Shown: one piece after another, positions 1 through 64,000 of the stretch
Layout of the letters: every line of letters starts with the position of its first letter
Position numbering within the stretch: position 1 is the stretch's first letter
From: Candidatus Pacearchaeota archaeon
GTDB taxonomy: Archaea; Nanobdellota; Nanobdellia; Pacearchaeales; GW2011-AR1
Assembly: GCA_018304025.1 (NCBI GenBank)
Contig: JAGVXA010000008.1
Coordinates: 2,660-66,659, forward strand
Direction of reading: 5' to 3'
DNA length: 64,000 nt
Notes under the pieces: generated by a model
What the model saw: the letters and a program-made list of their open reading frames with translations, nothing else
Databases searched by the model: none
What the model was told of the DNA's origin: nothing
Made by a program: the position numbers and the translations under genes

Positions 1-86
1 TCTGCTTCTTTTAATTTTTTTAAGAGGTGTTCTCTTTCAAACTCAATTTGTTCCTGGGCAGGTGTTATGGAAATACCGAATTTCAT
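1..86 (-). CDS. hypothetical protein, N-terminal fragment running off the window
   Basis: ATG at 86..84 (minus) opens MKFGISITPAQEQIEFEREHLLKKLKEAE with no stop to the window edge; no family recognised. Confidence 0.25.
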   Translation of the reverse strand, partial: MKFGISITPAQEQIEFEREHLLKKLKEA

Positions 87-138
87 TTAGTTAGTTGCTG
101 CTAATTATTTTTAAATACTTCTGCTGCTGGATAGTATT

Positions 139-831
139 ATGGGAAAAATATCTGCGGGCTCGTATGACTTGAACACGTTTTTGCATGGAGGATACGAGAC
201 AGATATTGTTACTGTTTTCTACGGCGGGGCTGGAACAGGCAAAACTAATCTTTGCTTATTGACTGCTGTTTCGCAGGCGAAAAAAGGGAATAAAGTTATT
301 TTTGTTGATACTGAGGGAGGTTTTAGCGTCGACAGAGTGAAACAAATGGTGGGAGAAAAAGACGGAGTTGATGAAGTTTTGAAGAATATCTTTTTGCTGA
401 AGCCGACGTCATTCAAAGAGCAGAAAGAGGCGTTTGAAGAATTGCAGAAACGACTTAACAAACAAGTTGACTTGATTGTTGTCGATGGAATGACTATTCT
501 TTATCGGCTGGAGTTTGCGGACGCGAGAGAGAAAGGGGAGAAGGAAATTCATAAGATTAATTCTATTTTAGTTCGGCAGATTAAACTTTTAGCAGAGATT
601 GCGCGGAAGAGAGAGATTCCTGTTCTTGTTACGAATCAAGTTTATCGATGGGAGGATTCTGACAAGATGGTTGGGGGAGATATTTTGAAATATTGGGGGA
701 AGTGCTTGATTGAGCTGACGAATGACAAGGGGAGGAGAGTTATGTCTTTGCGGAAGCATCGTTCTTTAGCGGAGAAGGATTTGGTTTTTCAGATTTATGA
801 CGGGGGAGTTAGGCGGCGCGGGTGGCTGTGA
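139..831 (+). CDS. radB: DNA repair and recombination protein RadB (RadA/RecA paralog)
   Basis: 230 aa core-only RecA fold; Walker A GGAGTGKTN, Walker B-like DLIVVDGM; no N-terminal HhH domain, as in RadB rather than RadA. Confidence 0.8.
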   Translation: MGKISAGSYDLNTFLHGGYETDIVTVFYGGAGTGKTNLCLLTAVSQAKKGNKVIFVDTEGGFSVDRVKQMVGEKDGVDEVLKNIFLLKPTSFKEQKEAFEELQKRLNKQVDLIVVDGMTILYRLEFADAREKGEKEIHKINSILVRQIKLLAEIARKREIPVLVTNQVYRWEDSDKMVGGDILKYWGKCLIELTNDKGRRVMSLRKHRSLAEKDLVFQIYDGGVRRRGWL

Positions 832-856
832 TGCGAGAAAGAAGAAATTTTTTATG

Positions 857-910
857 GGAAAATAATTAATTTGATAGAATCGAGAAATTGCTCTTCGAGC
901 AATTTCCGAG
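857..910 (+). repeat. family B intergenic hairpin repeat (GATAGAATCGAGAAATT-stem-loop-AATTTCCGAG)
   Basis: GGGAAAATAATTAATTTGATAGAATCGAGAAATTGCTCTTCGAGCAATTTCCGAG; 10-bp stem GAAATTGCTC/GAGCAATTTC; same module recurs at 6.1, 11.9, 23.4 and 54.4 kb. Confidence 0.7.
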
Positions 911-1059
911 CGTTTATGAGAATTATAATAAAGATTTTTTTATGGCAATAATTTTATTGATTTTGGGAGAGATAATTCGTGGAAAATTTTTAATTATCAT
1001 TATTTCGAGATTAATTACATAAGGGGAAAGATTAAATATCTTATTTTGTTTTTCTATTC

Positions 1060-2769
1060 ATGGAATATTCTGATTTGGTGGAGGTGTACGACGCTTTGGG
1101 CGCGACGTCGGGAAGATTGGAGAAAGAGACGATTATCGCTGGATTTTTGAAAAAGCTGAAAGGAAATCCGCAGTGGATTTATCTTCTTCGCGGGAGAGTT
1201 TTGCCTGACTATGATCCGCGCGAGTTTGGAATTTCTAATCAATTAGTTATCAAAGCGATTGCTGTTTCTTTCGGGGTCAAGAACACTGATATTCTGAAAA
1301 AATATCGGAAGATTGGAGATTTAGGAGAGATTGCGGAGGAAATAGCTGGAAAGAAAATTCAGGGAAGATTGTTTTCTTCTAAATTAACTGTCAAGAAAGT
1401 TTTTGACAATTTGCAGAAACTGATGAATATTGAAGGGAAGGGAACTGTCGGGAAAAAGATGGGATTGATTTCCGAATTACTTGGACAGGCTTCGGGGAAG
1501 GAAGCGAAATATATTGTTCGGACTTTATTGGGACAACTCCGCGTCGGTGTTGCCGACGGCATTTTGAGAGACGCGATTGCAGAAGCTTTTTTTGCACACG
1601 ACAAGAAAGAAATGTCTGATAAAATTGAAACAGCTTACGATATGGCTAATGATTTTGCTGTTGTTTACGACGCTGCTGCTTCCGGCAGGAAAGATTTGGA
1701 CAAGATTGGAATAACTGTGGGGAGAGCGATGAATGTAATGCTTGCTGTGAAAGCAAAAGATATTGAAGATGCTTTTCGGATTTGCGGGAAGCCTGCGGCG
1801 GTTGAACACAAGTATGATGGGTTTAGAGTTGTGATAAATAAAGACGGGGGAGAAGTAAAATTATTTACCCGGCGCCTGGAGGAAGTTACAAAACAATTTC
1901 CAGATATTGTCGAGGCTGTCCGGAAAAATGTCAAGGGCAAGAGTTTTATCTTGGATTCAGAAGCTGTCGGCTATGACCCTAAGACGAAAAAATACAAACC
2001 GTTTGAGGCGATTTCGCAGAGGATAAAAAGAAAATATGACATTGACAAACTTGTCAGAGATTTGCCTGTTGAACTGAATATTTTTGATGTTTTGTATATT
2101 GATGGGAAGAGCTTGATGGACGAGGGGTTTATGGCTCGGCGGAAAATATTGGAGAAAATTATCAAGAGCGAGGATTATAAAATAAAAATTGCGAAGCAGA
2201 TTGTTACTTCTTCTGAGAAAGAGGCGATGGATTTTTACAAAGAGGCTTTGAAAATCGGGGAGGAAGGAATTATGGTGAAGAGAATTGACGCGCCTTATCG
2301 GCAGGGGAGACGCGTTGGATATATGGTTAAATTAAAACCGTCTGTGAAGGATTTGGATTTGGCGATTGTTGGGGCTGAGTATGGCTCTGGCAAACGCGGA
2401 GGGATGCTGACGTCGTATATTGTTGCTTGCCGCGACGACGACAAATTTTTGGAAGTTGGGAAGGTTTCTTCTGGCTTGAAAGAATTAGAACAGGATGAAG
2501 GGACGACTTATTCGGAGATGAATGATTTGCTTCAGCCGTTGATTATTTCAGAGGATGGGAAGAATGTTAAGGTTAAACCACGAATTGTTGTTTCTGTTAC
2601 TTATCAGAATGTTCAGAAGTCGCCTTCTTACTCTTCTGGATATGCTTTACGGTTTCCGCGCATTACAGCTTATCGGGCTGACAGGCATGTTCGGGATGTT
2701 GCTACTTTGGGGGACATTCGGAAGGAAGTTGGGAAGCATACGGGGAATTCGGGGCCGGGGAGTTTGTAA
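1060..2769 (+). CDS. lig: ATP-dependent DNA ligase
   Basis: 569 aa; adenylation motif EHKYDGFR (KxDG), EGIMVK and VKLKP motifs, C-terminal OB region; archaeal/eukaryal Lig1-type architecture. Confidence 0.9.
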   Translation: MEYSDLVEVYDALGATSGRLEKETIIAGFLKKLKGNPQWIYLLRGRVLPDYDPREFGISNQLVIKAIAVSFGVKNTDILKKYRKIGDLGEIAEEIAGKKIQGRLFSSKLTVKKVFDNLQKLMNIEGKGTVGKKMGLISELLGQASGKEAKYIVRTLLGQLRVGVADGILRDAIAEAFFAHDKKEMSDKIETAYDMANDFAVVYDAAASGRKDLDKIGITVGRAMNVMLAVKAKDIEDAFRICGKPAAVEHKYDGFRVVINKDGGEVKLFTRRLEEVTKQFPDIVEAVRKNVKGKSFILDSEAVGYDPKTKKYKPFEAISQRIKRKYDIDKLVRDLPVELNIFDVLYIDGKSLMDEGFMARRKILEKIIKSEDYKIKIAKQIVTSSEKEAMDFYKEALKIGEEGIMVKRIDAPYRQGRRVGYMVKLKPSVKDLDLAIVGAEYGSGKRGGMLTSYIVACRDDDKFLEVGKVSSGLKELEQDEGTTYSEMNDLLQPLIISEDGKNVKVKPRIVVSVTYQNVQKSPSYSSGYALRFPRITAYRADRHVRDVATLGDIRKEVGKHTGNSGPGSL

Positions 2770-2910
2770 GTTATTTCTAATTGGGAAATTAAAAAATTAG
2801 ATGCAATCTTTTTGGGGAATGTCGGTATTATGGAACAACAGAAGTTTTGTTGTTATCAGATAATTATTTTCTTTCCAAAGCAAGCAAATTAATCTAGAAC
2901 TAAAACACGT

Positions 2911-3462
2911 TTAATCTTCGAAGACTTCGACATCCGACTCTTGGAAATCTTCCGGGGCTGAACCTTCTTGCGTGCCTGTTCTTATCATTTCGTGCACGGA
3001 TTTGTGCAAATCAACTTTGTCTTTTCTCAAATTGATATGCAGTGCGTCCTGGACTTTGTTGATTATCACGAAATCACTGACGACGATTGAGCCGTATTCC
3101 AGCATTTTTATTGTGTCTTCTTTTTCGCCGATTAACTCTGCTAATTGCCTTTTTGTTATTCCCTTATTTCTTCTTGCCTTGGCAATTTCCCAGTGGAAAT
3201 TTTCAATTAGCTCGTCGAAGATTTGATTGTTGCGCCAGTTTAGAGGCCTCTTGGAAAGGTTTTGAGCTAATATCTTTTTCTCTTCCTGCCTGTCTATTCT
3301 TCTCTCTGGAATTTTTGGGGCGTTGTCTTTTCGCTGGGTTATTAGAGGTTTTCTTAGAATTGGGAGTCCTTCTTTCTTCGCGTATTTTTCAGTGACGCGG
3401 ACTATTTTGCCTTCTTCGATTACTTCTACTAGTGTTTCTGTTGGTTCAACGAATTCATCCAT
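2911..3462 (-). CDS. HTH (XRE/MBF1-like) domain protein
   Basis: Cro/C1-type helix-turn-helix KGITKRQLAELIGEKEDTIKMLEYG in the middle of a 183-aa protein; the zinc ribbon of canonical archaeal MBF1 is absent. Confidence 0.5.
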   Translation of the reverse strand: MDEFVEPTETLVEVIEEGKIVRVTEKYAKKEGLPILRKPLITQRKDNAPKIPERRIDRQEEKKILAQNLSKRPLNWRNNQIFDELIENFHWEIAKARRNKGITKRQLAELIGEKEDTIKMLEYGSIVVSDFVIINKVQDALHINLRKDKVDLHKSVHEMIRTGTQEGSAPEDFQESDVEVFED

Positions 3463-3515
3463 TGTTTTTTTGAGGGGATTTGGTTTATATTATTTGTTGT
3501 TTGGGAATATAGTAG

Positions 3516-4202
3516 TTAATTTAGCCTTATGACATAAGGACTTAATTTTGGTTTTAGATAAGGAGTTAGATCTTCTATATTTTTTACATAAATTTTGTCT
3601 TGTTCATTAATAACTGCGATTGGCGCACTTGTTATGTTATAATTTTCTTTTAGATTTATTATTAGTTCAGAGTTTAGATTATAGTCAAATGAATATATCA
3701 TTATCTTATCTGACATTTTATCTTTGAATGTTCTTAAAATAAATCCCATTCTCTCGCTTTCTTCATTTAGCGGCTCATTGTTGGAATAGAAGAAGAGTAT
3801 TGTTATGTAATCTTCGTTACACTGTTTTTTTATTTGTTTAATGATGTTGAAATGCTTTAATTCCAGCTGGGAATATAACTTTTTCTGTTCTAAAACTCTG
3901 GAATCTTTTTTTCCAAATCTTTTTTCCAATAAATCCAATTTTCCGCCAACTTCGTCCAGAATAATTGACGATTTTACCAGTATGTCTTCTCCACAATCGC
4001 TTGTAGACATGTTTAGAAGAATGTCCATATCATTCAGATATTTTGTAACTATGTTATTTTGAGAAGAGATTCTTTGATAGTTGTAATAGGAGGCTCCTGA
4101 TGAGATTAGAATTATTATTGTGAATATTGTCGTAGCAAGAATGAATGATAAAAACATTCTGAAGAGTGGGACATTTCTTTCGGGTTTCATTCTTCCCTCC
4201 AT
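3516..4202 (-). CDS. membrane-anchored hypothetical protein
   Basis: single N-terminal TM helix (FLSFILATTIFTIIILISS); start overlaps the stop of the upstream GT2 gene by 16 nt, so likely co-transcribed. Confidence 0.5.
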   Translation of the reverse strand: MEGRMKPERNVPLFRMFLSFILATTIFTIIILISSGASYYNYQRISSQNNIVTKYLNDMDILLNMSTSDCGEDILVKSSIILDEVGGKLDLLEKRFGKKDSRVLEQKKLYSQLELKHFNIIKQIKKQCNEDYITILFFYSNNEPLNEESERMGFILRTFKDKMSDKIMIYSFDYNLNSELIINLKENYNITSAPIAVINEQDKIYVKNIEDLTPYLKPKLSPYVIRLN

Positions 4203-5443
4203 ACAACTTTTTTATTGAAGACTATGTAGATCGTACTGACTATCCACCAGAAAGCAAATAAAAATGAAAAGAAAAAAGTGAACAATATAAAATTTAATCT
4301 TATACTTCCGCGGTACATCATTTTTCTTCTTGAAAAAATCATATAGAACCAAAGAAGAGCTATGAAAAGAATAGTTAAAAGAAGAAGTTTGCTACTGAGC
4401 ATTGTTAGAAGGAAGACTTCTATCATGTACGAGCTTATTTCGAATGTATTTTGAAATTGGAAATTGATCGCGTTTAATTCAAGAAGTTCTTTTTTTATTT
4501 TTGCCAGGGCTTTTATTACTACATAAATTGTTAGAGTTACGGAAAGAAAAATTGTGGAAATTGCTGTTGGCAGGACAACTGTTCCGAGCGCGCCGGTTTT
4601 CGGCCCGAAAAGACGACGATAATCCCAGAGATTCTTCATTAATCCCGTGTACCATCTTCTTCTTTGAACCATGAGCGAACGGAAAGTTCCCGGACCAATA
4701 GTATAAACCGCTGCTTCTTCTGCATTTTCTAGTCTGTAATCAAGGCTCTGAATCCTTAAAGCAACTTCCAAATCTTCTGTAATATTTTTTTCGTCGAATC
4801 CGCCGTGTTTTTCAAAGAATACTTTTCTATATGCTGAGAATGCCCCGGGGGTGATATGAATTGCATTCATGCTTGCAAAACTTTTTCTTAAAAATACGCC
4901 CATGTAATACTCTATTTGCTGGATTCTTCTCCAGATGTTTTTTGGTTCAAAGACACCCATTGCAGGAGCGACTGACATTATGTCACCTTCGGTAAAATAA
5001 CCAACCATTTTTTTTAGAGAATCCGGATGAACTATTGTGTCTGCATCCATTGTTATGATTATTTCTCCTCTTGCTTTTTTTATACCAAGATTTAGCGCAG
5101 AGCCTTTTCCGCCGTTTATATCTTTTTTGAATACTTTTACTTTTGGGTTTTGATTGGATGCAAATCTTTTTGCTATCTGATAAGAATTATCTTTACTTCC
5201 GTCATCAACTACAATTATTTCAAATTTATTTTTCGGGTAATTTATAGAAAGAGCTGACTTTATTGTTTTTGCAATGCTTTTTTCTTCGTTATACGCGGGG
5301 ATAATTATTGAAACTGTTTTGTCTGTTGCTGGCTCGGGTTTTTTCTTTTTTCTGTAGTATGTAAACAGATTGATGATGTAGAATGAGGTTGAGAATAAGC
5401 CGATGTATGCTAGGATGTAAATTAGAATTAAGTAGAAGTCCAT
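4187..5443 (-). CDS. family 2 glycosyltransferase, processive QxxRW type
   Basis: IIIPAYNEE, VVDDGSKD, TMDADT and QRRRW motifs with flanking TM helices, as in chitin/cellulose/PNAG-synthase-like GT2 enzymes. Confidence 0.8.
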   Translation of the reverse strand: MDFYLILIYILAYIGLFSTSFYIINLFTYYRKKKKPEPATDKTVSIIIPAYNEEKSIAKTIKSALSINYPKNKFEIIVVDDGSKDNSYQIAKRFASNQNPKVKVFKKDINGGKGSALNLGIKKARGEIIITMDADTIVHPDSLKKMVGYFTEGDIMSVAPAMGVFEPKNIWRRIQQIEYYMGVFLRKSFASMNAIHITPGAFSAYRKVFFEKHGGFDEKNITEDLEVALRIQSLDYRLENAEEAAVYTIGPGTFRSLMVQRRRWYTGLMKNLWDYRRLFGPKTGALGTVVLPTAISTIFLSVTLTIYVVIKALAKIKKELLELNAINFQFQNTFEISSYMIEVFLLTMLSSKLLLLTILFIALLWFYMIFSRRKMMYRGSIRLNFILFTFFFSFLFAFWWIVSTIYIVFNKKVVWREE

Positions 5444-5970
5444 TAGACCTCCTGAAGTTTATCACCTTTATTTAACTGGAAATATTCGTGGAAAGAATCT
5501 GTTAATGTTAATTCTGAAGTGTGTCCTACCCGCTTCTTGTTGATTAATCCGACGTCCTTGAATTTTTTCACGTGGTCGTAGGCTTTGTTGCCTCTTATTT
5601 TTATCAATACAGACTGCTTCATCGGCTGCTTGTACGCAATCATCGCGAGTGTTTCCTGCTCTGCTTTTGAGAATTCTGAGGAGCCTGTTGCCAGCTTGTT
5701 TATCATGTCGACGTATTCTTCAGCGACGTCCATTTTCCAGAGGTTGTCTTTGTTGATGAGATTAATTCCGGAGTCTTTGTATTTGTCTTTCAAATCTGCC
5801 AATGTTTTTTTCAGGAGAATTGGATTTACGTCTGTTAATGTTATTAATTCCTGGATTGTAAGGAATTTTCCTGCGATGAATAGGGCTGCTTCTATTTTTT
5901 TTGCGTTTTGGGATTCTATTTCTGAATCGAGTTCTTCTATATTTGCATTAGAAAGATGTTCTGTTGTCAT
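5443..5970 (-). CDS. scpB: segregation and condensation protein B
   Basis: EAALFIAGKFLTIQEL and ETLAMIAYKQPMKQSVLIKIRG winged-helix segments typical of ScpB; no scpA adjacent. Confidence 0.7.
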   Translation of the reverse strand: MTTEHLSNANIEELDSEIESQNAKKIEAALFIAGKFLTIQELITLTDVNPILLKKTLADLKDKYKDSGINLINKDNLWKMDVAEEYVDMINKLATGSSEFSKAEQETLAMIAYKQPMKQSVLIKIRGNKAYDHVKKFKDVGLINKKRVGHTSELTLTDSFHEYFQLNKGDKLQEV

Positions 5971-6011
5971 GGTGTTTTATAGATTTGGGAGTTTTAAATA
6001 TTTAGGGTGTT

Positions 6012-6164
6012 GGAAAAATTAATTGCCTTCGGCAAATTAATTTTTTATGGAGATAATTAGCGGGAAGAAAAATTCCTGCGAAGTTAGGAGATTAATTCTT
6101 TTGGAGAAATAATTAGTGCGATAGAATCGAGAAATTAGCCTTCGGCTAATTTCCGAATATTTTT
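6012..6164 (+). repeat. composite of family B and C intergenic repeat modules
   Basis: AATTAATTGCC-TTCG-GGCAAATTAATT hairpin. Then GGAGATAATTAGCGGGAAGAAAAATTCCTGCGAAGTTAGGAGAT (module C). Then GATAGAATCGAGAAATTAGCC-TTCG-GGCTAATTTCCGAATATTTTT (module B, cUUCGg loop plus T-run). Confidence 0.75.
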
Positions 6165-6224
6165 CGTCTATAATTTTTATTTATTCTATTTGGTTAATTT
6201 TATACGAAATTAATCGGAAGGTAA

Positions 6225-6965
6225 TCAAGGGAGGAAATGTATCAATAATCCTTCGATGATTGCGGCGATTATCAGCAGAGGGATTATTATGAAAGTGAAA
6301 ACTAATATCGAATTGTAAATTCTTTCTTTAAATGTTTTGGATTTATTTTTGGCAAATAGCGAAAATCCGAGTTTTATTCCCAGTCCGAAGGAGATGAAAA
6401 CTGCGGGGAGTTCGAAAATTCCGTGGGGAAGAAGGCGCCAGGCATGGACTACACCTACTCTTTCCAAGACATAGCCAATTATTGCTCCGTTTCCCACTGA
6501 ACTTAGAATCGGCATGATTCCGACGATAATTCCTCCAATGATGCTTATCAGCGAGGCGACAGCGTTGTTCATAAGGATGAAAGCTGTTAGTTCGTAACTA
6601 TTCAGATAAAGTGTTTGCGAGATTATTTCTCTCAAGGTTTGGTCAAGGAAGGAGAGTTCGTCTGCAAAAATGAATCCGAATGCGGCGCTCACTACGAAAA
6701 GAGAAATTACTATGTAGATATAATTGAAACTTGATTTGAGATATCGGAGGCTTTTCTTCATCGGCTGATTTTCTTTTGAGAGGAGATGCAGCGCGACTGC
6801 CGCGTATATCACGAATGAAGCGAATAATTTTTCGTAGACGTTGATTTCAATCAGAAGATTGCTGTAACGGATTTTTTCTGCGGCGTAGATTATTGCCAGT
6901 AAAACTGCTCCAAAGACGAAAATTATTTTTGCAAGTTTGTTAAGTTGTTTTGCTTGTTTTTTCAT
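6225..6965 (-). CDS. SpoIIM-like (DUF95) integral membrane protein
   Basis: multi-pass membrane protein with LMNNAVASL, NGAIIGYV and HGIFELPAVFIS segments characteristic of the stage II sporulation M-like family. Confidence 0.6.
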   Translation of the reverse strand: MKKQAKQLNKLAKIIFVFGAVLLAIIYAAEKIRYSNLLIEINVYEKLFASFVIYAAVALHLLSKENQPMKKSLRYLKSSFNYIYIVISLFVVSAAFGFIFADELSFLDQTLREIISQTLYLNSYELTAFILMNNAVASLISIIGGIIVGIMPILSSVGNGAIIGYVLERVGVVHAWRLLPHGIFELPAVFISFGLGIKLGFSLFAKNKSKTFKERIYNSILVFTFIIIPLLIIAAIIEGLLIHFLP

Positions 6966-6973
6966 GTTATTAA

Positions 6974-7675
6974 TTAGCGAAACATCCTTTGAAGTATTTT
7001 AACTTTTTTTGTGTATCTTTTCTTTAGGTAAAGCCCGTAAGCAATTCCGACGAGGAATCCGCCGAGGTGCGCGACGTTTCCGATTGGGGCGTTCAGCAAT
7101 ATTGTAATTACCCACATGACGACCAGCATCAACGGAATCATAATATATGCCGGAAGAGCAAAAAAAGGGAGAAAAATAATCATGAATTTTAACCTTGGGA
7201 GAAGAATCACGTAAAGCCCTGCGATTGCAAAAATTGCTCCGGAGGCGCCGACCATGTAAATGTCAGGGGAGCCGAAAATTCTCGCTCCGAGTTCTGATGC
7301 TCCGAAAAAGCCAGCCAGAAGAACAGAAAGAATTCCTGCGAATAATCCTGCGATTAGGTAAAACCAGAGAAATCTTTTTCTGCCGATGATTCGTTCTGAC
7401 AATCCGCCGAGAGAAAAAAGAACGAACATGTTGATTAACAAATGCGCAATACCGCCGTGAACGAACATGTGGGTTAGAATTGTCCAGAGATATTTTCCCT
7501 GAAGAATGCTTGCGGGCTTCAATGCAAAATAGTCGATGTAACTTTCAGAAATTTTAATAAGAACAAACGAGAGTATTGATATAATTGCTGTAACAATGAT
7601 AATCCAGGATGTGACAGACAGGCGGTTTAATCTGTCTGAAAATTTCTTTTTTCTTCTGATTTTATAATAGTTCAT
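6974..7675 (-). CDS. rhomboid family intramembrane serine protease
   Basis: HMFVHGGIAHLLINM, catalytic-Ser motif GASGAIFAI and catalytic-His motif AHLGGFLVG across about 6 TM helices. Confidence 0.85.
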   Translation of the reverse strand: MNYYKIRRKKKFSDRLNRLSVTSWIIIVTAIISILSFVLIKISESYIDYFALKPASILQGKYLWTILTHMFVHGGIAHLLINMFVLFSLGGLSERIIGRKRFLWFYLIAGLFAGILSVLLAGFFGASELGARIFGSPDIYMVGASGAIFAIAGLYVILLPRLKFMIIFLPFFALPAYIMIPLMLVVMWVITILLNAPIGNVAHLGGFLVGIAYGLYLKKRYTKKVKILQRMFR

Positions 7676-8385
7676 CTCTTCTTTTTCTTTTTAGGAGTTT
7701 TTTTATTTTTCTTTAGAACTTTTTTCTTTGGATTCTTTTTTTCTTCCTCGGCTTTTAATTTTTTTCTTATTTTTGCTTTCTTTTTTCTTTCTTTCAATTT
7801 TTCTTCTTCTTCGCCCTTGATTCTTTTTTCCTTTACTTTCTCGTCTTTGGAATGAATTGTCTGGACTTCCTGTTTTAACTGCTCCTGAATTTTTTCAAGC
7901 TTTTGGATTTCATTTTTGAGACTGTTCAATATTTGTTCCGGCTGTTTTAACTCGAGAACTTCGCCGCATTCCGGGCATGTGAAATTGTTCAGCAAAGCGG
8001 GTTCTTCGGCGTATTCGATTTCGCATCCAGGGCAGTAATAAAATCTTTCTCCCTGCCTTGTTTTTAATTCGTTTTTTAGCCTTTCAATATCTTCCCTGGT
8101 TTTTTCCAAGAATTTAACCAAAGATTTTCCTGTTTCAAGAGTCCAGAAGTAAATGTACCAGCCGCCTTTTTTCTTGTCTTTTTTTCTTACGAATGTGACG
8201 AGCCCGTGGTCTGCTAATTTGTAAAGAATATTTCGGGTTTGGTTTATTGTCAGTCCGAGTTTTTTTGCTATTAGGAATTCGTTGACGTTTTTTTTGTTGT
8301 ACAACAAATCAACTATTTTTTCTGCCTCTGAGCTGGCTACACCGGAGATGATTTTTTTTAGAATTTTGAGAAGATCTTCTTTCAT
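7672..8385 (-). CDS. tfe: transcription factor E alpha (TFIIE-alpha homolog) with a long lysine-rich C-terminal tail
   Basis: winged helix (FLIAKKLGLTINQTRNILYKLADHGLV) followed by zinc ribbon CPGC...CPECG. ATG at 8385 (MKEDLLKIL) preferred over the track's TTG at 8454. 4-nt overlap with the rhomboid gene. Confidence 0.7.
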   Translation of the reverse strand: MKEDLLKILKKIISGVASSEAEKIVDLLYNKKNVNEFLIAKKLGLTINQTRNILYKLADHGLVTFVRKKDKKKGGWYIYFWTLETGKSLVKFLEKTREDIERLKNELKTRQGERFYYCPGCEIEYAEEPALLNNFTCPECGEVLELKQPEQILNSLKNEIQKLEKIQEQLKQEVQTIHSKDEKVKEKRIKGEEEEKLKERKKKAKIRKKLKAEEEKKNPKKKVLKKNKKTPKKKKKR

Positions 8386-8528
8386 GTATTCTCTTGAGGA
8401 AGTTTTTTTAAAAACCTTTCTATTTGTATAAATTACAAATGTTTTGCGGCGCAATTGTCGAACAATTCGTTATTGGGAGAAAGGTTTTTAATACCGAATA
8501 GACTGAATAAATTAAGAGGAAAAATAAA

Positions 8529-9125
8529 ATGTTTGACGAAAAAGAGGGGCTTCCTGACTTGCCGCCTTCTCAGGAGTTTTTTGGCGGTTCTGGTTTGAGA
8601 GAGTCGGATAATGAGGAAGAGGAAGAATCAGAAAGCCAGGCTTTGCCGGCGTTTCCGGATTCGCCGAGCCATAACAGATTTTCAGAGGCTGCTATCAAGG
8701 ATGCTATTCGAGGAAATGACGAAGAGAGCTTGCCTGAATTGCCAAAACTACCCGGCGAAGAACCAGAACTTCCTGAACTTGAGGAGATTCCCGGACTTGC
8801 GGAAAAAACAAAAATCGTTGAAATGGAGGAGTGGAAGCCAGAACGTCCGAACCAGGTTGAAATTTCGAGACGAGAAGATTTTGCTCCATTTAGAAAAGAG
8901 GGCGGCGCGCCGGATGTTTTCGTCAAGATAGAAAAATTCAGAACTGCGAGAAGGACTTTTAACGAAGTAAAAAGCAAGCTGGATGAAATTGATGATTTGA
9001 TAAAAAGAATAAGGGAGACGAAGATGAGAGAAGATCAGGAATTAAATTCTTGGGAAAGAGACGTGACGCAGATTAAATCAAAAGTAAGAGATGTCTCTGA
9101 AAATATTTTCGAGAAGGTAGAATGA
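8529..9125 (+). CDS. acidic proline-motif / coiled-coil hypothetical protein
   Basis: N-terminal half has repeated LP-x-LP motifs (LPDLPP, LPAFPD, LPELPKLPGEEPELPELEEIPGL); C-terminal half is predicted coiled coil. Confidence 0.5.
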   Translation: MFDEKEGLPDLPPSQEFFGGSGLRESDNEEEEESESQALPAFPDSPSHNRFSEAAIKDAIRGNDEESLPELPKLPGEEPELPELEEIPGLAEKTKIVEMEEWKPERPNQVEISRREDFAPFRKEGGAPDVFVKIEKFRTARRTFNEVKSKLDEIDDLIKRIRETKMREDQELNSWERDVTQIKSKVRDVSENIFEKVE

Positions 9126-9427
9126 ACTCTGAATATGTTGGACTGAGCCGCGATGAAAAGATTTTTGCGCAGAAAAATATGCTGAAGTCGCAACTGGATT
9201 TTTTGAGCAGTCTTAAACGACTGCAATCTTATCGAAAATTGAGAGAAGAGGAGTTTAAACTGAAGATTGATTTGAAAACTAAGATTGGAATGCTAATGGA
9301 GGACTTGAGGAAATTGGAAAAGATTTTGCCGGAAGTTGAAGACATGGAATCTGGAGGGAAGGAGAAGAAAGAAAGTTTGGAGCATGAGATTGAGGAGATA
9401 AGAAGGGAATTGGCTAAACTGATTTAG
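9122..9427 (+). CDS. small coiled-coil hypothetical protein
   Basis: 101 aa heptad-rich sequence; ATGA stop/start overlap with the preceding ORF indicates translational coupling. Confidence 0.5.
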   Translation: MNSEYVGLSRDEKIFAQKNMLKSQLDFLSSLKRLQSYRKLREEEFKLKIDLKTKIGMLMEDLRKLEKILPEVEDMESGGKEKKESLEHEIEEIRRELAKLI

Positions 9428-9494
9428 ATATGTTTCTGGCACGCACTAATTTGCGCCACGCTAAATTTATATATACTTTTCTTTTTAGATTTAC

Positions 9495-11624
9495 ATGAAG
9501 ATTAAATCCAGAAATGAACTGATAGATTTGTATATTAAATTTTTCAAAAGCAAGGCACATAGGGAAATTCCTTCGGCGTCTTTGATTCCTGAGAATGACC
9601 CGACTGTTCTTTTCACGACGGCAGGAATGCATCCTTTAGTTCCATATTTGATGGGGCAGAGACATCCCTTGGGCAAGAGACTTTGCGATGTGCAGAAATG
9701 CATTCGGACGGGAGATATTGATTCGGTTGGCGACGAAGTGCATCATACTTTTTTTGAGATGCTGGGGAATTGGTCGCTTGGAGATTATTTCAAGAAAGAA
9801 GCGATTGAATTTTCGTTTGAGTTTTTGACGTCGGAGAAATGGCTGGGAATTGATAAGAATAAATTGGCTGTTTCAGTTTTTTCAGGAGATAGAGATGCGG
9901 AGAGAGATGCGGAGAGCGCTAAAATCTGGAGAGGATTGGGGATTGCCAAGGAAAGAATTGCATATTTGCCGAAGAAAGATAATTGGTGGGGGCCTGCGGG
10001 CGAGACAGGGCCTTGCGGACCTGATACTGAAATGTTTTATTTTACTGGAGAAAAAGTTCCTGCGAAATTTGAGCCGTCGGACAGTAGATGGGTTGAAATT
10101 TGGAATGATGTTTTTATGCAATACGAGAAAAAGAAAAGAATTATTTTAGTTGATGGGATGGGATGTTTATATGATAAGGAGTTTAAGATTAATGAAACTT
10201 TGTTTGAAATTTTAGAATCTGCAAATGCCAAAAAAATATTAGTTGTTAATAACTTTAGAAAGGAGGCAGAGCAATTATTAGAGGGCAAAGGATACGGTGT
10301 GTTTTCATTTGACGGCAAAATTAAAAAAGATAATGAATTGTTCTTTAAGAAATTATTAGAAGAATATTCTCTTAATGCGGATGAAGTTATTTATTTTGAC
10401 CACGATAAGTTAAATATCGACTCTGCAAAGAGCGCAGGTATCAAAAGTGTATTTTACGACGGAAGTATTAATAAAATTGAAAAATTTATTATTGATAATA
10501 TTGGTTATTATGTTGAGCTGAAGCAGAAAAATGTTGACACTGGAATGGGCGTCGAGAGGACGCTGGCTGTTTTGAATGGCTTGTCGGATAATTATCTGGC
10601 TTCGGGACTGAAGGAGATTGTTGAAAAAATTGAAGAAATTTCCGGGAAGGATTATTTGGGGCATGAAAGAGAAATGAGAATTATTGCAGACCATGTTCGC
10701 GCTGCTGTTTTTATTCTTGGAGATGTTCGGGGAATTAAACCGAGCAATGTCGGGCAGGGCTATGTTTTACGGCGATTAATTCGGCGGGCTGTTCGATATG
10801 GCAGAATGGTTGGAATCAAAGATGAATTTTTATGCGAGTTAGCCAAAGTTGTTATTGAGATTTATGGAAAAAGTTACGACGAGATTTTTAAGAATCGGGA
10901 ATTTGTTTTGATAGAATTAAGAAAAGAGGAAGGGAAATTTGGAATTACGCTGGAGAAAGGACTGAAGAAATTTGGGAGCTTAATCAGAAAAGAGAGGAGA
11001 TTGAACGGGAGAGATGCGTTTTTGCTTTTTCAGTCGTATGGCTTTCCGATTGAGATGACTTTGGAAATGGCTCGGGAGGCGAAGAAAGAAGTTGACATTC
11101 AGGGATTTAAAGAAGAAGAGAAAAAACATCAGGAACTTTCGCGGACAGCTTCTGCCGGAGTTTTCAAATCCGGGCTGGCTGATAATTCTTTTATGACGAC
11201 GAGACTGCACACTGCAACGCATTTGCTGAACGCTGCGCTGAAGAAAGTTTTGGGGAGCACGGAGATTAAACAGAAGGGCTCGAATATAACTCCTGAAAGA
11301 TTGAGATTTGATTTTAGTTTTGGAAGGAAATTAACTGATTTGGAATTGAAAGAAATTGAGAGCTTGGTTAACAAATGGATTTCAGAGGGGATTGAAGTCC
11401 GGCGAGAGGAAATGCCTGTAAAGAAAGCTTTTGATTCTGGGGCTGAGGGCGAGTTTGGGGCGAAATATCCGTCGATAGTTTCTGTTTTTACTATTGGAAA
11501 AATCAGCAAGGAAATTTGCACGGGGCCGCATGTTCAAAATACTTCTGAGATTGGGGAATTTAAAATTTTGAAAGAGGAATCGTCGAGCGCGGGAGTTAGG
11601 AGAATTAAGGCGACGGTGAGTTAA
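9495..11624 (+). CDS. alaS: alanyl-tRNA synthetase, bacterial-type, lacking the C-Ala domain, with an internal ~125-aa insertion
   Basis: LFTTAGMHPLVPYLMG, QKCIRTGDIDSVGD, HHTFFEMLGNWSLGDYFK, VDTGMGVERT. Editing-domain HTATHLLNAAL and CTGPHV motifs. Extra segment between FMQYEKKK and VDTGMG. Confidence 0.9.
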   Translation: MKIKSRNELIDLYIKFFKSKAHREIPSASLIPENDPTVLFTTAGMHPLVPYLMGQRHPLGKRLCDVQKCIRTGDIDSVGDEVHHTFFEMLGNWSLGDYFKKEAIEFSFEFLTSEKWLGIDKNKLAVSVFSGDRDAERDAESAKIWRGLGIAKERIAYLPKKDNWWGPAGETGPCGPDTEMFYFTGEKVPAKFEPSDSRWVEIWNDVFMQYEKKKRIILVDGMGCLYDKEFKINETLFEILESANAKKILVVNNFRKEAEQLLEGKGYGVFSFDGKIKKDNELFFKKLLEEYSLNADEVIYFDHDKLNIDSAKSAGIKSVFYDGSINKIEKFIIDNIGYYVELKQKNVDTGMGVERTLAVLNGLSDNYLASGLKEIVEKIEEISGKDYLGHEREMRIIADHVRAAVFILGDVRGIKPSNVGQGYVLRRLIRRAVRYGRMVGIKDEFLCELAKVVIEIYGKSYDEIFKNREFVLIELRKEEGKFGITLEKGLKKFGSLIRKERRLNGRDAFLLFQSYGFPIEMTLEMAREAKKEVDIQGFKEEEKKHQELSRTASAGVFKSGLADNSFMTTRLHTATHLLNAALKKVLGSTEIKQKGSNITPERLRFDFSFGRKLTDLELKEIESLVNKWISEGIEVRREEMPVKKAFDSGAEGEFGAKYPSIVSVFTIGKISKEICTGPHVQNTSEIGEFKILKEESSSAGVRRIKATVS

Positions 11625-11625
11625 T

Positions 11626-11645
11626 TTTTAGTATATAAATTATAT
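11626..11645 (+). promoter_or_regulatory. conserved TATA-like head of a family A repeat
   Basis: TTTTTAGTATATAAATTATAT. Four near-identical copies (11.6, 18.3, 25.8, 54.6 kb), each ending 4-7 nt before the family A outer stem. That spacing fits an archaeal TATA box about 25 nt upstream of a transcription start. Confidence 0.4.
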
Positions 11646-11649
11646 CTTT

Positions 11650-11863
11650 GCGTGACGCATTTGGACTTGCCAATTTTTGCTGCTGGCAAGTCTCATCATT
11701 AAAATTCGCTCCGCGAATTTGCGTCACGCTAACTCGTTTCGGCACGCAATTGGACTTTTGTAAGAACCCTTCTCGGTTTCTTACCAACTTCCCCTTGCGA
11801 TACGCTCAAGGCTGGTTCGAAATTTGTTTGAAAATTCACTTCGTGAATTTTCTGTGCGCCGAA
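11650..11863 (+). repeat. family A structured repeat, two tandem units
   Basis: Unit 1 (11650-11729): GCGTGACGC / GACTTGCCA..TGGCAAGTC / AAATTCGCTCCGCGAATTT / GCGTCACGC. Unit 2 (11738-11863): TTCGGCACGC...GTGCGCCGAA with an enlarged variant first arm and AAATTCACTTCGTGAATTT. Confidence 0.75.
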
Positions 11864-11872
11864 ATGAACAAA

Positions 11873-12077
11873 GGAGATAATTATCTAGATAGAATCGAGA
11901 AATTAATCTTCGATTAATTTCCGAGTATTTTATGTTAATAATAATGAAGATTAATCTTGGGGAATAATTAGCGGGAAGAAAAATTCATGTTGGGCTGGGA
12001 GTTGTTAGTTTAGGATAAGATTAATTAAGAAATTAGGAGATAATTATTGGAAGAAAATTCCTGCGAGGTTAGGAGAT
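11873..12077 (+). repeat. family B hairpin followed by two family C modules
   Basis: GGAGATAATTATCTAGATAGAATCGAGAAATTAATCTTCGATTAATTTCCGAG, then GGGGAATAATTAGCGGGAAGAAAAATTC..., then GGAGATAATTATTGGAAGAAAATTCCTGCGAGGTTAGGAGAT. Confidence 0.7.
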
Positions 12078-12144
12078 ATTAGATTAAAATTTAATTCTCT
12101 TTTTGGATATAAATCTTTTTATACAGCATAAGTCATATTATCAG

Positions 12145-12522
12145 ATGGTATCTTTTGTATATCCGGAAACTCTTTTGGCAGTAGTTGATTCTGAATCTGG
12201 AAGCGATATTCATTCAATAAACGAAAGACTAATCGGAAGAGTTTTAGATAAGATTAACATTTTTAGAGGATACTCTGGCCCGAGAGAAGCAGCAGCTCAT
12301 GTGTTATGCCTTGCTTTATCAAACTTTGGCGGAGTAGAAGGCTACAAAGACGAATCTCAGGTAAAGAGGGTTGTAAATAATACTTTACAATTATCAGCTT
12401 ATGGTTTTTACACAAATAGAATGCAATTTAATATTCCCGGCGATGATCGAAGTGATTGGGAACATGCTCTTGATAGATTTGCTGAAGGCTGTTTTAATTT
12501 TTATTTTGCTCCCAAGCTATGA
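12145..12522 (+). CDS. hypothetical protein
   Basis: open frame; ATG at 12145 (MVSFVYPE) preferred to the track's TTG at 12103; no recognisable domain. Confidence 0.4.
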   Translation: MVSFVYPETLLAVVDSESGSDIHSINERLIGRVLDKINIFRGYSGPREAAAHVLCLALSNFGGVEGYKDESQVKRVVNNTLQLSAYGFYTNRMQFNIPGDDRSDWEHALDRFAEGCFNFYFAPKL

Positions 12523-12547
12523 ATATGAATTTAGCAGATTAGCAACA

Positions 12548-12940
12548 TTACGGATTAAGATAAATTATTGAATTTTGTTTTCTAATTATATTCGGGCCTT
12601 TTTGGATTGTTCCGTTTACAGGAGGAATTGGAAGGGCTATCGAGTGTTTTTCGTCGTCGGTAATTATGTAAACGAGTCCTTCACTTACTGTTATTGTATA
12701 ATCTTGATTTATAATTTTTTCAGGAATTGTGAAATTGCGGTAATATCCGTCTGTTGAATCTATCGCGAGATTTATTTCGTTCTGAACCGCGAGAGCGATT
12801 TCCTGAACTTCAAGCCGCTGTTTTTCTTCTGATTTAACTAAAAGATTTTGCTGGAAGACGAGCAACACTGAGATGAAAGCAAGAAACATTGCTCCTGCGA
12901 TTATCATGAATTCCATCGCTGACTGGGATTTTTTTTTCAT
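12548..12940 (-). CDS. archaeal type IV pilin-like protein (class III signal peptide)
   Basis: N-terminus MKKKSQSAMEFMIIAGAMFLAFISVLLVF: basic stretch, small residue, then hydrophobic helix with Glu at about +5, typical of prepilin peptidase substrates. Confidence 0.65.
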   Translation of the reverse strand: MKKKSQSAMEFMIIAGAMFLAFISVLLVFQQNLLVKSEEKQRLEVQEIALAVQNEINLAIDSTDGYYRNFTIPEKIINQDYTITVSEGLVYIITDDEKHSIALPIPPVNGTIQKGPNIIRKQNSIIYLNP

Positions 12941-13362
12941 TAGATTCCTGATATTTTTACTTTATTGTCTTCGGCAACAATAAGTATTTTTTTAAGTCCT
13001 GAAGAAGTTGAAATCGCGCCGTTTATTTCTATCGGGACCTTGCTTGAATAAGCAATGATAGAAGTGCCGCCGGCTGAATCGACATGAAAAACTAAATTAT
13101 TTTCTATGACTTCAATGCGGGTCACGCCTTCCGGAAGATAGCTGTTTATCGTCGTGCGCGACGGCTCTCCAGAATAGAAAGTTGACTCTGCGGAAGAAAT
13201 TATTTTTTTGGCGAATCTTTCCAGCTGGTTGAATTTGATTGAGTCCTGAATTTGAGTGGAATAAAAAAGCGAAATACCTAAAATAGTCAGAACTATGAAT
13301 GTCACGAACGAGACAACAATCAAATATTCTACGCTTATTTGCCCTCTTTTTTTGCGAATCAT
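12940..13362 (-). CDS. archaeal type IV pilin-like protein (class III signal peptide)
   Basis: MIRKKRGQISVEYLIVVSFVTFIVLTILG: KRGQ cleavage-type motif followed by a hydrophobic helix; abuts the downstream pilin-like gene. Confidence 0.65.
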   Translation of the reverse strand: MIRKKRGQISVEYLIVVSFVTFIVLTILGISLFYSTQIQDSIKFNQLERFAKKIISSAESTFYSGEPSRTTINSYLPEGVTRIEVIENNLVFHVDSAGGTSIIAYSSKVPIEINGAISTSSGLKKILIVAEDNKVKISGI

Positions 13363-13414
13363 GCAGTATTAGTGAGACAGTTAAAGTTTTAAACTTTCTT
13401 AACCAGCTATATTC

Positions 13415-13942
13415 ATGAAAAAAGAGCGAATCGTTTGGAAATTGTTTTTTTTAGCCCTTGCTATTGTGGCTATTTTGCATACTGCTGTTCATTTTGTTTT
13501 AATCGAAGGTAAAACTGCAGGATTCACGAACGAAGGAATTTCTGGTTTTACCGTCGGAAAAACGTCGATTGCAGAAGAACTTTTTGAAACTTATCCGATT
13601 GGCGCTTCTTTGTCAAGGATTATTGTACTGAGCGAATGGCTCTTTGTTATTTTGCTCGGTGTCTTTTTGTATCTTGGCATGACAAAGGATTTTAATAAAG
13701 AAATTAATGACTTGAAAGAGATAGGCCTTCCTGATAAAAAAGGATACACTACTGATTTAGACAGATTGTATGAAATGCTGAAGAACAGAAAGAGAATTGA
13801 ATTTAGAGTTATCGCAAAAGTATTCGACGTAAATCCGGATTTGGTTAAAGAGTGGAGCGAAACTTTAGAGATTGGAGGTTTAGCAAGCGTTGAATATCCG
13901 CGAATTGGCGATGCTGAATTAGTTTTAAAGGAGAGTAAATGA
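13415..13942 (+). CDS. membrane protein with C-terminal winged-helix-like domain
   Basis: two TM helices, then LDRLYEMLKNRKRIEFRVIAKVFDVNPDLVKEWSETLEIGGL; 4-nt overlap with the secretion ATPase gene. Confidence 0.45.
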   Translation: MKKERIVWKLFFLALAIVAILHTAVHFVLIEGKTAGFTNEGISGFTVGKTSIAEELFETYPIGASLSRIIVLSEWLFVILLGVFLYLGMTKDFNKEINDLKEIGLPDKKGYTTDLDRLYEMLKNRKRIEFRVIAKVFDVNPDLVKEWSETLEIGGLASVEYPRIGDAELVLKESK

Positions 13943-16194
13943 TTGTGAAATCTAAAGATAAAACAAGATATGGAAAGGAAGATTTTGACAGAGAAGAGGA
14001 CTTGCTGCGAAAACGACTGAAAGAAATAGATAGAACTGAAAAATACGGGCAAGAAATTCCGAAGATTAATAAAATGAATGATAAAATTTCCCTGCCTGAA
14101 ATAATGGTGCATAAGGAAAAGAAATTCCTGCCTGAACCGCTGCTTGGAAAAAAATATCCGTTTTTTGAAATTTCTAATTTGCCGCAAAAACAAACTAAAG
14201 ATTTTCCAGAATTGCCAAAATTGCCGCCCAAAGACAAATTACTTTCTGGAGAAAAAGAAAAAAAGGAAGCCACACAAATTATGTTTTCCAAGCAAATTGA
14301 AAATGAAAAGAAATTCTTGCCTGAACCACTGCTCGGAAAAAAATATCCGTTTTTTGAAATTTCTAATCTGCCGCAAAAAGAGGATGCGAGTACGCAACCT
14401 GCGTTTTCCAAGCAAGTTGGAAAAGAGGATGCGAGTACGCAACCTGCGTTTTCCAAGCAAGTTGGAAAAGAGGATGCGAGTACGCAACCTGCGTTTTCCA
14501 AGCAAGTTGGAAAAGAAAATAAAGATTTTCCAGAATTGCCAAAATTGCCGCCTCAAGACAAATTGCCTTCTGGAGAGAAAACGAATAAAGAGAAGTCATC
14601 AAAAATGTTTGACGAGGAAAAAGAGGAAGAAAAAGCCCCGATGTTGGAAGCAACTCCGCCGAAAATAACATATTACAAAATAGAAAAATCTTCTTCAAAA
14701 CAGGGGAACAAAGAACTGATTGAGAAGTACGACATTGAAATTGACGGCGCGAAAGTGACTGTTGAAATTGACAAGGAAGATATGGTTGTCAGCTATAATC
14801 TTTATATTCCGGAAGTTAGTTCTGTTACTTCTGCATTGCTTACTGATATTCGAAATGACTTGGTGACGATTACGACTATCAGCATGAAAGAGCTTACTGA
14901 TCCGACTGCATTTTTTTCAATCAAGGGAAGATTTATGGAAGATGCGAGAAAACTTCTAAGGCAGAGAGTGCCGAACATTGAGCAAAAAACAGAAGTTTTT
15001 TTGGTTGGAATGCTGATGCAAGAAATGCTCGGGCTTGGAAAGATAGAATTTTTGATTGCTGATCCCAATCTGGAAGAAATTGTTTTGCCCTCGGCGAAAG
15101 AGCCGGTGAGAGTTTATTGCAAGAAATACGGGTGGCTGATGACTAATCTTGTTATTCACAAAGAAGAGGATATTATTAATTACGCAAATATTATTGCGAG
15201 AAGAGTCGGGAAACAGATTACGATTTTGAATCCGCTGCTTGACGCTCATTTGATTACAGGAGACAGAATTAACGCTGTGCTTTATCCGGTTGATACGAAA
15301 GGAAACACAATCACGATAAGAAAATTTGCAAGAGATCCGTTTACAATTGTGGATTTTATCAACAACAAAACCTGCGACATTGACGTCGCGTGCCTGCTTT
15401 GGCTGGCAATTGAATATGAAATGAATATTTTAATTTCAGGCGGAACTGGTTCTGGAAAGACCTCTTTTCTTAATGCCTGCATGCCGTTTATCCCTCCGAA
15501 CCAAAGAATAATCAGCATCGAGGACACCAGAGAATTAATGCTGCCTGAATTTTTGTACTGGACTCCGCTAGTGACGAGAACGCCGAATCCCGAGGGAAAA
15601 GGAGAAGTCAGCATGCTTGACTTGCTGGTTAACTGCCTGAGAATGAGGCCTGACAGAGTTATTCTGGGAGAAATGCGACGACAACAGGAAGCCATGGTTT
15701 TGTTTGAAGCAATGCATACAGGACATTCTGTTTACGCGACTGTGCACGCTGATACGTCTGCAGAAACAATTTCGAGATTGGTTAATCCTCCTTTGAATGT
15801 TCCGCCGAACCTGCTGAAGGCAGTTAATCTAAATGTTGTTATGTTTAGAGACAGAAGAAAAGGAATAAGAAGAGTTTCGCAGATTGCAGAGTTTGAAGCT
15901 GACAAAGGAAGCGCGTCTTCCAATATTTTATACAGGTGGGTGTCTGAAACTGACAAGATTGTCAAGCACGGTGCGAGTTCGAGATTCTTCGAGGATGTTT
16001 CAAGAAACACCGGAATGAGCGATACAGAGATAGCTCAGGAACTTGCGGAAAGAAAAAAAATTTTTTTGTGGCTCGTAAAGGAAAATATCCGGGGGCTTGC
16101 GGAGTTTGGGAAAGTAATGAATCTCTATTACAGAAATAAAGACTTTTTGCTAAAATCAATTCAGCGGGGAGACAGAAAAGCTGTATTAAAATGA
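13939..16194 (+). CDS. type II/IV secretion-family ATPase (FlaI/PilB/VirB11-like) with a ~240-aa repetitive N-terminal extension
   Basis: Walker A ISGGTGSGKTSFLN, Asp box IISIEDTREL, Walker B RVILGEMRRQQEA, His box TGHSVYATVHA. The N-terminus is built from internal repeats. Confidence 0.85.
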   Translation: MIVKSKDKTRYGKEDFDREEDLLRKRLKEIDRTEKYGQEIPKINKMNDKISLPEIMVHKEKKFLPEPLLGKKYPFFEISNLPQKQTKDFPELPKLPPKDKLLSGEKEKKEATQIMFSKQIENEKKFLPEPLLGKKYPFFEISNLPQKEDASTQPAFSKQVGKEDASTQPAFSKQVGKEDASTQPAFSKQVGKENKDFPELPKLPPQDKLPSGEKTNKEKSSKMFDEEKEEEKAPMLEATPPKITYYKIEKSSSKQGNKELIEKYDIEIDGAKVTVEIDKEDMVVSYNLYIPEVSSVTSALLTDIRNDLVTITTISMKELTDPTAFFSIKGRFMEDARKLLRQRVPNIEQKTEVFLVGMLMQEMLGLGKIEFLIADPNLEEIVLPSAKEPVRVYCKKYGWLMTNLVIHKEEDIINYANIIARRVGKQITILNPLLDAHLITGDRINAVLYPVDTKGNTITIRKFARDPFTIVDFINNKTCDIDVACLLWLAIEYEMNILISGGTGSGKTSFLNACMPFIPPNQRIISIEDTRELMLPEFLYWTPLVTRTPNPEGKGEVSMLDLLVNCLRMRPDRVILGEMRRQQEAMVLFEAMHTGHSVYATVHADTSAETISRLVNPPLNVPPNLLKAVNLNVVMFRDRRKGIRRVSQIAEFEADKGSASSNILYRWVSETDKIVKHGASSRFFEDVSRNTGMSDTEIAQELAERKKIFLWLVKENIRGLAEFGKVMNLYYRNKDFLLKSIQRGDRKAVLK
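14380..14514 (+). repeat. perfect 3 x 45-nt tandem repeat inside the ATPase N-terminal extension
   Basis: GAGGATGCGAGTACGCAACCTGCGTTTTCCAAGCAAGTTGGAAAA starts at 14380, 14425 and 14470; encodes EDASTQPAFSKQVGK three times. Confidence 0.95.
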
Positions 16195-17072
16195 AATTTA
16201 AAGTTCCATTTTCATTCGCGGATATTGACAAGTTAAAAAAACGTTCTGTTCTTTTCAGAAAATATGTAGGGCGAGGCATAGGAAAGGAATTAAGGGAAAA
16301 TCTAGAGAAGTCTGACGTAGAAATAAGCGGAGAGGAATATTTGGCTATTTGCGTCAGCGGTTTTGTATTTTCTTTTTTTTTAATTTTGCTGGTTTCTTCA
16401 ACTGTTTTGGTTTTTATGAAGATTAATTACGCAATTCTTTGGGCGCTGGGGCTTTCTTTTGTTTTTGGAGGTTTTGTTTTTTTCAGCAGAATGTCTTATC
16501 CGAGAGTTTATGTTACCAGAAAACAGAGAGAAATAGAGAAAAATATTATTCCGGCTTTGCAGGACGTGCTTGTGCAGCTGACTTCAGGCGTGCCTTTGTT
16601 CAGCATTTTGGTAAATATTTCTGCTTCGGAGTACGGAGAGTTGAGCTTGGAATTTAAAAAAATAGTCAGAAGGATAAACGCCGGTGTTCCTGAAACAGAA
16701 GTTCTGGATGAGATTGGCGAGAAAAATCCGTCGGTATTTTTCAGGCGGGCGCTTTGGCAGATTAGCAACGGCATGAGGGCTGGCAGTGATATTTCAATTG
16801 TCATAAGAGACAGCATTAAATCCCTGAATGAGGAGCAGCTAATTCAGATACAAAATTATGGAAACAAGCTGAATCCGAGCATAATGTTTTACATGCTTTT
16901 GACTGTTATTCTTCCGGCTTTAGCGATTACCTTTCTGACGATTATTTCGTCTTTGGTTAATTTGAGCAAAATGACGACGATGGCGATGTTTGTGGCGCTG
17001 TTTGTCGGGGTTGTTCTGGCGCAGATTATGTTTTTGGGAGTTATTAAATCTATGAGGCCTAGCTTGTTATGA
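16191..17072 (+). CDS. FlaJ/TadC-like membrane platform protein (T2SS-F domain), first of two
   Basis: 293 aa; cytoplasmic helical domain flanked by TM helices in the position expected downstream of the ATPase; 4-nt overlaps on both sides. Confidence 0.65.
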   Translation: MKFKVPFSFADIDKLKKRSVLFRKYVGRGIGKELRENLEKSDVEISGEEYLAICVSGFVFSFFLILLVSSTVLVFMKINYAILWALGLSFVFGGFVFFSRMSYPRVYVTRKQREIEKNIIPALQDVLVQLTSGVPLFSILVNISASEYGELSLEFKKIVRRINAGVPETEVLDEIGEKNPSVFFRRALWQISNGMRAGSDISIVIRDSIKSLNEEQLIQIQNYGNKLNPSIMFYMLLTVILPALAITFLTIISSLVNLSKMTTMAMFVALFVGVVLAQIMFLGVIKSMRPSLL

Positions 17073-18262
17073 AACACAAAAAAATAATTCATCACGGAGA
17101 GCATCACGGAGAGAAGAAAACTGAAACAAAGCAGGTTCATCATAAAGAACATCACAAAGATTTTCAACACAAAGATATTCATAAAGAACATCATCAGGAA
17201 GTTCATAAAAAAGTAATTGAAACAAAACATATTCAGCACAAAGATATTCATAAAGAACATCACAAAGATTTCCAAAAAGAAAAAACCTCGAGCGCGGGGG
17301 AAATTTTTAGCAAAAAGCCCGAGCCCCAGGAATTATTTATTGACATAAAAAAAGAGGATGTGGTTTATCCGAAAGAGGAAAAAAAGAAACTAAACTGGAA
17401 ATATCTTCTGCTGTTTGTTCTAGCTGTTTTAATTTGGGAGGGTGTTTTTTATTTCACGAAAAATCTGCTGAATATTGGCGCGGCTTTTATCCTGATGTTT
17501 GGATTATTTGAGTTTTATGAGTTCGTAAAGAAGAAGCTTAAAATTTCTGAAGACATTAAGAAAATGGAAGAAGTTTTTCCTGATTTTATTTCGCTTATGG
17601 CGTCGAATCTTCGGGCGGGAATGACGATTGACCAGGCGATGCTGTTGAGTTCGAGGGAGGAATTCGCTCCCTTGGACAAGCAGATTGTAAGAGTTGGCAA
17701 AGATATTGTCACCGGCAAAAAAGTAAATCTTGCTCTAAGCGATATGGCTGTAAGAATTAATTCTGAAAAAATTAAAAAAATAATAATGCTTATAACTTCT
17801 GGAATGGGCGCGGGCGGGAATTTATCTGTGCTGCTTGAAGAGACTGCTACAAATATGCGGGAGAGGAATTTTGTCGAGAAGAGAGCTGCTTCAAATGTTT
17901 TGATGTATGTTATTTTTATTTTCTTTGCTGTTGCATTCGGGGCGCCGCTTTTGTTTGGTTTGTCGTCGGTTTTGGTTGAGATTTTGACGAATATGCTGAG
18001 CAGCCTTCCTTCGGATGGAATGAACGTTAGTCTGCCTTTTACCCTGACGAACGTTACTATTTCTTTGAATTTTGTTGTTTACTTTTCAATTTTATTTATG
18101 GTAGTCACAGATATACTGGCTTCTTTTGTTTTGGGATTAGTGAATAAAGGAGAAGAGAAGGAAGGAGTTAAATTTATTATTCCGATGATAGCGATTGGAT
18201 TGGTGATTTATTTTATTTCGAGGGTTATTTTATTGAGATATTTCTCGGGGGTTTTCGGGTAG
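17069..18262 (+). CDS. FlaJ/TadC-like membrane platform protein (T2SS-F domain) with His/Lys-rich N-terminus
   Basis: EVFPDFISLMASNLRAGMTIDQAM segment typical of T2SS-F/TadC domains plus several TM helices; first ~70 aa are HHGEHHGEKK...HKDIHKEHH repeats. Confidence 0.65.
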   Translation: MKHKKIIHHGEHHGEKKTETKQVHHKEHHKDFQHKDIHKEHHQEVHKKVIETKHIQHKDIHKEHHKDFQKEKTSSAGEIFSKKPEPQELFIDIKKEDVVYPKEEKKKLNWKYLLLFVLAVLIWEGVFYFTKNLLNIGAAFILMFGLFEFYEFVKKKLKISEDIKKMEEVFPDFISLMASNLRAGMTIDQAMLLSSREEFAPLDKQIVRVGKDIVTGKKVNLALSDMAVRINSEKIKKIIMLITSGMGAGGNLSVLLEETATNMRERNFVEKRAASNVLMYVIFIFFAVAFGAPLLFGLSSVLVEILTNMLSSLPSDGMNVSLPFTLTNVTISLNFVVYFSILFMVVTDILASFVLGLVNKGEEKEGVKFIIPMIAIGLVIYFISRVILLRYFSGVFG

Positions 18263-18316
18263 GATAGTTATTAGTAAATAAATTATATTTGTTTCTGGAC
18301 GCAATCGGGCTTACTA

Positions 18317-18338
18317 ATTTTTAGTATATAAATTATAT
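18317..18338 (+). promoter_or_regulatory. conserved TATA-like head of a family A repeat
   Basis: AATTTTTAGTATATAAATTATAT, identical core to the copies at 11626, 25794 and 54564. Confidence 0.4.
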
Positions 18339-18342
18339 CGCT

Positions 18343-18515
18343 GCGTGACGCATTTGGACTTGCCAATTTTTGCGACTGGCAAGTCTTATTGTTAACAGCT
18401 CACTCCGTTCGCTGGTGCGCACCGAGTAATTGCTTCGCTGACAATCGCGAGTCTTATCGGTAAAATTCGCTCCGCGAATTTGGCGACGCATCAACTCTGC
18501 GAAATTCGCGTGGCG
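18343..18515 (+). repeat. family A structured repeat, composite multi-unit copy
   Basis: GCGTGACGC, GACTTGCCA..TGGCAAGTC, palindrome GGTGCGCACC, CTTCGC..GCGAG, AAATTCGCTCCGCGAATTT, tail GACGCATCAACTCTGCGAAATTCGCG. Shares its module order with the array at 52.8 kb. Confidence 0.75.
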
Positions 18516-18592
18516 AACTAATTTTTTTGGAAGGGAATAATTATCAGAAATGTATTCGTTAAGTTTTTATAGACTATTTGGTTTTGATAACG

Positions 18593-19462
18593 ATGGTAAA
18601 AAGAGGAAAGAAAAAAAATAGCAACGCGCTGAAGAAAAAAGCTGCTAAGAAGATTGCGAAGAAGGTTACAAAAAAGATTGGGGGGCGGAGAGCTAGGAAG
18701 ATTGCGAAGAAGAGGCACGCGAAGAAGATTTTGGGCAAGAGACATTTGAAGAAAAATTTTTTTAGGAGAAAGGAGTCGGACAGAGTTGTCACGGGAATTT
18801 ATAATTTTGACGGGCTTATCGGCGGAGGATTTGAAAAAAATTCTACGAATCTTGTCGTCGGCGGTTCTGGCGCAGGGAAGACAATTTTCGCCACGCATTT
18901 TTTGGTTGAAGGAATGAAAAAAGGAGAGAAAGGATTGTACGTGACTTTTGAGGAAAAGAAAGAGCAATTTTTTGAAAACATGAAAGATTTTGGATGGGAT
19001 TTGGCGGATTATGAAAAGAAGGGGCTTTTTACTTTCTTGGAATATTCCCCGCACAAGGTCAAGACAATGCTTGAAGAGGGCGGCGGGACTATCGAGAGTG
19101 TTATTCTTAAGAAAAAAATTTCAAGAATGGTCATAGACAGCATAACTTCTTTTGAATTATTGTTCGAGGGAGAATTAGCCAAGAGAGAAGCTGCCTTGGA
19201 ACTTTTCGGAATGATTAGAGATTGGGACTGCACTTCTTTGCTTACGCTGGACGAGAATGTCGAAGGCAAGGGGCTGACTTCGGGGACTATGGAGTTTGAA
19301 GCTGATTCAATAATTTTGCTTTATTATATCAGGAATAAGAACGAGAGACAAAGACGAATTGAAGTTGTGAAGATGCGGGGAACAAAACATTCGTCAAGTC
19401 TTTATAATTTTGAAATTGGAAAAAGGGGAATTATTATTGGAAAGAGTGCGGTTAGGGGGTAG
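18593..19462 (+). CDS. KaiC/RecA-superfamily ATPase (FlaH-like) with polybasic N-terminal extension
   Basis: Walker A VVGGSGAGKTIFATHF, KGLYVTFEE, RMVIDSITSF, KMRGTKHS. First ~60 aa are Lys/Arg-rich. ATG at 18593 preferred to the track's TTG at 18578. Confidence 0.75.
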   Translation: MVKRGKKKNSNALKKKAAKKIAKKVTKKIGGRRARKIAKKRHAKKILGKRHLKKNFFRRKESDRVVTGIYNFDGLIGGGFEKNSTNLVVGGSGAGKTIFATHFLVEGMKKGEKGLYVTFEEKKEQFFENMKDFGWDLADYEKKGLFTFLEYSPHKVKTMLEEGGGTIESVILKKKISRMVIDSITSFELLFEGELAKREAALELFGMIRDWDCTSLLTLDENVEGKGLTSGTMEFEADSIILLYYIRNKNERQRRIEVVKMRGTKHSSSLYNFEIGKRGIIIGKSAVRG

Positions 19463-19464
19463 CT

Positions 19465-19992
19465 ATGAAATTAAAAAAAGCACAAGGTGCTGAGTACAGC
19501 CCCAAAGCGCTTTCGAGTACGAAAGCCCAAGCATGGGGATTTGACTTGACTATCGGATTTGTTATTTTTACTGTCGCAATTGTCTCTTTTTATTTTTTTG
19601 CGGTGAATTATCCTACGGATAACGAAGAGAATTTTCAGGAGATGCAGTATGAGGGGCAGCTGATTGGAGACAATCTGCTTTCTGAGGGAAGCCCTTTGGA
19701 CTGGACTTCTGATAATGTTTTGAGAATCGGAATAGTCAGCGACGACAAGATAAACGAGACGAAGCTGGCGAGGTTTGCTGCTCTTGCTGGTTCGGATTAC
19801 GGCAGGACGAAGACGTTGTTTAATGTCCGGCACGATTATTTATTAAATTTTTCAGAATCTTTGGATGTTGGCGGGGCGCAGGTTCAGCAAATTGGAAATG
19901 TTGATTTTAGTTCAGAGAATTTGGTAAAAGTAATAAGACTTAGCTCGTATAAGGGCGAGCCGATAACATTAAGTATATATTTGTCTGATTAA
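19465..19992 (+). CDS. pilin-like / accessory protein with N-terminal hydrophobic helix
   Basis: KAQAWGFDLTIGFVIFTVAIVSFYFF resembles a class III signal peptide; lies inside the pilus locus. Confidence 0.45.
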   Translation: MKLKKAQGAEYSPKALSSTKAQAWGFDLTIGFVIFTVAIVSFYFFAVNYPTDNEENFQEMQYEGQLIGDNLLSEGSPLDWTSDNVLRIGIVSDDKINETKLARFAALAGSDYGRTKTLFNVRHDYLLNFSESLDVGGAQVQQIGNVDFSSENLVKVIRLSSYKGEPITLSIYLSD

Positions 19993-19999
19993 ATTTAAG

Positions 20000-22429
20000 A
20001 TGGTGAAATTTAGAAAAGGGGTTTTTTTCAGCACGGACGCTTTGATAGCTTTGATACTGATATTTTTAGTCTTGATTGTTTTTTATCCGATTTTTGCCGA
20101 GATAAAACCTACTTCAGAGGTTCATTACGATGTCTTGAACTTGCTTTCCTCTTTGAAAGTTGGAGAGATAGAAAACAGTTATGCCCAGGCGCTGATCAAC
20201 AGTCACGTGATAAACAACACGAATTACAGCTTGCTAGAACAGATAGGGGAATTTTCTCTCAACGACATTGCCACAGCCAAATCCTTTACGCAAAATGTTA
20301 TGAGCGAATTGGATTTTGGAAATGAAAATTTTGGAATTTGGTACAACGACGCTTTAATTTATTCCCATAATACTTCTTCGTTTGAGGAAGCAGAGAGAGT
20401 TGAAACTGCGAGGCATATAATTTCAGGGCTGAAGTCTGGACAGGACGCGACTGGTTTTGCTGCGCGGGCTGGTTTGGCGAGCAATTACAGCCAGAGGTAT
20501 TATTATTTTGGAGGATATGCCGGCGACGGAAATCTTTCTTTTAAAATTGATTATGAAGGAGTGATTAGTTCTGCTGAGATGGAGATAGCAATCAACAAGG
20601 ATTTTGAATTATTTATTAATGGGATTGATTCGGGGAGCTATAATAAATCCACTTCAGAGTTTACTCCTTCGAGATATGCTATTCCTGCAACGAATTTTCA
20701 TACGGGTTCGAATGAAATTAAATTAATCGGAAATAATTTGTATATTGCCGGCGGTTTTTTTAAGATAGGATACAAGAGCGATGTTGAGTATGAGCAACCG
20801 GATAAATATCATTTTCCGGGGGTTGAGGGAGCTGTTAATGTTTATGACGGGTTTTACGTTCCAGGGAATTTGGATGGAATGAAAGTGAATCTGCATCTGA
20901 ATTGTTCAGATATCGATGTATTTTTGAATATCGGAAATGTAACTGTTTTTGACAGGGCTACGCTTGGCGAAGAAAACATAACAATAACTGATGCAGAACT
21001 TGATTCGAAATTGGATTATAATTTTCTCTCCAGAAAAACTGTTCCTATAAGGCTTGGCTTGAGAGAGTCGTTTGGAGGAGAAAATCGGGCGATTGATGTT
21101 TTTTCTGCTGCTGAACTTTCAGGAAGTATGAATCAGAATGTTCCTGCGGTTGGAAAAAAGGTGTTAGATCTTGTTCAAGAAGGAAATGAGATGTTTATTT
21201 ATTCTATTTTGAATATTTCTGGAAGCAAGCTTGGATTAATTGGATTTAGCAAAGATGCCGAGGATGCAACTCAACAGCACGATCTTTCTACAGATATTGT
21301 CTCGTTGAATAATACTGTTTATTCTTGGAAAGGCGGCGAGGGCTCATGTACTTGTTGCGGCATTGATAAGGCTGTCGAGAAACTTCTTGTGCAGTCTTCT
21401 CCTTCGAGATATAGGTCTATTGTGCTAATGAGCGACGGCAAGGCGAACACCGCATGCGTCAGCGGCGATGCAAAGCAGGATGCTATTAATTCTGCCTGCA
21501 ATGCGTGGGAAAATAATGGCATTCAAGTGCATGTAATAGGATTTGGACCAACGACTACTATTGATGAGGCAACTTTGCAGGCAATTGCGCAGTGCGGCAA
21601 CGGGACGTATATTTATGCGAGTGCATCAAAGCTAACAGACGCTTATATCCAGATGGCTAATCTTCTAAGCACTTTTTATGTCGGGCAGACAGTCGGAGTT
21701 CTTGGAAATATCAGAATGAAACTTTTCCCGGACTCTTACATAGAATTTGATTATGCCAAGACAGCTGCTCCGTTTGGACTGTACATCACTTCGGAAAATA
21801 GTTTTAGTGACGCTTATTCGGGAAGTTTTAATGTTCCTGCCGGAAGCCAGGTACTTGATATGAATGTTGTTTCTTATTCCGGACCGAGATGGACTGATTA
21901 TGTTGAAGTGAATGGAAATAAAATATACAAACTGAGCGATTACGGAACAAATTATATTATGCTGGGCGATCCGTACACTTATAACTCGCCTGTTTCGCTT
22001 GTTACGCCCGGAACAAATTATGTTAATCTTACTACGGCGCTAAACATCACCAGCAATTTTTCTGGTTCTGTTTCAAATAAAATTATTTACACTCTTGTGA
22101 GAAATGTTTCTGTGTTTTCTGACATTATGGTGACGGCAAACGGATGCCTCTGGGATGTTCAGTTCGACGGTGTTGTTTCTTCTGTTGCGATACCTTCTTC
22201 CTATACGGGAACTGAGAAATGCGTTTATAACGACACGGAGCAGAAAATTTCTAATCCTAATGACGCGTATCAGATTGCTGTGATGGGGCTTTTGCAGCAG
22301 CTTGATTTAAATGCCGACGGGAAAGTTGATGTCGCTTTTGGAGCAGGAGACTTAAATGTTTTTCTGGATGAAGTTGAAGGAATTCCGATTCCATGGTCAA
22401 TTGAGGTGGAGGCGAGATTATGGTATTAA
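20000..22429 (+). CDS. large pilin-like protein with von Willebrand factor A domain
   Basis: N-terminus FRKGVFFSTDALIALILIFLVLIV (class III-like). vWA-like motifs ELSGSM (MIDAS position), IVLMSDGKAN, VHVIGFG. Confidence 0.6.
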   Translation: MVKFRKGVFFSTDALIALILIFLVLIVFYPIFAEIKPTSEVHYDVLNLLSSLKVGEIENSYAQALINSHVINNTNYSLLEQIGEFSLNDIATAKSFTQNVMSELDFGNENFGIWYNDALIYSHNTSSFEEAERVETARHIISGLKSGQDATGFAARAGLASNYSQRYYYFGGYAGDGNLSFKIDYEGVISSAEMEIAINKDFELFINGIDSGSYNKSTSEFTPSRYAIPATNFHTGSNEIKLIGNNLYIAGGFFKIGYKSDVEYEQPDKYHFPGVEGAVNVYDGFYVPGNLDGMKVNLHLNCSDIDVFLNIGNVTVFDRATLGEENITITDAELDSKLDYNFLSRKTVPIRLGLRESFGGENRAIDVFSAAELSGSMNQNVPAVGKKVLDLVQEGNEMFIYSILNISGSKLGLIGFSKDAEDATQQHDLSTDIVSLNNTVYSWKGGEGSCTCCGIDKAVEKLLVQSSPSRYRSIVLMSDGKANTACVSGDAKQDAINSACNAWENNGIQVHVIGFGPTTTIDEATLQAIAQCGNGTYIYASASKLTDAYIQMANLLSTFYVGQTVGVLGNIRMKLFPDSYIEFDYAKTAAPFGLYITSENSFSDAYSGSFNVPAGSQVLDMNVVSYSGPRWTDYVEVNGNKIYKLSDYGTNYIMLGDPYTYNSPVSLVTPGTNYVNLTTALNITSNFSGSVSNKIIYTLVRNVSVFSDIMVTANGCLWDVQFDGVVSSVAIPSSYTGTEKCVYNDTEQKISNPNDAYQIAVMGLLQQLDLNADGKVDVAFGAGDLNVFLDEVEGIPIPWSIEVEARLWY

Positions 22430-22491
22430 ACAAAAAAGGCGAGACTAGGGCATTAAACAAAAAAGGCGAGATTATGGTATTAAACAAGCGC
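22411..22491 (+). repeat. 3 x 27-nt tandem repeat spanning a gene junction
   Basis: GGCGAGATTATGGTATTAAACAAAAAA / GGCGAGACTAGGGCATTAAACAAAAAA / GGCGAGATTATGGTATTAAACAAGCGC. Unit 1 contains the stop of the vWA gene; units 1 and 3 each contain an in-frame ATG. Confidence 0.85.
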
Positions 22492-23394
22492 GGAATGTTT
22501 TTTACTTTGCTGGCAATTGTGATTATTTCTATTTTTGTTTTGTCTTTTATTTTTATTCCGGGACGCGACGAAAGGAAAACTGTCGAGAGAAGAATCAAGA
22601 CGATGAATAATTTTGTTTTTGCAGTTGAAGAGGATTTGCCGAGGCATTTATACACTGCAGGTTTTAGGAGCATATTTATTTTTGAGAGGGAAATTTTTGA
22701 GGGGGAGAGCTATATTACTAACTTAAATGGAAAGTTTAATGAACTGTTTTTTTACGGGACTTTGGGGGGGCAGAAAGAAGAGCTGATGAGAGATGCTAAT
22801 TTTTCTAAGATAGAAGAAAAGCTGAGAGAGAAAGCGACGAAGATTAATGCAAATCTTAGCTTGTTCAATGCCAGCGTTGAGATTTCGCAAGCGGACCCGT
22901 GGAACGTCAGGGTTCGATTGAACGCTACTTTGGTTATTGAAGATTACAGCGGATTGGTCGGCTGGAATAAAAATTCTGTTTTCGACGCGTATATTCCTAT
23001 TTCGGAATTTGACGATCCGATTTATGTTATCGGGACGAATGGACAAGTTTTGCACAAGATGGTTCAGGCGAACGACACTAATTTTGCGGATAATGGTGTT
23101 TTGATTGAGCACGTGTATCATTCGTATTACATTGCTTCTCCAAATCGCGGGTCGAGTTTTCTTGACAGATTGCAGGGAGATTTTTCTGCAGACGCAAACG
23201 GAGTTGAGTCTTTAGTTAACTTGCAGGAGCTGTCGCAGAAGGGGATTGCTGCAAAGCCGGGAAAGTCTATTGTTGATTATATTTACTTTTCGAATGAAAA
23301 TCCTGCCAGCTGCGTTGTTGATTCGGGTTTGCCGTCGTGGTTTAGACTGGATGATCCTTTGCATACGGGGATTTATCAGGCTAGTTGCGCTTAA
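22474..23394 (+). CDS. pilin-like protein (class III signal peptide)
   Basis: MVLNKRGMFFTLLAIVIISIFVL from the ATG at 22474; the alternative upstream ATG at 22420 lies in the duplicated 27-nt unit. Confidence 0.55.
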   Translation: MVLNKRGMFFTLLAIVIISIFVLSFIFIPGRDERKTVERRIKTMNNFVFAVEEDLPRHLYTAGFRSIFIFEREIFEGESYITNLNGKFNELFFYGTLGGQKEELMRDANFSKIEEKLREKATKINANLSLFNASVEISQADPWNVRVRLNATLVIEDYSGLVGWNKNSVFDAYIPISEFDDPIYVIGTNGQVLHKMVQANDTNFADNGVLIEHVYHSYYIASPNRGSSFLDRLQGDFSADANGVESLVNLQELSQKGIAAKPGKSIVDYIYFSNENPASCVVDSGLPSWFRLDDPLHTGIYQASCA

Positions 23395-23428
23395 TTTTTC
23401 TGGGGGTTTAGATAGGTTGAGATTTTTA

Positions 23429-23567
23429 GGGAGATAATTATCTGGATAGAATCGAGAAATTGTTCTTCTCGGCGCGCATTTGGACGCACAATTTTATTCG
23501 GTTGTGCGTCTTATCATTAACCAAATTCACTTCGTGAATTTGGAGAGCGCGCCGAGCAATTTCCGAG
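23429..23567 (+). repeat. family B hairpin with a family A unit nested in its loop
   Basis: GGGAGATAATTATCTGGATAGAATCGAGAAATTGTTCTTCTC [GGCGCGC..GGACGCACA..TGTGCGTC..AAATTCACTTCGTGAATTT..GCGCGCC, 23471-23553] GAGCAATTTCCGAG. Confidence 0.8.
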
Positions 23568-23676
23568 AATTTTTACTAATGATAATGACTAACTTGTGAA
23601 CAGAGCAATTTCCGAAAATCGCTGATTAACGAGATTTGTCAAGGGATTGATAATTTATGATAATGGCTGGAATGAA

Positions 23677-24312
23677 TTAGCAGACGGTTTTTGTTGGAAC
23701 TTTTTCTGTGAAGATGTCGCAGGTTAATTCTTTTTCTGCGTCTGGGCTTGTGATTTCGAATGTTTTTTTGAATTCTGTTTCTTGTCCAGGGCTTAGTGCT
23801 GCTTGAAGAGATTCTTGCTGAATGATTTGTTGTGTTGAAATTTCTTTTAGGATGAAATTAACTTGAAACATTCCGGAGGTTGTGTAATCGAGATTTTGCG
23901 CATTTACAGAGCAGACTACTTTTTTTTCTGTGCAAATTCCGTCTTGGTAATTAAGACAGGTTTGGATTTTGTTGAATTTGTAGAGAGAGTAAGAGATTTG
24001 TTCTGTTGTGCATGTTGGAGAAATTGCTGCTGCGCTGATTCCGCCGCTACTACTACTTCCTCCGCTACTTCCTCCATCACTTCCTCCACTTTCTCCTCCG
24101 CCGCCACCGCCGCCACCGCCTGAACTTGCTGGAGATGAAGAAGTTGTGTCAGAAGACTGCGTATTTTGCGAGGGATTTTGTTCTGATTCTTTTTCAGTTT
24201 TTGAAATTGCCGACGAGGTTAAATTTTCATTTGGAGATTTGGAGATGCTGTAAATCAGAAAAGAAATCATTGCTAATGCGAAAATTATTACTACAATAAT
24301 TAGTTTTTTCAT
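23677..24312 (-). CDS. secreted or membrane-anchored protein with Ser/Gly linker
   Basis: N-terminal signal/anchor MKKLIIVVIIFALAMISFLIY, poly-Gly/Ser tract SSGGGGGGGGGESGGSDGGSSGGSSSSGG, Cys-containing C-terminal domain. Confidence 0.5.
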   Translation of the reverse strand: MKKLIIVVIIFALAMISFLIYSISKSPNENLTSSAISKTEKESEQNPSQNTQSSDTTSSSPASSGGGGGGGGGESGGSDGGSSGGSSSSGGISAAAISPTCTTEQISYSLYKFNKIQTCLNYQDGICTEKKVVCSVNAQNLDYTTSGMFQVNFILKEISTQQIIQQESLQAALSPGQETEFKKTFEITSPDAEKELTCDIFTEKVPTKTVC

Positions 24313-24406
24313 TTTAAACAGAGGAGAGTAATGTTTATAAAGTTCTTTGTTTTAATCTTTGGATAATTAAAGAGATTTTTAATAAAGACAAAAAGGAGGT
24401 AAAAAT

Positions 24407-24898
24407 ATGAAAAAGAAAGGACAAGCAGCTATGGAGTTTTTGATGACTTATGGCTGGGCTATTTTGGCTGCGATAATTGTTATCGGAGTGATTGCGATTT
24501 ACTTTAGACCTGGGAATCTTGTAGGGCAGGCAAGTATTTTTAGTCCGCCGTTTACTGCAGTATCACAAGCGATTACTGCCTCGAATGAGATAGCTAGAAT
24601 AGAACTAAGAAACAGCGGAGCAGAATCATTAAGTCTTGCGGCAGCACCAACAGCGACTATAAACAATCCTTCTGGAGGAACTTGTACTCCTGTTTTGTCA
24701 GCTACCCAAGGAGGAGCAACTGTGGCTTACCCATATACTTGGAACTCTGGAGTAACGCTCTTTTTAGACTGTACAAGCAGCGCAGATTTAGTTGCAGGTA
24801 AAACTTTTGATGCTGATATTACAGTAACGTACACGAGTGGCGCAGGTACGCTAGCAAAAGTTTCTACTGGAACAATTTCTGGTAAAATCAACGCTTAA
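24407..24898 (+). CDS. archaeal type IV pilin (candidate major pilin)
   Basis: MKKKGQAAMEFLMTYGWAILAAIIVIGVIAIYF class III signal peptide; strong AAGGAGGT 8 nt upstream of the ATG; Thr/Ser/Ala-rich globular part. Confidence 0.75.
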   Translation: MKKKGQAAMEFLMTYGWAILAAIIVIGVIAIYFRPGNLVGQASIFSPPFTAVSQAITASNEIARIELRNSGAESLSLAAAPTATINNPSGGTCTPVLSATQGGATVAYPYTWNSGVTLFLDCTSSADLVAGKTFDADITVTYTSGAGTLAKVSTGTISGKINA

Positions 24899-24911
24899 AT
24901 TTAATTTAATT

Positions 24912-24940
24912 TATTTTTTTAATTCATTTTTATTTTTTTC
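24912..24940 (+). terminator. oligo-T tract, candidate archaeal terminator after the pilin gene
   Basis: three T-runs (TTTTTTT, TTTTT, TTTTTTT) within 30 nt immediately after the stop codon. Confidence 0.35.
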
Positions 24941-24954
24941 AATTAGTCGGGACT

Positions 24955-24998
24955 GGGAGATAATTATCGGGAAGAAAAATCCTTGAAGGGTTGTGAAT
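24955..24998 (+). repeat. family C intergenic repeat module
   Basis: GGGAGATAATTATCGGGAAGAAAAATCCTTGAAGGGTTGTGAATT; related copy at 58077-58130. Confidence 0.6.
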
Positions 24999-25156
24999 TA
25001 ATTGTTTGTGAAGGCAATCAGCAGAATAAGAATTCAGAGGGATTGGTGAATTAATTTTATATTGGAGAGTTGTTAGCACAAAATCCTTTTGCCGAAAGAA
25101 TTAAAAACTTGAATTTTCTGTAATAATCATATACGCTCATCCTTGCTTGTCAAGGG

Positions 25157-25720
25157 ATGGGCATTTTTAATATGAAAAGAGTTGCTGTTTTTATAGACGG
25201 TAATAATTTTTATTTTGGTTTAAGAAAGTTATTTGGAAAGAACAAAAGTTTGAAGAATTTTGATTTTGCAAAATTTGCTCAATTTTTAGCAGGGAAAGAA
25301 AAAGTTACAGCAATTTATTATTACAATGCTTTATTAGACAAAGAGCATAATTCAAAGAAATATGAAAGTCAAAAAGAGTTTTTTGAAAAATTGAAGCAAA
25401 TTCCGAACTTTCATCTGGTTTTATGCAAATTACTTAAACGGAGCATAACTGGAACAAATAAGTTTTATTACATAATAAAGGAAGATGATATAAACATGGC
25501 TGTTGATATGGTTGAAAACGCCTGTGACAATAATTTTGATATTGCTATTCTTGTTTCTGGTGATGGCGACTTTGTACCTGCTGTTCGTTCGGTGAAAAAG
25601 AAAAATAAACTTGTAAAAAATGTTTATTTCAAAAATAGTTCTTCTAGAAATCTTAAGAATTTTTGCGATGAATCTTTAGAATTGACAAAACAAACACTGG
25701 AAGAATTATTTTATAGTTAA
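25157..25720 (+). CDS. NYN-domain (LabA/DUF88-like) protein, predicted RNase fold
   Basis: VAVFIDGNNFYFGL and ILVSGDGDFVPAVRSVKKKNK acidic motifs typical of the LabA-like NYN family. Confidence 0.7.
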   Translation: MGIFNMKRVAVFIDGNNFYFGLRKLFGKNKSLKNFDFAKFAQFLAGKEKVTAIYYYNALLDKEHNSKKYESQKEFFEKLKQIPNFHLVLCKLLKRSITGTNKFYYIIKEDDINMAVDMVENACDNNFDIAILVSGDGDFVPAVRSVKKKNKLVKNVYFKNSSSRNLKNFCDESLELTKQTLEELFYS

Positions 25721-25793
25721 ATCAATGAATTAATTGTTTGTGAAGAAGAGGTTTAAACATCTAGGCAGAGATTAGACCGATGAATTTATGATA

Positions 25794-25815
25794 ATTATTA
25801 GTATATAAATTATAT
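25794..25815 (+). promoter_or_regulatory. conserved TATA-like head of a family A repeat
   Basis: ATTATTAGTATATAAATTATAT, 4 nt upstream of the outer stem that starts at 25820. Confidence 0.4.
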
Positions 25816-25819
25816 GCGT

Positions 25820-25902
25820 TTCGGCACGCAATTGGACTTGCCAATTTTAGTTGCTGGCAAGTCTTATCGGTAAAATTCGCTCCGCGAATTTAGCGTGCCG
25901 AA
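25820..25902 (+). repeat. family A structured repeat, single clean unit (archetype; candidate small RNA)
   Basis: Outer stem TTCGGCACGC/GCGTGCCGAA (10 bp). Arm 1 GGACTTGCCA-loop-TGGCAAGTCT (9 bp plus a G.T pair). Spacer TATCGGTAA. Arm 2 AAATTCG-CTCCG-CGAATTT. Followed by AAATTTT. Confidence 0.8.
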
Positions 25903-25983
25903 CTAAATTTTGTGATGATTAGAAGATTCCATTTTATTAGAAGTATTAGAAAAAATTATAAACTGACTTTTTATTGATTTGGA

Positions 25984-26328
25984 GTGACAGACGAGAAAAT
26001 TACAATAGAAAATTTTGAGAAATTAGATTTAAGAGTTGGAGAAATAATTTCTGTGGAGGAGCACCCTAATGCTTCTAAGCTGTTGGTTTTGAGAGTTGAT
26101 TTTGGCGAGGAGATTGGGGAGAGGACGATTGTTGCTGGTTTAAGGAATCATTATTCTGCTGATGAGTTAGAAGGGAAGAAAGCGGTTTTTATTGTTAACT
26201 TAGAACCTGCGAATTTGCGAGGGGTGGAAAGCAACGGAATGATTCTTGCTGCTTCGAATTCTGACAAGAGCGAGGTTAAAATTTTGATTACCGACGGAGA
26301 TTTAGAAGCCGGCAGCAAGGTTAGCTAA
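25984..26328 (+). CDS. tRNA-binding domain protein (Trbp111/CsaA/MetRS-C-terminal-like OB fold)
   Basis: LDLRVGEIISVEEHPNASKLLVLRVDFGEE...VAGL...LEGKKAVFIVNLEPANLRGVESNGMILAA; GTG start as in the ORF track. Confidence 0.75.
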   Translation: MTDEKITIENFEKLDLRVGEIISVEEHPNASKLLVLRVDFGEEIGERTIVAGLRNHYSADELEGKKAVFIVNLEPANLRGVESNGMILAASNSDKSEVKILITDGDLEAGSKVS

Positions 26329-26329
26329 A

Positions 26330-27385
26330 ATGCGGAAGAGATACACTATTTTTAGCAATCCCAAGAAAATTTACAGGGAGATGATTCGCGACATAAGAAA
26401 GGCGAAGAGATTTGTTTACTTAGAAACTTATATTTACAGCAGAGATAAAGTCGGAAAAGAGTTCCGCGAGATTTTGACGAAGAAGGCCAAGGAGGGCGTT
26501 AAAGTAAAATTATTGCTTGACGGGTGGGGGAGTTCTGCTGACAAGAGATTTTTTAGGAGACTGATTGCGAGCGGAGGAGAAGTCAGATATTTTCGGGAAA
26601 TGAGATATTTCACAAGAATGTTCAAGAAAAATCATGAAAGAAACCACAGGAAATTATTGTTGATTGACGGGCAGGTTAGTTACATTGGCTCTATGAATAT
26701 TACGGCGTCCTGCCTGGAGTGGAGAGAACTTGTTTTGAGAATTGGGGGAAGGATGGCTTACGCGTTTAGGAAATCGTTTTTGCACAGCTGGAACAATTAC
26801 GGTGCTTTCGGGGCGAAAAGACTGAACACGATAATTCACAAAGGTTTTGAAATATTACTTGACGTTCCCGCGCATCCTCGAAGAGACACTCATAAAAAAT
26901 ATGTTGAATTGCTGAATCGGGCTAGAAAAGAGATTTCAATTGTTACGCCGTATTTTGTGCCGTCGCAGTCTGTGATACGGGCGTTATCCGACGCTGTCAG
27001 GCGCGGAGTTAAAGTCACGCTGATTATTCCAAAACGTTCTGATGTCAGGACAGCTGATGTGCTGAGGGATGTTTATCTTGGAAAGTTATTTTTATCCGGA
27101 GTCAATATCAAATGTTTTTATCCGAGAAATTTGCATTCAAAACTTTTGATTGTGGATAATGCTTTTTTCTTGCTGGGCTCTTCGAACGTAGATTACAGGA
27201 GTTTTTTGCATCAGTACGAACTTAATCTTTTTGGAACTGACGAGACAGTAATTGATCTTTTGGAAAGATATTTTGAGAATACTTTGAAATTCAGCGAGGG
27301 GTTTAATTACGCCGGGTGGAAAAACCGTTCTAGGATTACTAAGATTTTGGAGCATTTGCTGAAGAAGGTGAAGAGGTATTTCTAG
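26330..27385 (+). CDS. phospholipase D superfamily protein (cardiolipin synthase/PLD-like, two HKD motifs)
   Basis: HRKLLLIDGQVSYIGSMN and HSKLLIVDNAFFLLGSSN HKD motifs; no N-terminal TM helices; starts 1 nt after the preceding stop. Confidence 0.75.
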   Translation: MRKRYTIFSNPKKIYREMIRDIRKAKRFVYLETYIYSRDKVGKEFREILTKKAKEGVKVKLLLDGWGSSADKRFFRRLIASGGEVRYFREMRYFTRMFKKNHERNHRKLLLIDGQVSYIGSMNITASCLEWRELVLRIGGRMAYAFRKSFLHSWNNYGAFGAKRLNTIIHKGFEILLDVPAHPRRDTHKKYVELLNRARKEISIVTPYFVPSQSVIRALSDAVRRGVKVTLIIPKRSDVRTADVLRDVYLGKLFLSGVNIKCFYPRNLHSKLLIVDNAFFLLGSSNVDYRSFLHQYELNLFGTDETVIDLLERYFENTLKFSEGFNYAGWKNRSRITKILEHLLKKVKRYF

Positions 27386-27458
27386 ATTTAGGAAAGAAAA
27401 ACAAAGAAAATTCTTTAATGCATTTTGGAATTCCTTATAATTTTCTTAAGTTTATCAA

Positions 27459-28214
27459 TTAATATCTTCCGAGAAGCATGTCAAAGAAAGAAACTTTATC
27501 CTTGTAATCCACGCCAGATATTTTCGCTGCGATTTTTTTGTATGCTCTTGCTGCTTTTGATTTTGGGTGGGTGTGTATAATTGCGTCTTTCATGACAACA
27601 GACATCTGGATATTTTCGTCTTCGGGAACTATTCCTAAGATTGGGAGTTCCAGCATATCTTGTATGTTAGCTATCGGCATTTCTGTGCTGTTGTTTCTTA
27701 CCCTTGTTACTATAACTCCCTTGATTTCTTTGCCGAGCTGTTCTGCTAGTTTTGCTGTTTTTAGCGCGTCTGTAACCGCCGGTATTTCCGGGTTTGTTAC
27801 GATTATAATTTCATCTGCTGACTCTATCGCTGCTGTTGCTTCATCTCCAAGCCCTGCCGAGGAATCGTAAATCACGTAGTCTGCAACTTTTCTTAATTTT
27901 TTTGATAAATCTTTCAGCTTGCTGTGGTCTAGTCTTTTTAGCTCGCCGATTGAAAGCGAAGAAGGAATTATTTTAGTGCCTGACTCGTGCTCGTAAATCG
28001 CGTCAGAAACTTTTGCTTTTCCAAGCAGAACGTGATTCAGAGAAACGGGGACAATCGGGGCGCCTAAATGCAGTCCGACATTTGGAGTTGTGAGATTTGC
28101 GTCTACGATTATCACGTCTTTTCCGAAGAAATTTAATGCGGCTGCAAGATTAATGGAAGTTGTAGTTTTTCCGACGCCACCTTTTCCAGATGTTATTGTT
28201 ATTATCCGACTCAT
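27459..28214 (-). CDS. minD: MinD/ParA-family P-loop ATPase
   Basis: deviant Walker A SGKGGVGKTTTSINLA, DANLTTPN, IIVTNPE segments; 251 aa. Confidence 0.8.
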   Translation of the reverse strand: MSRIITITSGKGGVGKTTTSINLAAALNFFGKDVIIVDANLTTPNVGLHLGAPIVPVSLNHVLLGKAKVSDAIYEHESGTKIIPSSLSIGELKRLDHSKLKDLSKKLRKVADYVIYDSSAGLGDEATAAIESADEIIIVTNPEIPAVTDALKTAKLAEQLGKEIKGVIVTRVRNNSTEMPIANIQDMLELPILGIVPEDENIQMSVVMKDAIIHTHPKSKAARAYKKIAAKISGVDYKDKVSFFDMLLGRY

Positions 28215-28249
28215 TGTACACTTAATGTGTTTTTATTTAGTAAAGAAAG

Positions 28250-28675
28250 TTATCTGAGTGCGCTTATAAACTTTTCTAGTATTGCGGCGTATTCTTTTAG
28301 CTTGTCCAGATTTATGTTGATTGTTTCGCCCCTGTAGATTACCTTTAGATTCACTCCTTTTCTGAATTCGTTTTCGCGGATTTTGTCGCATTTGTCCAAA
28401 TCCCTGAAAAGTTCGTAGAGCTTTAATGTTTCAGATATCTCCGGCTTGTTTGTATAAATTTGCTTTAACTGGACTTGCTTGGCTCTCGGAGCGTCTGGTA
28501 TTGGCTTCCATTTTTTTTCTTTTTTTGCTTTTTCTACTAACTTGTCCATGCCTTTGTCAATCATATTTTTCCAGCGGGAGAGGAGATTTATGATTACATC
28601 GCAGGTTTTTGTATACTTTAAACTGACATACAATAGGTGGTCCGCGCTTATTTTCTCTTTTATTATTTCTTCCAT
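28250..28675 (-). CDS. hypothetical protein
   Basis: 141 aa helical, Lys-rich; same strand as and 35 nt upstream of minD; no recognisable domain. Confidence 0.45.
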   Translation of the reverse strand: MEEIIKEKISADHLLYVSLKYTKTCDVIINLLSRWKNMIDKGMDKLVEKAKKEKKWKPIPDAPRAKQVQLKQIYTNKPEISETLKLYELFRDLDKCDKIRENEFRKGVNLKVIYRGETININLDKLKEYAAILEKFISALR

Positions 28676-28868
28676 AAATGCATTTAATGTAAAATTTGCT
28701 AACGACTACTAAGGAGGGGTTATTTATATATGTTTCTTTTTGGTTTGTAGGTTAAATTAGAGAATTTGCAGCATGCTTTGCTTGCAATTTTTGAAGCGAG
28801 AGTCTTATCAGACAATAAATCAAATAGACAAGAAGAAAGTTTAATAATCTGTGTTAATATTATGTTAG

Positions 28869-30701
28869 ATGAAAAAGAGGACTATAAAAAAACATAAAAA
28901 TTATTTTAATAAAACTAAAAAATATTTTGTTTTGATTTTTCTGATCTTTGTTTTTATTCTGATTAGTTTGAATTTTGTGAGCGCTGCGGGTTTAACGCCG
29001 ATTGCGCGCTGGGATGTTGTTCTGTATCAGAGAATAAATTTTGGAGAGACTTTGAATTTGGGAGTTGTTGCGTTTTCTAAGGAAGGAATTGACAGAGTTG
29101 AATTTTTAATTTCGGGGCAGGGATATTCCGGGGGAATTAAAACAGCGACGGAAATGAGCTTGAATCCGCAGACAGGTGTTTGGGAATATTGGGTGCCTTT
29201 GTCTGCTTCGGAATTTTCTTCTGACGGAGTGATAAATGTTGAGGCGGTTGTTTATGGGAGAGATGGGGGAGTGAGAGATAAGAATACTGGCGGAGGAAAT
29301 CTTGGACTTGACGAATTGAAGTTTACTGTGAATCCGCTTGGAAGTTTAGTTCAAGTTGAAGCGTGGGTTGCTGTGAATGGAAGTGATTCTACTGGATTAC
29401 TAAACGATCCGACGCGACCTTATCTTACAATTGGAAAGGCTCTTGACTCCATAATGGGATGGAGAAATATTAATGGATTTGGAAATAATGTCGATGGCGG
29501 GATTGTTTATTTATTTCCCGGAGGTCATAGAATGACAAACGGAGGATTTGAATATAATTTTTCAGGCGTTAACGAGTGGATTACAATCAAACCTTCCGCA
29601 GGCGGGACGAGAGAAAATACCATTATCAATCAAAGCGCAGGCACTCCAAAGATTAATTTGTTAAAAATAGAAGGGATTAGTTTGAAGAGCTATGGGCAAG
29701 GAGGGTACGCGATAAATCCTACATCGGTTTTTACAGGGGCTATGAATCTTTGGATAGATGATTCGGATATTATTGGTTCTGGATGGCAGACTCCTGGAAG
29801 TTCACCGATTGGATTAAATGTTGGACCTAAATATTACACAAATTCTTACTTTTATGACATACAATATCCTATTTATGGATCTGTGCGATTAAGCAGAAAT
29901 GTAAGAGTCGAACATATCGGCGGGGACGCGTTTTCAGCTGTTCCTTTTATTATCAATGCAAATATTTCTGGATTGGATCCGGGATCAACTGGCGAGCATT
30001 CAGATGCATGGCAGTCTCCTTCCTATAACGACCTAGAGGGGATGCAAAACTGGATAGTTTATAATTTTCAGGCGAGAGATTTGCATTATCAGGGAATATT
30101 TGGGAGAGTGTCTGTATTATCAAAAAACAATGCATTTGTAAATTTGTTTATTGAAATGCGCGGTCCGTTCCGAGGCACGCATGCTGATTTAACAGACTCT
30201 ATGGGCGCAAGCCTTAGTGGAGAATTTGATCATTTTTTGGTATGGCACACAACAGTCATTGGGCCTGCGAACATACCTTCTTTTTTTGCTATGCACGATG
30301 AGTCAACAACTGGCAGATTTAGAGCATCAAATTCTTCATTCATAGGAAACGCATTTCAGGAATTTAGGTCTAATCAAGGAGACAGCTGGACAGAGACAGC
30401 GGACGTGCTTTTTAATTCAAATCATTATAACATCACAGAAACAGCAACAGCTTATACGCCCGGGGAGAATTATACGACTGGAGATTTTGGAATATTTCTT
30501 GATTCCAGCAGCAAGTATTTTGGATATCCTTTTGTATCTTCTGTTTTGCTAAATAAAGTTTTTCCTTTAAATGTTCCTGTCGATGCTGATAATAATTTAA
30601 GAGTTAATGGGGGGGACGTTGGATCTTTTGAATATATTTCTGAAACGTTACCTGTTCAAGTGAATTGCACGATAAAGAAAGCGTATTGGAAAGTGGTATG
30701 A
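28869..30701 (+). CDS. secreted hypothetical protein
   Basis: N-terminal signal/anchor FVLIFLIFVFILISLNFVSAAG followed by a 570-aa Gly/Asn/Ser-rich beta-type sequence; no motif recognised. Confidence 0.5.
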   Translation: MKKRTIKKHKNYFNKTKKYFVLIFLIFVFILISLNFVSAAGLTPIARWDVVLYQRINFGETLNLGVVAFSKEGIDRVEFLISGQGYSGGIKTATEMSLNPQTGVWEYWVPLSASEFSSDGVINVEAVVYGRDGGVRDKNTGGGNLGLDELKFTVNPLGSLVQVEAWVAVNGSDSTGLLNDPTRPYLTIGKALDSIMGWRNINGFGNNVDGGIVYLFPGGHRMTNGGFEYNFSGVNEWITIKPSAGGTRENTIINQSAGTPKINLLKIEGISLKSYGQGGYAINPTSVFTGAMNLWIDDSDIIGSGWQTPGSSPIGLNVGPKYYTNSYFYDIQYPIYGSVRLSRNVRVEHIGGDAFSAVPFIINANISGLDPGSTGEHSDAWQSPSYNDLEGMQNWIVYNFQARDLHYQGIFGRVSVLSKNNAFVNLFIEMRGPFRGTHADLTDSMGASLSGEFDHFLVWHTTVIGPANIPSFFAMHDESTTGRFRASNSSFIGNAFQEFRSNQGDSWTETADVLFNSNHYNITETATAYTPGENYTTGDFGIFLDSSSKYFGYPFVSSVLLNKVFPLNVPVDADNNLRVNGGDVGSFEYISETLPVQVNCTIKKAYWKVV

Positions 30702-30735
30702 AGATTTGGTGATTAAATTTTTTACGTCGTTGAGA

Positions 30736-31071
30736 TTATTCAGAGAGTTTTAAAATCGCTTCTGCGATGTCTCCGTTGCTGGATTCTAATGCTTCTTTTG
30801 CTTCTGACTCAGAACAATTTGCTTTTTCCATTACTAATTTTATATCTTCTTCTGAGATATTTGTCTCTTCTGTTGCGTCGCCGGTGATTTGGAAAGATTC
30901 CTGCCCCTGCATTTTTATTCTCGTCACGCTCGGATTTTGGATTATTATTTTTGAATTGTCTTCTTTTTCGATTATTACTCTTTCTGCGGGGATTTCTTCT
31001 TGGGAGATTCCCATTTGTTTCATCAGTCCCTGCATTTTTTTTGGGTTGAATCCGCCGAGTCCGGGTAGCAT
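30736..31071 (-). CDS. nac: nascent polypeptide-associated complex protein (NAC plus UBA domains)
   Basis: PKKMQGLMKQMGI, NAC beta-barrel VIIEKEDNSKIIIQNPSVTRIKMQGQESFQITG, C-terminal UBA SESEAKEALESSNGDIAEAILKL. Confidence 0.85.
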   Translation of the reverse strand: MLPGLGGFNPKKMQGLMKQMGISQEEIPAERVIIEKEDNSKIIIQNPSVTRIKMQGQESFQITGDATEETNISEEDIKLVMEKANCSESEAKEALESSNGDIAEAILKLSE

Positions 31072-31119
31072 TTTAGTTTTTAGAAGGGAGGTTATTTATA
31101 TTTTTTGGAAGATAAATTA

Positions 31120-31287
31120 TTAAATTGCAATGGGCCAGAAAATTTTCAGGATTAGAACTAAAGCAAGAATTCCGATTACGAATCCGATGACTGCTGCCGG
31201 CGAAATCATGAATCTTGATTTGTATTCTTCGTCGTAACGCATGAGTCCGCCGAAAACGCCGGGCATGTGTATTTGTTGTTGTGCCAT
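31120..31287 (-). CDS. secG: preprotein translocase subunit Sec61-beta (archaeal SecG), 55 aa
   Basis: Hand-translated, below the ORF-track cutoff: MAQQQIHMPGVFGGLMRYDEEYKSRFMISPAAVIGFVIGILALVLILKIFWPIAI. GL-x-RY-DE then P-x-x-VI then a tail-anchor TM helix matches the Sec61-beta pattern. Confidence 0.7.
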   Translation of the reverse strand: MAQQQIHMPGVFGGLMRYDEEYKSRFMISPAAVIGFVIGILALVLILKIFWPIAI

Positions 31288-31401
31288 GTTAATTTGGAGA
31301 TTCCAGGGTTTTTAATAGTTTTGGAGCTGTTAGAGGATATTATTGAGAAATTTTTAGAAGATAATTAGTGTGAAGAATATTTTATGATAAATGCTTAAAG
31401 G

Positions 31402-32016
31402 TTATTCATTTAATTTATTCAATAGTTTATTTTTATCTTTTCCAGAAACATTTTTGCCCCAGAGGACGAAGAGTTTGTTTATTTTTCTCCAGTATTCTTT
31501 TGGTGCGATTTTTTTTAGTTCGATTTCTGTCTGCCCGGGATTTTTTGTTTTTACTAAACCGATAACATTAGAGATTCTGTGAACGTGCGTGTCGACGGTA
31601 ATTGTATCTTGGTTGTGAACTTCTGACAAGATAAGATTTGCAGTTTTTCTGCCGACGCCGGGAATTTTAATTAGAGAATATATTGTATCGGGAACTTTTC
31701 CGTTGTGATTTTTTGTTAAGTATTGCGCTGCCGCGATAATGTTTTTTGATTTTGTTTTATTGTAATTCATTGAGTTTAGGAGATTTAGAACTTCGGGGTA
31801 ATGAGCTTTTGCAAGAGATTCGAGGGAAGGATATTTTTTGAAAAGAGATTCTGCAATAGGAATTGTTGTTTCGTCTCTGCTTTGGGCTGACATTATTGTT
31901 GATATGAGGACTTGCCAATCTAAAAACCATCCTTCTGCTGCTAATCTTTTTGAGGAGTTAGAGTATTTTTTTTCTGCTGCTTTGAAAATTTTTAGGAAGT
32001 ATTGTTTTTTGTTCAT
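31402..32016 (-). CDS. nth: endonuclease III-like HhH-GPD DNA glycosylase lacking the Fe-S cluster loop
   Basis: HhH motif IKIPGVGRKTANLILSE and VDTHVHRISN; the C-terminus has no cysteines where Nth carries C-x6-C-x2-C-x5-C. Confidence 0.75.
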   Translation of the reverse strand: MNKKQYFLKIFKAAEKKYSNSSKRLAAEGWFLDWQVLISTIMSAQSRDETTIPIAESLFKKYPSLESLAKAHYPEVLNLLNSMNYNKTKSKNIIAAAQYLTKNHNGKVPDTIYSLIKIPGVGRKTANLILSEVHNQDTITVDTHVHRISNVIGLVKTKNPGQTEIELKKIAPKEYWRKINKLFVLWGKNVSGKDKNKLLNKLNE

Positions 32017-32597
32017 AAGATTATCCTTCCTTTTTGTATTTCTGCTAAGGTATAAGAATATAAAATATGTTCTGCTGCTAGAACGCGGGCTGCGAGAGTT
32101 TCCGGAGTGTCTGTATTGTATCTCGGGACTTTTAATTGCGTGAGAATTTTTCCTCTGTCATATTCTTCATTTACAATGTGCACTGTTGCTCCCGATTCTT
32201 TATCTCTACTTTGAATTACTGCTCTATGAACATCTATTCCATAAAGTCCAGCGTATTTTGGGAGCAATGCGGGATGAATATTTAAAAAATAGTTCGGAGA
32301 GAAAGCCGATAAAACAAATTGTGGAACTTCCTTCATGAATCCTGCAAGAACTCCAAGATTAACTTTGTGTTCTTTCAATTTATTTAATACTTTCTGCCAA
32401 GGGTCTTGTGAATTATTTTTATTAAAACAATATGAAGGAATTGAGTATTCGTCTGCTATTTGGATAACGCCGGCTGTTGTATTGTTTGTTATTATGACAG
32501 ATGCTTTTGCTTCAAGCCTGCCTGATTTAATATTTTCAAGAATTGCTCTAACATTTGAACCGTTATGAGATGCGAGGAAACCAATAGATAGTTCCAT
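32013..32597 (-). CDS. purN: phosphoribosylglycinamide formyltransferase-like (PurN family formyltransferase)
   Basis: ASHNGSNVRAIL, NIHPALLPKYAGLYG, SGATVHIVNEEYDRGKIL motifs; 4-nt overlap with nth. Confidence 0.7.
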   Translation of the reverse strand: MELSIGFLASHNGSNVRAILENIKSGRLEAKASVIITNNTTAGVIQIADEYSIPSYCFNKNNSQDPWQKVLNKLKEHKVNLGVLAGFMKEVPQFVLSAFSPNYFLNIHPALLPKYAGLYGIDVHRAVIQSRDKESGATVHIVNEEYDRGKILTQLKVPRYNTDTPETLAARVLAAEHILYSYTLAEIQKGRIIL

Positions 32598-32826
32598 ATT
32601 TTCTGGGATTTAATCAGGCTTATAAATTTTCTGGGAATTTGAAAATTTTTCTGCTTTTAACCCTAAACACCAAAATTTAAAATCCTGTGTTTCTTGAAAT
32701 AAAGATGGCGGAAATTTTGAATAACAGAAATGTTTATATAATTAACGATTCTATTAATAATACTTTAAGTCCCCGGTATCTCCTTCGGACATGCCGGGCT
32801 TCATTCTCTTTTTTCTGGAGGGTTTT

Positions 32827-33480
32827 ATGAGTGCTAAAGCAATTATTTTTTTTGATGCAAACAACTGGTATCATAATGTTAAGAATTATTTTAAACCAAG
32901 CGACATAGACATAAAATTATTCAAAGATTTAATTGCTGAGCGATTTGATTTAGAAATTGTCGAGGTAAGATGGTATGCGTCTATGCCAAGTTTAGCTGAT
33001 GGCGAATTAATGTATAAAAGGCACAGGAATTTTTTAGGAGGTTTAGAAAAAAAAGGAGTTAAACTTATAACAAGAAAATTACAAAGACTATCAAATAAAG
33101 AAAGTTTAAAAAAGAAACAAGACGCGCTTGACGATTTAGACTTATGTGCTGTTTGCAAACCCTTAGTTGAAGCAGCCTTTCTTGATTTAGCGGATATTAA
33201 GAAAAAAGAAAAGGGAATTGATGTTTGGATTGCCATAGACATGATTAATCTTTCTGTTATCGAGGACAAATGTGATACATGCGTTTTAGTTTCTGGCGAT
33301 GCAGATTTTGTGCCTGCTTTGAATCTTATAAAAAAGAAAGGTAAAGAGATTTTAACTGCTATGACTCCTAAAGGATATTCTTCAGAACTGAGAAACAGTT
33401 TTCCGTATTTTATTTTAAAAAAAGAAATATTAATTAAGTGCATGAGAGATTATAAAGAGATGAAACAGGAGAACAAATAA
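32827..33480 (+). CDS. NYN-domain (LabA/DUF88-like) protein, second paralog
   Basis: AIIFFDANNWYHN and VLVSGDADFVPALNLIKKKGKE. ATG at 32827 with GGAGG 8 nt upstream preferred over the track start at 32791. Stop overlaps the valS start. Confidence 0.7.
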   Translation: MSAKAIIFFDANNWYHNVKNYFKPSDIDIKLFKDLIAERFDLEIVEVRWYASMPSLADGELMYKRHRNFLGGLEKKGVKLITRKLQRLSNKESLKKKQDALDDLDLCAVCKPLVEAAFLDLADIKKKEKGIDVWIAIDMINLSVIEDKCDTCVLVSGDADFVPALNLIKKKGKEILTAMTPKGYSSELRNSFPYFILKKEILIKCMRDYKEMKQENK

Positions 33481-35816
33481 TGGCAGACTTGGATTTGAAA
33501 TCAATTGAGAAGAAATGGGCGGAATACTGGGAGAAAGAGAAAATTTTTAAGTTTAATCCGAAGACGGGGAAAAAGATTTATTCGATTGACACGCCGCCGC
33601 CGACTGTTTCCGGAGAGATGCACATCGGGCACGCTTATTCTTATTCGCAGGAAGATTTTATTGCGCGGTATAAGCGGATGCGGGGATTTGAAGTATTTTA
33701 TCCGTTCGGAACAGATGATAATGGTTTGCCGACGGAGAGACTGATTGAAAAATTAAAAAATGTTAAAAGCAAGAGCATGACGCGGGCTGATTTTATTGAC
33801 TTGTGCTTGAAAACATTGAAGGAAATAACGCCGGCATTTATCCAGGACTGGAAAAATCTTGGAGTTTCGTGCGACTATGGGATTTATTATTCTACGATTG
33901 ACAAGCACGCGAGGAAGATTTCGCAGAAGAATTTTATCGAGTTGTTTAAAGCGGGACGAATATACAAAGAATCATTCCCGACGATTTACTGCCCTGAATG
34001 CCAGACGCCTGTTGCGCAGGCTGAGTTGGAAGATAAAAATTTAGGGAGCTTGTTCAGCACTTTGAAGTTTAAAGTTGATGGAAATGATTTGGGAATTGCT
34101 ACAACGCGGCCGGAATTATTAGGCGCGTGTGTCTGCGTTTTTGTAAATCCGCGAGATAAAAGATACAAAAATTTGATTGGAAAAAAAGCAAGAGTTCCGT
34201 TGTTCGGGCATGAGGTTCCGATAATAGCTGACGAGTCTGCTGATATTGAAAAGGGGACGGGTGTTTTGATGGTTTGCTCTTACGGGGATAAATACGACGT
34301 TGACGCGATTAAAAGAAATAAACTGCAGCCGAGAATAATTTTTTCACATAATGGGACTTTGAATATCAAGGGATATGAAGGAATGAAGATTAAAGACGCC
34401 CGAAAAAAGATTTTGAAGGAACTGGAAGAAAAGGGATTGATAATTGAGCAGAAACAGATTGAGCACGCTGTTAATGTGCACGACAAGTGCGGAACTGAAA
34501 TTGAGTTTTTGCCTGTTGAGCAGTGGTTTATTAAAATTCTCGACAAGAAATCTGAATTGATAAAACAAGGAAAGAAAATAAAATGGCATCCGGAGTTTAT
34601 GTTCAAGAGATACGAGAATTGGATAAAGGGGCTTGAGTGGGACTGGAGCATTTCGAGAGATAGGCATTTTGGAGTGCCGATTCCGGCGTGGAGCTGTGCA
34701 AAGTGCCGGAAGATAATTATTGCTGATGAAAAAGAATTGCCTGTTGATCCTTTGCAGACGAAGAAAAAATGTCCTGACTGCAAATCTGAATTAGAGGCTG
34801 AGAAGCAGGTTTTTGATACGTGGATGACTTCGTCATTGACTCCGCAGATTGCTTCTTCGCTAGCCGGCGGAAAAATCAAAATTCCTTATGACTTGAGGCC
34901 GCAGGCGCACGATATTATCAGAACTTGGGCGTTTTATACTATTACAAAAAGTTATCTGCACGAAAATGAGATTCCTTGGAAAAATATTTTCATATCGGGA
35001 TTTGTGACACTGGGCGGAGAAAAAATGAGCAAATCGAAGGGAAATATAATTCGGCCGCAAATCGTGATGGATAAGTATGGAAGCGATGCTTTGCGCTACG
35101 GTGCTGCTTCTTCGAAACTTGGAGAAGACTTGGATTATCAGGAAAAAGATTTGATTACTGGAAAGAAATTCGTTACAAAAATAATGAATGCTTCGCGGTT
35201 TGTTTTTATGAATCTGGCTTATCAAGACAAAATGCCTAAGTTGTGCGAGAGTGATAGATTGTTTTTGTCAGAGCTGAATAAACTGGTTAAGAGAGTTACC
35301 TCTGCTTTTGAAGAATATAATTATTCTCGGGCTAAGCTAGAAACAGAGAAATTTTTTTGGGAGGTGTTTACTGATAATTATTTGGAGATTGTCAAGGGCA
35401 GAGTTTATAATGGGAATGCTTCGGAGAAAGCGTCTGCGTTTTATGCTCTTTATCACGGTTTGCTGACGATATTAAAATTAATGGCTCCGTTCACTCCGTT
35501 TATTTCGGAAGAAATTTACCAGACTTATTTCAGAAAACATGAAGGGAGGAAGAGCATTCATCTTGAAGATTGGCCTGTTGAAGGAGGAGTTAGAGAGCTG
35601 AGACACGACGACAAAACTTGGGCTGCTTTTCTTGAAATAATCGCGAAAGTTCGGCAGCGAAAGAGCGAGGCTAAGATGGCGATGAATTCGCAGATTGCTT
35701 TGACTTTGACTAAAGAGCAGATGAAAGAAATGGAAGAGGTGATTTCTGATTTGAGGAATGTTTGCTGCGCCCGCGAGGTTAATGAGGGGAGAGAGTTTAA
35801 GGTGGAATTTTTCTGA
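33480..35816 (+). CDS. valS: valyl-tRNA synthetase
   Basis: class Ia motifs PPPTVSGEMHIGHAYS (HIGH) and KMSKSKGN (KMSKS); GTDDNGLPTE; CP1 editing-domain-length insertion; 778 aa. Confidence 0.8.
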   Translation: MADLDLKSIEKKWAEYWEKEKIFKFNPKTGKKIYSIDTPPPTVSGEMHIGHAYSYSQEDFIARYKRMRGFEVFYPFGTDDNGLPTERLIEKLKNVKSKSMTRADFIDLCLKTLKEITPAFIQDWKNLGVSCDYGIYYSTIDKHARKISQKNFIELFKAGRIYKESFPTIYCPECQTPVAQAELEDKNLGSLFSTLKFKVDGNDLGIATTRPELLGACVCVFVNPRDKRYKNLIGKKARVPLFGHEVPIIADESADIEKGTGVLMVCSYGDKYDVDAIKRNKLQPRIIFSHNGTLNIKGYEGMKIKDARKKILKELEEKGLIIEQKQIEHAVNVHDKCGTEIEFLPVEQWFIKILDKKSELIKQGKKIKWHPEFMFKRYENWIKGLEWDWSISRDRHFGVPIPAWSCAKCRKIIIADEKELPVDPLQTKKKCPDCKSELEAEKQVFDTWMTSSLTPQIASSLAGGKIKIPYDLRPQAHDIIRTWAFYTITKSYLHENEIPWKNIFISGFVTLGGEKMSKSKGNIIRPQIVMDKYGSDALRYGAASSKLGEDLDYQEKDLITGKKFVTKIMNASRFVFMNLAYQDKMPKLCESDRLFLSELNKLVKRVTSAFEEYNYSRAKLETEKFFWEVFTDNYLEIVKGRVYNGNASEKASAFYALYHGLLTILKLMAPFTPFISEEIYQTYFRKHEGRKSIHLEDWPVEGGVRELRHDDKTWAAFLEIIAKVRQRKSEAKMAMNSQIALTLTKEQMKEMEEVISDLRNVCCAREVNEGREFKVEFF

Positions 35817-35864
35817 TTGACTATAGTGCAATTAATTTTATAACTGTTGCTTCGCTGGATTTCT

Positions 35865-36194
35865 ATGGCAGATGAAGATAGTTCTGGCGCAAACTATTCT
35901 TTTCGCAATGAATACTTAACAAGCGCGATTATTTCTGAGTTGAGAGATTTGCGTTTGCTAAGAAAAGGATTTAGACATAAAGAAATGACTTATGTTCAGG
36001 AGAACGGAAGAAGTTTAAAATTTACACCGGCATTTAAAAGAAAATACGGAGATTCTAACAGCCGCGATTCGTTGGTTAAATATTTGATTAGTCTTAGAAG
36101 AGTTTTTAGAGAAAATTTAACACCTGAATGGCCGATTGACGAGAGTTGTCATATTAGAAAATCAAGAAGAAAGATTAGATTAAATCATAATTAA
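35865..36194 (+). CDS. hypothetical protein
   Basis: open frame from ATG 35865 (MADEDSSG); basic; no recognisable domain. Confidence 0.35.
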   Translation: MADEDSSGANYSFRNEYLTSAIISELRDLRLLRKGFRHKEMTYVQENGRSLKFTPAFKRKYGDSNSRDSLVKYLISLRRVFRENLTPEWPIDESCHIRKSRRKIRLNHN

Positions 36195-36224
36195 ATTTAT
36201 AACTTGGATTGCAGAAGGATTTTT

Positions 36225-36464
36225 ATGACGAGAAGAAATATTTATGCAAGACTTGCTTTAGCTCAAAGATCTCTTAGATTTGTAGATTCTGACAACGAAC
36301 TTTCTAATATGGCGAGAGTTGAAAAAGACGGAGTTTATTATACTCATTTATTTCTTGACAGATACTGCCACGGCGGTGTTGTGACTGATAAAATTTTAAT
36401 GGAACATATTGGGGATTTGGAATCTGCTGCGAGACACGCGATAGGAAAACAGACAACTGCGTGA
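36225..36464 (+). CDS. hypothetical protein
   Basis: open frame from ATG 36225 (MTRRNIYARL); no recognisable domain. Confidence 0.35.
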   Translation: MTRRNIYARLALAQRSLRFVDSDNELSNMARVEKDGVYYTHLFLDRYCHGGVVTDKILMEHIGDLESAARHAIGKQTTA

Positions 36465-36518
36465 TTTGATAAGTTTTATTAACTTACTTTCTGATAGGGT
36501 GATATAAATAAAATTTCC

Positions 36519-36587
36519 CTGGCGCGAATTGTCGTAACAGTGCGCAATTTGTTTGAAAATTCGCGAAGCGAATTTTCTGCGCGCCAG
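36519..36587 (+). repeat. family A-related structured repeat (short subfamily) immediately upstream of aRF1
   Basis: CTGGCGCG AATTG ... AAAATTCGC-GAA-GCGAATTTT ... CGCGCCAG. Ends 8 nt before the aRF1 ATG. GATATAAATAAAA TATA-like box at 36501. Confidence 0.65.
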
Positions 36588-36595
36588 ACAATAAT

Positions 36596-37699
36596 ATGAC
36601 AGAGATAGACCCTAAGAAAAAGAAAGAACTTGAAGATTTGATTGTGCTATTAGACGATATTCGCGGCCGGCACACTGAACTTGTTACTGTTTTGATTCCA
36701 GCTGGAACGAACATCAGCCAGGTTGTGCGGCAGCTTGAAGGGGAGAAGAGCACTGCGTCGAATATAAAATCAAGCGCGACGCGGAAGAATGTTATTGTTG
36801 CTTTGGAAATGATTATCCGGGAGCTGAAAAAATACAGACAGACTCCGGAAAACGGGCTGGCTGCTTTTGCGGGAAATGTTTCTGAAAAAGAAGGGGTGCA
36901 GGATGTTCAGATGTGGATTCATCAACTGCCGAGGCCATTGAATGTCAAGATTTACCGATGCGACCAGAGATTTGTGACAGAGCCGCTGAAAGAAATGGTT
37001 GACATCGAAGAAGTTTACGGACTTTTAGTTATGGACAGGCAACTTGCTACGATTGGGTTATTAGAGGGAAAGCAAATTAAAGTTTTGCAGAAATTAACTT
37101 CGGGAGTGCCTGGGAAGATTCGGGCTGGCGGTCAAAGTTCTCAGCGCTTTGAGAGAGTTATTGAAGGGCTGGCTAAAGATTTTTACCGTCGGGTAGCTGA
37201 AGAAATGAAAAAAATATTTTTTGACATGCCTAAATTAAAAGGAATTTTACTCGGCGGGCCGATTCCGACGAAAGAAGATTTTATCGCAGAAGGGCATTTG
37301 GTTACCAAGCTGAAAGAGAAAATTATCGCTGTGAAAGATATAGGTTATGTTGACGAGCACGGGTTGGAGCTGCTAGTTGAAGATTCTAAAGAAGAAATTA
37401 TGGAGCAGGAATTGATTAAGGAAAAGAAAATTCTTGAGAGATTTTTTCAGACTCTTGGGAAAAATAGAAAATTAGCTGTTTACGGATTGGGGAATGTCAA
37501 GACTGCGCTCGGGCGGGGAGCTGTTGACATTGTTTTAATTACTAAAGATTATGATAAGGATGAGATGAAAATTTTGGAGGGGCTGGCTGAAGATACTGGG
37601 GCTGAGCTTGTTTTGATTTCGCGGGAGAATCAGGACGGGGAGCAGTTTAATAATCTTACGAAGGGTGTCGGGGCTTTGCTGAGATTTGCGCTGGAGTAA
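36596..37699 (+). CDS. prf1: peptide chain release factor aRF1
   Basis: NIKS stop-codon recognition motif (TASNIKSSATRKN) and GGQ motif (RAGGQSSQRFERV); eRF1 three-domain layout. Confidence 0.9.
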   Translation: MTEIDPKKKKELEDLIVLLDDIRGRHTELVTVLIPAGTNISQVVRQLEGEKSTASNIKSSATRKNVIVALEMIIRELKKYRQTPENGLAAFAGNVSEKEGVQDVQMWIHQLPRPLNVKIYRCDQRFVTEPLKEMVDIEEVYGLLVMDRQLATIGLLEGKQIKVLQKLTSGVPGKIRAGGQSSQRFERVIEGLAKDFYRRVAEEMKKIFFDMPKLKGILLGGPIPTKEDFIAEGHLVTKLKEKIIAVKDIGYVDEHGLELLVEDSKEEIMEQELIKEKKILERFFQTLGKNRKLAVYGLGNVKTALGRGAVDIVLITKDYDKDEMKILEGLAEDTGAELVLISRENQDGEQFNNLTKGVGALLRFALE

Positions 37700-37731
37700 G
37701 ATTTATTAATCTTGAAATTCTTGGGAGAATA

Positions 37732-38040
37732 ATGAAACAATTTATTGCTGAATTCAAAGAGTTCTTGAAAGAGTATAAAATAGTTGGCTTGGCAATTGCG
37801 TTTATTATTGGTGTTGCGGCTACGACTTTGATTAAGTCCCTCGTCGATAATGTTGTTATGCCGTTGATTACTCCGTTTATTCCCGGCGGGGCTTGGCAGA
37901 GTGCTGTTTGGACTTTTGGTTCAGTGGTGATTGGGTGGGGCGCCTTTCTCGGGGCTGTGATTAATTTTGTGATAATTGCCTTGGTTGTTTTTATTATCGC
38001 GAAATATTTTTTCAAGGAAGAGAAGGTTGGGAAGAAATAG
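37732..38040 (+). CDS. mscL: large-conductance mechanosensitive channel
   Basis: FKEFLKEYKIVGLAIAFIIGVAATTLIKSLVDNVVMPLI and a second TM helix; 102 aa. Confidence 0.8.
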   Translation: MKQFIAEFKEFLKEYKIVGLAIAFIIGVAATTLIKSLVDNVVMPLITPFIPGGAWQSAVWTFGSVVIGWGAFLGAVINFVIIALVVFIIAKYFFKEEKVGKK

Positions 38041-38132
38041 ATTAGGAATGTTGCTGAGAGAGAGTAGTTCTATTGAGATGTCATTTTTACGAGTATAGCA
38101 AATAATATAAACGAAGCGCTTGTTGAGAAAAG

Positions 38133-40196
38133 ATGGAAGATGAAAAAAGAGCGCCTGATGTGAATACAGCTGTGCGACTGGCTTCGACGGGGAAGAAGCA
38201 GGATGACTTGATACTTGAGGCGAAGGGATTTTTCGACGCGCACAAAAAAGAAATAGGAAAATCAATTCGGGCGGGGGAGAATGTTGTCAGGCTGAATTTC
38301 TCGCAATTAGCTGAATTTTCTCCTGTTTTGTCCGACAACATGGTTCAGATTCCCGAGGACAGCCTGGCTATTATGGAAACTGCATTGGGAGAGCTCGGAT
38401 TAGTTGAGAATCCGCGGATTAGACTGGAGGAATTGCCGAGGACTTCTTACATTAAAGTCAGGGACATCAGAGCAAAGCACCTTGACCAGTTATTATGGAT
38501 TGACGGAATTGTTCGGCAGGCGTCGGATGTCCGCCCGCAGGTTGTCAACGCAAAATTTGAGTGCCCGAATTGCGGCGCGATTTTGTCTGTGCTGCAGATT
38601 GACAGAAAATTCAGAGAGCCGTCGAGATGCTCGTGCGGGTGGAAAAGCAATTTTAAAATTTTGTCGAAAGAAATGGTTGACGCGCAGAGACTTGTTATCG
38701 AGGAATCGCCTGATGCTTTGGAGGGTGGCGAGCAGCCGAGAAGAATTAATGTTTTTTTGAAAGAAGATTTGGTTGACCCGAAAATGGAGGGAAAGACAAC
38801 GCCGGGGAGCAGGGTTAGCATTTACGGCATTTTGAAAGAAGTTCCTGTGCCTCTTCAAACAGGAGCGATTTCGACGAGATTTGATATTGCGGTAGAGGCC
38901 AATAATGCTATTTCTGGAGAGGAGGGTTTTGAAGATTTAGATATTTCCGACGAGGATATTCGGCAGATTCAGGAGCTGGCTGTTGATCCGAATTTGTATG
39001 AGAGACTGTCGAAAAGCATTGCGCCTTCAATTTACGGTTTTGATAAAATTAAAGAAGCTGTATTGCTGCAATTGTTTGGCGGGGTGAAAAAAAAGAAATC
39101 TGATGTTGGCTTTACGAGAGGAGATATTCACGTCCTGCTTGTTGGCGATCCCGGTGTTGCGAAATCTGTTTTGCTGAAGTATATTTCGATAATTGCTCCC
39201 AAGGGAAGATATGTTTCTGGAAAAGCTGCTACTGCCGCGGGTTTGACTGCTGCTGTCGTGAAAGATGAATTTTTAAGAGGATGGTCGTTGGAAGCAGGCG
39301 CGATGGTTTTGTCTAATAAAGGAACTGTCTGCATTGATGAAATTGAAAAAATGAATGAACAGGACAGGAGCACGATGCATGAGGCGATGGAACAGCAATC
39401 TGTGACAATTTCCAAGGCAAACATCCAGGCGACTTTGCGAGCTGAAACAACTGTTCTTGCTGCGGGAAATCCGAAGCTCGGGAGATTTGATCCTTACACT
39501 CCGATTCCATCTCAAATTGATATTTCTCCTGCTTTGCTATCGAGGTTTGATGTTATTTTTATTATTCGGGATTTGCCGAACAAAGTTCAGGATGCGGCGA
39601 TTGCGACGCATGTTTTGGAAGAGCACCAGCAAGAGGTAATCAGAGATGTTGTTGAACCAAAACTTTTCAGGAAATATGTTGCTTACGCGAAACAGAAAAT
39701 AAAACCGCATTTGACTGACGAGGCTGTTGAGGAAATAAAGGAATTTTATATTCGTCTTCGAAATCAGCCGGGGCGGGCGGATTCTGAGCTGAAGCCGATT
39801 CCGATTACTGCGCGACAGTTGGAGGGAATTGTCCGATTGGCTGAAGCGCATGCGAAGATGAGACTTAGTTTAGAGGTAAATGCGCAGGATGCCAAGAAAG
39901 CTATTGAGCTGGTGAAGTTTTCTTTAATGCAGGTTGGATACGACGAGGAGACGAAGAGTTTTGACGTTGACAGGATGACTACGGGGATAACGACTTCAAA
40001 GAGGGGGAAGATTTTGCTAGTTAGGGAAGTGATTGCGCAGCTGGAAAGCAAGCTTGGGAAATTAATTCCGATGGAAGAATTAGAAAAAGCTTTGGAAGGA
40101 AAGATAACTGATATTGAAATGGAAGAAGCTTTAACGCAGTTGTCTAAGTCAGGAGATATTTTCAAGCCGAAGAAAGGATTTATTCAGAGAATTTAA
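38133..40196 (+). CDS. mcm: minichromosome maintenance (MCM) replicative helicase
   Basis: Zn motif CPNCG...CSCG, Walker A LLVGDPGVAKS, Walker B CIDEIEKM, arginine finger SRFDVIF, C-terminal winged helix. Confidence 0.92.
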   Translation: MEDEKRAPDVNTAVRLASTGKKQDDLILEAKGFFDAHKKEIGKSIRAGENVVRLNFSQLAEFSPVLSDNMVQIPEDSLAIMETALGELGLVENPRIRLEELPRTSYIKVRDIRAKHLDQLLWIDGIVRQASDVRPQVVNAKFECPNCGAILSVLQIDRKFREPSRCSCGWKSNFKILSKEMVDAQRLVIEESPDALEGGEQPRRINVFLKEDLVDPKMEGKTTPGSRVSIYGILKEVPVPLQTGAISTRFDIAVEANNAISGEEGFEDLDISDEDIRQIQELAVDPNLYERLSKSIAPSIYGFDKIKEAVLLQLFGGVKKKKSDVGFTRGDIHVLLVGDPGVAKSVLLKYISIIAPKGRYVSGKAATAAGLTAAVVKDEFLRGWSLEAGAMVLSNKGTVCIDEIEKMNEQDRSTMHEAMEQQSVTISKANIQATLRAETTVLAAGNPKLGRFDPYTPIPSQIDISPALLSRFDVIFIIRDLPNKVQDAAIATHVLEEHQQEVIRDVVEPKLFRKYVAYAKQKIKPHLTDEAVEEIKEFYIRLRNQPGRADSELKPIPITARQLEGIVRLAEAHAKMRLSLEVNAQDAKKAIELVKFSLMQVGYDEETKSFDVDRMTTGITTSKRGKILLVREVIAQLESKLGKLIPMEELEKALEGKITDIEMEEALTQLSKSGDIFKPKKGFIQRI

Positions 40197-40220
40197 ATAA
40201 TTTGAAAAATATTTAGAAAG

Positions 40221-41156
40221 ATGGTAAAAGAGGAGATAGACGAGATTGAGAGGAAACTGAAACAAATTGCAGAAGAGATAGTTGTGCAAGAAACCAGATT
40301 TCGCAAATTCGGTGATTTGAGCAGAAAACAGAAACTTGCGGAGATGTATGAAGAGAGGGCAAGATTGTATGAAGAACGGGCGGCGATTCTTGATTCACGA
40401 AATGCTGTCAGCATGAAAGGTTTATTCGGGAGAATTTCTAAAGATAATGATTTAGCTTCTGCGCGCTGGAATCACAACATAGCCAGAGCTTACCTTGCTG
40501 AAGTAGAAAAATTCAAGAAATTAAAAAATTCGGGAAGAGAAAAGGGGGAGTCTGACTTGGATGATGAGAAAACTTCTGTTTCGCAGAGATTACGGAATGA
40601 AATTGCTGAATTGAAAAATCAGCGCAGCCGCGTTTCAGCTAATGAGCTGGGAAGGAATTACAAGGGAAGAATTGCGGAAAGAATTGATTTGAGCACACGG
40701 CTTGGCGAGGATTATAAACAGCTGGCGGATTTAGCTGAATACGACGATTCTGCCAAGATATGGTATTCTGGCGGGGCAAATAATTTTGCGCAGGCGGGAG
40801 AAGCTGCTGAAAAAATCGGGGAGAACAGGAAGGCATCAAAGGCGTATTTGAATGCTGCGAGAATGTACAAGAAATTAGGGGACTCGGAAAAAATGCAATT
40901 TTATGTTCGCAAAGCTCGGTTCGCCCGCAAGATGGCAATTCGTGGCGGTTTGGAGAAAGTGAAAGGAATTTATCTGCTTGGCTTGCTGATTTTGTCGTTG
41001 GCATTTTTATCTCCGCGGCTCACTGGAAATGTCGTTGGGATGAGGTTATCTGGTTTTGATTATTTCGGCTTAGGATTTTTTGTTTTGTTTTTATTAGGAA
41101 TTGGGATGAAGGTTTATTTGGGGGGGCGGGGAAATGGCAAAATTAGTAAGAGATAA
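40221..41156 (+). CDS. coiled-coil protein with C-terminal TM helices
   Basis: helical heptad-rich N-terminal 240 aa, then two hydrophobic helices (IYLLGLLILSLAFL, GLGFFVLFLLGIGM). Confidence 0.45.
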   Translation: MVKEEIDEIERKLKQIAEEIVVQETRFRKFGDLSRKQKLAEMYEERARLYEERAAILDSRNAVSMKGLFGRISKDNDLASARWNHNIARAYLAEVEKFKKLKNSGREKGESDLDDEKTSVSQRLRNEIAELKNQRSRVSANELGRNYKGRIAERIDLSTRLGEDYKQLADLAEYDDSAKIWYSGGANNFAQAGEAAEKIGENRKASKAYLNAARMYKKLGDSEKMQFYVRKARFARKMAIRGGLEKVKGIYLLGLLILSLAFLSPRLTGNVVGMRLSGFDYFGLGFFVLFLLGIGMKVYLGGRGNGKISKR

Positions 41157-41505
41157 AATACCCGAGATTATTATTCGGGACGGCGGAAATCCTAAATCAA
41201 GGTTTGCCGACGATGAAGAGTTCTGGCAGAAGCTAAAAGAAAAATTAGTAGAAGAGACGAATGAATTTGTTGAGAGTGAAAATGAGGAGGAGCTTGCTGA
41301 TATTTATGAGGTTTTAGATGCTATAATAAATTTTGATTTCGGCGCGAATTGTCGTGACAATTCGAAATCTTTAGAAAATTCGCGGAGCGAATTTTCCGCG
41401 CAGAAATTAGATTTTAAGAAATTTGACAAGGCAAAAATTAATGAAATCAAGAGAAAGAAATTTAAAGAACGGGGCGGATTTGACAAGAGGATTATTCTGG
41501 AGTAG
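41134..41505 (+). CDS. MazG-like / phosphoribosyl-ATP pyrophosphohydrolase-like NTP pyrophosphatase carrying an in-frame repeat insertion
   Basis: KLVRDKIPEII, EEELADIYEVLDAI and KERGGFDKRIILE match the small all-alpha NTP-PPase family. A 22-codon segment (FGANCRDNSKSLENSRSEFSAQ) is encoded by a family A-type repeat. Confidence 0.6.
   Translation: MAKLVRDKIPEIIIRDGGNPKSRFADDEEFWQKLKEKLVEETNEFVESENEEELADIYEVLDAIINFDFGANCRDNSKSLENSRSEFSAQKLDFKKFDKAKINEIKRKKFKERGGFDKRIILE
41338..41403 (+). repeat. family A-related repeat (short subfamily) inserted in frame within a CDS
   Basis: TCGGCGCGAATTGTCGTGACAATTCGAAATCTTTAGAAAATTCGCGGAGCGAATTTTCCGCGCAG; closely matches the intergenic copy at 36519-36587. 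Confidence 0.75.
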
Positions 41506-41541
41506 ACAAAAACTTAAAAGGATGCATTGTTAAAAATAAAA

Positions 41542-42168
41542 ATGAGCGGAGAAATAGGTGAGTCGCAATTCAAGAGATGGATTGCGTATAAAATGAGAGC
41601 AGGCGATATTCTTGCGGGAAAGCCGGTTGTTGCCGAGGAGAAACTGCAGCATCTGGAGATTAACGGGCGGGAGATTAACCGAGTTAATGTTATTGCTAAT
41701 ATCGTTGAAAAATATGTTCAAGAAGGAGAGAAGAAATTTGGCTCGCTGACTTTGGACGACGGTTCTGGACAAATCCGCCTGAAGTTTTTTGGAGAAGATG
41801 TTGAAAAAATGAGCGGGCTGAACCAAGGCGATACTGTCCTTTGCATCGGGATGCTGAGAACTTGGAATAACGAGCTGTATGTCACTCCTGAAATTTTGAA
41901 GAAAAAAGAGCCGGCATTTCTTTTGGTTAGAAAATTAGAAATTGAAGCTGATGCGCCGAAAACTTTGGCTCGAGAGGAGATTGCGGAATTGAAAGACAAG
42001 ATTTTGAAGATGGTGAAGGGGGCTGAAGAGGGCGGGGGGATTGATATTGACAAGATTATTATGGAGCTTCACGAGCCGCCGGAAATTATTAATTCAGAGA
42101 TAAAGAAATTGTTGGAAGACGGTGTTGCTTATGAGCCGAGGCCTGGGAAATTGAGATATTTAGGGTAG
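41542..42168 (+). CDS. RPA32/Stn1-like OB-fold ssDNA-binding protein with C-terminal winged helix
   Basis: OB-fold segment VNVIANIVEKYVQEGEKKFGSLTLDDGSGQIRLKFFGED...GDTVLCIGMLRTWNNELYV and C-terminal wH IINSEIKKLLEDGVAYEPRPGKLRYL. Confidence 0.55.
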   Translation: MSGEIGESQFKRWIAYKMRAGDILAGKPVVAEEKLQHLEINGREINRVNVIANIVEKYVQEGEKKFGSLTLDDGSGQIRLKFFGEDVEKMSGLNQGDTVLCIGMLRTWNNELYVTPEILKKKEPAFLLVRKLEIEADAPKTLAREEIAELKDKILKMVKGAEEGGGIDIDKIIMELHEPPEIINSEIKKLLEDGVAYEPRPGKLRYLG

Positions 42169-42768
42169 TTCTTTCCTGCATAGATAGTCAAGGAATTTTT
42201 TCTCTTTGTTTATTGGAACCTGCCATCTTTTGATTATTTCAAAATTTTGAGTTAATAATTTTTTGATTTCATCATCTCTGTATAGAGAAAACCAGCGTTT
42301 TCCTCCTTCTTTGAATTCTTCGAATCCTTCACCCTCGCCTTCTTTTAGCGATATAAAAAACAGCCCATTATCTTTTAGCATTTCTTTAATACTTTCTATA
42401 ACTTTCGGAACATTTGACTTCGGTAAATGCAGAAGAGAAGTATACGCCAAGACAACATCAAAACTATTTTTTGGAAGGCTGAGCTTTTCTATGTCCATCT
42501 TTATTGTTTTTAGTCCTTTTTCTTTGCATTTGTTCAGCATTTTTTCTGAGATGTCCAAGCAGAGAACATCATGGTTTTTTTGTTTGAAAACAAATGCATG
42601 ATTTCCTGTGCCTGAGCCCAAATCAAGAATTTTTGAATTGCGTGGAAACGTCTTTTCAATTTCATTAATTTCGTCTTTAATAAATTCCCGCACGTATTCT
42701 TCAAATTTTTTATTGAAATAATCTGAATGGGAATCATATACTTTTAGTGTTTCTTCTTTGTAATCCAT
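42160..42768 (-). CDS. class I SAM-dependent methyltransferase
   Basis: motif I ILDLGSGTGNHA, motif II-like VLCLDISEKM, FDVVLAYTSLLHL. Confidence 0.75.
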   Translation of the reverse strand: MDYKEETLKVYDSHSDYFNKKFEEYVREFIKDEINEIEKTFPRNSKILDLGSGTGNHAFVFKQKNHDVLCLDISEKMLNKCKEKGLKTIKMDIEKLSLPKNSFDVVLAYTSLLHLPKSNVPKVIESIKEMLKDNGLFFISLKEGEGEGFEEFKEGGKRWFSLYRDDEIKKLLTQNFEIIKRWQVPINKEKKFLDYLCRKELP

Positions 42769-42919
42769 AGATTGCCAGAGAATGCTTGGTTAATAAATTT
42801 TTTTCTTTAATGCTGGAAATTTGACAGGGCTTGCTGAGGGTTTTGTCGAAAAATTTAAATACTAAGTAAAAGTTAGTTATACAAATAAAAGCGAACCTAA
42901 GCTAATTAACACTAAGTAA

Positions 42920-43072
42920 ATGGGGAGCAAAAAAGAGGCGAATGTAAAGAAATTTTTGTTGGAGATACCGGAGGAAATCTGGACTAAGTGGAAAGACAAG
43001 GTGCCGAGGTCGATTTCGCTGAATAGGGCGCTGATTGAACTGCTTGAAAAGGAGGGAGAAGATGAAGACTGA
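42920..43072 (+). CDS. small ribbon-helix-helix (CopG/Arc-like) protein, 50 aa
   Basis: Hand-translated: MGSKKEANVKKFLLEIPEEIWTKWKDKVPRSISLNRALIELLEKEGEDED (beta strand then two helices). Overlaps the start of the giant repeat gene by 11 nt. Confidence 0.45.
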   Translation: MGSKKEANVKKFLLEIPEEIWTKWKDKVPRSISLNRALIELLEKEGEDED

Positions 43073-44744
43073 GAAGAGACTGGCAATTGAAGTTTTATTA
43101 ATTGTTTTTGTAATCGGATTTTTGTTGGTTTCTGCTTCTGCTGCTGTGCTTCTTTCGGATCAGGGAACTGATGTAAAAGACAAAACAACAGGGCAACTTC
43201 TTGAGAGCGGAAATCTGACGATAACAATTTATGATGCGGCTGCTGACGGAACCCTGATTTTCAACCTGACAACCACGAACGCGATTGCAAATGGCTCGTG
43301 GAATTTGATGATTTCAGCTAATTTGGAATTTGGGAATACTTACTGGAAGGATTACATGATTAACGGCGAGGATCTTGATTTTGACGGGAATGAGAGAATT
43401 TCTTTTCAATCTCCTCTTGGGCAGATAAACAACGCTTCGCTTATTAATTTTTCATTGATAAACAACTGCTCGGCTGGGAGTTCGATAAGAATGATTTACG
43501 CGAATGGGAGTGTTGTTTGCGAGACAGATGATTCGGGGAGCGGGAATGTAGTTAATGGCACAACATTAACAATAACGAATATAACTGACTTTTTGTATAA
43601 CTATAATACAACCTCGCTGTTCACGACTTGGCTTGCGACTTTTTATTACAATTACAATCAAACTGGGGCTGCGAATAACTATAACTACAACGAGACATTA
43701 GCTGCTAATACTTCTATCTTCACAAATTACGGGAAATGGTGGTACAACATGACGAATAATACTTGGGACTACAATCAATCGAATACACTTTATTTCTATA
43801 ATCAATCAGGAATTTATTATTATAATCAAACGGGAGCAGCAAGCAATTATAACTACAACGAGACATTAGCTGCTAATATTTCTATTGTTACTAACTACGG
43901 AAAATGGTGGTATAATCAAACAAATACACTTTACTACTACAACCAATCTGGAATTTATTACTACAACCAAACGGGAGCAGCAAGCAATTATAATTATAAT
44001 GAGACATTAGCTGCAAATATTTCTATCTTCACAAATTATGGGAAATGGTGGTATAATCAGTCAAACAACACTTGGGATTACAATCAAACTAACACATTAT
44101 ATTTCTATAATATGACGGGAGGAAATTATGGATACAACCAAACTAACACAACTTGGCTACTTTACTTTTACAATCAATCGAATACAACTTGGGACTATAA
44201 TATGACTGGGGGAAGTTATAATTACAATGAAACTCTCGCAGCCAATTTGTCTATCGTGACTAATTACGGTTTGTGGTGGTACAATATGACTGGAGGAAAT
44301 TATAACTATAATCAATCAAATGTAACCTGGCTACTTTACTTCTACAATCAAACTGGCGGAAGTTATAATTACAATGAAACTCTTGCTGCTAATATTTCTA
44401 TTGTTACTAACTACGGAAAATGGTGGTATAATATGACGGGTGGAAACTATAATTATAATCAATCGAATACAACTTGGTTATATAATCAGTCGGGAATTTA
44501 TTATTATAATCAGACAATTTATCGACGTATAACGAAACATATACGATCTGGGCATACAATCAAACGGGAGCAGCAAGCAATTATAATTACAACGAGACAC
44601 TGGCTGCAAATATTTCTATCGTTACTAATTATGGTTTGTGGTGGTACAATCAAACTAATACACTTTATTATTACAATCAATCTGGAATTTATTACTACAA
44701 TCAAACGGGAGCAGCGAGCAACTACAATTACAACGAGACATTAG
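43062..44744 (+). CDS. giant Asn/Tyr/Trp-repeat surface protein, fragment 1 (meaningful frame ends near 44516)
   Basis: ATG at 43062 with GGAGGG upstream. N-terminal hydrophobic anchor LAIEVLLIVFVIGFLLVSASA, then NYNYNETLAANxSIVTNYGKWWYNQT-type repeats. After 44516 this frame reads out-of-frame repeat sequence. Confidence 0.65.
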   Translation: MKTEKRLAIEVLLIVFVIGFLLVSASAAVLLSDQGTDVKDKTTGQLLESGNLTITIYDAAADGTLIFNLTTTNAIANGSWNLMISANLEFGNTYWKDYMINGEDLDFDGNERISFQSPLGQINNASLINFSLINNCSAGSSIRMIYANGSVVCETDDSGSGNVVNGTTLTITNITDFLYNYNTTSLFTTWLATFYYNYNQTGAANNYNYNETLAANTSIFTNYGKWWYNMTNNTWDYNQSNTLYFYNQSGIYYYNQTGAASNYNYNETLAANISIVTNYGKWWYNQTNTLYYYNQSGIYYYNQTGAASNYNYNETLAANISIFTNYGKWWYNQSNNTWDYNQTNTLYFYNMTGGNYGYNQTNTTWLLYFYNQSNTTWDYNMTGGSYNYNETLAANLSIVTNYGLWWYNMTGGNYNYNQSNVTWLLYFYNQTGGSYNYNETLAANISIVTNYGKWWYNMTGGNYNYNQSNTTWLYNQSGIYYYNQTIYRRITKHIRSGHTIKREQQAIIITTRHWLQIFLSLLIMVCGGTIKLIHFIITINLEFITTIKREQRATTITTRH

Positions 44745-45172
44745 CTGCAAATATTTCTATCGTGACTAATTACGGTTTGTGGTGGTACAACATGACCGGA
44801 GGAAATTATAACTATAATCAATCAAATGTAACTTGGCTACTTTACTTCTACAATCAAACGGGGGCAGCAAGCAATTATAATTATAATGAAACATTAGCCG
44901 CTAATTTGTCTATCGTCACAAATTACGGTTTGTGGTGGTACAATCAGACAAACACGCTTTACTATTACAATCAGTCGGGAATTTATTACTACAACCAAAC
45001 GGGAGCAGCGAGCAACTATAATTATAATGAAACATTAGCCGCTAATTTGTCTATCATCACAAATTACGGGAAATGGTGGTATAATATGACGGGTGGAAAC
45101 TATAATTATAATCAATCGAATACAACTTGGTTATATAATCAGTCGGGAATTTATTATTATAATCAGACATAA
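44510..45172 (+). CDS. giant repeat surface protein, fragment 2 (frame shifted relative to fragment 1)
   Basis: The frame opens at 44510 and reads SDNLSTYNETYTIWAYNQTGAASNYNYNETLAAN. There is no plausible start or RBS. It ends at TAA 45170-45172. Confidence 0.55.
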   Translation, partial: SDNLSTYNETYTIWAYNQTGAASNYNYNETLAANISIVTNYGLWWYNQTNTLYYYNQSGIYYYNQTGAASNYNYNETLAANISIVTNYGLWWYNMTGGNYNYNQSNVTWLLYFYNQTGAASNYNYNETLAANLSIVTNYGLWWYNQTNTLYYYNQSGIYYYNQTGAASNYNYNETLAANLSIITNYGKWWYNMTGGNYNYNQSNTTWLYNQSGIYYYNQT

Positions 45173-46781
45173 TGAGACTTACGCTGGACTGATTAACAAC
45201 GCGTCTTATTTATCGACGTATAACGAAACATATACGATCTGGGCATACAATCAAACGGGGGCTGCGAATAACTATAATTACAACGAAACTCTCGCAGCTA
45301 ATTTGTCTATTGTAACTAACTACGGGAAATGGTGGTACAACATGACGGGAGGAAATTATAACTATAATCAATCAAATGTAACTTGGCTACTTTACTTCTA
45401 CAATCAAACCGGAGCAGCGAGTAATTATAATTATAATGAAACACTAGCTGCAAATATTTCTATTGTTACTAACTATGGTTTGTGGTTCTATAATCAGACA
45501 AACACGCTTTATTATTACAACCAATCGGGAATTTATTATTATAATCAATCGGGCGCAGCAAGCAATTATAACTATAATGAAACTCTCGCAGCCAATTTGT
45601 CTATCGTTACTAACTATGGTTTATGGTTCTATAATCAGACAAACACGCTTTATTATTACAATCAATCGAATAAAACTTGGGATTACAATATGAGTAATAC
45701 ATTGTATTTCTACAATATGACGGGGGGAAGTTATTTGTACAACGAGACATTAGCTGCAAATATTTCTATTGTAACTAATTACGGAAGCTGGTGGTATAAT
45801 ATGACTGGCGGAATTAATAATTACAATCATACATTAATTGCGAATGAATCTATCGTCGCTAACTATGGTTTGTGGTTCTACAACATGTCTGACGGCGGAA
45901 GCGTAACAAACGGATCTGTGCTGTCAATCGACAACATAACTAATTTATTGTACAATTACAATCAAACAAACACGCTTTACTACTACAATCAATCTGGAAT
46001 TTATTACTACAATCAATCGAATAAAACTTGGGACTACAATCAAACTAACAATTTGTATTTCTACAACCAATCAGCAACGCTTTATTTCTACAACATGTCT
46101 GACGGCGGAAGCGTAACAAACGGATCTGTGCTGTCAATCGACAACATAACTAATTTATTGTACAATTACAACCAGACAAACACGCTTTACTACTACAACC
46201 AGTCTGGAATTTATTATTACAACCAGTCGAATAAAACTTGGGACTACAATCAAACTAACAATTTGTATTATTACAATCAGTCAGCAACGCTTTATTTCTA
46301 CAATATGACTGGCGGAAGTTATTTGTACAACGAGACATTAGCCGCTAATCTATCGATAGTTACGAACTATGGCGATTGGTGGTACAATCAAACAAACACG
46401 CTTTACTATTACAACCAGTCAGCAACGCTTTATTTCTACAATATGACTGGGGGAAGTTATTTGTACAACGAGACATTAGCAGCTAATTTGTCTATTGTAA
46501 CTAATTATGGCGATTGGTGGTACAATCAAACAAACACGCTTTACTATTACAACCAGTCAGCAACGCTTTATTTCTACAATATGACGGGGGGAAGTTATTT
46601 GTACAACGAGACATTAGCCGCAAATATTTCGATTGTTACAAATTACGGGAAATGGTGGTACAACATGACGGGCGGAATTAATAATTACAACCACACATTA
46701 ATTGCGAACGAATCTATCGTTACAAATTACGGCTTGTGGTTTTACAACATGGAGGAGATTACAACTATAATGAGACATTAG
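45093..46781 (+). CDS. giant repeat surface protein, fragment 3 (meaningful from 45171)
   Basis: From 45171 reads NETYAGLINNASYLSTYNETYTIWAYNQTGAANNYNYNE and continues the repeat array; runs out of the repeat frame near 46751. Confidence 0.55.
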   Translation: METIIIINRIQLGYIISREFIIIIRHNETYAGLINNASYLSTYNETYTIWAYNQTGAANNYNYNETLAANLSIVTNYGKWWYNMTGGNYNYNQSNVTWLLYFYNQTGAASNYNYNETLAANISIVTNYGLWFYNQTNTLYYYNQSGIYYYNQSGAASNYNYNETLAANLSIVTNYGLWFYNQTNTLYYYNQSNKTWDYNMSNTLYFYNMTGGSYLYNETLAANISIVTNYGSWWYNMTGGINNYNHTLIANESIVANYGLWFYNMSDGGSVTNGSVLSIDNITNLLYNYNQTNTLYYYNQSGIYYYNQSNKTWDYNQTNNLYFYNQSATLYFYNMSDGGSVTNGSVLSIDNITNLLYNYNQTNTLYYYNQSGIYYYNQSNKTWDYNQTNNLYYYNQSATLYFYNMTGGSYLYNETLAANLSIVTNYGDWWYNQTNTLYYYNQSATLYFYNMTGGSYLYNETLAANLSIVTNYGDWWYNQTNTLYYYNQSATLYFYNMTGGSYLYNETLAANISIVTNYGKWWYNMTGGINNYNHTLIANESIVTNYGLWFYNMEEITTIMRH

Positions 46782-47734
46782 CAACGAACGTATCGATAGT
46801 TACGAATTATGGTTTGTGGTGGTACAATCAGACAAACACGCTTTACTACTACAACCAATCTGGAATTTATTATTACAATCAATCAAACAAAACTTGGGAC
46901 TACAATCAATCTGCTACGCTGTATTTCTACAATATGACGGGAAGTAGTTACAATGAAACTCTTGCTGCCAATTTGTCTATTGTAACTAATTATGGCGATT
47001 GGTGGTACAACATGACGGGCGGAATTAATAATTACAACCACACATTAATTGCGAACGAATCTATCGTTACAAATTACGGCTTGTGGTTTTACAACATGAC
47101 TAGCTACAATCATACGTTGGCTGCTAATGAATCTATCGTTACTAACTATGGATTGTGGTTTTACAATATGACTGGAAGCAGTTACAATGAAACACTGGCA
47201 GCTAATTTGTCGATTGTAACGAATTACGGTTTGTGGTGGTATAATATGACTAGCTACAATCATACGTTGGCTGCGAATGAATCTATCGTTACTAATTATG
47301 GATTGTGGTTCTACAACATGTCTGACGGAGCGGGAGGAGATTATAATTACAATGAAACTCTTGCTGCTAATACTTCTATCGTGACAAACTACGGAAGTTG
47401 GTGGTACAATATGACAAACACGCTTTATTATTACAACCAGTCAGCAACGCTTTATTTCTATAACATGTCGTACGCAAAACCATGGAATTATAACCAGACA
47501 TCTGGCTCAATTTATTATTACAACCATTCGACTACGATTTATTATTATAACCAAACGAAAGTTCCGAATGCTGATTTGCACACGCACAATGCCTCGAATA
47601 TAACTGCGGGAACATTCAACGGGGATTATAATATCACTGCGAACTTGACATTTAACGGGAACAATGACGCTGTTGTGATGGGCGGCGCGAGGATATACTG
47701 GGACGGAAGTAAATTGGTGATAAAGGTGAGTTAA
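46736..47734 (+). CDS. giant repeat surface protein, fragment 4 with non-repeat C-terminal module
   Basis: From 46751 reads GGDYNYNETLATNVSIVTNYGLWWYN. Ends with the non-repeat LHTHNASNITAGTFNGDYNITANLTFNGNNDAVVMGGARIYWDGSKLVIKVS. Confidence 0.55.
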   Translation: MVLQHGGDYNYNETLATNVSIVTNYGLWWYNQTNTLYYYNQSGIYYYNQSNKTWDYNQSATLYFYNMTGSSYNETLAANLSIVTNYGDWWYNMTGGINNYNHTLIANESIVTNYGLWFYNMTSYNHTLAANESIVTNYGLWFYNMTGSSYNETLAANLSIVTNYGLWWYNMTSYNHTLAANESIVTNYGLWFYNMSDGAGGDYNYNETLAANTSIVTNYGSWWYNMTNTLYYYNQSATLYFYNMSYAKPWNYNQTSGSIYYYNHSTTIYYYNQTKVPNADLHTHNASNITAGTFNGDYNITANLTFNGNNDAVVMGGARIYWDGSKLVIKVS

Positions 47735-49525
47735 ATGAAGAACAAGACTTTGATAATTTTGCTGATAATTTTGCTGATTGCTCCAGCAGCACAGGCGTCT
47801 TTTTTTAGTGATATTGCGGGAGAGTTCCTGCAGTTTCTTGGAATTATCAAGATAACGAAAGCTAATCATCTTGATTCAGATAGAAATCTCGTTTCAGATA
47901 TTTATGAAGAAGTTAAAGCATTGGATGGTATTTGGTCTGAGGCAATTTCAGATGGAGAATATGTAAGAATTACTTTTGAGAAAAAATTAACCTCTTCGAA
48001 TGATATTACTGTTTATCCGAGGATTGTTTCGGGGAATCCGAAGATTGAGATTTATGAAGCTGGAGAAGAAGAGATTATAGCGGAGTTTGTTTCTCTTGAT
48101 TCAAATCAATACAACAAAGTTTATCTGACAAATTTGGTTGGCGAGCAGGATACTTTTGATTTGAAGATTATGGAGGGGAGCGTGGAGTTTGATCATATAA
48201 TTGACCCTGAACCTGTTTGCGTTGCTGGCACATGCACAGTAACATTTACTTCTACTAATTTGTCGTGGGGCGTGCCTGCGGGAGTTACAACAATTACAGG
48301 TTTGGCTGTTGGAGGCGGAGGCGGTGGATGCCGTTCTACTTCTGCTGGCGGAGGCGGCGCAGGAGGCGATTTAAGAATTAAGACTTCAATAGGTGTTACG
48401 CCTGGACAAAGTTTAGTAATTATGGTAGGTACTGGCGGGGCTGCAGCGGCTACATCTGCTCGTTCTGGCGGCTATTCTTCAATTTCAAATAATTCAGTTA
48501 TAAATGCAACAACCACTTTGCTTCTTGCTGCTGGAGGTGGAGGCGGAACAGAGGCTGCTAATGCAACAAACAATGGAACAAGCACCCCTCTCAATGGAGG
48601 AGTTACTGGCGGGACTGGCGGGGAGGGTGGTAATGGGGCTAGCAATTCTGACTGCGGAGGCGGAGGCGGAGCAGGTGGGTGGTATGGCAGAGGCGGAGCA
48701 GGCGGAAATTCCGGAGACAATAACGGTGCAGATAGTACTGGCGGAGGCGGCGGAGGCGGAGGCGGTTCTGGTACAGGCAGCGCTGTATGTGGTGGTGGCG
48801 GAGGAGTAGGAATAGTTGCTGCAGGAAACAATGGAACTGGCGGAGCATACGGCGCTCCTGCTGCTTCTCCAGGAACAAATGGCTCGTTAGGAAACAACGG
48901 AGTTGGCTCAGCAGGCGGATTATACGGGGGCGGGGGCGGAGGAGACGATAATAATGCTGGCGCGCAAGCTGGCGCAAATGGCGCTGTTGTTATTACATAT
49001 TTACAACCAGACTCAATCTACCCAACTTTTTCCGGCTACTGGGATAATAATGCAACTCTTGTTGACAGCGGGATAGCTTTGTTCAACGCCACAATTGAAA
49101 ATGCCAACGGAACTGCGTGGATTACTATAAATGGCGTTAATTATACTGCGACTAATTTTACAACAAATAGATATAATGTTTCTGTAACTTTAACTGGCGG
49201 AACTTATACTTACAACTGGAGCGCGTATGGAAACGGGACCCAGCATAATCTTAATCTTTCTAGAAGTGCTGGGTATTACACTGTAAATACTTCAAGCAGC
49301 TGCGCTTATTCTGGGCCGGGGAATTGGGCTTTGAATTGCGCGGATAATTGTGTTTTTTCTTCGACGACAACAATTGCAAATTATGATAATGTAACTATAA
49401 CTGGTATAGGTGCTTTGAATTTCAGCAGTGGCGGGAAATGGAGTTTCACTGGAAGCAATCAATATGTTACTATAGCGTCGGGATGTACATTAAATGTTGA
49501 GCCTGGCGGGGGATGGAATTATTAA
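47735..49525 (+). CDS. secreted protein with central glycine-rich domain
   Basis: Signal peptide LIILLIILLIAPAAQA. Core FTSTNLSWGVPAGVTTITGLAVGGGGGGC...GGAGG...VTPGQSLVIMVGTGG...ANGAVVITY. ATG directly follows the stop of the giant gene. Confidence 0.6.
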   Translation: MKNKTLIILLIILLIAPAAQASFFSDIAGEFLQFLGIIKITKANHLDSDRNLVSDIYEEVKALDGIWSEAISDGEYVRITFEKKLTSSNDITVYPRIVSGNPKIEIYEAGEEEIIAEFVSLDSNQYNKVYLTNLVGEQDTFDLKIMEGSVEFDHIIDPEPVCVAGTCTVTFTSTNLSWGVPAGVTTITGLAVGGGGGGCRSTSAGGGGAGGDLRIKTSIGVTPGQSLVIMVGTGGAAAATSARSGGYSSISNNSVINATTTLLLAAGGGGGTEAANATNNGTSTPLNGGVTGGTGGEGGNGASNSDCGGGGGAGGWYGRGGAGGNSGDNNGADSTGGGGGGGGGSGTGSAVCGGGGGVGIVAAGNNGTGGAYGAPAASPGTNGSLGNNGVGSAGGLYGGGGGGDDNNAGAQAGANGAVVITYLQPDSIYPTFSGYWDNNATLVDSGIALFNATIENANGTAWITINGVNYTATNFTTNRYNVSVTLTGGTYTYNWSAYGNGTQHNLNLSRSAGYYTVNTSSSCAYSGPGNWALNCADNCVFSSTTTIANYDNVTITGIGALNFSSGGKWSFTGSNQYVTIASGCTLNVEPGGGWNY

Positions 49526-49526
49526 G

Positions 49527-51143
49527 ATGACATTAAAAAAAAAGATAGTTTTTTTAATTTTTATTTTAATATTTGCGCAGGGAGTTTTTGCTACAATTGC
49601 GGAATCTGAGAATTATTCTGTCGCGAGATTTGGGACTGGAGTTCAAGCATCTAATTTTAGTTCTACTAATTTAGAAGCGCGCTCTGTTTTGCTGGCTAAC
49701 GCGGGGACGCGGGCTGCGGGAAATAGTTTATTGACGACAAATGTCGGATTTTGGGGGAATACAACTTATCACGTTATTGTAAGCTTAAGCTCTTATTCAA
49801 CTTCTCCGTCGTCTGCGACTGTCGGCTCAACAATCAGCTTGTCTATCTCAGCATTGAATTCTCAGGCTGTTTGGGCAAAGATAATTTCGCCGAATGCGAT
49901 GGAGCAGACGCTGACTTTGACGAACGGCGGGAGCGTGACTTATCTTCCGTCCCCTTCGGTTGTCGGGAGATATAATGTTACGTTTTACGCAAATAGTTCT
50001 TCGGGTGCGATTGCGAGCGCTGTTTCATATTTTGAATTGACAGCAGCGCCGTCAACAACGCCTGCGCCGAGCGGGGGCGGAGGAGGGGGCGGAGGAACGA
50101 CGAAGATAATAGAAAAAAGCTGCACATACAATTGGGACTGCACGCCGTGGAGCGTTTGCTCAGAAGGAAAACAAAGAAGAGAATGCAAGAATATTGGAAC
50201 ATGCAGCGGGACAGAGAGCAAACCGATAGAAGAAATGCCGTGTTCAGAAGCGTTGTTTGATATTGCTGTCAAGCTAAAAAATATAAAACTAAATGGAAAT
50301 AAAAGTTTAATAATCGAGGTAGAACTAAAAGAGAAAAAAAGTATAGAAAAAATTGATGTTCATATAAAACATTCTATAATTGACAGCGAGAATAATGAAA
50401 TTTTCAGCCAGATAGAAACAAAGGCGATAATCGGAGAGTTATCCTATCAAAAAGAAATAAACGAAGTTAAATTAGCAGATGAAGAATATACACTAAGAGT
50501 AGATGTTCTTTACGGGAATTTGCAGAGGGCTTTCGCTGAGCAGAGGTTTACTGTTGAAAAAGGAGAGATTGAAACCGAAAAAGAATATAAGATAATTCCG
50601 ATAATTCTAATTTTTCTGGTTCTGATGATTATGATTTTGGTTTTGGTTGTTCTTATTTACAGAAGAAAAATAAAAGAAAGTTTGAGAAAAATCAAAGTTA
50701 GGCAGGCCGCAGTTGTATTTGGCTTTGTCGTAATTTTGAGTTTGATTCTTATGCGCGGCAGATTAGTTGGATTTGCTGTAGACGGCGCAAATGCTGTGAA
50801 GAACAGCTGGATAGTCTGGATTATCTTGATTATATTAGTGCTTGGGCTGTTTATTTTTATTTACAGAAGAAAAATTAAGGAGATTGCTGGAAAGATTCAG
50901 AGCGAGAAGAGTTATCCGCAGAATAATGTTAATGGAGTTTTGAACAAGCAAGTTTATACAGAAGGAGGGCAATATCTTGGAAGAGTCAGGAGTATTGTTT
51001 TAGGCAAGAATGGAATTCAAAGATTAAAGGTAAAATTTGGCGCTGGAATCGAGAGCAAAGAAAATATTGTTGATTACCAGGATGTGAAAAATGTCGGGCG
51101 GCAGGTTATTATTGTTGAGAAGGAAGAGAAAGGTTTTGGATAG
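49527..51143 (+). CDS. surface/membrane protein with Cys-rich module, TM helices and PRC-barrel-like C-terminus
   Basis: Signal peptide IVFLIFILIFAQGVFA. Poly-Gly, then CTYNWDCTPWSVCSEGKQRRECKNIGTCSG. Three TM helices. C-terminal YTEGGQYLGRVRSIVLGKNGIQRLKV resembles a PRC barrel. Confidence 0.5.
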   Translation: MTLKKKIVFLIFILIFAQGVFATIAESENYSVARFGTGVQASNFSSTNLEARSVLLANAGTRAAGNSLLTTNVGFWGNTTYHVIVSLSSYSTSPSSATVGSTISLSISALNSQAVWAKIISPNAMEQTLTLTNGGSVTYLPSPSVVGRYNVTFYANSSSGAIASAVSYFELTAAPSTTPAPSGGGGGGGGTTKIIEKSCTYNWDCTPWSVCSEGKQRRECKNIGTCSGTESKPIEEMPCSEALFDIAVKLKNIKLNGNKSLIIEVELKEKKSIEKIDVHIKHSIIDSENNEIFSQIETKAIIGELSYQKEINEVKLADEEYTLRVDVLYGNLQRAFAEQRFTVEKGEIETEKEYKIIPIILIFLVLMIMILVLVVLIYRRKIKESLRKIKVRQAAVVFGFVVILSLILMRGRLVGFAVDGANAVKNSWIVWIILIILVLGLFIFIYRRKIKEIAGKIQSEKSYPQNNVNGVLNKQVYTEGGQYLGRVRSIVLGKNGIQRLKVKFGAGIESKENIVDYQDVKNVGRQVIIVEKEEKGFG

Positions 51144-51179
51144 AGCAATTATTATAAATGCATAACGCCTGAATATAAA

Positions 51180-52430
51180 ATGACAAGAAAAAAGAAGGTG
51201 GTAATCGGAAGCGTGCTGGTTGTCCTGGTTTTAATTAGCTTGGCGATTTTTGTCAAGATGCTGCCTGATAAGGATTCTTTTTCAATAGGTGTTCTTTCGA
51301 TTGAACCAAAGATTAAAGTCGGGGAATCCTTGAGAAATAGCATTGCGATAAAAAATATTGGAGAGAGCGGAAATTTTGAAGCGGGTTTGTCTGGTTTGGA
51401 CGGGCTTGCTGAAATTTCTGAGAGTAATTTTTATTTGGAGTCTGGCGATTCTAAACATATTGAATTGTTTTTTGAGGATTCAAAACTTATTCCCGGCTCT
51501 TACGTCGGATATTTGAGAATTAAAAACCAATTTGATGAAAGGAAAATTCCGATTATTTTGTCGATAGACAGCGAAAACACTTTATTCGCGATTAATCTTG
51601 ATGTCGCTCCTGCAAATCAAGAGATTAGCAAAGGAGAAGCAACTAAAACTAATTTGAAATTTTTCAGTTTAATCGACACCAAACCGCATACTGTGCTGGT
51701 GAATTATGAAATTAGAAATCTTGAAGGAAAATCTGTTGTTTCAGAGCAAAACGAGATAATAGTTACTCTTACTTCGTCAATTACTGAGATAATTAATTTG
51801 CCGGAAAAGATAGACTCGGGAGAATATGTTTTTACAGCTATTTTGACTTCTGAAGAAAGTCTTACTTCTGCAAGCTATGTTTTTAGCGTCGACGCCGGGA
51901 AAAAAACAGATTTGTTTTTTAGCATCTGGACATTGTTATTTTTTATTTTAGTTTTTGTGATTATTGTATTCGTTTTAATAGGGTATATGTTTTACGAGAG
52001 AAACAAGCTCTTTTCTAAATTAAAGAATCAACAAGTTCACCAGATTAGCTTTTATTCTAATCAGATAAACAAGCAACAAAAAAAATCTTTGGCAGGAGCA
52101 AAAACAGAAAAAGAGAGGCAAAAAATTCTTGCAGAGTTTAAAGAGGGGAAAGAGAAAATTCTCGACGAAATTAGAAATGAGCAGATTAAACAGAAAAAAG
52201 AATTTGAAAAAATTAGAAGGGAAAAAGGGAACGGGGCGGTAGAAAAGAAAATTGGTTATTGGAAAAAAAATATTTACCCTCGCGCTATTAAACGGGCGGA
52301 AATCAGCCAGGAGTTAAAAGTAAAACTGGGGGTTTTGAAGAGAGCATATGACGAAGGATATATCAGCAAAGAATCTTACGCTAAAGGGAAAGAAAGAATC
52401 AATACAGCTAAAAGAAATGTTTATAAATAA
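51180..52430 (+). CDS. membrane protein with Ig-like ectodomains and C-terminal SHOCT-like motif
   Basis: N-terminal TM helix, beta-rich repeats, second TM helix, Lys/Glu coiled coil, then LKRAYDEGYISKESYAKGKERI (SHOCT-like). Confidence 0.5.
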   Translation: MTRKKKVVIGSVLVVLVLISLAIFVKMLPDKDSFSIGVLSIEPKIKVGESLRNSIAIKNIGESGNFEAGLSGLDGLAEISESNFYLESGDSKHIELFFEDSKLIPGSYVGYLRIKNQFDERKIPIILSIDSENTLFAINLDVAPANQEISKGEATKTNLKFFSLIDTKPHTVLVNYEIRNLEGKSVVSEQNEIIVTLTSSITEIINLPEKIDSGEYVFTAILTSEESLTSASYVFSVDAGKKTDLFFSIWTLLFFILVFVIIVFVLIGYMFYERNKLFSKLKNQQVHQISFYSNQINKQQKKSLAGAKTEKERQKILAEFKEGKEKILDEIRNEQIKQKKEFEKIRREKGNGAVEKKIGYWKKNIYPRAIKRAEISQELKVKLGVLKRAYDEGYISKESYAKGKERINTAKRNVYK

Positions 52431-52448
52431 CTTTAACGTAAATCGAAC

Positions 52449-52778
52449 ATGAAAAAGAAGTGGATTGTATGGAAAAAAGATTCTAACCCGAAAACTAACC
52501 AGAAGGGAATGATTAAAGAGGCGCTTTCGGATATTAACAGAGAAATTTCGAATATCAACCGCGAGAAGAAAAATCTTAACGCGCAAATTAAACGCGCTGA
52601 TACGGATTTGAATAATTCAAGAGAATCTGAGAAAACTTTGCAGCAGAAGATCGCAAAGCTTCTGGAAATGGAAGCTGTTTTGAAAGAAAAGAAAAAAGTA
52701 ATTTCCCAGAAAGAAGACAAGCTTGTTGACAGGCTGTCGAAGATAGAAAAAGTCAAGTCTGAACTTAATGAATTGTAA
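52449..52778 (+). CDS. small coiled-coil protein
   Basis: 109 aa Lys/Glu heptad-rich open frame, 18 nt after the preceding gene. Confidence 0.4.
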   Translation: MKKKWIVWKKDSNPKTNQKGMIKEALSDINREISNINREKKNLNAQIKRADTDLNNSRESEKTLQQKIAKLLEMEAVLKEKKKVISQKEDKLVDRLSKIEKVKSELNEL

Positions 52779-52798
52779 GTATTTAAAATATAATTGTT

Positions 52799-53045
52799 TG
52801 GCACGCAATTGGACTTGCCCGTTCTTGCGGCTGGCAAGTCTTATCGTTAATAGCTCACTCCGTTCGCTGGTGCGCACCGAGTAATTGTTTCGCTGACAAT
52901 CGCGAATCTTATCTGAAAAATTCACTTTTGATGCGTCGCAATTGGACTCGTTGACAATTGCGAGTCTTATCTGTAAAATTCGCTCCGCGAATTTGACGAC
53001 GCATCAACTCCGTGAATTTGACGACGCATCAGATCTGCAAATTTT
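52799..53045 (+). repeat. family A structured repeat, largest composite array (about three units)
   Basis: GGCACGC AATTG GACTTGCCC..TGGCAAGTC, GGTGCGCACC palindrome, TTTCGC..GCGAA, then GCGTCGC AATTG GACTCGT..GCGAGTC TTATC, AAATTCGCTCCGCGAATTT, and duplicated tail GACGACGCATCA. TATA-like ATTTAAAATATA at 52782. Confidence 0.8.
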
Positions 53046-53068
53046 CTACACGCTGAAACTAGATTGAA

Positions 53069-53653
53069 TTATTTTTTCAAACCGATTTTTTGCCAGAAAG
53101 ATTTTTTCTTTTGAGAGTTTAACCGATACGCAATTAAAATTAACAAGATTAATGCAATGAGCAGAAGAAGGAATCTCCAAATTTCTGTGAAGTTGCGCCA
53201 GTTGATTAATGTGCCGTAGAATATTGCCCAGATACCAGAACCAAGAAGAGCAGAGCCTACTGGTTCGATTGAAAGAATTGCGTAACCGAAGATTATTGCA
53301 ATGAAAGCGACGATAATTGAAATAACAAAAACTATTTTTGAATGGGCATCTCTTGCTGATTCGTATTCTTTGTTGCAGTAATCGCATTCCTTTATTGAGA
53401 TTTGACAGCCATTATCGTCGTATTCGTACACTGGCTGTCCTTTATCTTGATAACATTGCTGTTCTTGAGCTTGAAGCTGCTGTGAAGATGCGCACTGAAT
53501 TCCTGATGGAATAATTTTTGGATAATCAAATCTATTTACACTGCAGAAATCGTCGTATTTTGGCGAAGGATAGAATGCTTCGATTCCCTGCCAGAGAACT
53601 AATGCAAACACTACGACTATTCCAATTCCCAAAACGAGATTTTTTATGTTCAT
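53069..53653 (-). CDS. membrane protein with Cys-rich extracellular loop
   Basis: N-terminal TM helix, 8-Cys segment, then three TM helices. Confidence 0.45.
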   Translation of the reverse strand: MNIKNLVLGIGIVVVFALVLWQGIEAFYPSPKYDDFCSVNRFDYPKIIPSGIQCASSQQLQAQEQQCYQDKGQPVYEYDDNGCQISIKECDYCNKEYESARDAHSKIVFVISIIVAFIAIIFGYAILSIEPVGSALLGSGIWAIFYGTLINWRNFTEIWRFLLLLIALILLILIAYRLNSQKKKSFWQKIGLKK

Positions 53654-53703
53654 AATTTTCCGAAGAGAGTGATATTTATAAACTATAGTTTTTGTTTAGT
53701 TTT

Positions 53704-54111
53704 ATGGAATATGAACAATTATTAAAAAAAGCGTATGAGAAAGTCAAGGTAGTTGAGCACAACGGCGAGAGATTTGAGATTCCGCGCGCTGCGGGGGAAG
53801 TTTCAGGGAATAATACTTTTATCACGAACATAATTTCGATTGCAGATTATCTACGCCGTGATTCTATGCATCTGGCGAAATTTTTGCAGAAAGAACTGGC
53901 GACTATCGGGAGAATGCAGGGGAGCAGATTATGCCTGAAAGGTAAATTAAATTCTTCAATTGTCAACGAGAAAATTGAGAAGTATGCGCGGGAATTTGTT
54001 ATCTGCAATGTCTGCGGGAAGCCGGATACAGAAGTTGTTTCAGAGAAGGGAATTAAATACAAGCATTGTTTGGCTTGCGGGGCTAAGTCGCCTGTTAAGT
54101 ATCATATGTAA
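53704..54111 (+). CDS. eif2b: translation initiation factor aIF2 beta subunit
   Basis: YEQLLKKAYEKV, RFEIP, GNNTFITN, HLAKFLQKELAT, C-terminal zinc ribbon CNVCGKPDT...CLACGA; ATG at 53704. Confidence 0.85.
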   Translation: MEYEQLLKKAYEKVKVVEHNGERFEIPRAAGEVSGNNTFITNIISIADYLRRDSMHLAKFLQKELATIGRMQGSRLCLKGKLNSSIVNEKIEKYAREFVICNVCGKPDTEVVSEKGIKYKHCLACGAKSPVKYHM

Positions 54112-54112
54112 A

Positions 54113-54406
54113 ATGTTAATTAAAATTCATGATTCATACAGAAAAGTTATTGCTGTTTGCGACTCTGAATTAATTGGAAAGAAATTTGAAGAGGGGAAAA
54201 TGCAGCTGGATGTTCGGGAGAATTTTTTTAAGGGGGAAGAGATTAGCGACGGGGAAGCTATTAGACTTTTTCAGAAGGAGAGAGAGAATTACGCGACTTT
54301 CAATATTGTCGGGGTTCATTCTGTAAAGATTGCTTTGGGCGCGGGAATTATTTCTAAGGGGAATGTTGGGGAAGTTGACGGCGTGCCTTTTGCTTTGTTA
54401 TTTTGA
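54113..54406 (+). CDS. DUF424-family protein
   Basis: MLIKIHDSYRKVIAVCDSELIGKKFEEGKMQLDV..FFKGEE; ATG at 54113, 2 nt after the aIF2-beta stop (the track's upstream start overlaps that gene). Confidence 0.55.
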   Translation: MLIKIHDSYRKVIAVCDSELIGKKFEEGKMQLDVRENFFKGEEISDGEAIRLFQKERENYATFNIVGVHSVKIALGAGIISKGNVGEVDGVPFALLF

Positions 54407-54436
54407 TTTTTTTTGAGAAATTAATTTTTGTTAATT

Positions 54437-54499
54437 GGGGAGATAATTAGTGTGATAGAATCGAGAAATTAGCCTTCGGCTAATTTCCGAGAATTTTTG
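54437..54499 (+). repeat. family B hairpin repeat with cUUCGg loop and T-run
   Basis: GGGGAGATAATTAGTGTGATAGAATCGAGAAATTAGCC-TTCG-GGCTAATTTCCGAGAATTTTT. Confidence 0.75.
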
Positions 54500-54563
54500 A
54501 TAATTCCTTTTGGCATTTTTACAGAGATATAATTAACCAATAATTTAAAAAGCCAGACTTGAC

Positions 54564-54586
54564 TAATTTTAGTATATAAAATATAT
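54564..54586 (+). promoter_or_regulatory. conserved TATA-like head of a family A repeat
   Basis: TAATTTTAGTATATAAAATATAT, 4 nt upstream of the outer stem at 54591. Confidence 0.4.
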
Positions 54587-54590
54587 GCGT

Positions 54591-54665
54591 TTCGGCACGC
54601 AATTGGATTTTGCTTCGCAAAATCTTATCATTAAAATTCGCTCCGCGAATTTATCGCATGCTGAA
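54591..54665 (+). repeat. family A structured repeat, single unit, ending 11 nt before the KH-protein start
   Basis: TTCGGCACGC AATTG GATTTTGC-TTC-GCAAAATC TTATCATTA AAATTCGCTCCGCGAATTT ..GCATGCTGAA. Arm 1 differs in sequence from the other copies but keeps pairing. Confidence 0.75.
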
Positions 54666-54676
54666 TTAACTTATAC

Positions 54677-55171
54677 ATGGAAGAAATATATGTTTCAGAT
54701 ACGAGAGAAGTTGTCAAGAATAAAGACAAGTTAGAGAGAGAGCTGGGCGTCAAGATTTTTGTCGACGGGAAAAAGATTCTGATTGAAGGCAGCGGCGTGG
54801 CTGAATACGAATCTGTGATGGTTTTTGGAGCGATTGACTTTGGTTTTACTGTCAAGCAGGCGCTGAGTTTGAAAGATGAAGAAAAATTGTTCAGAAAAAT
54901 TCATATTAAAGAGCATACGAAGAGAAACTTGAAAGATGTTTTGTCCAGAGTAATCGGAATTAAAGGGAAAGCGAAAAGGACGATGGAATCTATTTCCAAC
55001 TGCAGGATTTTAATTAAGGAAAAAGAGATTGGGGTGCTTGGAGATGTTGAAGATGTTGACAATGTTATCACTGCGATTATTCATATCATCAAAGGTTCGA
55101 AGCAGTCAAATATGTATTCTTATCTCGAGAGGATGAATCGGATGAAGAAAGTAGAGATAAACCAGAGATAA
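54677..55171 (+). CDS. KH-domain RNA-binding protein (Pno1/Dim2-like)
   Basis: two KH-like segments, including LSRVIGIKGKAKRTMESISNCRILI with a G-x-x-G-type loop (IKGK). Confidence 0.6.
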   Translation: MEEIYVSDTREVVKNKDKLERELGVKIFVDGKKILIEGSGVAEYESVMVFGAIDFGFTVKQALSLKDEEKLFRKIHIKEHTKRNLKDVLSRVIGIKGKAKRTMESISNCRILIKEKEIGVLGDVEDVDNVITAIIHIIKGSKQSNMYSYLERMNRMKKVEINQR

Positions 55172-55192
55172 TTTTTTGAAGGATATAGCAAG

Positions 55193-55202
55193 TTTTAAAT
55201 AA
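55193..55202 (+). promoter_or_regulatory. TATA-like box upstream of the tRNA gene
   Basis: TTTTAAATAA centred about 27 nt upstream of tRNA position 1 (55225). Confidence 0.35.
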
Positions 55203-55224
55203 CGAATTTATTTTGAGTCTTTAT

Positions 55225-55555
55225 GTCTCGGTAGCTCAGTTGGCAGAGCACATGGCTGTGGACGGAGTTTGGTGTGAAGAAAGATATTTTAATAATATCG
55301 TCGATACTTTACATCGAACTAAATAAAGTAGCAGCTTCCGCAGGAAACCGCGGAATGAAAAGCGAGTAAATTCAGGGAAACCCTACGATAACGCCGAGGG
55401 CAATCCTGAGCCAAGCCCGAAAGGGAAGGTGCAGAGACTAGACACTCGCCACCTAAAGCTTAGAAATAAGCAATGGTGAAGGTATAGTCCTACCCTCCAA
55501 GAGATTGGAAAAGGTCGTAACCATGGGGTCGGAGGTTCGAGTCCTCCCCGAGACG
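55225..55555 (+). tRNA. tRNA-Asn(GUU) interrupted by a 258-nt intron between anticodon positions 35 and 36
   Basis: Exon 1: GTCTCGG TA GCTC AGTTGGCA GAGC A CATGG CTGT. Exon 2: TAA CCATG GGGTC GGAGG TTCGAGT CCTCC CCGAGAC G. All stems are perfectly paired. Joined loop is CTGTTAA; discriminator G; no encoded CCA; TTTT follows. Confidence 0.8.
55260..55517 (+). ncRNA. group I intron (IC3-like core, no ORF)
   Basis: IGS GCAGCT 55331-36. P2 TTCCGC/GCGGAA. P3 GCGAGT 55362-67 / ACTCGC 55444-49. J3/4 AAATT. P4 TCAGG/CCTGA. P6 CCC-GAAA-GGG. P7 GACTA 55436-40 / TAGTC 55485-89. P8 GCTTA-GAAA-TAAGC. P9 CCAA-GAGA-TTGG. Terminal G at 55517. Confidence 0.8.
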
Positions 55556-55559
55556 TTTT
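55532..55559 (+). repeat. direct repeat copy 1 (the genuine tRNA 3' end plus TTTT)
   Basis: GAGGTTCGAGTCCTCCCCGAGACGTTTT. Confidence 0.9.
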
Positions 55560-55590
55560 GTTTGAACCTGATACTCGCTTCGCTCGCATA

Positions 55591-55618
55591 GAGGTTCGAG
55601 TCCTCCCCGAGACGTTTT
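55591..55618 (+). repeat. direct repeat copy 2 of the tRNA 3' end (att-like)
   Basis: 28/28 identical to 55532-55559; the sequence upstream of it does not complete a tRNA. Confidence 0.9.
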
Positions 55619-55677
55619 AATTAATCGCCCAATCTTCGATTCGCTCTTGCTCGAGTACTCGCTGCGGCGAACGAAGA

Positions 55678-55700
55678 AGGTTCGAGTCCTCCCCGAGACG
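55678..55700 (+). repeat. direct repeat copy 3 of the tRNA 3' end (att-like)
   Basis: AGGTTCGAGTCCTCCCCGAGACG, 23/23 identical to the tRNA T-arm/acceptor 3' strand. Confidence 0.9.
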
Positions 55701-55770
55701 TCATCCTAAATGGGAAATTTGATGAGCGCTACTAAAGATTATAATTTAAAAGATAAAAATAATTAAAAAT

Positions 55771-56457
55771 TTATGCTTCAGGTTCTGTTGCTAAAAATGC
55801 CCACCAAGGTTTTTTAGCTCGTATTATTTCTCCGTTTTCTGCATCAACTTGCGCCTGAACTTGCATCTTTGCTTGGAATAATCCTAAAACCTTTGATTGC
55901 TTTTGAGTTTTAATTTCATAAGCTGCCTTTACTTGATTGCCTGTTCCAACTTCTTTAAGTTCAATTGTGCATTCACCTTCGCATTTTGCTTTAAGTCTTG
56001 CTAATGCTGTTTCAGAAGCAGTATCTGGCATAACTTTGACTTCTGCATTCAATCCATTTGAAAGCTTAACTTGCAGCTTTGTCCTGTTTTGAACTTGGTC
56101 TCTTTCTTGAGTCATAGTCATAGTAGTTTTTGCCTCAACATTTCCAGATTGGAGTTTTACTTCATTTCCTGCTCCTGTTTGAACTTGCATTTGCTTACCA
56201 TCTTGATTCATATAAGTTCCAGACTGAACTTGAGTTTGAACCTGATTTTGCAATTGAGTATTTTCTCCTTGATTTTGTGTTTGCAATTCTGTGTTTGTTT
56301 GAGTTCCATCACCTGTTCCTTGTCCTATCTGGGTTGTATCTGGACCTGCATTAGCAGAACCAGTATCAGTTGCGCCTGTTCCGGCATTTCCTTGAGCTGC
56401 TAAAACCAGCGAAATTGCCATTAAAGAAACTACGAGAAACAAAAATATCTTTTTCAT
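55771..56457 (-). CDS. secreted Gln/Thr-rich hypothetical protein
   Basis: Signal peptide MKKIFLFLVVSLMAISLVLAA, Q/T/N-rich low-complexity region, conserved-looking C-terminus KVMPDTASETALARLKAKCEGECTIELKEVG...VDAENGEIIRAKKPWWAFL. Confidence 0.55.
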   Translation of the reverse strand: MKKIFLFLVVSLMAISLVLAAQGNAGTGATDTGSANAGPDTTQIGQGTGDGTQTNTELQTQNQGENTQLQNQVQTQVQSGTYMNQDGKQMQVQTGAGNEVKLQSGNVEAKTTMTMTQERDQVQNRTKLQVKLSNGLNAEVKVMPDTASETALARLKAKCEGECTIELKEVGTGNQVKAAYEIKTQKQSKVLGLFQAKMQVQAQVDAENGEIIRAKKPWWAFLATEPEA

Positions 56458-56607
56458 TGCTTTTTACCTCCTTTCAAGATTAAACATTTTATATTAATTA
56501 ATGGTAGTTGACTTATTTAAAGTTTAACATAACTGGGCTGCGCTTTCGTTTCCCAAAACTTTTTTATCGTCGGTGCTGGAAGGGCACACATATGAGATGT
56601 TTGTTAT

Positions 56608-56820
56608 TTAGAAAATTAAAAAAGCAAAGATTATTATCAACAGCAGAAGAAGTATTGATACTATTAGAATAATTTTATTTCTCTTCTCTCTGCGTTTTCT
56701 TTCGTCGGCTTTTTGGTACGCCTTTTCGATTTCTTTTCTTTCTCTTTCATCTAGTTTTGACTGAGAAGATTTATTGTAATCAAATGTTTTTGTTCCGCCG
56801 GTTTGGACTTTTTCTACCAT
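56608..56820 (-). CDS. small tail-anchored membrane protein
   Basis: ATG at 56820 (MVEKVQTGG). The 23 upstream codons of the track ORF (MNFSDKIRNCQRIQ...) are encoded by a family A repeat and recur in a spurious ORF at 52.9 kb. Confidence 0.45.
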   Translation of the reverse strand: MVEKVQTGGTKTFDYNKSSQSKLDERERKEIEKAYQKADERKRREKRNKIILIVSILLLLLIIIFAFLIF

Positions 56821-56837
56821 GTTAAATATTCTCTTTT

Positions 56838-56925
56838 TGAGGCGCAATTGGATTCGCTGACAATTGCGAATCTTATCGGAAAAATTCACTTCGTGAATTT
56901 CTGGCGACGCATCAACTCCGCGAAT
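56838..56925 (+). repeat. family A structured repeat unit with tail module
   Basis: GAGGCGC AATTG GATTCGC-TGACAATT-GCGAATC TTATCGGAAA AATTCACTTCGTGAATTT CTGGCGACGCATCAACTCCGCGAATTT. Confidence 0.7.
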
Positions 56926-56972
56926 TTATTGCTAATAGAAGAATTTTAAAGGTTATAAAAATTGTTATTCTT

Positions 56973-58058
56973 ATGAAAAACAAAAAAGTTATTTTGGGAA
57001 TGTCTGGCGGAGTTGATTCTTCGGTGGCTGCGCTTTTGCTGCAAAAGCAGGGCTATGAAGTTGTTGGAGTTTTTATGAAGGCTGGGGCGGGGAGAAAATT
57101 TGGGTGGGAATCGTCGATAAACTGGAACGAAGATGAAAGGATTTTAAAAAAAATCTGCAGGAAATTGGGGGTTAAACTTATTGTTAAAGATGTTGAAGAA
57201 GGCTACGAGAAGAAAATTATTCAGCCGATGTTTTCAGATTATGCGCGAGGGTTGACGCCGAATCCTGACACTTTGTGCAACACTTTGGGGAAATTTGTTT
57301 TGTTCTGGAAAATTGCCTCGGAGATTGGAGCTGATTGGATTGCGACGGGACATTATGCGCGGATAAAGAGGACGAAAAATGGAATTGAGTTATTAAGGGG
57401 AAAAGATAAGACGAAAGATCAGTCTTATTTTTTATGCGGATTGACTCAGAAAGATTTGTCGCATTCTCTATTTCCCATTGGAGATTATACAAAGGAAGAA
57501 GTCAGGAAAATTGCGCGGCGCGCTGGCTTTCCGAATTGGGACAAGCACGGTTCGCGCGGAGTTTGTTATCTTGGGAAGATTGACATGAAGAGATTATTAC
57601 GACGAAGAATTCCGGAGAAACGCGGGGTTGTTTTGAATTCTTCCGGCGAAATTGTTGGGACGCATCCCGGGCAGATGTTTTTTACGATTGGGGAAAGAGT
57701 TAAGGATAAAGATGGATTCGAAATTGCGCGAGGGAAATTTGGGTGGGCGGGAAAGAAATTGTATATTGCTGAAAAGCTGGCGGGAAATAAAATTGTTGTT
57801 GCTGAAGAAGGAGATTCTCTGTTGAGGAAAAGATTTGTGTTCGTTAAAAAAATGCATTGGATAAATGACGAAGTAAAAAATAAATTAAAAGCAAGAGTGA
57901 GGCATTTGGGGGAATTGTATTCTGGCAAGCTGAAGAAAGAACGAAGGCGGTGGATTTTTATTTTTGACAAAGGAGTTTTTGGGTTGGCAGAAGGACAATA
58001 TATTGTTTTATATTCGGGGGAGAAATTGGTTGGGGGCGGGGAGATTCGATTGCGATAA
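56973..58058 (+). CDS. mnmA: tRNA-specific 2-thiouridylase MnmA
   Basis: PP-loop ILGMSGGVDSSVAALLL, TPNPDTLCN, ATGHYAR, KDQSYFL motifs; 361 aa. Confidence 0.85.
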   Translation: MKNKKVILGMSGGVDSSVAALLLQKQGYEVVGVFMKAGAGRKFGWESSINWNEDERILKKICRKLGVKLIVKDVEEGYEKKIIQPMFSDYARGLTPNPDTLCNTLGKFVLFWKIASEIGADWIATGHYARIKRTKNGIELLRGKDKTKDQSYFLCGLTQKDLSHSLFPIGDYTKEEVRKIARRAGFPNWDKHGSRGVCYLGKIDMKRLLRRRIPEKRGVVLNSSGEIVGTHPGQMFFTIGERVKDKDGFEIARGKFGWAGKKLYIAEKLAGNKIVVAEEGDSLLRKRFVFVKKMHWINDEVKNKLKARVRHLGELYSGKLKKERRRWIFIFDKGVFGLAEGQYIVLYSGEKLVGGGEIRLR

Positions 58059-58076
58059 TTGTTTTAGAGAAAAGAT

Positions 58077-58130
58077 TGGGGGGATTAGTTAGTGTGGTAA
58101 AATCCTGAAGGGTTGTGAGTTTTCCAGATA
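58077..58130 (+). repeat. degenerate family C repeat module
   Basis: GGGGGGGATTAGTTAGTGTGGTAAAATCCTGAAGGGTTGTGAGTT, related to 24955-24998. Confidence 0.45.
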
Positions 58131-58194
58131 ACTTTTCTGTGCACTCCAAATTTGATAAAGATAATTTTATATAATTAGATTTCTTGGAGTTTTT

Positions 58195-58779
58195 ATGGAA
58201 TTTGACAAAGTCGTGAGAAAGAGAAAATCTTCAAACCAATTTAGCGGCAAGAAGGTTTCGTGGAAAGATGTTTTAGAGGCGATTGATTTGGCGAATCAGG
58301 GACCATTCGCAGGGAATCATAATAATCTACATTTTTTGATTGTCGAGGAGCTGAATACGATAAAAGATTTAGCTAATTGTTGCGAGCAAAGCTGGATTAG
58401 CAATTCAAACATTTTGATTGTTGTTTGTTCTGACGACACGCATTTGGAAGATTTGTATGGGGAGCGGGGGAGGATTTATTCAAGACAGCAGGCTGGCGCT
58501 GCGATTCAGACTTTACTTTTAGCTTTGACAGATTTAGGGATTAGCTCGTGCTGGGTTGGCGCTTATACTGACGAGTTTGTCAAACAAAAACTAAAAATTC
58601 CGCAGCATATTAATATTGAAGCAATTATTCCCGTTGGCTACGAGAAGAAGATGCCGGGAGATGAGAAGAAAAAGAAAAAAGAACTAGAAAGTGTTTTGTA
58701 TTGGGAAGAATGGAAGAATAGCAGAAGAGCGACGCTATTTGAGGAGAGCAAAGAGGATTATAATCCTCCAAGCCAATAA
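58195..58779 (+). CDS. nitroreductase-family flavoprotein
   Basis: RKRKSSNQFSGKKVSW at the N-terminus and SCWVGAY...IPVGY pattern typical of NADH/FMN nitroreductase folds. Confidence 0.6.
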   Translation: MEFDKVVRKRKSSNQFSGKKVSWKDVLEAIDLANQGPFAGNHNNLHFLIVEELNTIKDLANCCEQSWISNSNILIVVCSDDTHLEDLYGERGRIYSRQQAGAAIQTLLLALTDLGISSCWVGAYTDEFVKQKLKIPQHINIEAIIPVGYEKKMPGDEKKKKKELESVLYWEEWKNSRRATLFEESKEDYNPPSQ

Positions 58780-58810
58780 TATTTATAAATTTCATTAGAA
58801 AGGGAATGGG

Positions 58811-59119
58811 ATGAAAAAATCAAGATTTGCAGCGGCTGGGCTTGCGTTGGCTTTGTCTGGCTGCGGAAATTCTTTTCCATTTGAGGATTCTTCAATTCCT
58901 GGCTACATAAAATCTGCCTGCTGGGATGCGCCAGATGCAACGATTCAACTTGCAATAGATGAAGTTCGAGAAGCAAGAGACCAGGGATATTCTTATTCTG
59001 ATATAAGAGAATGGGAAATAGATTCTTGTCTTGCAGTAACTGGCACTGACGAACCGGTATTAGTCAATTATTGCAATGAATGCCTTGGAGATATAGTTGA
59101 TTATTACTGGTATCATTAA
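58811..59119 (+). CDS. small putative lipoprotein
   Basis: MKKSRFAAAGLALALSGCGNS: signal peptide with lipobox-like LSGC. Confidence 0.45.
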   Translation: MKKSRFAAAGLALALSGCGNSFPFEDSSIPGYIKSACWDAPDATIQLAIDEVREARDQGYSYSDIREWEIDSCLAVTGTDEPVLVNYCNECLGDIVDYYWYH

Positions 59120-59164
59120 TTCTGAAGAAAAAATAAAATAAAAAAATAAAATTGATTAGATTAT

Positions 59165-60247
59165 TCAGCGGAAGACTTCTATTCCTAAGTCTGACATTTG
59201 CGATTTGACGTTGGTGGCTTCTTCTTTTTCCTGATGTCTGCCGAGGACGTAAGGCGATTTAACTCCTGTCATTATTGTAATAACACGGACTTTGTTCGCG
59301 AATTCTTTGTTGACTCTTGCGCCGATAATTACCTGCGCTTCTGGATTAATGTTTTCTGTTACTAATTCACCGACTCCTGCAAATTCTTCCAACTTGAAGT
59401 CTGGTCCGCAGGTTATGTGAATTAATGCGCCTGTTGCTCCTCTGTAATCTACGTCGAGTAATGGCTGTGTCAGCGCTTGCCTGACTGCTTCATCAACTCT
59501 TGTTGACGCGTCTGATTCTCCGACGCCAATAACTGCAACATCTCCGCCTTTCATGATTGCTGAAACGTCTGCATAGTCCAAGTTAATTAATGACGGTAAG
59601 GTGATAGTTTCGACTATGCCTTTAATCATTGTACTAACCAGTTCATTTGCTACGGCGAATGCCTGCTCCATCGGCAGATTTCCTGCAATGTCTACAAGCC
59701 TGTTGTTGTCAATCAAGATTGCTGTGTCCACGACTTCTGTTATTTCCTGCAATCCGAATTCTGCTTTGTCCTGTCTTATTTTTTCGCATTCGAATGGCAT
59801 TGTTGCTACTGCAATTACTACTGCGCCTGATTCTTTTGCCAACTGCGCTACTACTGGTGCTGCGCCTGTTCCTGTTCCTCCGCCTAAACCTACAAGAATG
59901 AAAACCATGTCTGCGCCGCTTGTTGCTTTTTTCAATTCAGACAAGGATTCTTTTGCTGCTTCTCTTCCAATTGTCGGACGTCCGCCTGCGCCTAATCCTC
60001 TTGTTAATTCCTTTCCGATTAAAACTTTCTCGTCGGATTTTGTTATAGAAAGATGGAGAGCGTCGGTGTTGATTCCGTAAATTGTTGCGCCGTTGATTCC
60101 TTTGTTGAAAAGCCAAGTTGCTGCGTTGCATCCCATTCCGCCGACTCCGAAGACTTTGATGTTTGCTTTTCCAGCTCGAAGTTCGTCAAAATTTATGCTG
60201 TGGGTTTCTGCGTTTTTTATCGCTTCTTTTGTAAAGTCAAGTACCAT
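59165..60247 (-). CDS. ftsZ: cell division protein FtsZ
   Basis: tubulin signature GGGTGTGAAPVVA, FGVGGMGCNA, NTDALHL; 360 aa. Confidence 0.9.
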   Translation of the reverse strand: MVLDFTKEAIKNAETHSINFDELRAGKANIKVFGVGGMGCNAATWLFNKGINGATIYGINTDALHLSITKSDEKVLIGKELTRGLGAGGRPTIGREAAKESLSELKKATSGADMVFILVGLGGGTGTGAAPVVAQLAKESGAVVIAVATMPFECEKIRQDKAEFGLQEITEVVDTAILIDNNRLVDIAGNLPMEQAFAVANELVSTMIKGIVETITLPSLINLDYADVSAIMKGGDVAVIGVGESDASTRVDEAVRQALTQPLLDVDYRGATGALIHITCGPDFKLEEFAGVGELVTENINPEAQVIIGARVNKEFANKVRVITIMTGVKSPYVLGRHQEKEEATNVKSQMSDLGIEVFR

Positions 60248-60402
60248 ATAAGTGTACCTCCTTTCAGTGTAATAATGTTTTTTTGAAATGGTTTTAGTTT
60301 ATATATTTGATTGTTGTAGAAATTAGATGTTTGGGATGGGAATTTTTAGTTTGTTTTGAAGAGTATATAAAATTTTATAAGTCTGATTAGTTATCTAAAT
60401 TG

Positions 60403-60714
60403 ATGGTAATTAGTTTTGATGAAGCTGTTAAGAAAAAGACTTTGTGCGGGCCTGAGTTTTATGAAGCCTTGACAGGAGAGAATACTGGAATGTGGGCTGC
60501 GGATAGCACAACTTTACCTGCTAGTACTCGCAAGCAGCTTAGGGAAGATAACATGGAGCAAATTTTGGGATTAGCTGAGAAAATGGTTGAGTTTTATGGC
60601 GGGACAAGGCATAGCTCGCGAGTTAAGGATATGAAACGAGCTTATGACGGGAGAAATTTTGGCGAGTTTCACCAGCAGACTCTTGAATTATTATTAGATA
60701 TTAGAACGGATTAG
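60403..60714 (+). CDS. hypothetical protein
   Basis: open frame from ATG 60403; no recognisable domain; 3' end overlaps the convergent exonuclease gene by 21 nt. Confidence 0.35.
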   Translation: MVISFDEAVKKKTLCGPEFYEALTGENTGMWAADSTTLPASTRKQLREDNMEQILGLAEKMVEFYGGTRHSSRVKDMKRAYDGRNFGEFHQQTLELLLDIRTD

Positions 60715-61338
60715 GTTTTCGGGTATTGGGAATTGCTCGAATTCTTTGAAAAGTGATTTTCCGTAGAGAATTCTTGAGAGACATTCTGCTTCTAGTTTCG
60801 CGTCTTCTAACGCATTGTGCGGAGTTCCTTCTTTGATTACTTTTCCTTCCTTTAATTGAATTCTTTTTTCTTCCAAACCACAAAACTCCTGAACTTTTGG
60901 AAGGTTCATTGTGCTTTTTCCTTCTTCAATGGGAAAAGAATTATTTATCTGGAAATATTTCTGAAATGCTATCGCATGTATGTCAAGTGTTCGGCGATTC
61001 ATAGGATTTTCTAGACTATATTTTATCGCCTTCGCTGTTAAGAATCCATAATCAAATGGAGTGTTATGCGCTATCATAATTTTATTTTTTATTTTTGAAG
61101 TCCATTCAAAAAAATTTTTTATTAATTGATTTTGGGATTGTTTTTCTGAGTCGCGGAGTTGCTCCTCTGTTTTTCCAATAATTTTTAGTGCTTCTTCTGC
61201 TATCTCGTCTTCGTCGTCAATTCTCGCTTCTTCCAAGAAAATGTTTTTTGGATTATTGAATTCAACTGCTCCGATTTGCCAGATGCCGTACTTTTTCGGG
61301 TCAAATGGGCCGCTGGTTTCGATATCAACCACTATCAT
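60694..61338 (-). CDS. DEDDh 3'-5' exonuclease (DnaQ-like)
   Basis: Exo I IVVDIETSG, Exo II AHNTPFDYGFL, Exo III HNALEDAKLEAE. Confidence 0.8.
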   Translation of the reverse strand: MIVVDIETSGPFDPKKYGIWQIGAVEFNNPKNIFLEEARIDDEDEIAEEALKIIGKTEEQLRDSEKQSQNQLIKNFFEWTSKIKNKIMIAHNTPFDYGFLTAKAIKYSLENPMNRRTLDIHAIAFQKYFQINNSFPIEEGKSTMNLPKVQEFCGLEEKRIQLKEGKVIKEGTPHNALEDAKLEAECLSRILYGKSLFKEFEQFPIPENLIRSNI

Positions 61339-61398
61339 ATTAATTCTCTTTGAAGAAAGTATATAAATTTTTATTAACTAAGATATTCGGAAGAAATT

Positions 61399-61662
61399 AT
61401 GGAATCGAGTATTTTAAACATTATCTTGGGTTTGTTGACAATTCTTTCTTTTCTTTGGTCTTATTTTTCTGAAGAAAACAGAATTATCGCAATGATTATT
61501 GGATTTTTGTTAATTGTTTTAATAATGGTTTCTGAAAAAAATGCAAGGATTGATGAATTGGAAATTAGACAGAAAAAACTTGAGGAAAGACTTAAAATAT
61601 ATGAGAGATTAAATAAACTGGAATTGGAGGTTGAAATTTTGAAAAATGCGAAGAGGAAATAA
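61399..61662 (+). CDS. small membrane/coiled-coil protein
   Basis: two N-terminal hydrophobic helices followed by a coiled-coil tail; 87 aa. Confidence 0.4.
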   Translation: MESSILNIILGLLTILSFLWSYFSEENRIIAMIIGFLLIVLIMVSEKNARIDELEIRQKKLEERLKIYERLNKLELEVEILKNAKRK

Positions 61663-61752
61663 CACGAGCGATTTGATTATTGATATCATAAAAATAGCAG
61701 CAATAATAATACTTGGATTTGTTATAATAAAAGGATTATTACAGGCGCTGAG

Positions 61753-62424
61753 TTAGATTTTCTCCAGAATCTGCGCATGGACATTCAACTCTCTGCATTT
61801 TTCTAAAAATCTCTGCGCGTCTTCGATTGTTCCTGCGACTCCGGCGCCGTAATGCATCGGGATTGCGAGAGTTGGATTCAATAGCGAGGCTGTTTCTGCG
61901 GCCTGCTCTGCGTCCATTGTGAATTCTCCTGAAACTGGAAGCAGTGTAATAAATTGATTGTCTTTTTTTGCGTAGCCTGTCAGGTTTTTCATTTCAGGAA
62001 TTACGTCGGTGTCGCCTGCGTGATAAATTATTACGTCCTGGAATTTTATTATGTAACCGAGCCAGCCTTCTCTTTTCGGATGGAAATCTTTGGTTTTGTT
62101 GTACGCTGGGACTGCTTGTATTTTTATATCCTGTATTTCCAGATTGTCTCCGGATTCAATTAATTCCAAATGAAGATTTTCTATTTTCGTTATTTTCGAC
62201 TGGGCGTCTGCAGGGATTATTACTACGGAATTTGGTTTTGCTATTTTTTGGATGTCTTTGATTGAGCAGTGGTCGTAATGCGGGTGAGTTATAAGAATTA
62301 AATCTGCCTGCGGTACGTTTTGAGAAAGATTATACGGGTCGATTATTATTATTTTTGCTTCTGTTTTTATGAGGAAACCTGAGTGTCCTAAATATTCTAT
62401 TTCTATGTCTTTTATTTTTACCAT
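61753..62424 (-). CDS. metallo-beta-lactamase-fold hydrolase (UPF0173-like)
   Basis: LILITHPHYDHC (HxHxDH) motif, YHAGDT, PMHYG. Confidence 0.75.
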   Translation of the reverse strand: MVKIKDIEIEYLGHSGFLIKTEAKIIIIDPYNLSQNVPQADLILITHPHYDHCSIKDIQKIAKPNSVVIIPADAQSKITKIENLHLELIESGDNLEIQDIKIQAVPAYNKTKDFHPKREGWLGYIIKFQDVIIYHAGDTDVIPEMKNLTGYAKKDNQFITLLPVSGEFTMDAEQAAETASLLNPTLAIPMHYGAGVAGTIEDAQRFLEKCRELNVHAQILEKI

Positions 62425-62585
62425 GATAATAGAATTAAGAGGAGGATTATAAAGTTATTTGTTCGAGAAAAAAATAAAAGAAATGTCAATTAACAAGTTG
62501 TTGTGTGCGTTAAGAGAGCCAATGTATTGCTGACTATTTTCCCTAGTGTAAAAATTATTATATAGGTGATTTATCTTAGTAGGGC

Positions 62586-63536
62586 ATGGGAATTTGGTCA
62601 TTTCTAACCAGGGGAAGGAGAATAGAAAAGGAAGACCCTAAGGTAGTAGAAGAAAGGATAGCAGCTAGAAAAGCCCGAGATGAGATTGAAAGAAGAAGGG
62701 TAAAACAGGTGGAGTTGGAGGCTAAGAATGAATTAGAGGCGCTTATTACATCCTGTGGATTTAAAATTGAAGAGGGGTTTTTATACGGGAATGTAAATTA
62801 TTCGGATTTATTTATTACTGATGGTTTTAAAGCGGTGCAACGAGAAATCGAATCTAATAAAATAAATAGAAGGCAGTATTCCCTGGAAGGATTTATTAGT
62901 GAGAAATCTCTGGGCCCCCATACTGTCATATTTGGAAGAAAATCTGATGAATATGAACGAGATTACATGCGTTACAAAGAACGTCGAGATAAAGTAGTTC
63001 AGGAGAATCCTGGATATTACGTGATAAATTTTGATTTCCCTCTTGATTGGGAAAATTTGAAGGATGTGTGTCTACCTCTAGGATCACGTTTAAATGATAG
63101 AGAAATATTAGTTGTAGGACCTGATAAACCTGGCTGGCCTGAAAAACAACCATGGTTCAAAAAGCTACAAGAAAGATTAATTGATTTCAAATTAGATAAT
63201 CTATTGTCACATGGAGTTGAAGTGACTTGTCCGAGGTGCAACGGTTCTGGTAGATATGAAGAATTTCAGTTTGATTATAATATCAATTGGGAAAGATATG
63301 TAACAGTTGATTGTGGTTGCGGAGGAACCCAAGTAGATATGGTGAAACCTACAGAAGAAGAAAAAAAGAGATATTTAGAGCAAAATCCTATGCCTATTGA
63401 TTTACTAAGGATTAGTTATAAACATGGTTTAAGCAAAAATACGATTGAGGACATCTTAAAATCTAGAGGAATTAATGAACCTACACTGAAAAATGTATTT
63501 TTTAATGTTAGAGTGAAGCGAGCAAGCGATTCTTAG
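62586..63536 (+). CDS. hypothetical protein with Cys-rich zinc-binding-like motif
   Basis: CPRCNGSGR...DCGCGG resembles DnaJ-type CxxCxGxG zinc knuckles; otherwise no recognisable domain. Confidence 0.4.
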   Translation: MGIWSFLTRGRRIEKEDPKVVEERIAARKARDEIERRRVKQVELEAKNELEALITSCGFKIEEGFLYGNVNYSDLFITDGFKAVQREIESNKINRRQYSLEGFISEKSLGPHTVIFGRKSDEYERDYMRYKERRDKVVQENPGYYVINFDFPLDWENLKDVCLPLGSRLNDREILVVGPDKPGWPEKQPWFKKLQERLIDFKLDNLLSHGVEVTCPRCNGSGRYEEFQFDYNINWERYVTVDCGCGGTQVDMVKPTEEEKKRYLEQNPMPIDLLRISYKHGLSKNTIEDILKSRGINEPTLKNVFFNVRVKRASDS

Positions 63537-63547
63537 GTTTTGAGATA

Positions 63548-64000
63548 TTATAACTGTTCGATTTGCTTTGCAATAGATAACATTTTTTCATCTTGGCCCT
63601 TTGCGCAGAGAATCTGAAGTCCTACAGGGCAATTATCTACTTTTCCTATTGGAAGCGAGAGCGCTGGGATTTCTGCAAGGTTTGCAGGGCAAGTCAGGGC
63701 GTCTTCAGCGTAGATTTCTTCTGGGGATAGTTTGGAGATTTCGCCGAGGTTTCTTGGCAATATCGGAACTGTGGCGAGCATGATGCAGTCTACTTTCTTG
63801 AACGCCGAGGCAAATTCTTCTTTTATTATCTCTTTAATCTGCAGGGCTTTGTTGTAGTATCTTCCTTTATGCTCTGCTTTTGTTATTTCAGCGCCGCCGA
63901 GAATTCTTCTGAGGACTTCTTCTCCGCAGGCGTCTTCGATTTTTTTGCCGTATCTTCTGCCGTCGTATTTTCTTGTTGCTGAGAAGAATTCTACGTAGAC
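63548..64000 (-). CDS. gatA: amidase-family protein, probably Glu/Asp-tRNA amidotransferase subunit A, C-terminal part (5' end beyond the window)
   Basis: The frame is open from 64000 with no stop. C-terminal ANLAEIPALSLPIGKVDNCPVGLQILCAKGQDEKMLSIA matches the GatA/amidase C-terminal pattern. Confidence 0.6.
   Translation of the reverse strand, partial: VYVEFFSATRKYDGRRYGKKIEDACGEEVLRRILGGAEITKAEHKGRYYNKALQIKEIIKEEFASAFKKVDCIMLATVPILPRNLGEISKLSPEEIYAEDALTCPANLAEIPALSLPIGKVDNCPVGLQILCAKGQDEKMLSIAKQIEQL

Follow-up and report, generated by a model that had tools for sequence, protein, structure and literature searches.

AlaRS is regarded as the synthetase that has retained one prototype architecture across life (PMC8887476). 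In the window, the whole 64 000-nucleotide stretch analysed here from a very small groundwater archaeon (Candidatus Pacearchaeota), the AlaRS copy on which the cell depends encloses an entire extra enzyme-like domain within its catalytic core. This raises the questions of what the extra domain is, how it came to lie in an essential gene and whether it has a function there.

The interrupted gene, alaS (positions 9495–11624, forward strand, as are all features below), encodes a protein of 709 aa which, judged by its sequence, is an alanine--tRNA ligase of the small bacterial type with intact aminoacylation and editing motifs. Pfam tRNA-synt_2c (PF01411) matched in two stretches with a break after residue 216, and NCBIfam NF002436 (alanine--tRNA ligase, 595 positions) scored 794 bits (cut-off 529), likewise in two stretches. 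The N-terminal part of the aminoacylation domain (aa 1–214; 9495–10136) contains motifs 1 and 2, strand beta7 ending V206-F-M-Q-Y and the first PF01411 stretch (11–216). The return strand beta8 and motif 3 (V-D348-T-G-M-G-V-E-R) lie beyond the insert at 10503–10574 and are followed by the helical tRNA-recognition domain (aa about 361–550; 10575–11144), which contains the second PF01411 stretch and aligns with 9jc7 to residue 550. An editing domain (11190–11621) with H572-x3-H576 and C675-x3-H679, a PF07973 match at 662–704 and matches to AlaX structures ends the protein, which lacks C-Ala. Residues R71, D74, E201, N204, D348, G350, G352, E354, R355, H572, H576, C675 and H679 were invariant among 117 sequences. 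The full-length AF2 model had a pLDDT of 92, and its host part superposed on E. coli AlaRS (3hxu) with a TM of 0.89 and an rmsd of 2.9. No second alaS was found in the 0.99-Mb genome, 9495–11624 being the sole copy found. This AlaRS, the only one of the genome, has retained all of its catalytic and editing residues and so must still aminoacylate tRNA-Ala.

The extra domain comprises 122 aa (R215–I336; 10137–10502) and is located at the beta7–beta8 turn, just before motif 3. FMQY begins at residue 207 and VDTGMG at 347; FMQY and DTGMG are 137 residues apart, whereas the gap is 15–16 residues in 56 insert-less close relatives. The initial annotation, made from the DNA alone, had placed a long in-frame insert between these two motifs at 10135–10510; the insert is real, but its bounds needed a slight correction, position 10135 being out of frame. 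The junctions fall between K214 and R215 and between I336 and G337-Y338, and in the 9jc7 alignment the insertion point lies between the equivalents of K212 and G214 of Methylomonas AlaRS. An alignment with related AlaRS, proposed at the same time, detected this insert, at the identical site, in 64 of the best 120 homologues, while alaS genes of the same genus have a mere D-G-G-type turn there.

One explanation would be that the insert is a chimeric assembly, or an intein or intron removed before the enzyme is mature. Metagenome unitigs branch within a highly conserved stretch of alaS (10086–10124) that is common to co-occurring populations and ends about 10 bp upstream of the insert. In three runs, depth rose from 9–16 on either side to 77–159 within this stretch; in a fourth, it rose from 6–9 to 16. 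The left unitig ended at 10118–10124 and the right one started at 10095, with loose ends that read as insert-less hairpins, and the ratio of left to right unitig depth ranged from 0.68 to 1.29 across runs. Due to this branching and variable depth ratio, the join of the N-terminal 200 residues is less certain than the insert itself. A chimeric junction at 10135 or 10510, raised as a concern in the initial annotation, was however rejected because a single Logan unitig crosses both insert ends, reading through D-V-F-M-Q-Y, the entire insert and V-D-T-G-M-G from 10095 to beyond 10800. This unitig was present in four groundwater or soil runs from four studies, three of these runs being a possible source of the window DNA. 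The same architecture recurred in 64 independent proteins from databases and in the genomes of 19 species, and the closest relative (P0003) was 83, 80 and 78 % identical in the N-terminal part, insert and C-terminal part, respectively. An intein or intron was rejected because the insert has a HAD rather than a Hint fold and, as had been observed at the outset, its junctions carry neither Cys/Ser/Thr nor His-Asn. Furthermore, active-site residues are conserved at the protein level, indicating that the insert is translated. An artefact or removable element is thus extremely improbable.

The GC content of the insert was 0.28 compared with 0.42 on either flank, in line with the AT-richness that had been seen by eye. 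Second codon positions had a GC content of 0.19 in the insert and 0.36–0.39 in the flanks, with K, N, I, F and Y being abundant, while GC3 was 0.27 against the 0.36 expected from amino-acid composition (z=−2.2). The AT-richness hence stems mostly from amino-acid composition and is not evidence of a recent foreign origin. Recent foreign DNA was rejected as the main cause of the low GC content because the drop is driven by GC2 and the GC3 deficit reaches only the z value given above.

Modelled on its own with AF2 (pLDDT 94), the insert consisted of strands at 5–9, 36–39, 57–59, 87–91 and 106–109 alternating with helices. By VIA, the best match of this model was 3cnh (Z 16.3, rmsd 2.3, 125 residues aligned), with 2pr7 at Z 14.9 and HAD structures making up 50 of the 50 top chains. 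Foldseek, one of the checks that had been suggested, ranked 2pr7 first, followed by MDP-1 and HisB-N, at a probability of 1.00. The insert alone scored 30.9 bits against TIGR01509 (HAD-IA variant 3; cut-off 29.4) and the whole protein 27.3 bits, the match covering only profile positions 59–154 of 154. Motifs I and II are separated by about 26 residues forming one helix, which together with the partial profile match indicates that the domain is cap-less (C0-like). The HAD-like fold postulated in the initial annotation was thereby confirmed, whereas the cap-like helices that it described do not form a cap. A sequence search of the PDB with the insert gave weak HAD-IA matches only, at E 0.007 when the single sequence was used and 4e-7 with the profile; it yielded no characterised protein more closely related. 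Within the full-length protein, for which a model had also been proposed as a check, the mini-HAD is predicted to form a module of its own, borne on a stalk of two strands, beta7 and beta8, before motif 3.

The insert is a HAD fold with an altered active site, lacking the DxD of motif I and the Ser/Thr of motif II but possessing the Lys of motif III. In motif I (D220-G-M222; 10152–10160), whose degeneracy had been recognised from the DNA, the nucleophile Asp is kept, as in 64 of 64 AlaRS inserts, while the acid/base at Asp+2 is replaced by Met. This position was M, I or V, and never Asp, in 132 of 132 non-redundant family domains from all contexts. The motif II position (V251-N252; 10245–10250) has Val in place of Thr, the Thr being retained in 20 of 70 AlaRS inserts compared with 30 of 38 free-standing members. 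Lys278 of motif III (10326–10328) was present in 64 of 64 AlaRS inserts and 131 of 132 domains family-wide. Motif IV reads D302-H303 (10398–10403) instead of the usual D-D, as in 63 of 64 AlaRS inserts, with [DE]-H found throughout the family, and N307 was conserved in 60 of 64 AlaRS inserts. This pattern of aligned residues, with a near-invariant Asp nucleophile, Lys and Asp/Glu-His pair and an always hydrophobic Asp+2 position, shows selection for an altered HAD site in the family. The window copy (‘DG-type’) is more degenerate than the family average, having Cys for Thr at +4 and, at motif II, Val for Thr. This copy thus lacks two hydroxyls that bind phosphate, and its active site may be inactive.

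These losses, and the absence of Asp+2 from every member, would be expected if the mini-HAD were a pseudoenzyme, catalytically dead and kept as a folded scaffold that offers a binding surface for tRNA, for a translation component or for itself. Self-association could dimerise an AlaRS that lacks the C-Ala dimerisation domain, or could tether module-bearing synthetases and ribosomes. Cap-less HADs frequently use macromolecular substrates or a neighbouring subunit as cap, and the Foldseek neighbours (MDP-1, HisB-N, KdsC-type) belong to this class, in keeping with a binding role. However, the residues conserved most strictly were charged ones buried in the active site (D220, K278, D302 and H303) and not those of surface patches, and a pure scaffold would have no need of them.

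Members of the mini-HAD family, of about 125 residues, occur in DPANN and CPR organisms and in several settings, which the initial annotation had not anticipated. Free-standing proteins are 123–135 aa in length. A mini-HAD was located inside LeuRS in three genomes, was fused to ribosomal protein uL22 and was present as a free copy directly after GlyRS, and a ValRS+GNAT+HAD architecture was also seen. A single LeuRS (P0187) combined GNAT, Ser_hydrolase and mini-HAD domains, and another protein (L024) was a Ser_hydrolase–mini-HAD fusion. No conserved gene partner was apparent for the free-standing copies, whose neighbours included a nucleotidyltransferase, PCMT, uL16, peptidase U32, an integrase and an MFS transporter. 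Recurrence on AlaRS, LeuRS, ValRS and uL22 and beside GlyRS would fit a shared docking module, as a scaffold might be. HAD-mediated dimerisation is, however, not required, as insert-less small-AlaRS is common. A pseudoenzyme is overall a rather doubtful explanation for this insert, if the more plausible of the alternatives.

The insert was present in the alaS of 19 of 301 genomes of the order, distributed over 17 genera, and about one in ten genomes of the order had any member of the mini-HAD family. Four other genomes of the genus to which the window belongs were searched; alaS was identified in three of them, each time without the insert. The rarity of the family in the order, together with the insert-less small-AlaRS being the common form, excludes a role that is needed for aminoacylation. 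On the core tree, insert state requires 24 changes, and at least 14 after collapsing branches with support below 95. A single clade of insert-bearers was rejected by the AU test (delta lnL 647, P=3.5e-5). Insert and core alignments rejected each other's trees by 2016 and 3038 lnL units; as a control, partitions of the AlaRS core rejected each other by 410–680 lnL units, so that part of the conflict may reflect general mosaicism, or else metagenome assemblies that are occasionally chimeric in the conserved flanks. For some pairs, identity was far higher in the insert than in the core (0.88 versus 0.62 and 0.81 versus 0.58). The correlation of pairwise insert and core identities (rho ~0) was uninformative as evidence of discordance, given that the N- and C-terminal parts of the core themselves gave only 0.24 in a star-like radiation. 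Third-position identity between species representatives was higher for the insert than for its flanks but, being confounded by AT bias, was not used. Sporadic occurrence and a tree strongly discordant with that of the host gene indicate that the mini-HAD in AlaRS is an optional cassette, and are what gain, loss and swapping of such a cassette would produce.

A distribution of this kind might also arise from a selfish or neutral passenger, an in-frame mobile domain that recombines into tolerant surface loops of conserved essential genes, like an intein without splicing, and brings no benefit to the host. The scatter among species of one genus as well as across genera, the strong conflict between insert and host trees and the presence of any copy in only ~10 % of related genomes are all consistent with a passenger, as are insertion sites that border the gene's most conserved DNA, hosts that are essential translation genes and an insert more AT-rich than its host. 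However, profile searches detected no nuclease or recombinase domain in the insert and no direct repeats were seen at its junctions, leaving a 122-aa HAD fold with nothing to drive mobility; despite the strong phylogenetic discordance, the mini-HAD is not classed as a mobile genetic element. Nor were near-identical inserts found in divergent hosts, the best such pair being 88 % identical in protein and species representatives 70–77 % identical in DNA, which gives no sign of recent spread. Purifying selection on the active-site residues is, moreover, strong wherever the domain occurs, many free-standing genes included, and this argues for a biochemical function. A passenger without function is therefore unlikely, and less favoured than a dead scaffold.

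The explanation that we consider probable is that the insert is a complete, cap-less mini-HAD of the HAD-IA variant 3 lineage nested in a DPANN AlaRS, where it would be a functional module with an altered site as well as an optional cassette. Its site may still bind Mg2+ and a phosphoryl group, but would not support the turnover of a standard HAD phosphatase. The mini-HAD may act as a slow or non-canonical phosphohydrolase, with His303 as a candidate acid/base, or it may be a phospho-Asp or ligand-sensing module.

The position of this module in the beta7–beta8 hairpin offers a possible route to the host enzyme. In Methylomonas AlaRS, Val204 contacts the methyl group of bound alanine and Leu219, at 21 Å from the alpha-phosphate, governs rejection of Ser via beta7 (PMC12143591). 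By the 9jc7 alignment, Val204 corresponds to Val206 of the window protein (codon at 10110–10112; invariant in 64 of 64 insert-bearers) and Leu219 to L342 on beta8, so that the hairpin bears the equivalents of a pair that sets Ala/Ser discrimination in Methylomonas AlaRS (PMC12143591). The state of the HAD could thus tune AlaRS through the hairpin carrying Val206 and Leu342. As the hairpin tip should be >30 Å from the aminoacylation site (extrapolated from PMC12143591), any such coupling would be allosteric. Coupling of HAD state to AlaRS by this route is a tentative proposal, with the odds against it. A wider and more speculative scenario, to which we give little weight, is that the mini-HAD moves horizontally among essential translation genes of DPANN and CPR organisms (AlaRS, LeuRS, ValRS and uL22), lodging in frame in their surface loops. 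It would then be a non-splicing counterpart of inteins, kept for a regulatory phospho-Asp or ligand switch that in AlaRS tunes Ala/Ser discrimination or activity via the beta7–beta8 hairpin.

The literature searched contained no account of AlaRS with a HAD domain. The hairpin that received the insertion is the one whose packing decides serine misactivation (PMC12143591), and insert-bearing enzymes constitute a natural test of this hairpin as an allosteric handle. In ultra-small symbiotic microbes, the mini-HAD recurs together with serine-hydrolase and GNAT modules in synthetases and in a ribosomal protein, which points to an undescribed form of packaging or regulation of small enzymes in reduced genomes. 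The insert also matters for annotation: some of the essential synthetases that bear it are labelled by the NCBI pipeline as ‘HAD-IA family hydrolase’ or as ‘alanine--tRNA ligase-related protein’.

Among known systems, members of HAD-IA variant 3 (TIGR01509; E. coli YihX, 2b0c/8pno, and the N-terminal phosphatase of soluble epoxide hydrolase) gave the best sequence-profile matches and share with the insert the Rossmannoid core, the motif I Asp, the motif III Lys and an acidic motif IV followed by x3-N-x3-A-x3-G. The mini-HAD differs from these enzymes in having no C1 cap, in the replacement of Asp+2 by Met/Ile/Val and in a motif IV of D/E-H rather than D-D; the window copy also has Val for the motif II Thr, and its score is marginally over the cut-off and comes from the last two-thirds of the profile only. 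C0 HADs, such as 2pr7 (a 137-aa protein of Corynebacterium glutamicum), MDP-1 (1u7p), HisB-N (2fpr) and KdsC/YrbI, resemble the mini-HAD in consisting of a bare core of ~125–165 aa, although sequence identity is merely 14–20 %. To our knowledge, these C0 enzymes retain DxD and are free-standing, and none of them is nested in another enzyme.

Inteins are comparable in that they, too, form in-frame blocks where an essential gene is highly conserved, occur sporadically in close relatives and have a phylogeny decoupled from that of the host. Unlike an intein, the mini-HAD has no Hint fold, splicing residues or homing endonuclease, remains part of the mature protein and possesses a conserved active site of its own. 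The host itself agrees with the small-AlaRS of CPR, DPANN and Asgard organisms as presented in the available text of the paper that describes it (bioRxiv 10.1101/2023.05.29.542759), with catalytic, tRNA-recognition and editing domains, no C-Ala, a bacterial signature and an archaeal occurrence. That portion of the paper reports no HAD insertion, whereas the window protein has 122 extra residues in the beta7–beta8 hairpin. Small enzyme modules such as Ser_hydrolase and GNAT, nested in LeuRS and ValRS of CPR and DPANN organisms, behave similarly as optional additions with free-standing copies; the mini-HAD of the window differs from them in its class II host, in its site within the aminoacylation core instead of at the CP1 hinge and in the lack of a canonical catalytic residue. 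Another nested arrangement is that of the INS editing domain of bacterial ProRS, likewise a whole domain between motifs 2 and 3 of a class II core, with a free-standing homologue (YbaK) and lineage-dependent presence or absence (PMC3973320). INS is, however, an aminoacyl-tRNA deacylase of the YbaK fold with a known editing role (PMC3973320).

The in-frame HAD insert first noticed in the alanyl-tRNA synthetase (AlaRS) of the window was confirmed, and the interpretation offered for it in the initial annotation was supported. The host gene, alaS (9495–11624, + strand), is an ORF encoding 709 aa. Its product matched NCBIfam NF002436, an alanine--tRNA ligase model of 595 positions, with 794 bits (cut-off 529) in a match split in two; the Pfam match to tRNA-synt_2c was likewise in two pieces, of which the first stops at residue 216, and residues 662–704 matched tRNA_SAD. 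The class II and editing residues were invariant in a 117-sequence alignment, the full-length model had a pLDDT of 92 and its host part scored a TM of 0.89 against E. coli AlaRS (3hxu). The host enzyme is intact and is the genome's only AlaRS, with no second alaS found in the 0.99 Mb, 29-contig assembly (88 % complete). Motif 3 reads D-F-G-G-G-V-E-R, not D-T-G-M-G-V-E-R, in 6 of the 64 insert-bearing AlaRS (including database proteins P0011, P0012, P0022, P0029 and P0032), a change that adjoins the alanine-binding Asp. The NCBI pipeline mislabels several orthologues of this essential synthetase, either as 'HAD-IA family hydrolase' or as 'alanine--tRNA ligase-related protein', an error that stems from the nested HAD domain. 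alaS has archaeal neighbours, with genes for TFE-alpha, for class III signal-peptide pilins and for a FlaI-type ATPase. This secretion ATPase (FlaI/T2SSE-type; 13939–16194, + strand; Pfam PF00437 at aa 450–634) adjoins the class III signal-peptide pilin genes (12548–13362, − strand) and is extended at its N-terminus by a long segment in which peptides are repeated in tandem (three copies of a 15-aa unit, two of a ~25-aa unit).

FMQY starts at residue 207 of the window protein and VDTGMG at residue 347. Among the best 120 database homologues this spacing was 15–16 residues in 56 and 136–143 residues in 64. Alignment with insert-less same-genus alaS showed that a D-G-G-type beta-turn is replaced by R215–I336 (10137–10502, + strand). 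The location initially proposed, 10135–10510, was otherwise right, with a start two bases out of frame. The insert was also more AT-rich than its flanks, as had been described (GC 0.28 versus 0.42 on either side). The largest fall was at second codon positions (0.19 versus 0.36–0.39), because Lys, Asn, Ile, Phe and Tyr abound in the insert; third-position GC was mildly below the composition-based expectation (0.27 versus 0.36, z=−2.2).

The window stretch was present in public groundwater and soil metagenome runs. In an assembly check, a single unitig ran from 10095 to beyond 10800 in four runs, spanning D-V-F-M-Q-Y, the entire insert and motif 3, which upheld the continuity of insert and gene. 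That the insert is an artefact, an intein or an intron is extremely improbable. Unitigs ended at 10086–10124, a conserved alaS stretch of ~39 nt common to co-occurring insert-less alaS genes, so the attachment of the first 200 residues to the remaining protein is the less secure join. Depth of this stretch was ~5–14 times that of its flanks in three of the four runs, and it is likely a hotspot at which co-occurring populations become joined into chimeras. P0006, a 502-aa fragment from other assemblies, begins at about the same place. Identity to the nearest relative, P0003, was 83 % in the N-terminal part, 80 % in the insert and 78 % in the C-terminal part.

Modelled alone from an alignment of 63 sequences, the insert is predicted to be a folded HAD core, with five strands in an alpha/beta arrangement (pLDDT 94). 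Foldseek ranked 2pr7, a cap-less HAD of 137 aa, best, followed by MDP-1 and HisB-N. An exhaustive structural search gave 3cnh with Z 16.3 (rmsd 2.3, 125 residues), and every one of the top 50 chains belonged to the HAD superfamily. NCBIfam HAD-IA variant 3 matched with 30.9 bits (cut-off 29.4) over profile positions 59–154 only. The HAD-like fold suggested earlier was therefore borne out, and the insert has the features of a member of this fold. Motifs I and II are ~26 residues apart, so the insert lacks the C1 cap that subfamily IA has. D220, K278, D302-H303, N307 and A311 were fixed or nearly so in the 64 AlaRS inserts, while position 222, the second Asp of the motif I DxD (Asp+2), was Met, Ile or Val, in agreement with the degenerate motif I originally noted. 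The same active-site signature recurred across 132 non-redundant mini-HAD domains in all contexts, and on these alignments the Asp, Lys and Asp/Glu-His are under purifying selection. The canonical catalytic signature is missing, since Asp+2 is absent and so, in the window copy, is the motif II Thr, where Val stands. The reduction in the window subtype also extends to +4, which is Cys.

Binding of Mg2+ and of a phosphoryl group may be retained at the site. Lacking Asp+2, it would not be able to run the standard two-step cycle of phosphatases at normal rates. The mini-HAD would therefore be either a hydrolase that is slow or non-canonical, in which His303 might serve as acid/base, or a phospho-Asp or ligand sensor. 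Set beside both the lost Asp and the residues kept, a dead scaffold or docking module is rather unlikely.

By alignment, V206, K214, G337 and L342 correspond to Val204, K212, G214 and Leu219 of Methylomonas AlaRS (9jc7). In that enzyme Val204 (beta7) contacts the methyl group of alanine, Leu219 (beta8) lies 21 Å from the alpha-phosphate and makes packing contacts with the end of beta7, and L219M alone abolished serine misactivation and lactyl transfer (PMC12143591). These equivalences and roles place the HAD at the turn of the beta7–beta8 hairpin, through which amino-acid discrimination is tuned, at a distance of five residues from the Leu219 equivalent. In the full-length model, strands 199–214 and 337–352 form an extended stalk into and out of the HAD, which by extrapolation would lie more than 30 Å from the aminoacylation active site. 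Because the HAD is anchored on beta7–beta8, allosteric tuning of AlaRS is plausible, if tentative.

Searched exhaustively with the insert as query, 1.84 billion representatives yielded 149 proteins. Many were free-standing, of 123–135 aa with the motif pattern of the insert, and free-standing members were mostly from CPR bacteria (ESM Atlas); others were fusions to ribosomal protein uL22 (mini-HAD N-terminal), to a flavin reductase and to secreted coiled-coil proteins. Among 301 genomes of the same order, 19 (17 genera, 3 families) had the mini-HAD in alaS-sized frames and several had free-standing copies. Three of these genomes carried it in LeuRS (aa ~248–388; L020:2476–5814, +; L021:1439–4300, −; L022:2392–5253, +), after the N-terminal catalytic part and immediately ahead of the CP1 editing domain. 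A uL22 with N-terminal mini-HAD (L023:912–1832, −) directly follows the S19 gene in the S19–L22 ribosomal operon; P0132 and P0133 show the same fusion. One ORF (L024:112–1056, +) comprises a YdeN/RBBP9-type Ser_hydrolase (aa 26–183) and a mini-HAD (aa 190–315), joining two modules otherwise nested in synthetases. At L011 a free-standing copy of the AlaRS-insert subtype (1504–1929, −) lies directly after a dimeric-type GlyRS gene (1881–3374, −), overlapping its 3′ end by ~49 nt; no alaS-sized frame matching the mini-HAD was found in that genome. Three multi-module synthetases (P0239, P0187 and P0235) were also seen: a ValRS with GNAT and mini-HAD, a LeuRS that has GNAT, Ser_hydrolase and, behind the anticodon-binding domain, the mini-HAD, and a fragment of a class I synthetase in which a HAD piece is combined with a Ham1/ITPase domain.

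Within the window's genus, alaS was recovered in three of four other genomes; two products had 597 and 602 aa and the third had no HAD at the insert site. L018, a same-genus alaS (714-aa open frame) without the HAD, has an upstream open-frame extension and an extra ~45-aa Lys-rich segment in the tRNA-recognition domain, near window-protein residue 500. On the AlaRS core tree, reconstructed without the insert columns, insert state required 24 changes, and at least 14 after branches with SH-aLRT <95 were collapsed; trees of the N- and C-terminal halves gave the same picture. A single clade of insert-bearers was rejected (AU test, delta lnL 647, P=3.5e-5). The core topology was rejected on the insert alignment (by 2016 lnL units) and the insert topology on the core alignment (by 3038), whereas three core partitions, as a control, rejected one another's trees by only 410–680. 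Part of this conflict may come from some mosaicism of the core or from assemblies that are, in rare cases, chimeric at the conserved flanks. The domain tree placed AlaRS inserts in at least three groups, with free-standing copies nested in one, and LeuRS and uL22 copies in their own supported clade as mutual closest relatives (support 98). Some pairs were far more similar in insert than in core (0.88 versus 0.62; 0.81 versus 0.58). No near-identical inserts were seen in divergent hosts, so any exchanges were not recent. The distribution of the mini-HAD in AlaRS is optional and cassette-like; a selfish passenger, to be weighed against the conserved active-site residues, is quite improbable.

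The host matches the small-AlaRS known from CPR, DPANN and Asgard organisms, which has catalytic, tRNA-recognition and editing domains and lacks C-Ala, as does the window protein (bioRxiv 10.1101/2023.05.29.542759). Literature searches turned up no account of a HAD domain within AlaRS. Among enzyme families, the insert comes closest to HAD-IA variant 3 and to the cap-less C0 HADs. The mini-HAD is a lineage-specific insertion domain in a synthetase, and its closest architectural precedent is provided by insertion domains between class II motifs 2 and 3, such as the INS domain of ProRS, which has a free-standing homologue in YbaK (PMC3973320).

Follow-up and report, generated by a model that had tools for sequence, protein, structure and literature searches.

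We favour, with moderate confidence, the reading that family A, a repeat found in the intergenic spacers of the DNA presented above, is a selfish palindromic DNA repeat, non-autonomous and belonging to a lineage of Pacearchaeota (DPANN), and not a small-RNA gene. Its fold, covariation, polarity with GC skew, nesting, decay, lineage restriction and site polymorphism were all observed here, and it is on these observations that the reading is built. An earlier interpretation made from the sequence alone (the sequence-only reading) had proposed a candidate small RNA or a REP/MITE-like element; the REP/MITE-like part of that proposal is the better fit, and we consider the small-RNA part unlikely.

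Results

The window and the sequence sets examined

The window, by which we mean the whole 64,000-nucleotide stretch of DNA that was analyzed, encodes MCM, eRF1, aIF2-beta, an ATP-dependent DNA ligase, TFIIE-alpha, archaeal-type pilus ATPases, and several aminoacyl-tRNA synthetases. The nearest named homologues of its proteins come from Candidatus Pacearchaeota, in agreement with the DPANN host that had been guessed, and Rifle aquifer groundwater contigs carry genes identical to those of the window, the longest of these contigs being a 135.5-kb scaffold. The G+C content is 38%, and the GC skew is about +0.2 along the full length, remaining positive even across a block of minus-strand genes at 2.9–8.4 kb. 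By a rough count, about two thirds of the genes lie on the plus strand.

Family A copies beyond the window were obtained from ten contigs found in a metagenome pattern scan and from relatives reached via AlaRS and eRF1 homologues (these contigs are designated by L numbers). The metagenome scan returned 14 loci, among which the one in L135 is a chance match in a coding region. A pattern scan of IMG/VR gave one match, which was judged to be due to chance, and nothing genuine, and our literature searches found no description of the repeat. The 19-nt arm-2 palindrome was also tried as a marker of family A in genome contigs and rejected as unspecific, as 114 of 114 loci matched the palindrome alone.

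Two further features of the window were recorded. A tRNA gene at 55225–55555 on the plus strand (5′ half GTCTCGGTAGCTCAGTTGGCAGAGCACATGGCT..., 3′ half ...CCATGGGGTCGGAGGTTCGAGTCCTCCCCGAGACG) is interrupted in or beside the anticodon loop by a group I intron (Rfam, 83 bits; 55284–55511), to our knowledge an unusual situation in an archaeal tRNA; ARAGORN, for its part, detected no tRNA in the window. Downstream, the tRNA 3′ end is repeated twice more (~55583–55615 and 55676–55700), and these duplicated ends suggest past integrations. The second feature, at 43035–47734, is a very long, highly repetitive coding region with Y/N/Q/S/T-rich repeats of 46–70 aa and many direct-repeat families. The mechanical ORF list breaks it up into several ORFs; these are either paralogues or pieces of a single giant surface protein disrupted by assembly or frameshift problems.

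Family A folds into a three-way junction with invariant joints

The canonical family A unit (25820–25902) has the arrangement TTCGGCACGC-AATTG-GACTTGCC(loop)GGCAAGTC-TTATCGGTA-AAATTCGC-TCC-GCGAATTT-A-GCGTGCCGAA, in which a 10-bp outer stem (P1) encloses two hairpins (P2 and P3, corresponding to arms 1 and 2 of the sequence-only reading) connected by the joiners AATTG and TTATCGGTA. RNAfold of 25820–25902 gave precisely the outer stem and two hairpins that had been proposed (−39.2 kcal/mol), and minimum-free-energy folding of clean copies likewise gave P1 enclosing P2 and P3. The unit is thus a three-way junction of ~85 nt, and its junction sequences AATTGGA and TCTTATC are invariant across the family. 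In most outermost units, an AT-rich head with the consensus TTTTTAGTATATAAATTATAT, which contains the 13-bp TATA-like palindrome ATATAA-A-TTATAT, stands at a fixed distance of 8–10 nt upstream of P1, and most of these units also carry a CTAA(CTYG) tail, so that the full element (head, three-way junction, and tail) measures ~125 nt. The repeats lie far outside chance expectation, given that the arm-2 palindrome has 17 matches in the window against 0.05 expected and a longer gapped family A pattern has 6 against 0 expected.

Some other readings of the unit were considered and rejected. K-turn, hammerhead, and bulge-helix-bulge readings of the junctions did not fit the consensus when checked by eye, and a leaderless mini-ORF starting from the TTG of AATTGGA was discarded because its frame differs between copies.

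We used seven clean copies as the seed of a covariance model (R2), which was run on the window with filters off. It found 11 full units on the plus strand (at 11648, 18341, 18413, 23467, 25819, 36517, 41337, 52796, 52929, 54590, and 56835), whereas its minus-strand matches were weaker mirror images of plus-strand loci; a twelfth unit, at 11736–11868, was visible to it through arm 2 only. Family A occupies nine loci in the 64 kb, all intergenic, and amounts to ~2% of this housekeeping region. The copies and the remnant are as follows.

8447–8475, plus strand: remnant TTTTGCGGCGC-AATTG-TCGAA-CAATTCG; the relative L140 has a full unit at the same site.
11625–11732, plus strand: head and canonical unit with another outer stem (GCGTGACGC/GCGTCACGC), beginning immediately after the AlaRS stop codon; 84.4 bits.
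11736–11868, plus strand: second tandem unit, its P2 replaced by a ~60-nt module (GTAAGAACCCTTCTCGGTTTCTTAC...) that is found again in L127 and L131; R2 matches P3 only.
18263–18313, plus strand: truncated copy with head, P1 5′ arm, and J12 only; repeat family D19.
18318–18520, plus strand: head and composite of two or three nested units; R2 matches at 18341 and 18413.
23467–23558, plus strand: unit within the hairpin loop of a family B repeat (23424–23580); supported by folding and R2.
25796–25818, plus strand: AT-rich head of the canonical unit, TTATTAGTATATAAATTATATGCG, containing the 13-bp palindrome as a TATA-like box.
25819–25904, plus strand: canonical unit, the best R2 match (105.5 bits); P1 25820–29 with 25893–902, J12 AATTG, P2, J23 TTATCGGTA, and P3 AAATTCGC-TCC-GCGAATTT.
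36495–36590, plus strand: short variant with P2 = AATTG...CAATT and the P3 loop inverted to GAA, placed downstream of the ancestral eRF1 TATA box and upstream of the eRF1 start codon; supported by folding and R2.
41337–41407, plus strand: short variant with P3 loop GGA, overlapping a mechanical ORF (41134–41505) that itself has no family match; supported by folding and R2.
52776–53060, plus strand: head and three-level nested composite, whose innermost clean unit (52929–53007) has CTT/CTC flanks and lies inside the P3 loop of a host unit; supported by folding and R2.
54568–54667, plus strand: head and unit with a short P2 (GATTTTGC-TTC-GCAAAATC), ending 10 nt upstream of the start of a KH-domain gene; supported by folding and R2.
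56835–56925, plus strand: decayed copy with the 5′ outer arm mostly deleted and the 3′ halves of two host arms left.

R2 therefore recovered 9/9 of the loci listed in the sequence-only reading, all on the plus strand as stated there, and the stem variants quoted in it are present in the copies. Other parts of that description needed amendment. Besides clean units, there are several loci at which two to four units are combined by nesting or in tandem; the arm-2 loop is as described except at 36.5 and 41.3 kb, where it is inverted (GAA/GGA and not TTC/TCC); and the 56.8-kb copy is present but has lost most of its 5′ outer arm.

Stem pairing is maintained by two-sided changes

Across 39 distinct family A copies from the window and related contigs, in an alignment that was fitted to the covariance model, 96% of the stem cells were paired, and 21 of the 25 stem pairs showed changes on both sides (177 cells). 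None of 500 shuffles reached the observed pairing or covariation, and slid-partner controls gave pairing of only 30–50%, bearing out the compensatory changes that had been read from the window. One-sided stem changes were rare beside two-sided ones, and 8/10 pairs of P1 covaried. Because the 39-copy alignment was fitted to the model, we added an independent test in which the pairing of an arm with its own partner was compared with its pairing with the arm of other copies. Taking in 13 distinct P1 and 9 distinct P2 arm sequences, this test gave 9.4 versus 7.1 of 10 for P1 and 4.85 versus 2.65 of 5 for P2.

Strong covariation in all three helices, together with the invariant junctions, speaks for a family of structured non-coding RNAs, either small RNAs or cis leaders or trailers, transcribed from the plus strand and bound by protein at the invariant junctions. 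We consider such a family unlikely, and the composition of the stems is one reason. The conserved G·T noted earlier at the foot of arm 1 is indeed present (G·T in 34 copies and A–T in 5), and this P2-foot pair, which forms on the plus strand only and is replaced by A–T only, counts in favor of RNA; plus-strand-only pairing is, however, equally true for single-stranded DNA. Outside this one pair, the stems show no wobble excess, which argues against RNA: among 895 stem cells, 842 (~94%) were Watson–Crick, 16 were G·T, 18 were A·C, and 19 were other combinations.

The P3 loops also argue against RNA in that they are inverted in place (TTC/TCC versus GAA/GGA) at 36.5 and 41.3 kb, the orientation of the flanks being unchanged, and the same inversion was seen between two strains at one site. 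A single template-switching event can bring about several compensatory changes as well as loop inversions (PMC8794818). Both the compensatory changes and the loop inversions of family A may therefore have arisen at the DNA level, and the in-place inversion of the P3 loop is, on our analysis, a template-switch signature. The Rfam search that had been suggested as a check for a small RNA gave no match at gathering thresholds, nor at E values up to 1, for three loci. Together with the promoter geometry described below, the Watson–Crick stems, the loop inversion, and the Rfam result make four tests that speak against the fold acting as RNA, which it probably does not.

Orientation follows GC skew and not the neighboring genes

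All family A and family B loci in the window and 13 other contigs (37/37) lie on the G-rich strand. The contigs are arbitrarily oriented, and the orientation of the elements flips with the sign of the skew, in keeping with the uniform orientation, whatever the direction of neighboring genes, that was noted in the window. Flanking ORFs, as crudely called by a mechanical procedure, were co-oriented with the element in 48 of 65 cases and opposed in 17, which is near the two-thirds base rate of plus-strand genes. In addition, copies occur within minus-strand gene clusters (a family B copy at 6.1 kb; a family A copy between SpoIIM and rhomboid in L140). Co-orientation at the base rate and copies within minus-strand clusters indicate that orientation tracks the cause of the skew and not the neighboring genes; copies in minus-strand operons are antisense to local transcription, a further point against an RNA family. 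If the skew reflects replication, as we assume for this organism, we infer that it is the lagging-strand template that folds. Both excision and insertion of IS200/IS605 elements take place on this template, which gives them a genomic orientation bias (PMC5027513). Strict replication polarity is thus expected from single-strand transposition of the IS200/IS605 type, and it is no argument against mobility.

Absolute polarity with GC skew, comparable with that of architecture-imparting polar sequences, would also suit a host-serving, replication-polar DNA element whose copies are homogenized by gene conversion, as would pairing maintained in situ and the lack of a visible transposase. The loci, moreover, are fairly regularly spaced at roughly one per 7 kb; this density, being far above that of any known small-RNA family, counts against an RNA. 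We nevertheless think a host-serving element quite improbable, as syntenic relatives lack family A, copies decay and are truncated, copy structure is highly irregular, and some insertions are awkwardly placed, as when one parts an essential leaderless gene from its promoter.

The head scores better as a promoter facing away from the structure

Most window genes look leaderless, with a sharp TTTATAAA box at −29 to −22 of the ATG accompanied by an A at −32 and a C at −21; a minority have GGAGG-type leaders (e.g. 24407, 56457(−), and 60247(−)). We built a promoter profile from 29 of the leaderless genes of the window and scored the family A heads on it. Real promoters had a median of 7.9 bits in leave-one-out scoring, and the heads had a median of 5.0 bits in the reverse direction (away from the structure) versus 1.6 bits in the forward direction (into the structure). 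The reverse direction scored better in 20 of the 22 heads scored both ways, the best copies reaching 8.2–9.8 bits, and the head at 25796–25818 scored 8.6 bits reverse and 5.3 bits forward. Read in the forward direction, the head predicts a start at the A of AATTGG in J12, just past the 5′ arm of P1. Because this start lies 3′ of the P1 5′ arm, a transcript from the head promoter could not form P1.

An RNA family draws support from the TATA-like motif before most units and from the units that abut the eRF1 and KH-domain start codons, which must belong to or drive those mRNAs. Against this stand the better reverse scores of the heads, the position of the forward start, and the lack of a consistent terminator after the unit. 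A reverse-facing head promoter driving divergent neighbors was also considered and rejected, as the predicted starts do not match the start codons of those neighbors.

Units are nested, truncated, and combined with other modules

In nested copies, a complete unit with the termini TTGATGCGTCGC...GCGACGCATCAA lies in the P3 loop of a host unit (L127; 52.9 kb in the window). The junction, with CTC/CTC or CTT/CTC flanks, is common to six nests. The presence of CTY on both sides of a nest could mean that 3 bp were duplicated, or equally that a target lies opposite an element end resembling it. The outermost units have no flanking duplication beside P1 and no clear target rule, and their head and tail sequences are asymmetric.

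Seen from the inner units, which have perfect 12-bp inverted termini and a flanking 3-nt CTY direct repeat (perfect in 3/6 nests and one base off in the other 3), family A could be taken for a classical cut-and-paste MITE, with the P1 arms as terminal inverted repeats and a DDE transposase making 3-bp staggered cuts. This is very doubtful in our view. A DDE element would have no reason to adopt the same orientation relative to GC skew at every locus and would need neither covarying internal hairpins nor invariant internal junctions; the lack of a duplication next to P1 in the asymmetric outermost units also tells against it, and no DDE transposase was seen in the ORFs examined.

In L127, the inner and host units often have the same locus-specific P2. 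This sharing counts against our preferred reading, as local duplication or gene conversion accounts for it better than the arrival of a copy from elsewhere, and it points to local duplication in addition to transposition. L131 has a tandem duplication of a 65-nt 5′ half, the matching 3′ halves being absent, and metagenome contigs of several assemblies end within the element (L008 and L010). That copies are truncated, half-duplicated, nested, and decayed weighs against an RNA family as well.

A second repeat, family B, consists of GGAGATAATTA-nnnn-GATAGAATCGAGAAATT-hairpin(CTTCG loop)-AATTTCCGAG followed by a T run, and it was found in the window at the following positions.

849–924, plus (G-rich) strand: family B repeat.
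6095–6171, plus (G-rich) strand: family B repeat.
11865–11938, plus (G-rich) strand: family B repeat.
23424–23580, plus (G-rich) strand: family B repeat.
54430–54505, plus (G-rich) strand: family B repeat.

One of these copies lies inside a minus-strand gene cluster and is still on the plus strand. Family B is also present in L127, L129, and L131 and absent in more distant relatives. The B[A] composite of 23.47 kb, in which a family A unit sits within a family B repeat, occurs again at two other genomic loci, in L129 and L131. The ~60-nt module CTTTTGTAAGAACCCTTCTCGGTTTCTTACCAACTTCCCCTTGCRATACGYTCAAGGCTG stands in place of P2 at 11755–11815 in the window, at 14545–14610 in L127, and at 4990–5050 in L131; from these sequences, the module looks like a third mobile or modular component.

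L131 also contains a pair of GAPDH genes (3960–4940 and 9046–10026) that are 94% identical and 5 kb apart, each adjoining a family A or B[A] repeat. All-against-all BLASTP of the ORFs revealed no repeated transposase, the sole duplicate being GAPDH.

Family A is lineage restricted, and its sites are polymorphic

The syntenic contigs L139, L142, L146, and L147 (22, 14, 5, and 14 kb; ~55 kb) contain no family A or B copies. These element-free relatives have AlaRS proteins 71–72% identical (L139 and L142) or eRF1 proteins 77–85% identical (L146 and L147) to those of the window. The absence of family A from relatives below ~85% eRF1 identity is another point against an RNA family. The closest relative (95% identity in eRF1, 94% in ScpB, and 75% in AlaRS) carries units in the SpoIIM/rhomboid gap, in the spacer that separates TFIIE-alpha from the gene after it, and upstream of MCM; at these sites the window shows no unit or just a remnant. 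Insertion sites differ both ways, the window too having units where the closest relative has none. This pattern speaks for recent spread within one lineage.

The unit upstream of eRF1 is present in the window and L145 and absent in L146 and L147. In L146 (85% eRF1 identity), a TATA box is situated ~25 nt from the ATG, and L147 (77%) has a different, element-free upstream region. From this comparison, it follows that the element inserted, bringing its own head with it, so as to separate an essential leaderless gene from its promoter; the filled and empty sites are too diverged to show a duplication. The orthologous eRF1 copies differ by a paired change at the end of P1 (C–G to T–A) and two more in P3, and also by an inverted loop and an additional hairpin, with pairing kept. 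Retention of pairing at an orthologous site in two species favors an RNA family and could equally reflect selection on function at that site. In two strains with an identical AlaRS protein, the entire P2 and P3 differ at one site. To judge from the sequences compared, orthologous copies have come to differ by the swapping of modules and by templated changes and not through slow point substitution.

Several other differences between the relatives were observed. The MCM of the closest relative (L145 2411–5044, 877 aa) contains an intein, as indicated by an Intein_splicing match, and the window MCM (38133–40196, 687 aa) is without an intein. AlaRS is followed directly by a tRNA-binding-domain gene in L140 and L142, and a ~14-kb block (pilus/T2SS-like genes, a KaiC-like ATPase, and a VWA protein) lies between the two genes in the window and L139. 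In the window, this block is bounded by the family A copies at 11.6 and 25.8 kb, and the repeats may mark or mediate its rearrangement. In L139 (a 72% relative), three copies of another repeat, ATGGTAAAATCA, with variable tails, follow AlaRS at 12190–12350; the repeat family found in a given spacer may differ from one related lineage to another.

Discussion

The sequence-only reading took the covariation and the polarity of family A as signs that pointed to RNA and away from a mobile element. Our results do not bear this inference out, as Watson–Crick stems, the promoter geometry, nesting and decay, and polymorphic insertion sites all speak against it. Single-stranded DNA folding, the class of enzyme involved, and coupling to replication are the parts of our explanation that we infer. 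The plus strand, as the G-rich strand and putative lagging-strand template, would fold when single-stranded at the replication fork, and a structure-specific enzyme encoded elsewhere in the genome would recognize the fold and its invariant junctions. The likeliest candidate for this enzyme would be an HUH/Y1-type transposase or a RAYT-like protein; no transposase, RAYT, TnpB, or other recombinase was found among the ORFs of the window and ten ORFs of other contigs (~150 kb), and this is the principal weakness of the reading. The enzyme would insert the element, by copying or moving it, in intergenic DNA as well as in the exposed loops of copies already there, and only fold-competent copies would propagate, giving rise to subfamilies that differ by paired changes. 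After insertion, template switching and gene conversion between copies would keep the palindromes perfect and would swap or invert them. The AT-rich head could serve as an outward or bidirectional promoter, and a copy that has come between a gene and its former promoter, as in the case of eRF1, would have to supply or tolerate expression.

A bolder proposal is that family A forms the cis part of an undescribed archaeal system built on folded single strands, a prospect to which we give only a small chance. This could take the form of a hairpin-junction transposon, with a predicted enzyme that recognizes a three-way DNA junction and targets hairpin loops, or of a functional replication-polar RNA or DNA element that a streamlined DPANN genome keeps at about one per 7 kb and that also distributes promoters; the small chance applies to the two forms jointly.

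The genomes of DPANN archaea are very small and generally considered poor in selfish DNA. If the single-strand model that we favor is true, REP/IS200-like hairpin biology extends to Pacearchaeota, and family A is a natural case of strong, textbook-looking covariation without RNA. Under the same model, the repeat would provide a ready marker of replication direction for genomes that are hard to close, and contig breaks and local rearrangements in these metagenome assemblies would be explained. Elements lying between promoters and leaderless essential genes raise the question of how expression is kept.

Among known systems, the REP/BIME (REPIN) repeats with their RAYT (TnpA-REP) proteins share with family A the character of short, abundant intergenic palindromes with covarying stems and a constant flanking tag (PMC3333891). 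Recognition is thought to be by an HUH enzyme acting on the single-stranded hairpin, and the repeats influence neighboring transcripts. REPs resemble the hairpin ends of IS200/IS605 elements and are handled by related Y1 enzymes (PMC3333891). REPs are, however, bacterial simple hairpins of 20–40 nt with a GTAG or CGTC tag, usually arranged as inverted pairs, whereas family A is an archaeal three-way junction of ~85 nt with an AT-rich head in one orientation, and no RAYT was seen in ~150 kb. There is no GTAG or CGTC tag at the P1 of family A, and all copies are direct.

The PATEs of Haloquadratum are non-autonomous derivatives of IS200/IS605. Elements of the IS200/IS605 type, which are common in archaea, resemble family A in their strand-specific activity on the “top strand,” their recognition of hairpins, and their orientation bias relative to the lagging-strand template (PMC5027513). 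They differ from it in having separate left-end and right-end hairpins and in inserting 3′ of a fixed tetra- or pentanucleotide; in family A, one closed junction is the whole element, and TnpA and TnpB were not found in ~150 kb. That REPs and IS200/IS605 ends are simple hairpins, unlike the three-way junction of family A, counts against our preferred reading.

Pneumococcal BOX and Neisseria Correia elements are transcribed repeats that are built from variable numbers of modules, fold stably, lie between genes, and can create or carry promoters. Family A is similarly modular, stably folding, intergenic, and promoter-like. BOX and Correia elements are bacterial, lack strict replication polarity, and have another architecture; Correia elements, in addition, are marked by TA duplications and contain an IHF site that is known. 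Integron attC sites are likewise folded one-strand recombination sites, with variable stems, conserved unpaired bases, and strand specificity. In family A, however, the R and L boxes (GTTRRRY) are absent, with no R″/R′ boxes (RYYYAAC/GTTRRRY) at the P1 ends, and there are no cassette arrays and no integrase; the repeats separate housekeeping genes, with AlaRS, eRF1, and MCM among their neighbors. The two systems nearest to our preferred reading thus remain REP/RAYT and IS200/IS605, and family A differs from both by its junction, palindromic head, single orientation, nesting in its own loops, and DPANN host.

Follow-up and report, generated by a model that had tools for sequence, protein, structure and literature searches.

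The gene at 43062-47734 (+) of the window (the whole 64-kb stretch of DNA analysed here) raises the question of whether its reading frame is truly broken, and of what its product might do. As recorded it is 4,673 nt long and falls into four pieces by reading frame (0/2/0/2): frame 0 over 43062-44516, frame 2 over 44519-45172 (with a TAA at 45170), frame 0 again over 45171-46750, and frame 2 on to 47734. The initial annotation had described an Asn/Tyr/Trp-rich repeat gene with three frame jumps, and the sequence, with its four ORF pieces, matches this description. The repeat region proper (43632-47557, +), marked by TRF arrays and by sequon and residue counts, consists of variants of NYNYNETLAAN(L/I)SIVTNYG(K/L)WWYN(Q/M)T and YYYNQSGIYYYNQ(T/S). 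The nested periodicities reported for it are recovered by TRF (138 nt x3.0 at 46245-46663; 210 nt x2.1 at 45876-46315); a ~650-nt block said to be duplicated at 43.86/44.52 kb is indeed similar, but patchily so: pieces of 220-310 nt match at 81-88%, and one stretch of 99 nt is exact.

Other assemblies contain the gene in one piece. In L009 (JGI 3300025015) it forms a single continuous ORF of 4,857 nt, encoding 1,618 residues; L001/L007 have the same gene sequence, interrupted by a gap of 100 Ns and differing at 1 SNP, and keep the frame when the Ns are taken out. Elsewhere the ORF runs to 1,548 (L008) or 1,145 residues (L002), and L003 and L010 hold long continuous partial ORFs. The search for population variants that restore a single frame, which had been proposed as a check, yields seven further contigs, which come from six assemblies other than that of the window and all represent the same groundwater population; every one is in frame at the junctions it covers. 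Over the flanks, the window differs from L001/L007 by 1 SNP in 12,427 nt downstream and by none in 10,357 nt upstream; since the gene itself shows 0 mismatches to L009, the window and the intact-gene assemblies are, judged by identity, the same strain. The true gene should have at least 4,857 nt and 1,618 codons, L009 also being a short-read assembly in which the repeat copy number could differ.

The alignment to L009 (2851-7707, minus strand) locates the damage precisely: the window gene has exactly four deletions, of 58, 20 and 13 nt and of an in-frame 93 nt, all described here on the plus strand of the window. Junction 1 (44516/44517) lacks 58 nt of the true gene, so that frame 0 passes to frame 2; the true sequence reads CAGACA-GCGGTTTCGTCTGGAACGTATAATGAGACTTACGCTGGACTGATTAACAATGCGTCTT-ATTTATCG. 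This jump had been placed correctly at ~44516 but sized at 38 nt, an underestimate that arose because the paralog used as yardstick (45170-45207) is itself short of 20 nt. The 20-nt loss, at junction 2 (45169/45170), creates the TAA stop and accounts for the jump noted at 45170, from frame 2 to frame 0; in L002 and L003 the region reads ...NQTAVSSGTYNETYAGL... in frame. At junction 3 (46751/46752), where a 13-nt deletion had been proposed for the jump at ~46751, exactly 13 nt are lost and frame 0 passes to frame 2; L003 and L001 here have LWFYNMSDGAGGDYNYNET, in frame. Junction 4 (47098/47099) lacks 93 nt, or 31 codons; this loss preserves the frame and is invisible to a reader of the window sequence alone.

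The breaks might in principle be bridged in translation, by ribosomal frame shifting or by readthrough of the TAA at 45170, so as to join the four pieces, and at each break the repeat text does resume at once in another frame. However, the junctions (ACA-TAA-T, ACA-ATT, ATG-GAG) offer no slippery heptamer or shift-prone site, and the intact DNA version in the same population encodes exactly the skipped residues; programmed recoding is scarcely conceivable. The changes of frame are instead best understood as errors of assembly, since elsewhere the gene of this strain has been assembled as a single open one of 1,618 codons; we infer this from the comparison between assemblies rather than from read support.

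The positions of the losses point to how such errors would have come about. The true gene has only two exact repeats of more than 100 nt: 1357-1505 = 2068-2216 (149 nt, within a 711-nt tandem duplication) and 3670-3803 = 4030-4163 (134 nt, within a 360-nt tandem duplication). The deletions start at 1456, 2167, 3769 and 4129 of the true gene (right-shifted within an alignment ambiguity of 0-3 nt), in each case exactly 99 nt inside one of the four repeat copies. In the window, two pairs are the longest exact repeats of the entire 64 kb; their copies measure exactly 99 nt and stop at the junctions: 44418-44516 is identical to 45071-45169, directly before junction 2, and 46653-46751 is identical to 47000-47098, directly before junction 4 (all on the plus strand). 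With k read from this sequence pattern, the geometry is the signature that contig ends leave, at k-1, in a de Bruijn assembly with k=100: a contig entering an exact repeat longer than 100 nt would end k-1 = 99 nt inside it, and the contig ends at all four copies would then have been joined to downstream sequence, skipping 58, 20, 13 or 93 nt. The frame would then appear to shift three times, with one false TAA stop, and the fourth loss, being in frame, would be silent. The joining is assumed to have been end-to-end, over a chance overlap of 0-3 nt, and the k-1 model accounts for the left end of each loss only. Of the three causes originally offered for the frame breaks, assembly error stands, though not as simple repeat collapse: the bases are lost where contigs of the graph end, 99 nt inside exact repeats of more than 100 nt.

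For groundwater DPANN archaea, assembly by IDBA-UD at a -maxk of 100 is on record (PMC8204110), and among IDBA-UD assemblies local errors in repeat-containing genes have been called prominent (PMC7111523). The errors in MAGs of this type (Chen et al., 2020, Genome Res) resemble the present ones in lying inside a coding gene that has several internal repeats and in yielding a consensus contradicted by other assemblies; they differ in that the losses here are precise and reproducible in position, starting k-1 = 99 nt into every exact repeat of more than 100 nt. It is this geometry that makes the error diagnosable from sequence alone.

A decaying pseudogene had been another of the proposed causes: three out-of-frame deletions would have cost one sub-population the gene, and the window would be faithful to that strain. 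The frame breaks do stand in the window sequence, deletions are frequent in repeat genes, and repeat copy number varies between assemblies, as the 1,145-, 1,548- and 1,618-residue versions attest. Decay would nevertheless have left 0 substitutions over 4,673 nt, with 1 SNP in ~22.8 kb of flanks relative to the intact-gene assemblies, and all four losses would start 99 nt into the only exact repeats of more than 100 nt, a position to which mutation is indifferent; by a rough estimate the chance of this coincidence is ~1e-10. The break points show just 0-3 nt of microhomology. Among the contigs compared, the four deletion-junction 40-mers are present in the window alone; those of the wild-type boundaries are absent from the window and found in all other contigs that cover them (L001/L007, L002, L003, L005, L008, L009, L010). 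The broken 560-residue product is recorded from a single NCBI contig, while its neighbouring proteins are found on 16 and 21 contigs (NCBI, JGI, ENA, Logan). We consider a real strain-specific pseudogene very improbable.

Still less credible is phase variation, in which slippage or recombination in the repeats toggles an adhesin and the window has captured its 'off' state. Like the phase-variable bacterial adhesins that switch by slipped-strand mispairing, the gene encodes a surface protein, is built of tandem repeats and shows apparent changes of frame, and the in-frame differences of one 210-nt unit between samples may be true copy-number alleles. Unlike those adhesins, however, it has no homopolymer or short simple-sequence tract at any break; losses of 58, 20 and 13 nt are multiples of no repeat unit; a gene turned 'off' by three independent lesions would not revert; and the independent assemblies are all 'on' wherever they cover the junctions. 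The breaks moreover carry the 99-nt signature. As a whole, an intact gene damaged by short-read assembly, whose product is to judge from its features an exported, N-glycosylated surface protein, is the best explanation of the locus and in our view a highly probable one.

The intact product begins with a predicted signal peptide (43062-43145, +; residues 1-28, MKTEKRLAIEVLLIVFVIGFLLVSASAA), which is the sole hydrophobic segment of the protein and contains a helix at residues 2-23 in the AlphaFold model. It had been taken for an N-terminal anchor. The hydrophobic stretch is there, but it aligns with cleavable-looking signal peptides across the family, whose members match ...SA / [FV]L[IL]SDQG at the same place; a Sec signal peptide is more likely than a permanent anchor, and would presumably be cleaved. 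The conserved N-terminal domain follows (43146-43544, +; residues 29-161, ~135 aa), predicted to comprise an Ig-like β-sandwich core over residues ~30-100 (pLDDT >90 for 30-100) and then a lower-confidence stretch with two conserved cysteines. It is 50-67% identical among more than 20 large homologues, and a profile search finds it in at least 1,494 representative clusters at E<=1e-3, nearly always at residues ~20-155; a Pfam search of the domain gives no match, and Foldseek with its model returns generic Ig/FN3-like matches only (best E 5.6e-3). At the other end, the non-repeat tail (47558-47731, +; KVPNADLHTHNASNITAGTF...GGARIYWDGSKLVIKVS) contains no hydrophobic anchor, TM-like segment or Pfam match; its ending ...MGGxxIYWD..xLVI(K/Q)VS is common to the homologues P0020 and P0021, and its DLHTHNA(S/L)NIT motif to P0002 and P0009.

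AglB, the archaeal oligosaccharyltransferase, takes sequons of the form N-x-S/T as its substrate motif. Of these the intact protein contains 174 in 1,618 residues (10.8 per 100), about 20 sd above the 53.8 +/- 6 of shuffled versions (n=1,000); all other proteins of the window have at most 3.4 per 100. Nearly every Asn had been said to lie in a sequon; the enrichment is real, the extent overstated, as 61% of Asn residues do so. The repeat region of the intact protein, ~1,370 residues with 160 sequons, is 18.8% Asn, 17.4% Tyr and 4.5% Trp, and an aromatic residue, mostly Tyr, occupies position -1 in 68% of all 174 sequons; the repeats are modelled by AlphaFold at pLDDT 32, too low to be informative on the β-solenoid suggested for them. 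Together with the signal peptide and a family of similar large proteins, the sequon enrichment supports at sequence level the earlier call of a giant glycoprotein, that is, a large secreted, predicted N-glycoprotein. The ORFs scanned in the window include no oligosaccharyltransferase gene, and the whole protein matches no named family in Pfam, NCBIfam, PHROGs or PDB.

The surroundings of the gene suggest partners. A small ORF of 50 residues (42920-43072, +; MGSKKEANVKKFLLEIPEEIWTKWKDKVPRSISLNRALIELLEKEGEDED) overlaps its start codon; it is called as a gene in other assemblies, is 71% identical to a 51-residue ORF at the same position upstream of the P0004 homologue in L014, and looks by eye ribbon-helix-helix-like (Pfam and NCBIfam give no match). 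Directly downstream, 47735-49525 (+) encodes a secreted 596-residue protein with a glycine-rich domain (Pfam Gly_rich_2 at 22.6 bits, under the cut-off of 24.3; phrog_4474, of unknown function, at E 6.6e-46), which has 3.4 sequons per 100 residues and occurs on 16 contigs in public assemblies. The next gene (49494-51143, +) encodes a 549-residue protein with a signal peptide, an extracellular part, three TM-like segments (362-449) and a C-terminal PRC-barrel (Pfam PRC, E 3.2e-5). In L012, L014/L015 and L016 family members are immediately followed by its homologues (49-52% identity). The small upstream ORF and the PRC-barrel membrane protein appear as conserved partners of the repeat gene; the repeat protein probably acts with both, the PRC-barrel protein being a possible membrane tether. 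Most probably it would serve as a cell-surface protein, exported, elongated and densely N-glycosylated, of a small groundwater DPANN archaeon of the Pacearchaeota/Woesearchaeota type, with the conserved N-terminal domain as a cell-proximal or assembly module and the variable repeats and C-terminus as the exposed part, possibly contacting a host or surface. Its location at the cell surface and its role as adhesin are putative, that of a host-contact adhesin being plausible.

Among described proteins, the archaeal S-layer and cell-surface glycoproteins (for example the S-layer glycoprotein of Haloferax volcanii and SlaA of Sulfolobales; PMC5744192) are likewise large and secreted, with a signal peptide and many sequons. 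The present protein, in contrast, resembles no described S-layer family by sequence or profile and lacks any C-terminal transmembrane or PGF-CTERM-type anchor, and its sequon density and Asn/Tyr/Trp content are far more extreme. Its relatives include 25 homologues of 900-1,727 residues, sequon-rich and with the N-terminal domain in common. Unnamed 'hypothetical proteins' from Pacearchaeota/Woesearchaeota MAGs (such as J4416_02215, i.e. P0004, and the UBA73 protein P0012) share its signal peptide and N-terminal domain, sequon-rich repeats with Y-N-x-S/T motifs, and the context of a small upstream ORF and a downstream PRC-barrel protein. Whereas some relatives carry a lectin-like (Laminin_G_3) or SO2946-like_C domain instead, the present protein ends in a short tail, and its repeat region stands out within the family as unusually regular and rich in Tyr and Trp (Y 15%, W 4%).

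The Asn/Tyr/Trp repeat gene (43062-47734, + strand) is laid out in four frame pieces, as the initial annotation had described and as an ORF listing and a three-frame translation both bear out: it opens in frame 0 at the ATG at 43062, passes from frame 0 to frame 2 at about 44517, ends in frame 2 with a TAA at 45170, where the text resumes in frame 0, and passes from frame 0 to frame 2 again at about 46751, to end at 47734 (all on the + strand). The arrays of three 138-nt and two 210-nt units described there are likewise reported by Tandem Repeats Finder, which adds several periodicities of 141, 168 and 294 nt; the region of the gene contains no tRNA and no Rfam feature.

The proteins encoded on either side, by the downstream gene (47735-49525) and by the upstream methyltransferase gene (42160-42768, minus strand), occur in identical form on 22-24 public contigs, drawn from groundwater metagenomes in ENA, JGI and Logan. 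The repeat gene is a single ORF in several of these: of 1,618 aa in L009 (JGI 3300025015), of 1,548 aa in L008, and of 1,145 aa in L002, a SPAdes-style NODE contig; in L003 and L010 it is unbroken up to the contig end, and L001 and L007 carry the L009 sequence with an interruption of 100 Ns, the removal of which leaves an open frame of 1,618 codons. In a global alignment to the L009 gene, the window gene is free of mismatches over its 4,673 nt and lacks exactly four pieces: 58 nt (gene 1456-1513, window junction 44516/17), 20 nt (gene 2166-2185, junction 45169/70), 13 nt (gene 3767-3779, junction 46751/52), and 93 nt, in frame (gene 4126-4218, junction 47098/99). The first frame jump, taken in the initial annotation for a 38-nt deletion, is thus a loss of 58 nt, the smaller figure arising because the paralogous repeat used as a yardstick is itself 20 nt short. 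The frame change reported at the second jump is present, its cause being this 20-nt loss, which also yields the TAA stop; the true text, as read in the other assemblies, is ...YYYNQT-AVSSGTY-NETYAGL.... At the third jump, the 13-nt loss is as originally given.

The flanks are nearly identical to those in L001/L007, with 1 SNP in 12,427 nt downstream and 0 in 10,357 nt upstream, so that the window and these contigs represent the same strain. The 40-mers that span the four window junctions occur in the window and in no other contig, while the 40-mers of the wild-type boundaries occur in every contig that covers them (seven other contigs, all in the in-frame form) and never in the window. In a cluster look-up, the truncated 560-aa product is found on a single NCBI contig, against 16 and 21 contigs for two neighboring proteins, and an exact look-up of the 560-aa and 332-aa ORF fragments of the window among contigs gave no match. 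Scans of metagenome contigs for the deletion junctions 1 and 2, and for a gapped pattern at junction 3 that matches both forms, also gave no match, but missed the wild-type as well; since the gapped pattern matches L009 locally, the scanned collection evidently lacks this locus.

The positions of the losses follow the repeat structure of the intact gene, in which only two exact internal repeats exceed 100 nt: one of 149 nt (gene 1357-1505 = 2068-2216), within a 711-nt tandem duplication, and one of 134 nt (gene 3670-3803 = 4030-4163), within a 360-nt duplication. The alignment stays the same when the four deletions are moved rightward by 0, 1, 2 and 3 nt, respectively; they then start at 1456, 2167, 3769 and 4129, in all four cases exactly 99 nt past the start of a repeat copy (1357, 2068, 3670 and 4030). 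The same figure is seen from the side of the window, whose 64 kb contain no exact repeat longer than 99 nt; that length is reached by two pairs, 44418-44516 = 45071-45169 and 46653-46751 = 47000-47098, both copies of each pair ending at a junction. With k = 100, a de Bruijn-graph contig running out of unique sequence into an exact repeat above that length stops after k-1 = 99 repeat bases. The chance of four cuts each falling 99 nt into a long repeat is, by our rough estimate, about 1e-10, and this geometry at all four copies argues against mutation, which has no reason to respect that position. For groundwater DPANN assemblies, the use of IDBA-UD with -maxk 100 is on record (PMC8204110), and in IDBA-UD output, local errors inside genes with repeats are noted as prominent (PMC7111523). 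Contig ends lying 99 nt into the long repeats would then have been joined through chance overlaps of 0-3 nt. Unitig boundaries at k = 40, 60, 80 or 100 were considered for the right-hand ends of the losses, and no repeat ends fit; the k-1 model thus accounts for where the losses start and not for where the sequence resumes. Adapter trimming of the lost motifs, for which a likeness to TruSeq could be adduced, is disfavored, as that likeness is weak and the 99-nt geometry fits the positions better.

Assembly error was one of three causes offered in the initial annotation, and it is the one that these positions single out, all four losses starting 99 nt into the only exact repeats longer than 100 nt. 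A decaying pseudogene, the second, would account for disabling lesions as such, but these are not repeated in any other assembly of the same lineage, and the substitutions expected under relaxed constraint are missing beside them, as the 0 mismatches over 4,673 nt to the intact allele demonstrate. The third, on/off switching driven by slippage, falls with the junctions themselves: CAGACA/ATTTAT, CAGACA/TAATGA and AACATG/GAGGAG, with losses of 58, 20 and 13 nt, offer at the frame-shift sites neither a homopolymer nor another short simple-sequence tract with indels in multiples of its unit. Nor are on and off alleles found side by side in the population: at the level of assemblies, the junction 40-mers are confined to the window, and no second assembly carries the breaks. 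Ribosomal recoding finds no slippery sites at the junctions, and the events, being deletions in DNA, are neither the A-to-N substitutions of a DGR-type diversification nor the RNA-level removal of BHB or other introns. As judged from the assemblies and the repeat geometry, the frame breaks of the window are shown to be assembly errors, and the gene to be intact in the population.

The remaining assemblies differ from the 1,618-aa version only by whole in-frame repeat units (L002 6563-10000; L008 3061-7707, minus strand; L010 1-3189, minus strand), unlike the losses of the window. L002 is without 711, 210, 138 and 360 nt, each loss being one copy of one of four tandem duplications with exact repeats of at least 80 nt (149, 134, 86 and 80 nt), while a repeat of 62 nt is left uncollapsed; this pattern fits repeats that collapsed under a maximum k of between 63 and 80. 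A maximum k of 77 is commonly used with SPAdes. In L008 and L010 only the 210-nt unit is missing and the longer repeats are retained, and the 1,548-aa version may be a true allele. Two genes that the window has whole are also called as pairs of shorter genes in these re-assembled scaffolds: an MCM gene of 687 aa, called as 112 + 552 aa in L008 (10573-12635), and a gene for a protein of 311 aa, called as 87 + 222 aa in L010 (5095-6041). Both may be further assembly errors or strain differences.

The intact 1,618-aa protein is rich in N (17.7%), Y (15.3%), T (11.2%) and W (4.0%), with K, R, P and C nearly absent. It contains 174 N-x-S/T sequons, against 53.8 +/- 6 in shuffled sequences, and 61% of its Asn residues lie within sequons. 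The position preceding the sequon (-1) is aromatic, mostly Tyr, in 68% of cases here and in 43% in homologues, compared with 12.7% aromatic residues overall. The density of 10.8 sequons per 100 aa compares with 3.7-9.3 in homologues and with at most 3.4 in the other proteins of the window, the next highest of which are likewise predicted to be secreted. By these statistics, the sequons are shown to be strongly selected. The sole hydrophobic segment of the protein covers residues 3-21; in the homologues it ends in ...SA, right before the conserved [FV]L[IL]SDQGT, and it thus looks like a cleaved Sec signal peptide. At the other end, which reads ...SKLVIKVS, no TM helix, PGF-CTERM/archaeosortase signal or other defined attachment is found.

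Searches of Pfam, NCBIfam, PHROGs and PDB sequences yield no real match for the repeat protein. Pfam Robl_LC7 gives repeated matches of about 28 aa on the LAANLSIVTNYG motif, none of them past the per-domain threshold, which are judged spurious; matches of AcrF8, SQAPI and Phage_tail_U on homologues are short or below cut-off. Neither the repeat protein nor its homologues P0002 and P0007 have a PHROGs match that would point to a phage tail-fiber-like protein, and an HTH(N)A motif near the C-terminus amounts to no more than a resemblance to one. For a 330-residue repeat block, AlphaFold2 with 7 homologous segments gives scattered strands only, at a mean pLDDT of 31.9, which speaks neither for nor against the β-solenoid (β-helix) fold raised in the initial annotation.

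Directly after the signal peptide follows a conserved domain (residues 29-161), which over 20 proteins of 900-1,727 aa share at 50-67% identity; its consensus, over about 135 aa, reads ...LISDQGT...NGSWN...YWKDY.INGEDLDFDGNER..FQS.LG.INN.SFINFSLI..C..GSSIR..Y.NGSV.CE. A profile search with this domain matches 1,494 representative clusters at E<=1e-3, 113 of which pass E<=1e-30, and in the matches the domain is placed at residues ~20-155, nearly always just after the N-terminus. AlphaFold2 models it as a β-sandwich with pLDDT >90 for residues 30-100, for which Foldseek returns generic Ig/FN3-like neighbors only and no specific PDB neighbor. We use this N-terminal domain to define an unnamed family of large, putative surface proteins of DPANN. 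The named relatives, J4416_02215 (P0004) among them, derive from MAGs of Candidatus Pacearchaeota and Woesearchaeota; a scan of genome contigs gives two relatives only, at 60-66% identity, in a Woesearchaeota MAG and in Pacearchaeota UBA73. 

The C-termini of the members vary, with Laminin_G_3 or SO2946-like_C in some members, and the short C-terminal tail of the repeat protein is common to P0020 and P0021. The latter, a protein of 1,218 aa whose source is given as the CPR organism 'Candidatus Paceibacterota bacterium', has the same N-terminal domain at ~32-38% identity and the C-terminus ...RLVIQVS; either the family occurs across domains or the MAG is mislabelled (Pacearchaeota vs Paceibacterota). 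The repeat protein shares the traits of the family, namely the domain, a long (0.9-1.7 kaa), sequon-rich repeat body and conserved neighbors, and is shown by its N-terminal domain and these neighbors to be a member of this large, unannotated DPANN family.

On the 5' side, the neighborhood begins with an ORF of ~50 aa (42920-43072, + strand), which overlaps the start codon of the repeat gene and has a counterpart of 71% identity upstream of a homologue in a Pacearchaeota relative (L014 6849-7004); it is ribbon-helix-helix-like by eye, has no Pfam or NCBIfam match, and may be a regulator or a co-translated partner. On the 3' side lies a gene (49494-51143, + strand) for a membrane protein with a signal peptide, TM segments and a C-terminal PRC-barrel, homologues of which are encoded directly 3' of family members at 49-52% identity (L012 4748-6388; L014/L015, at 10072-11508 of L014; L016 9927-11336); its candidate role is that of a membrane tether or a partner in assembly. 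In this genome only, a further gene (47735-49525, + strand) sits between the two, encoding a secreted protein of 596 aa with a long Gly-rich domain, which matches phrog_4474 (function not assigned) at E 6.6e-46 and Pfam Gly_rich_2 just under the cut-off. Among the scanned ORFs of the window there is no AglB/STT3; a GT2 glycosyltransferase is present at 4187-5443.

Loci at 12548-18262, 24407-24898 and 20000-22429 of the window encode a type IV pilus-like cluster, in which a T2SSE ATPase (13939-16194) is followed by two platform proteins of the T2SSF type (16191-18262), as well as pilin-like proteins whose signal peptides are of class III type (for example MIRKKRGQISVEYLIV and MKKKGQAAMEFLMTYGW) and an 809-aa secreted VWA-domain protein (20000-22429). 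The ATPase gene contains, at 14376-14516, a tandem repeat with an exact self-overlap of 96 nt at an offset of 45 nt, the third-longest exact repeat in the window and just below the 99-nt limit. Further downstream, at 55224-55556 (+ strand), lies a tRNA gene with a complete group I intron in its anticodon loop. When introns are allowed for, ARAGORN gives a tRNA-Asn(GTT) with a 258-nt intron at position 37, which matches Rfam RF00028 with 83 bits (55284-55511); the standard mode detects no tRNA anywhere in the 64 kb. Introns in archaeal tRNAs normally belong to the bulge-helix-bulge type, which makes a group I intron in a DPANN tRNA unusual. The 3' end of the tRNA (AGGTTCGAGTCCTCCCCGAGACG) recurs in two further copies just downstream (55592-55614 and 55678-55700), which resemble the att-site remnants of integrating elements.

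Apart from the artefact, the gene is an ordinary, uncharacterised representative of a family of putative surface glycoproteins that is widespread, and its copy in the window should be scored neither as a pseudogene nor as a phase-variable or recoded locus. The artefact leaves a mark that needs no reads to be recognised: losses begin exactly k-1 nt inside exact repeats of length k or more, and maximal exact repeats of precisely 99 nt remain. Other short-read MAGs could be scanned for this pattern to expose false frameshifts of a similar kind. Repeat-rich surface proteins are hit preferentially by such errors, and it is these proteins that attract most interest in symbiotic DPANN/CPR organisms. 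The main value of the analysis thus lies in a corrected gene model and in a read-free diagnostic for false frameshifts of this class, the corrected gene adding a complete protein of 1,618 aa to an unannotated, secreted and sequon-saturated DPANN family that is a reasonable candidate for a putative cell-surface or host-contact function.

To judge from its signal peptide and sequons, the repeat protein is probably exported and heavily N-glycosylated. It would form an elongated surface structure, in which the conserved N-terminal domain could be a cell-proximal or assembly module and the variable repeats and C-terminus the exposed part, and the PRC-barrel membrane protein may be what holds it. 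For a putative surface protein of an episymbiont-type archaeon, a role in host contact is plausible. A more far-reaching reading, which we consider rather unlikely as a whole, is that the ~50-aa RHH-like ORF, the repeat protein with its Ig-like N-terminus and hypervariable Y-N-x-S/T body, and the PRC-barrel protein constitute an undescribed, very widespread three-gene module, which could build the main exposed surface or host-contact structure of Pacearchaeota and Woesearchaeota, the N-terminal domain by itself defining at least 1,494 protein clusters; the repeats might fold via glycan-aromatic stacking at Tyr-Asn-x-Ser/Thr, with a kind of 'enhanced aromatic sequon' as their building principle, and the versions of 1,548 and 1,618 aa could then reflect real length variation.

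Among known systems, archaeal S-layer glycoproteins differ from the repeat protein in that a membrane anchor is expected at their C-terminus, where the repeat protein has none; sequence matches to them are likewise missing in Pfam, NCBIfam and PDB, and the Foldseek neighbors of the N-terminal domain are generic Ig-like ones.
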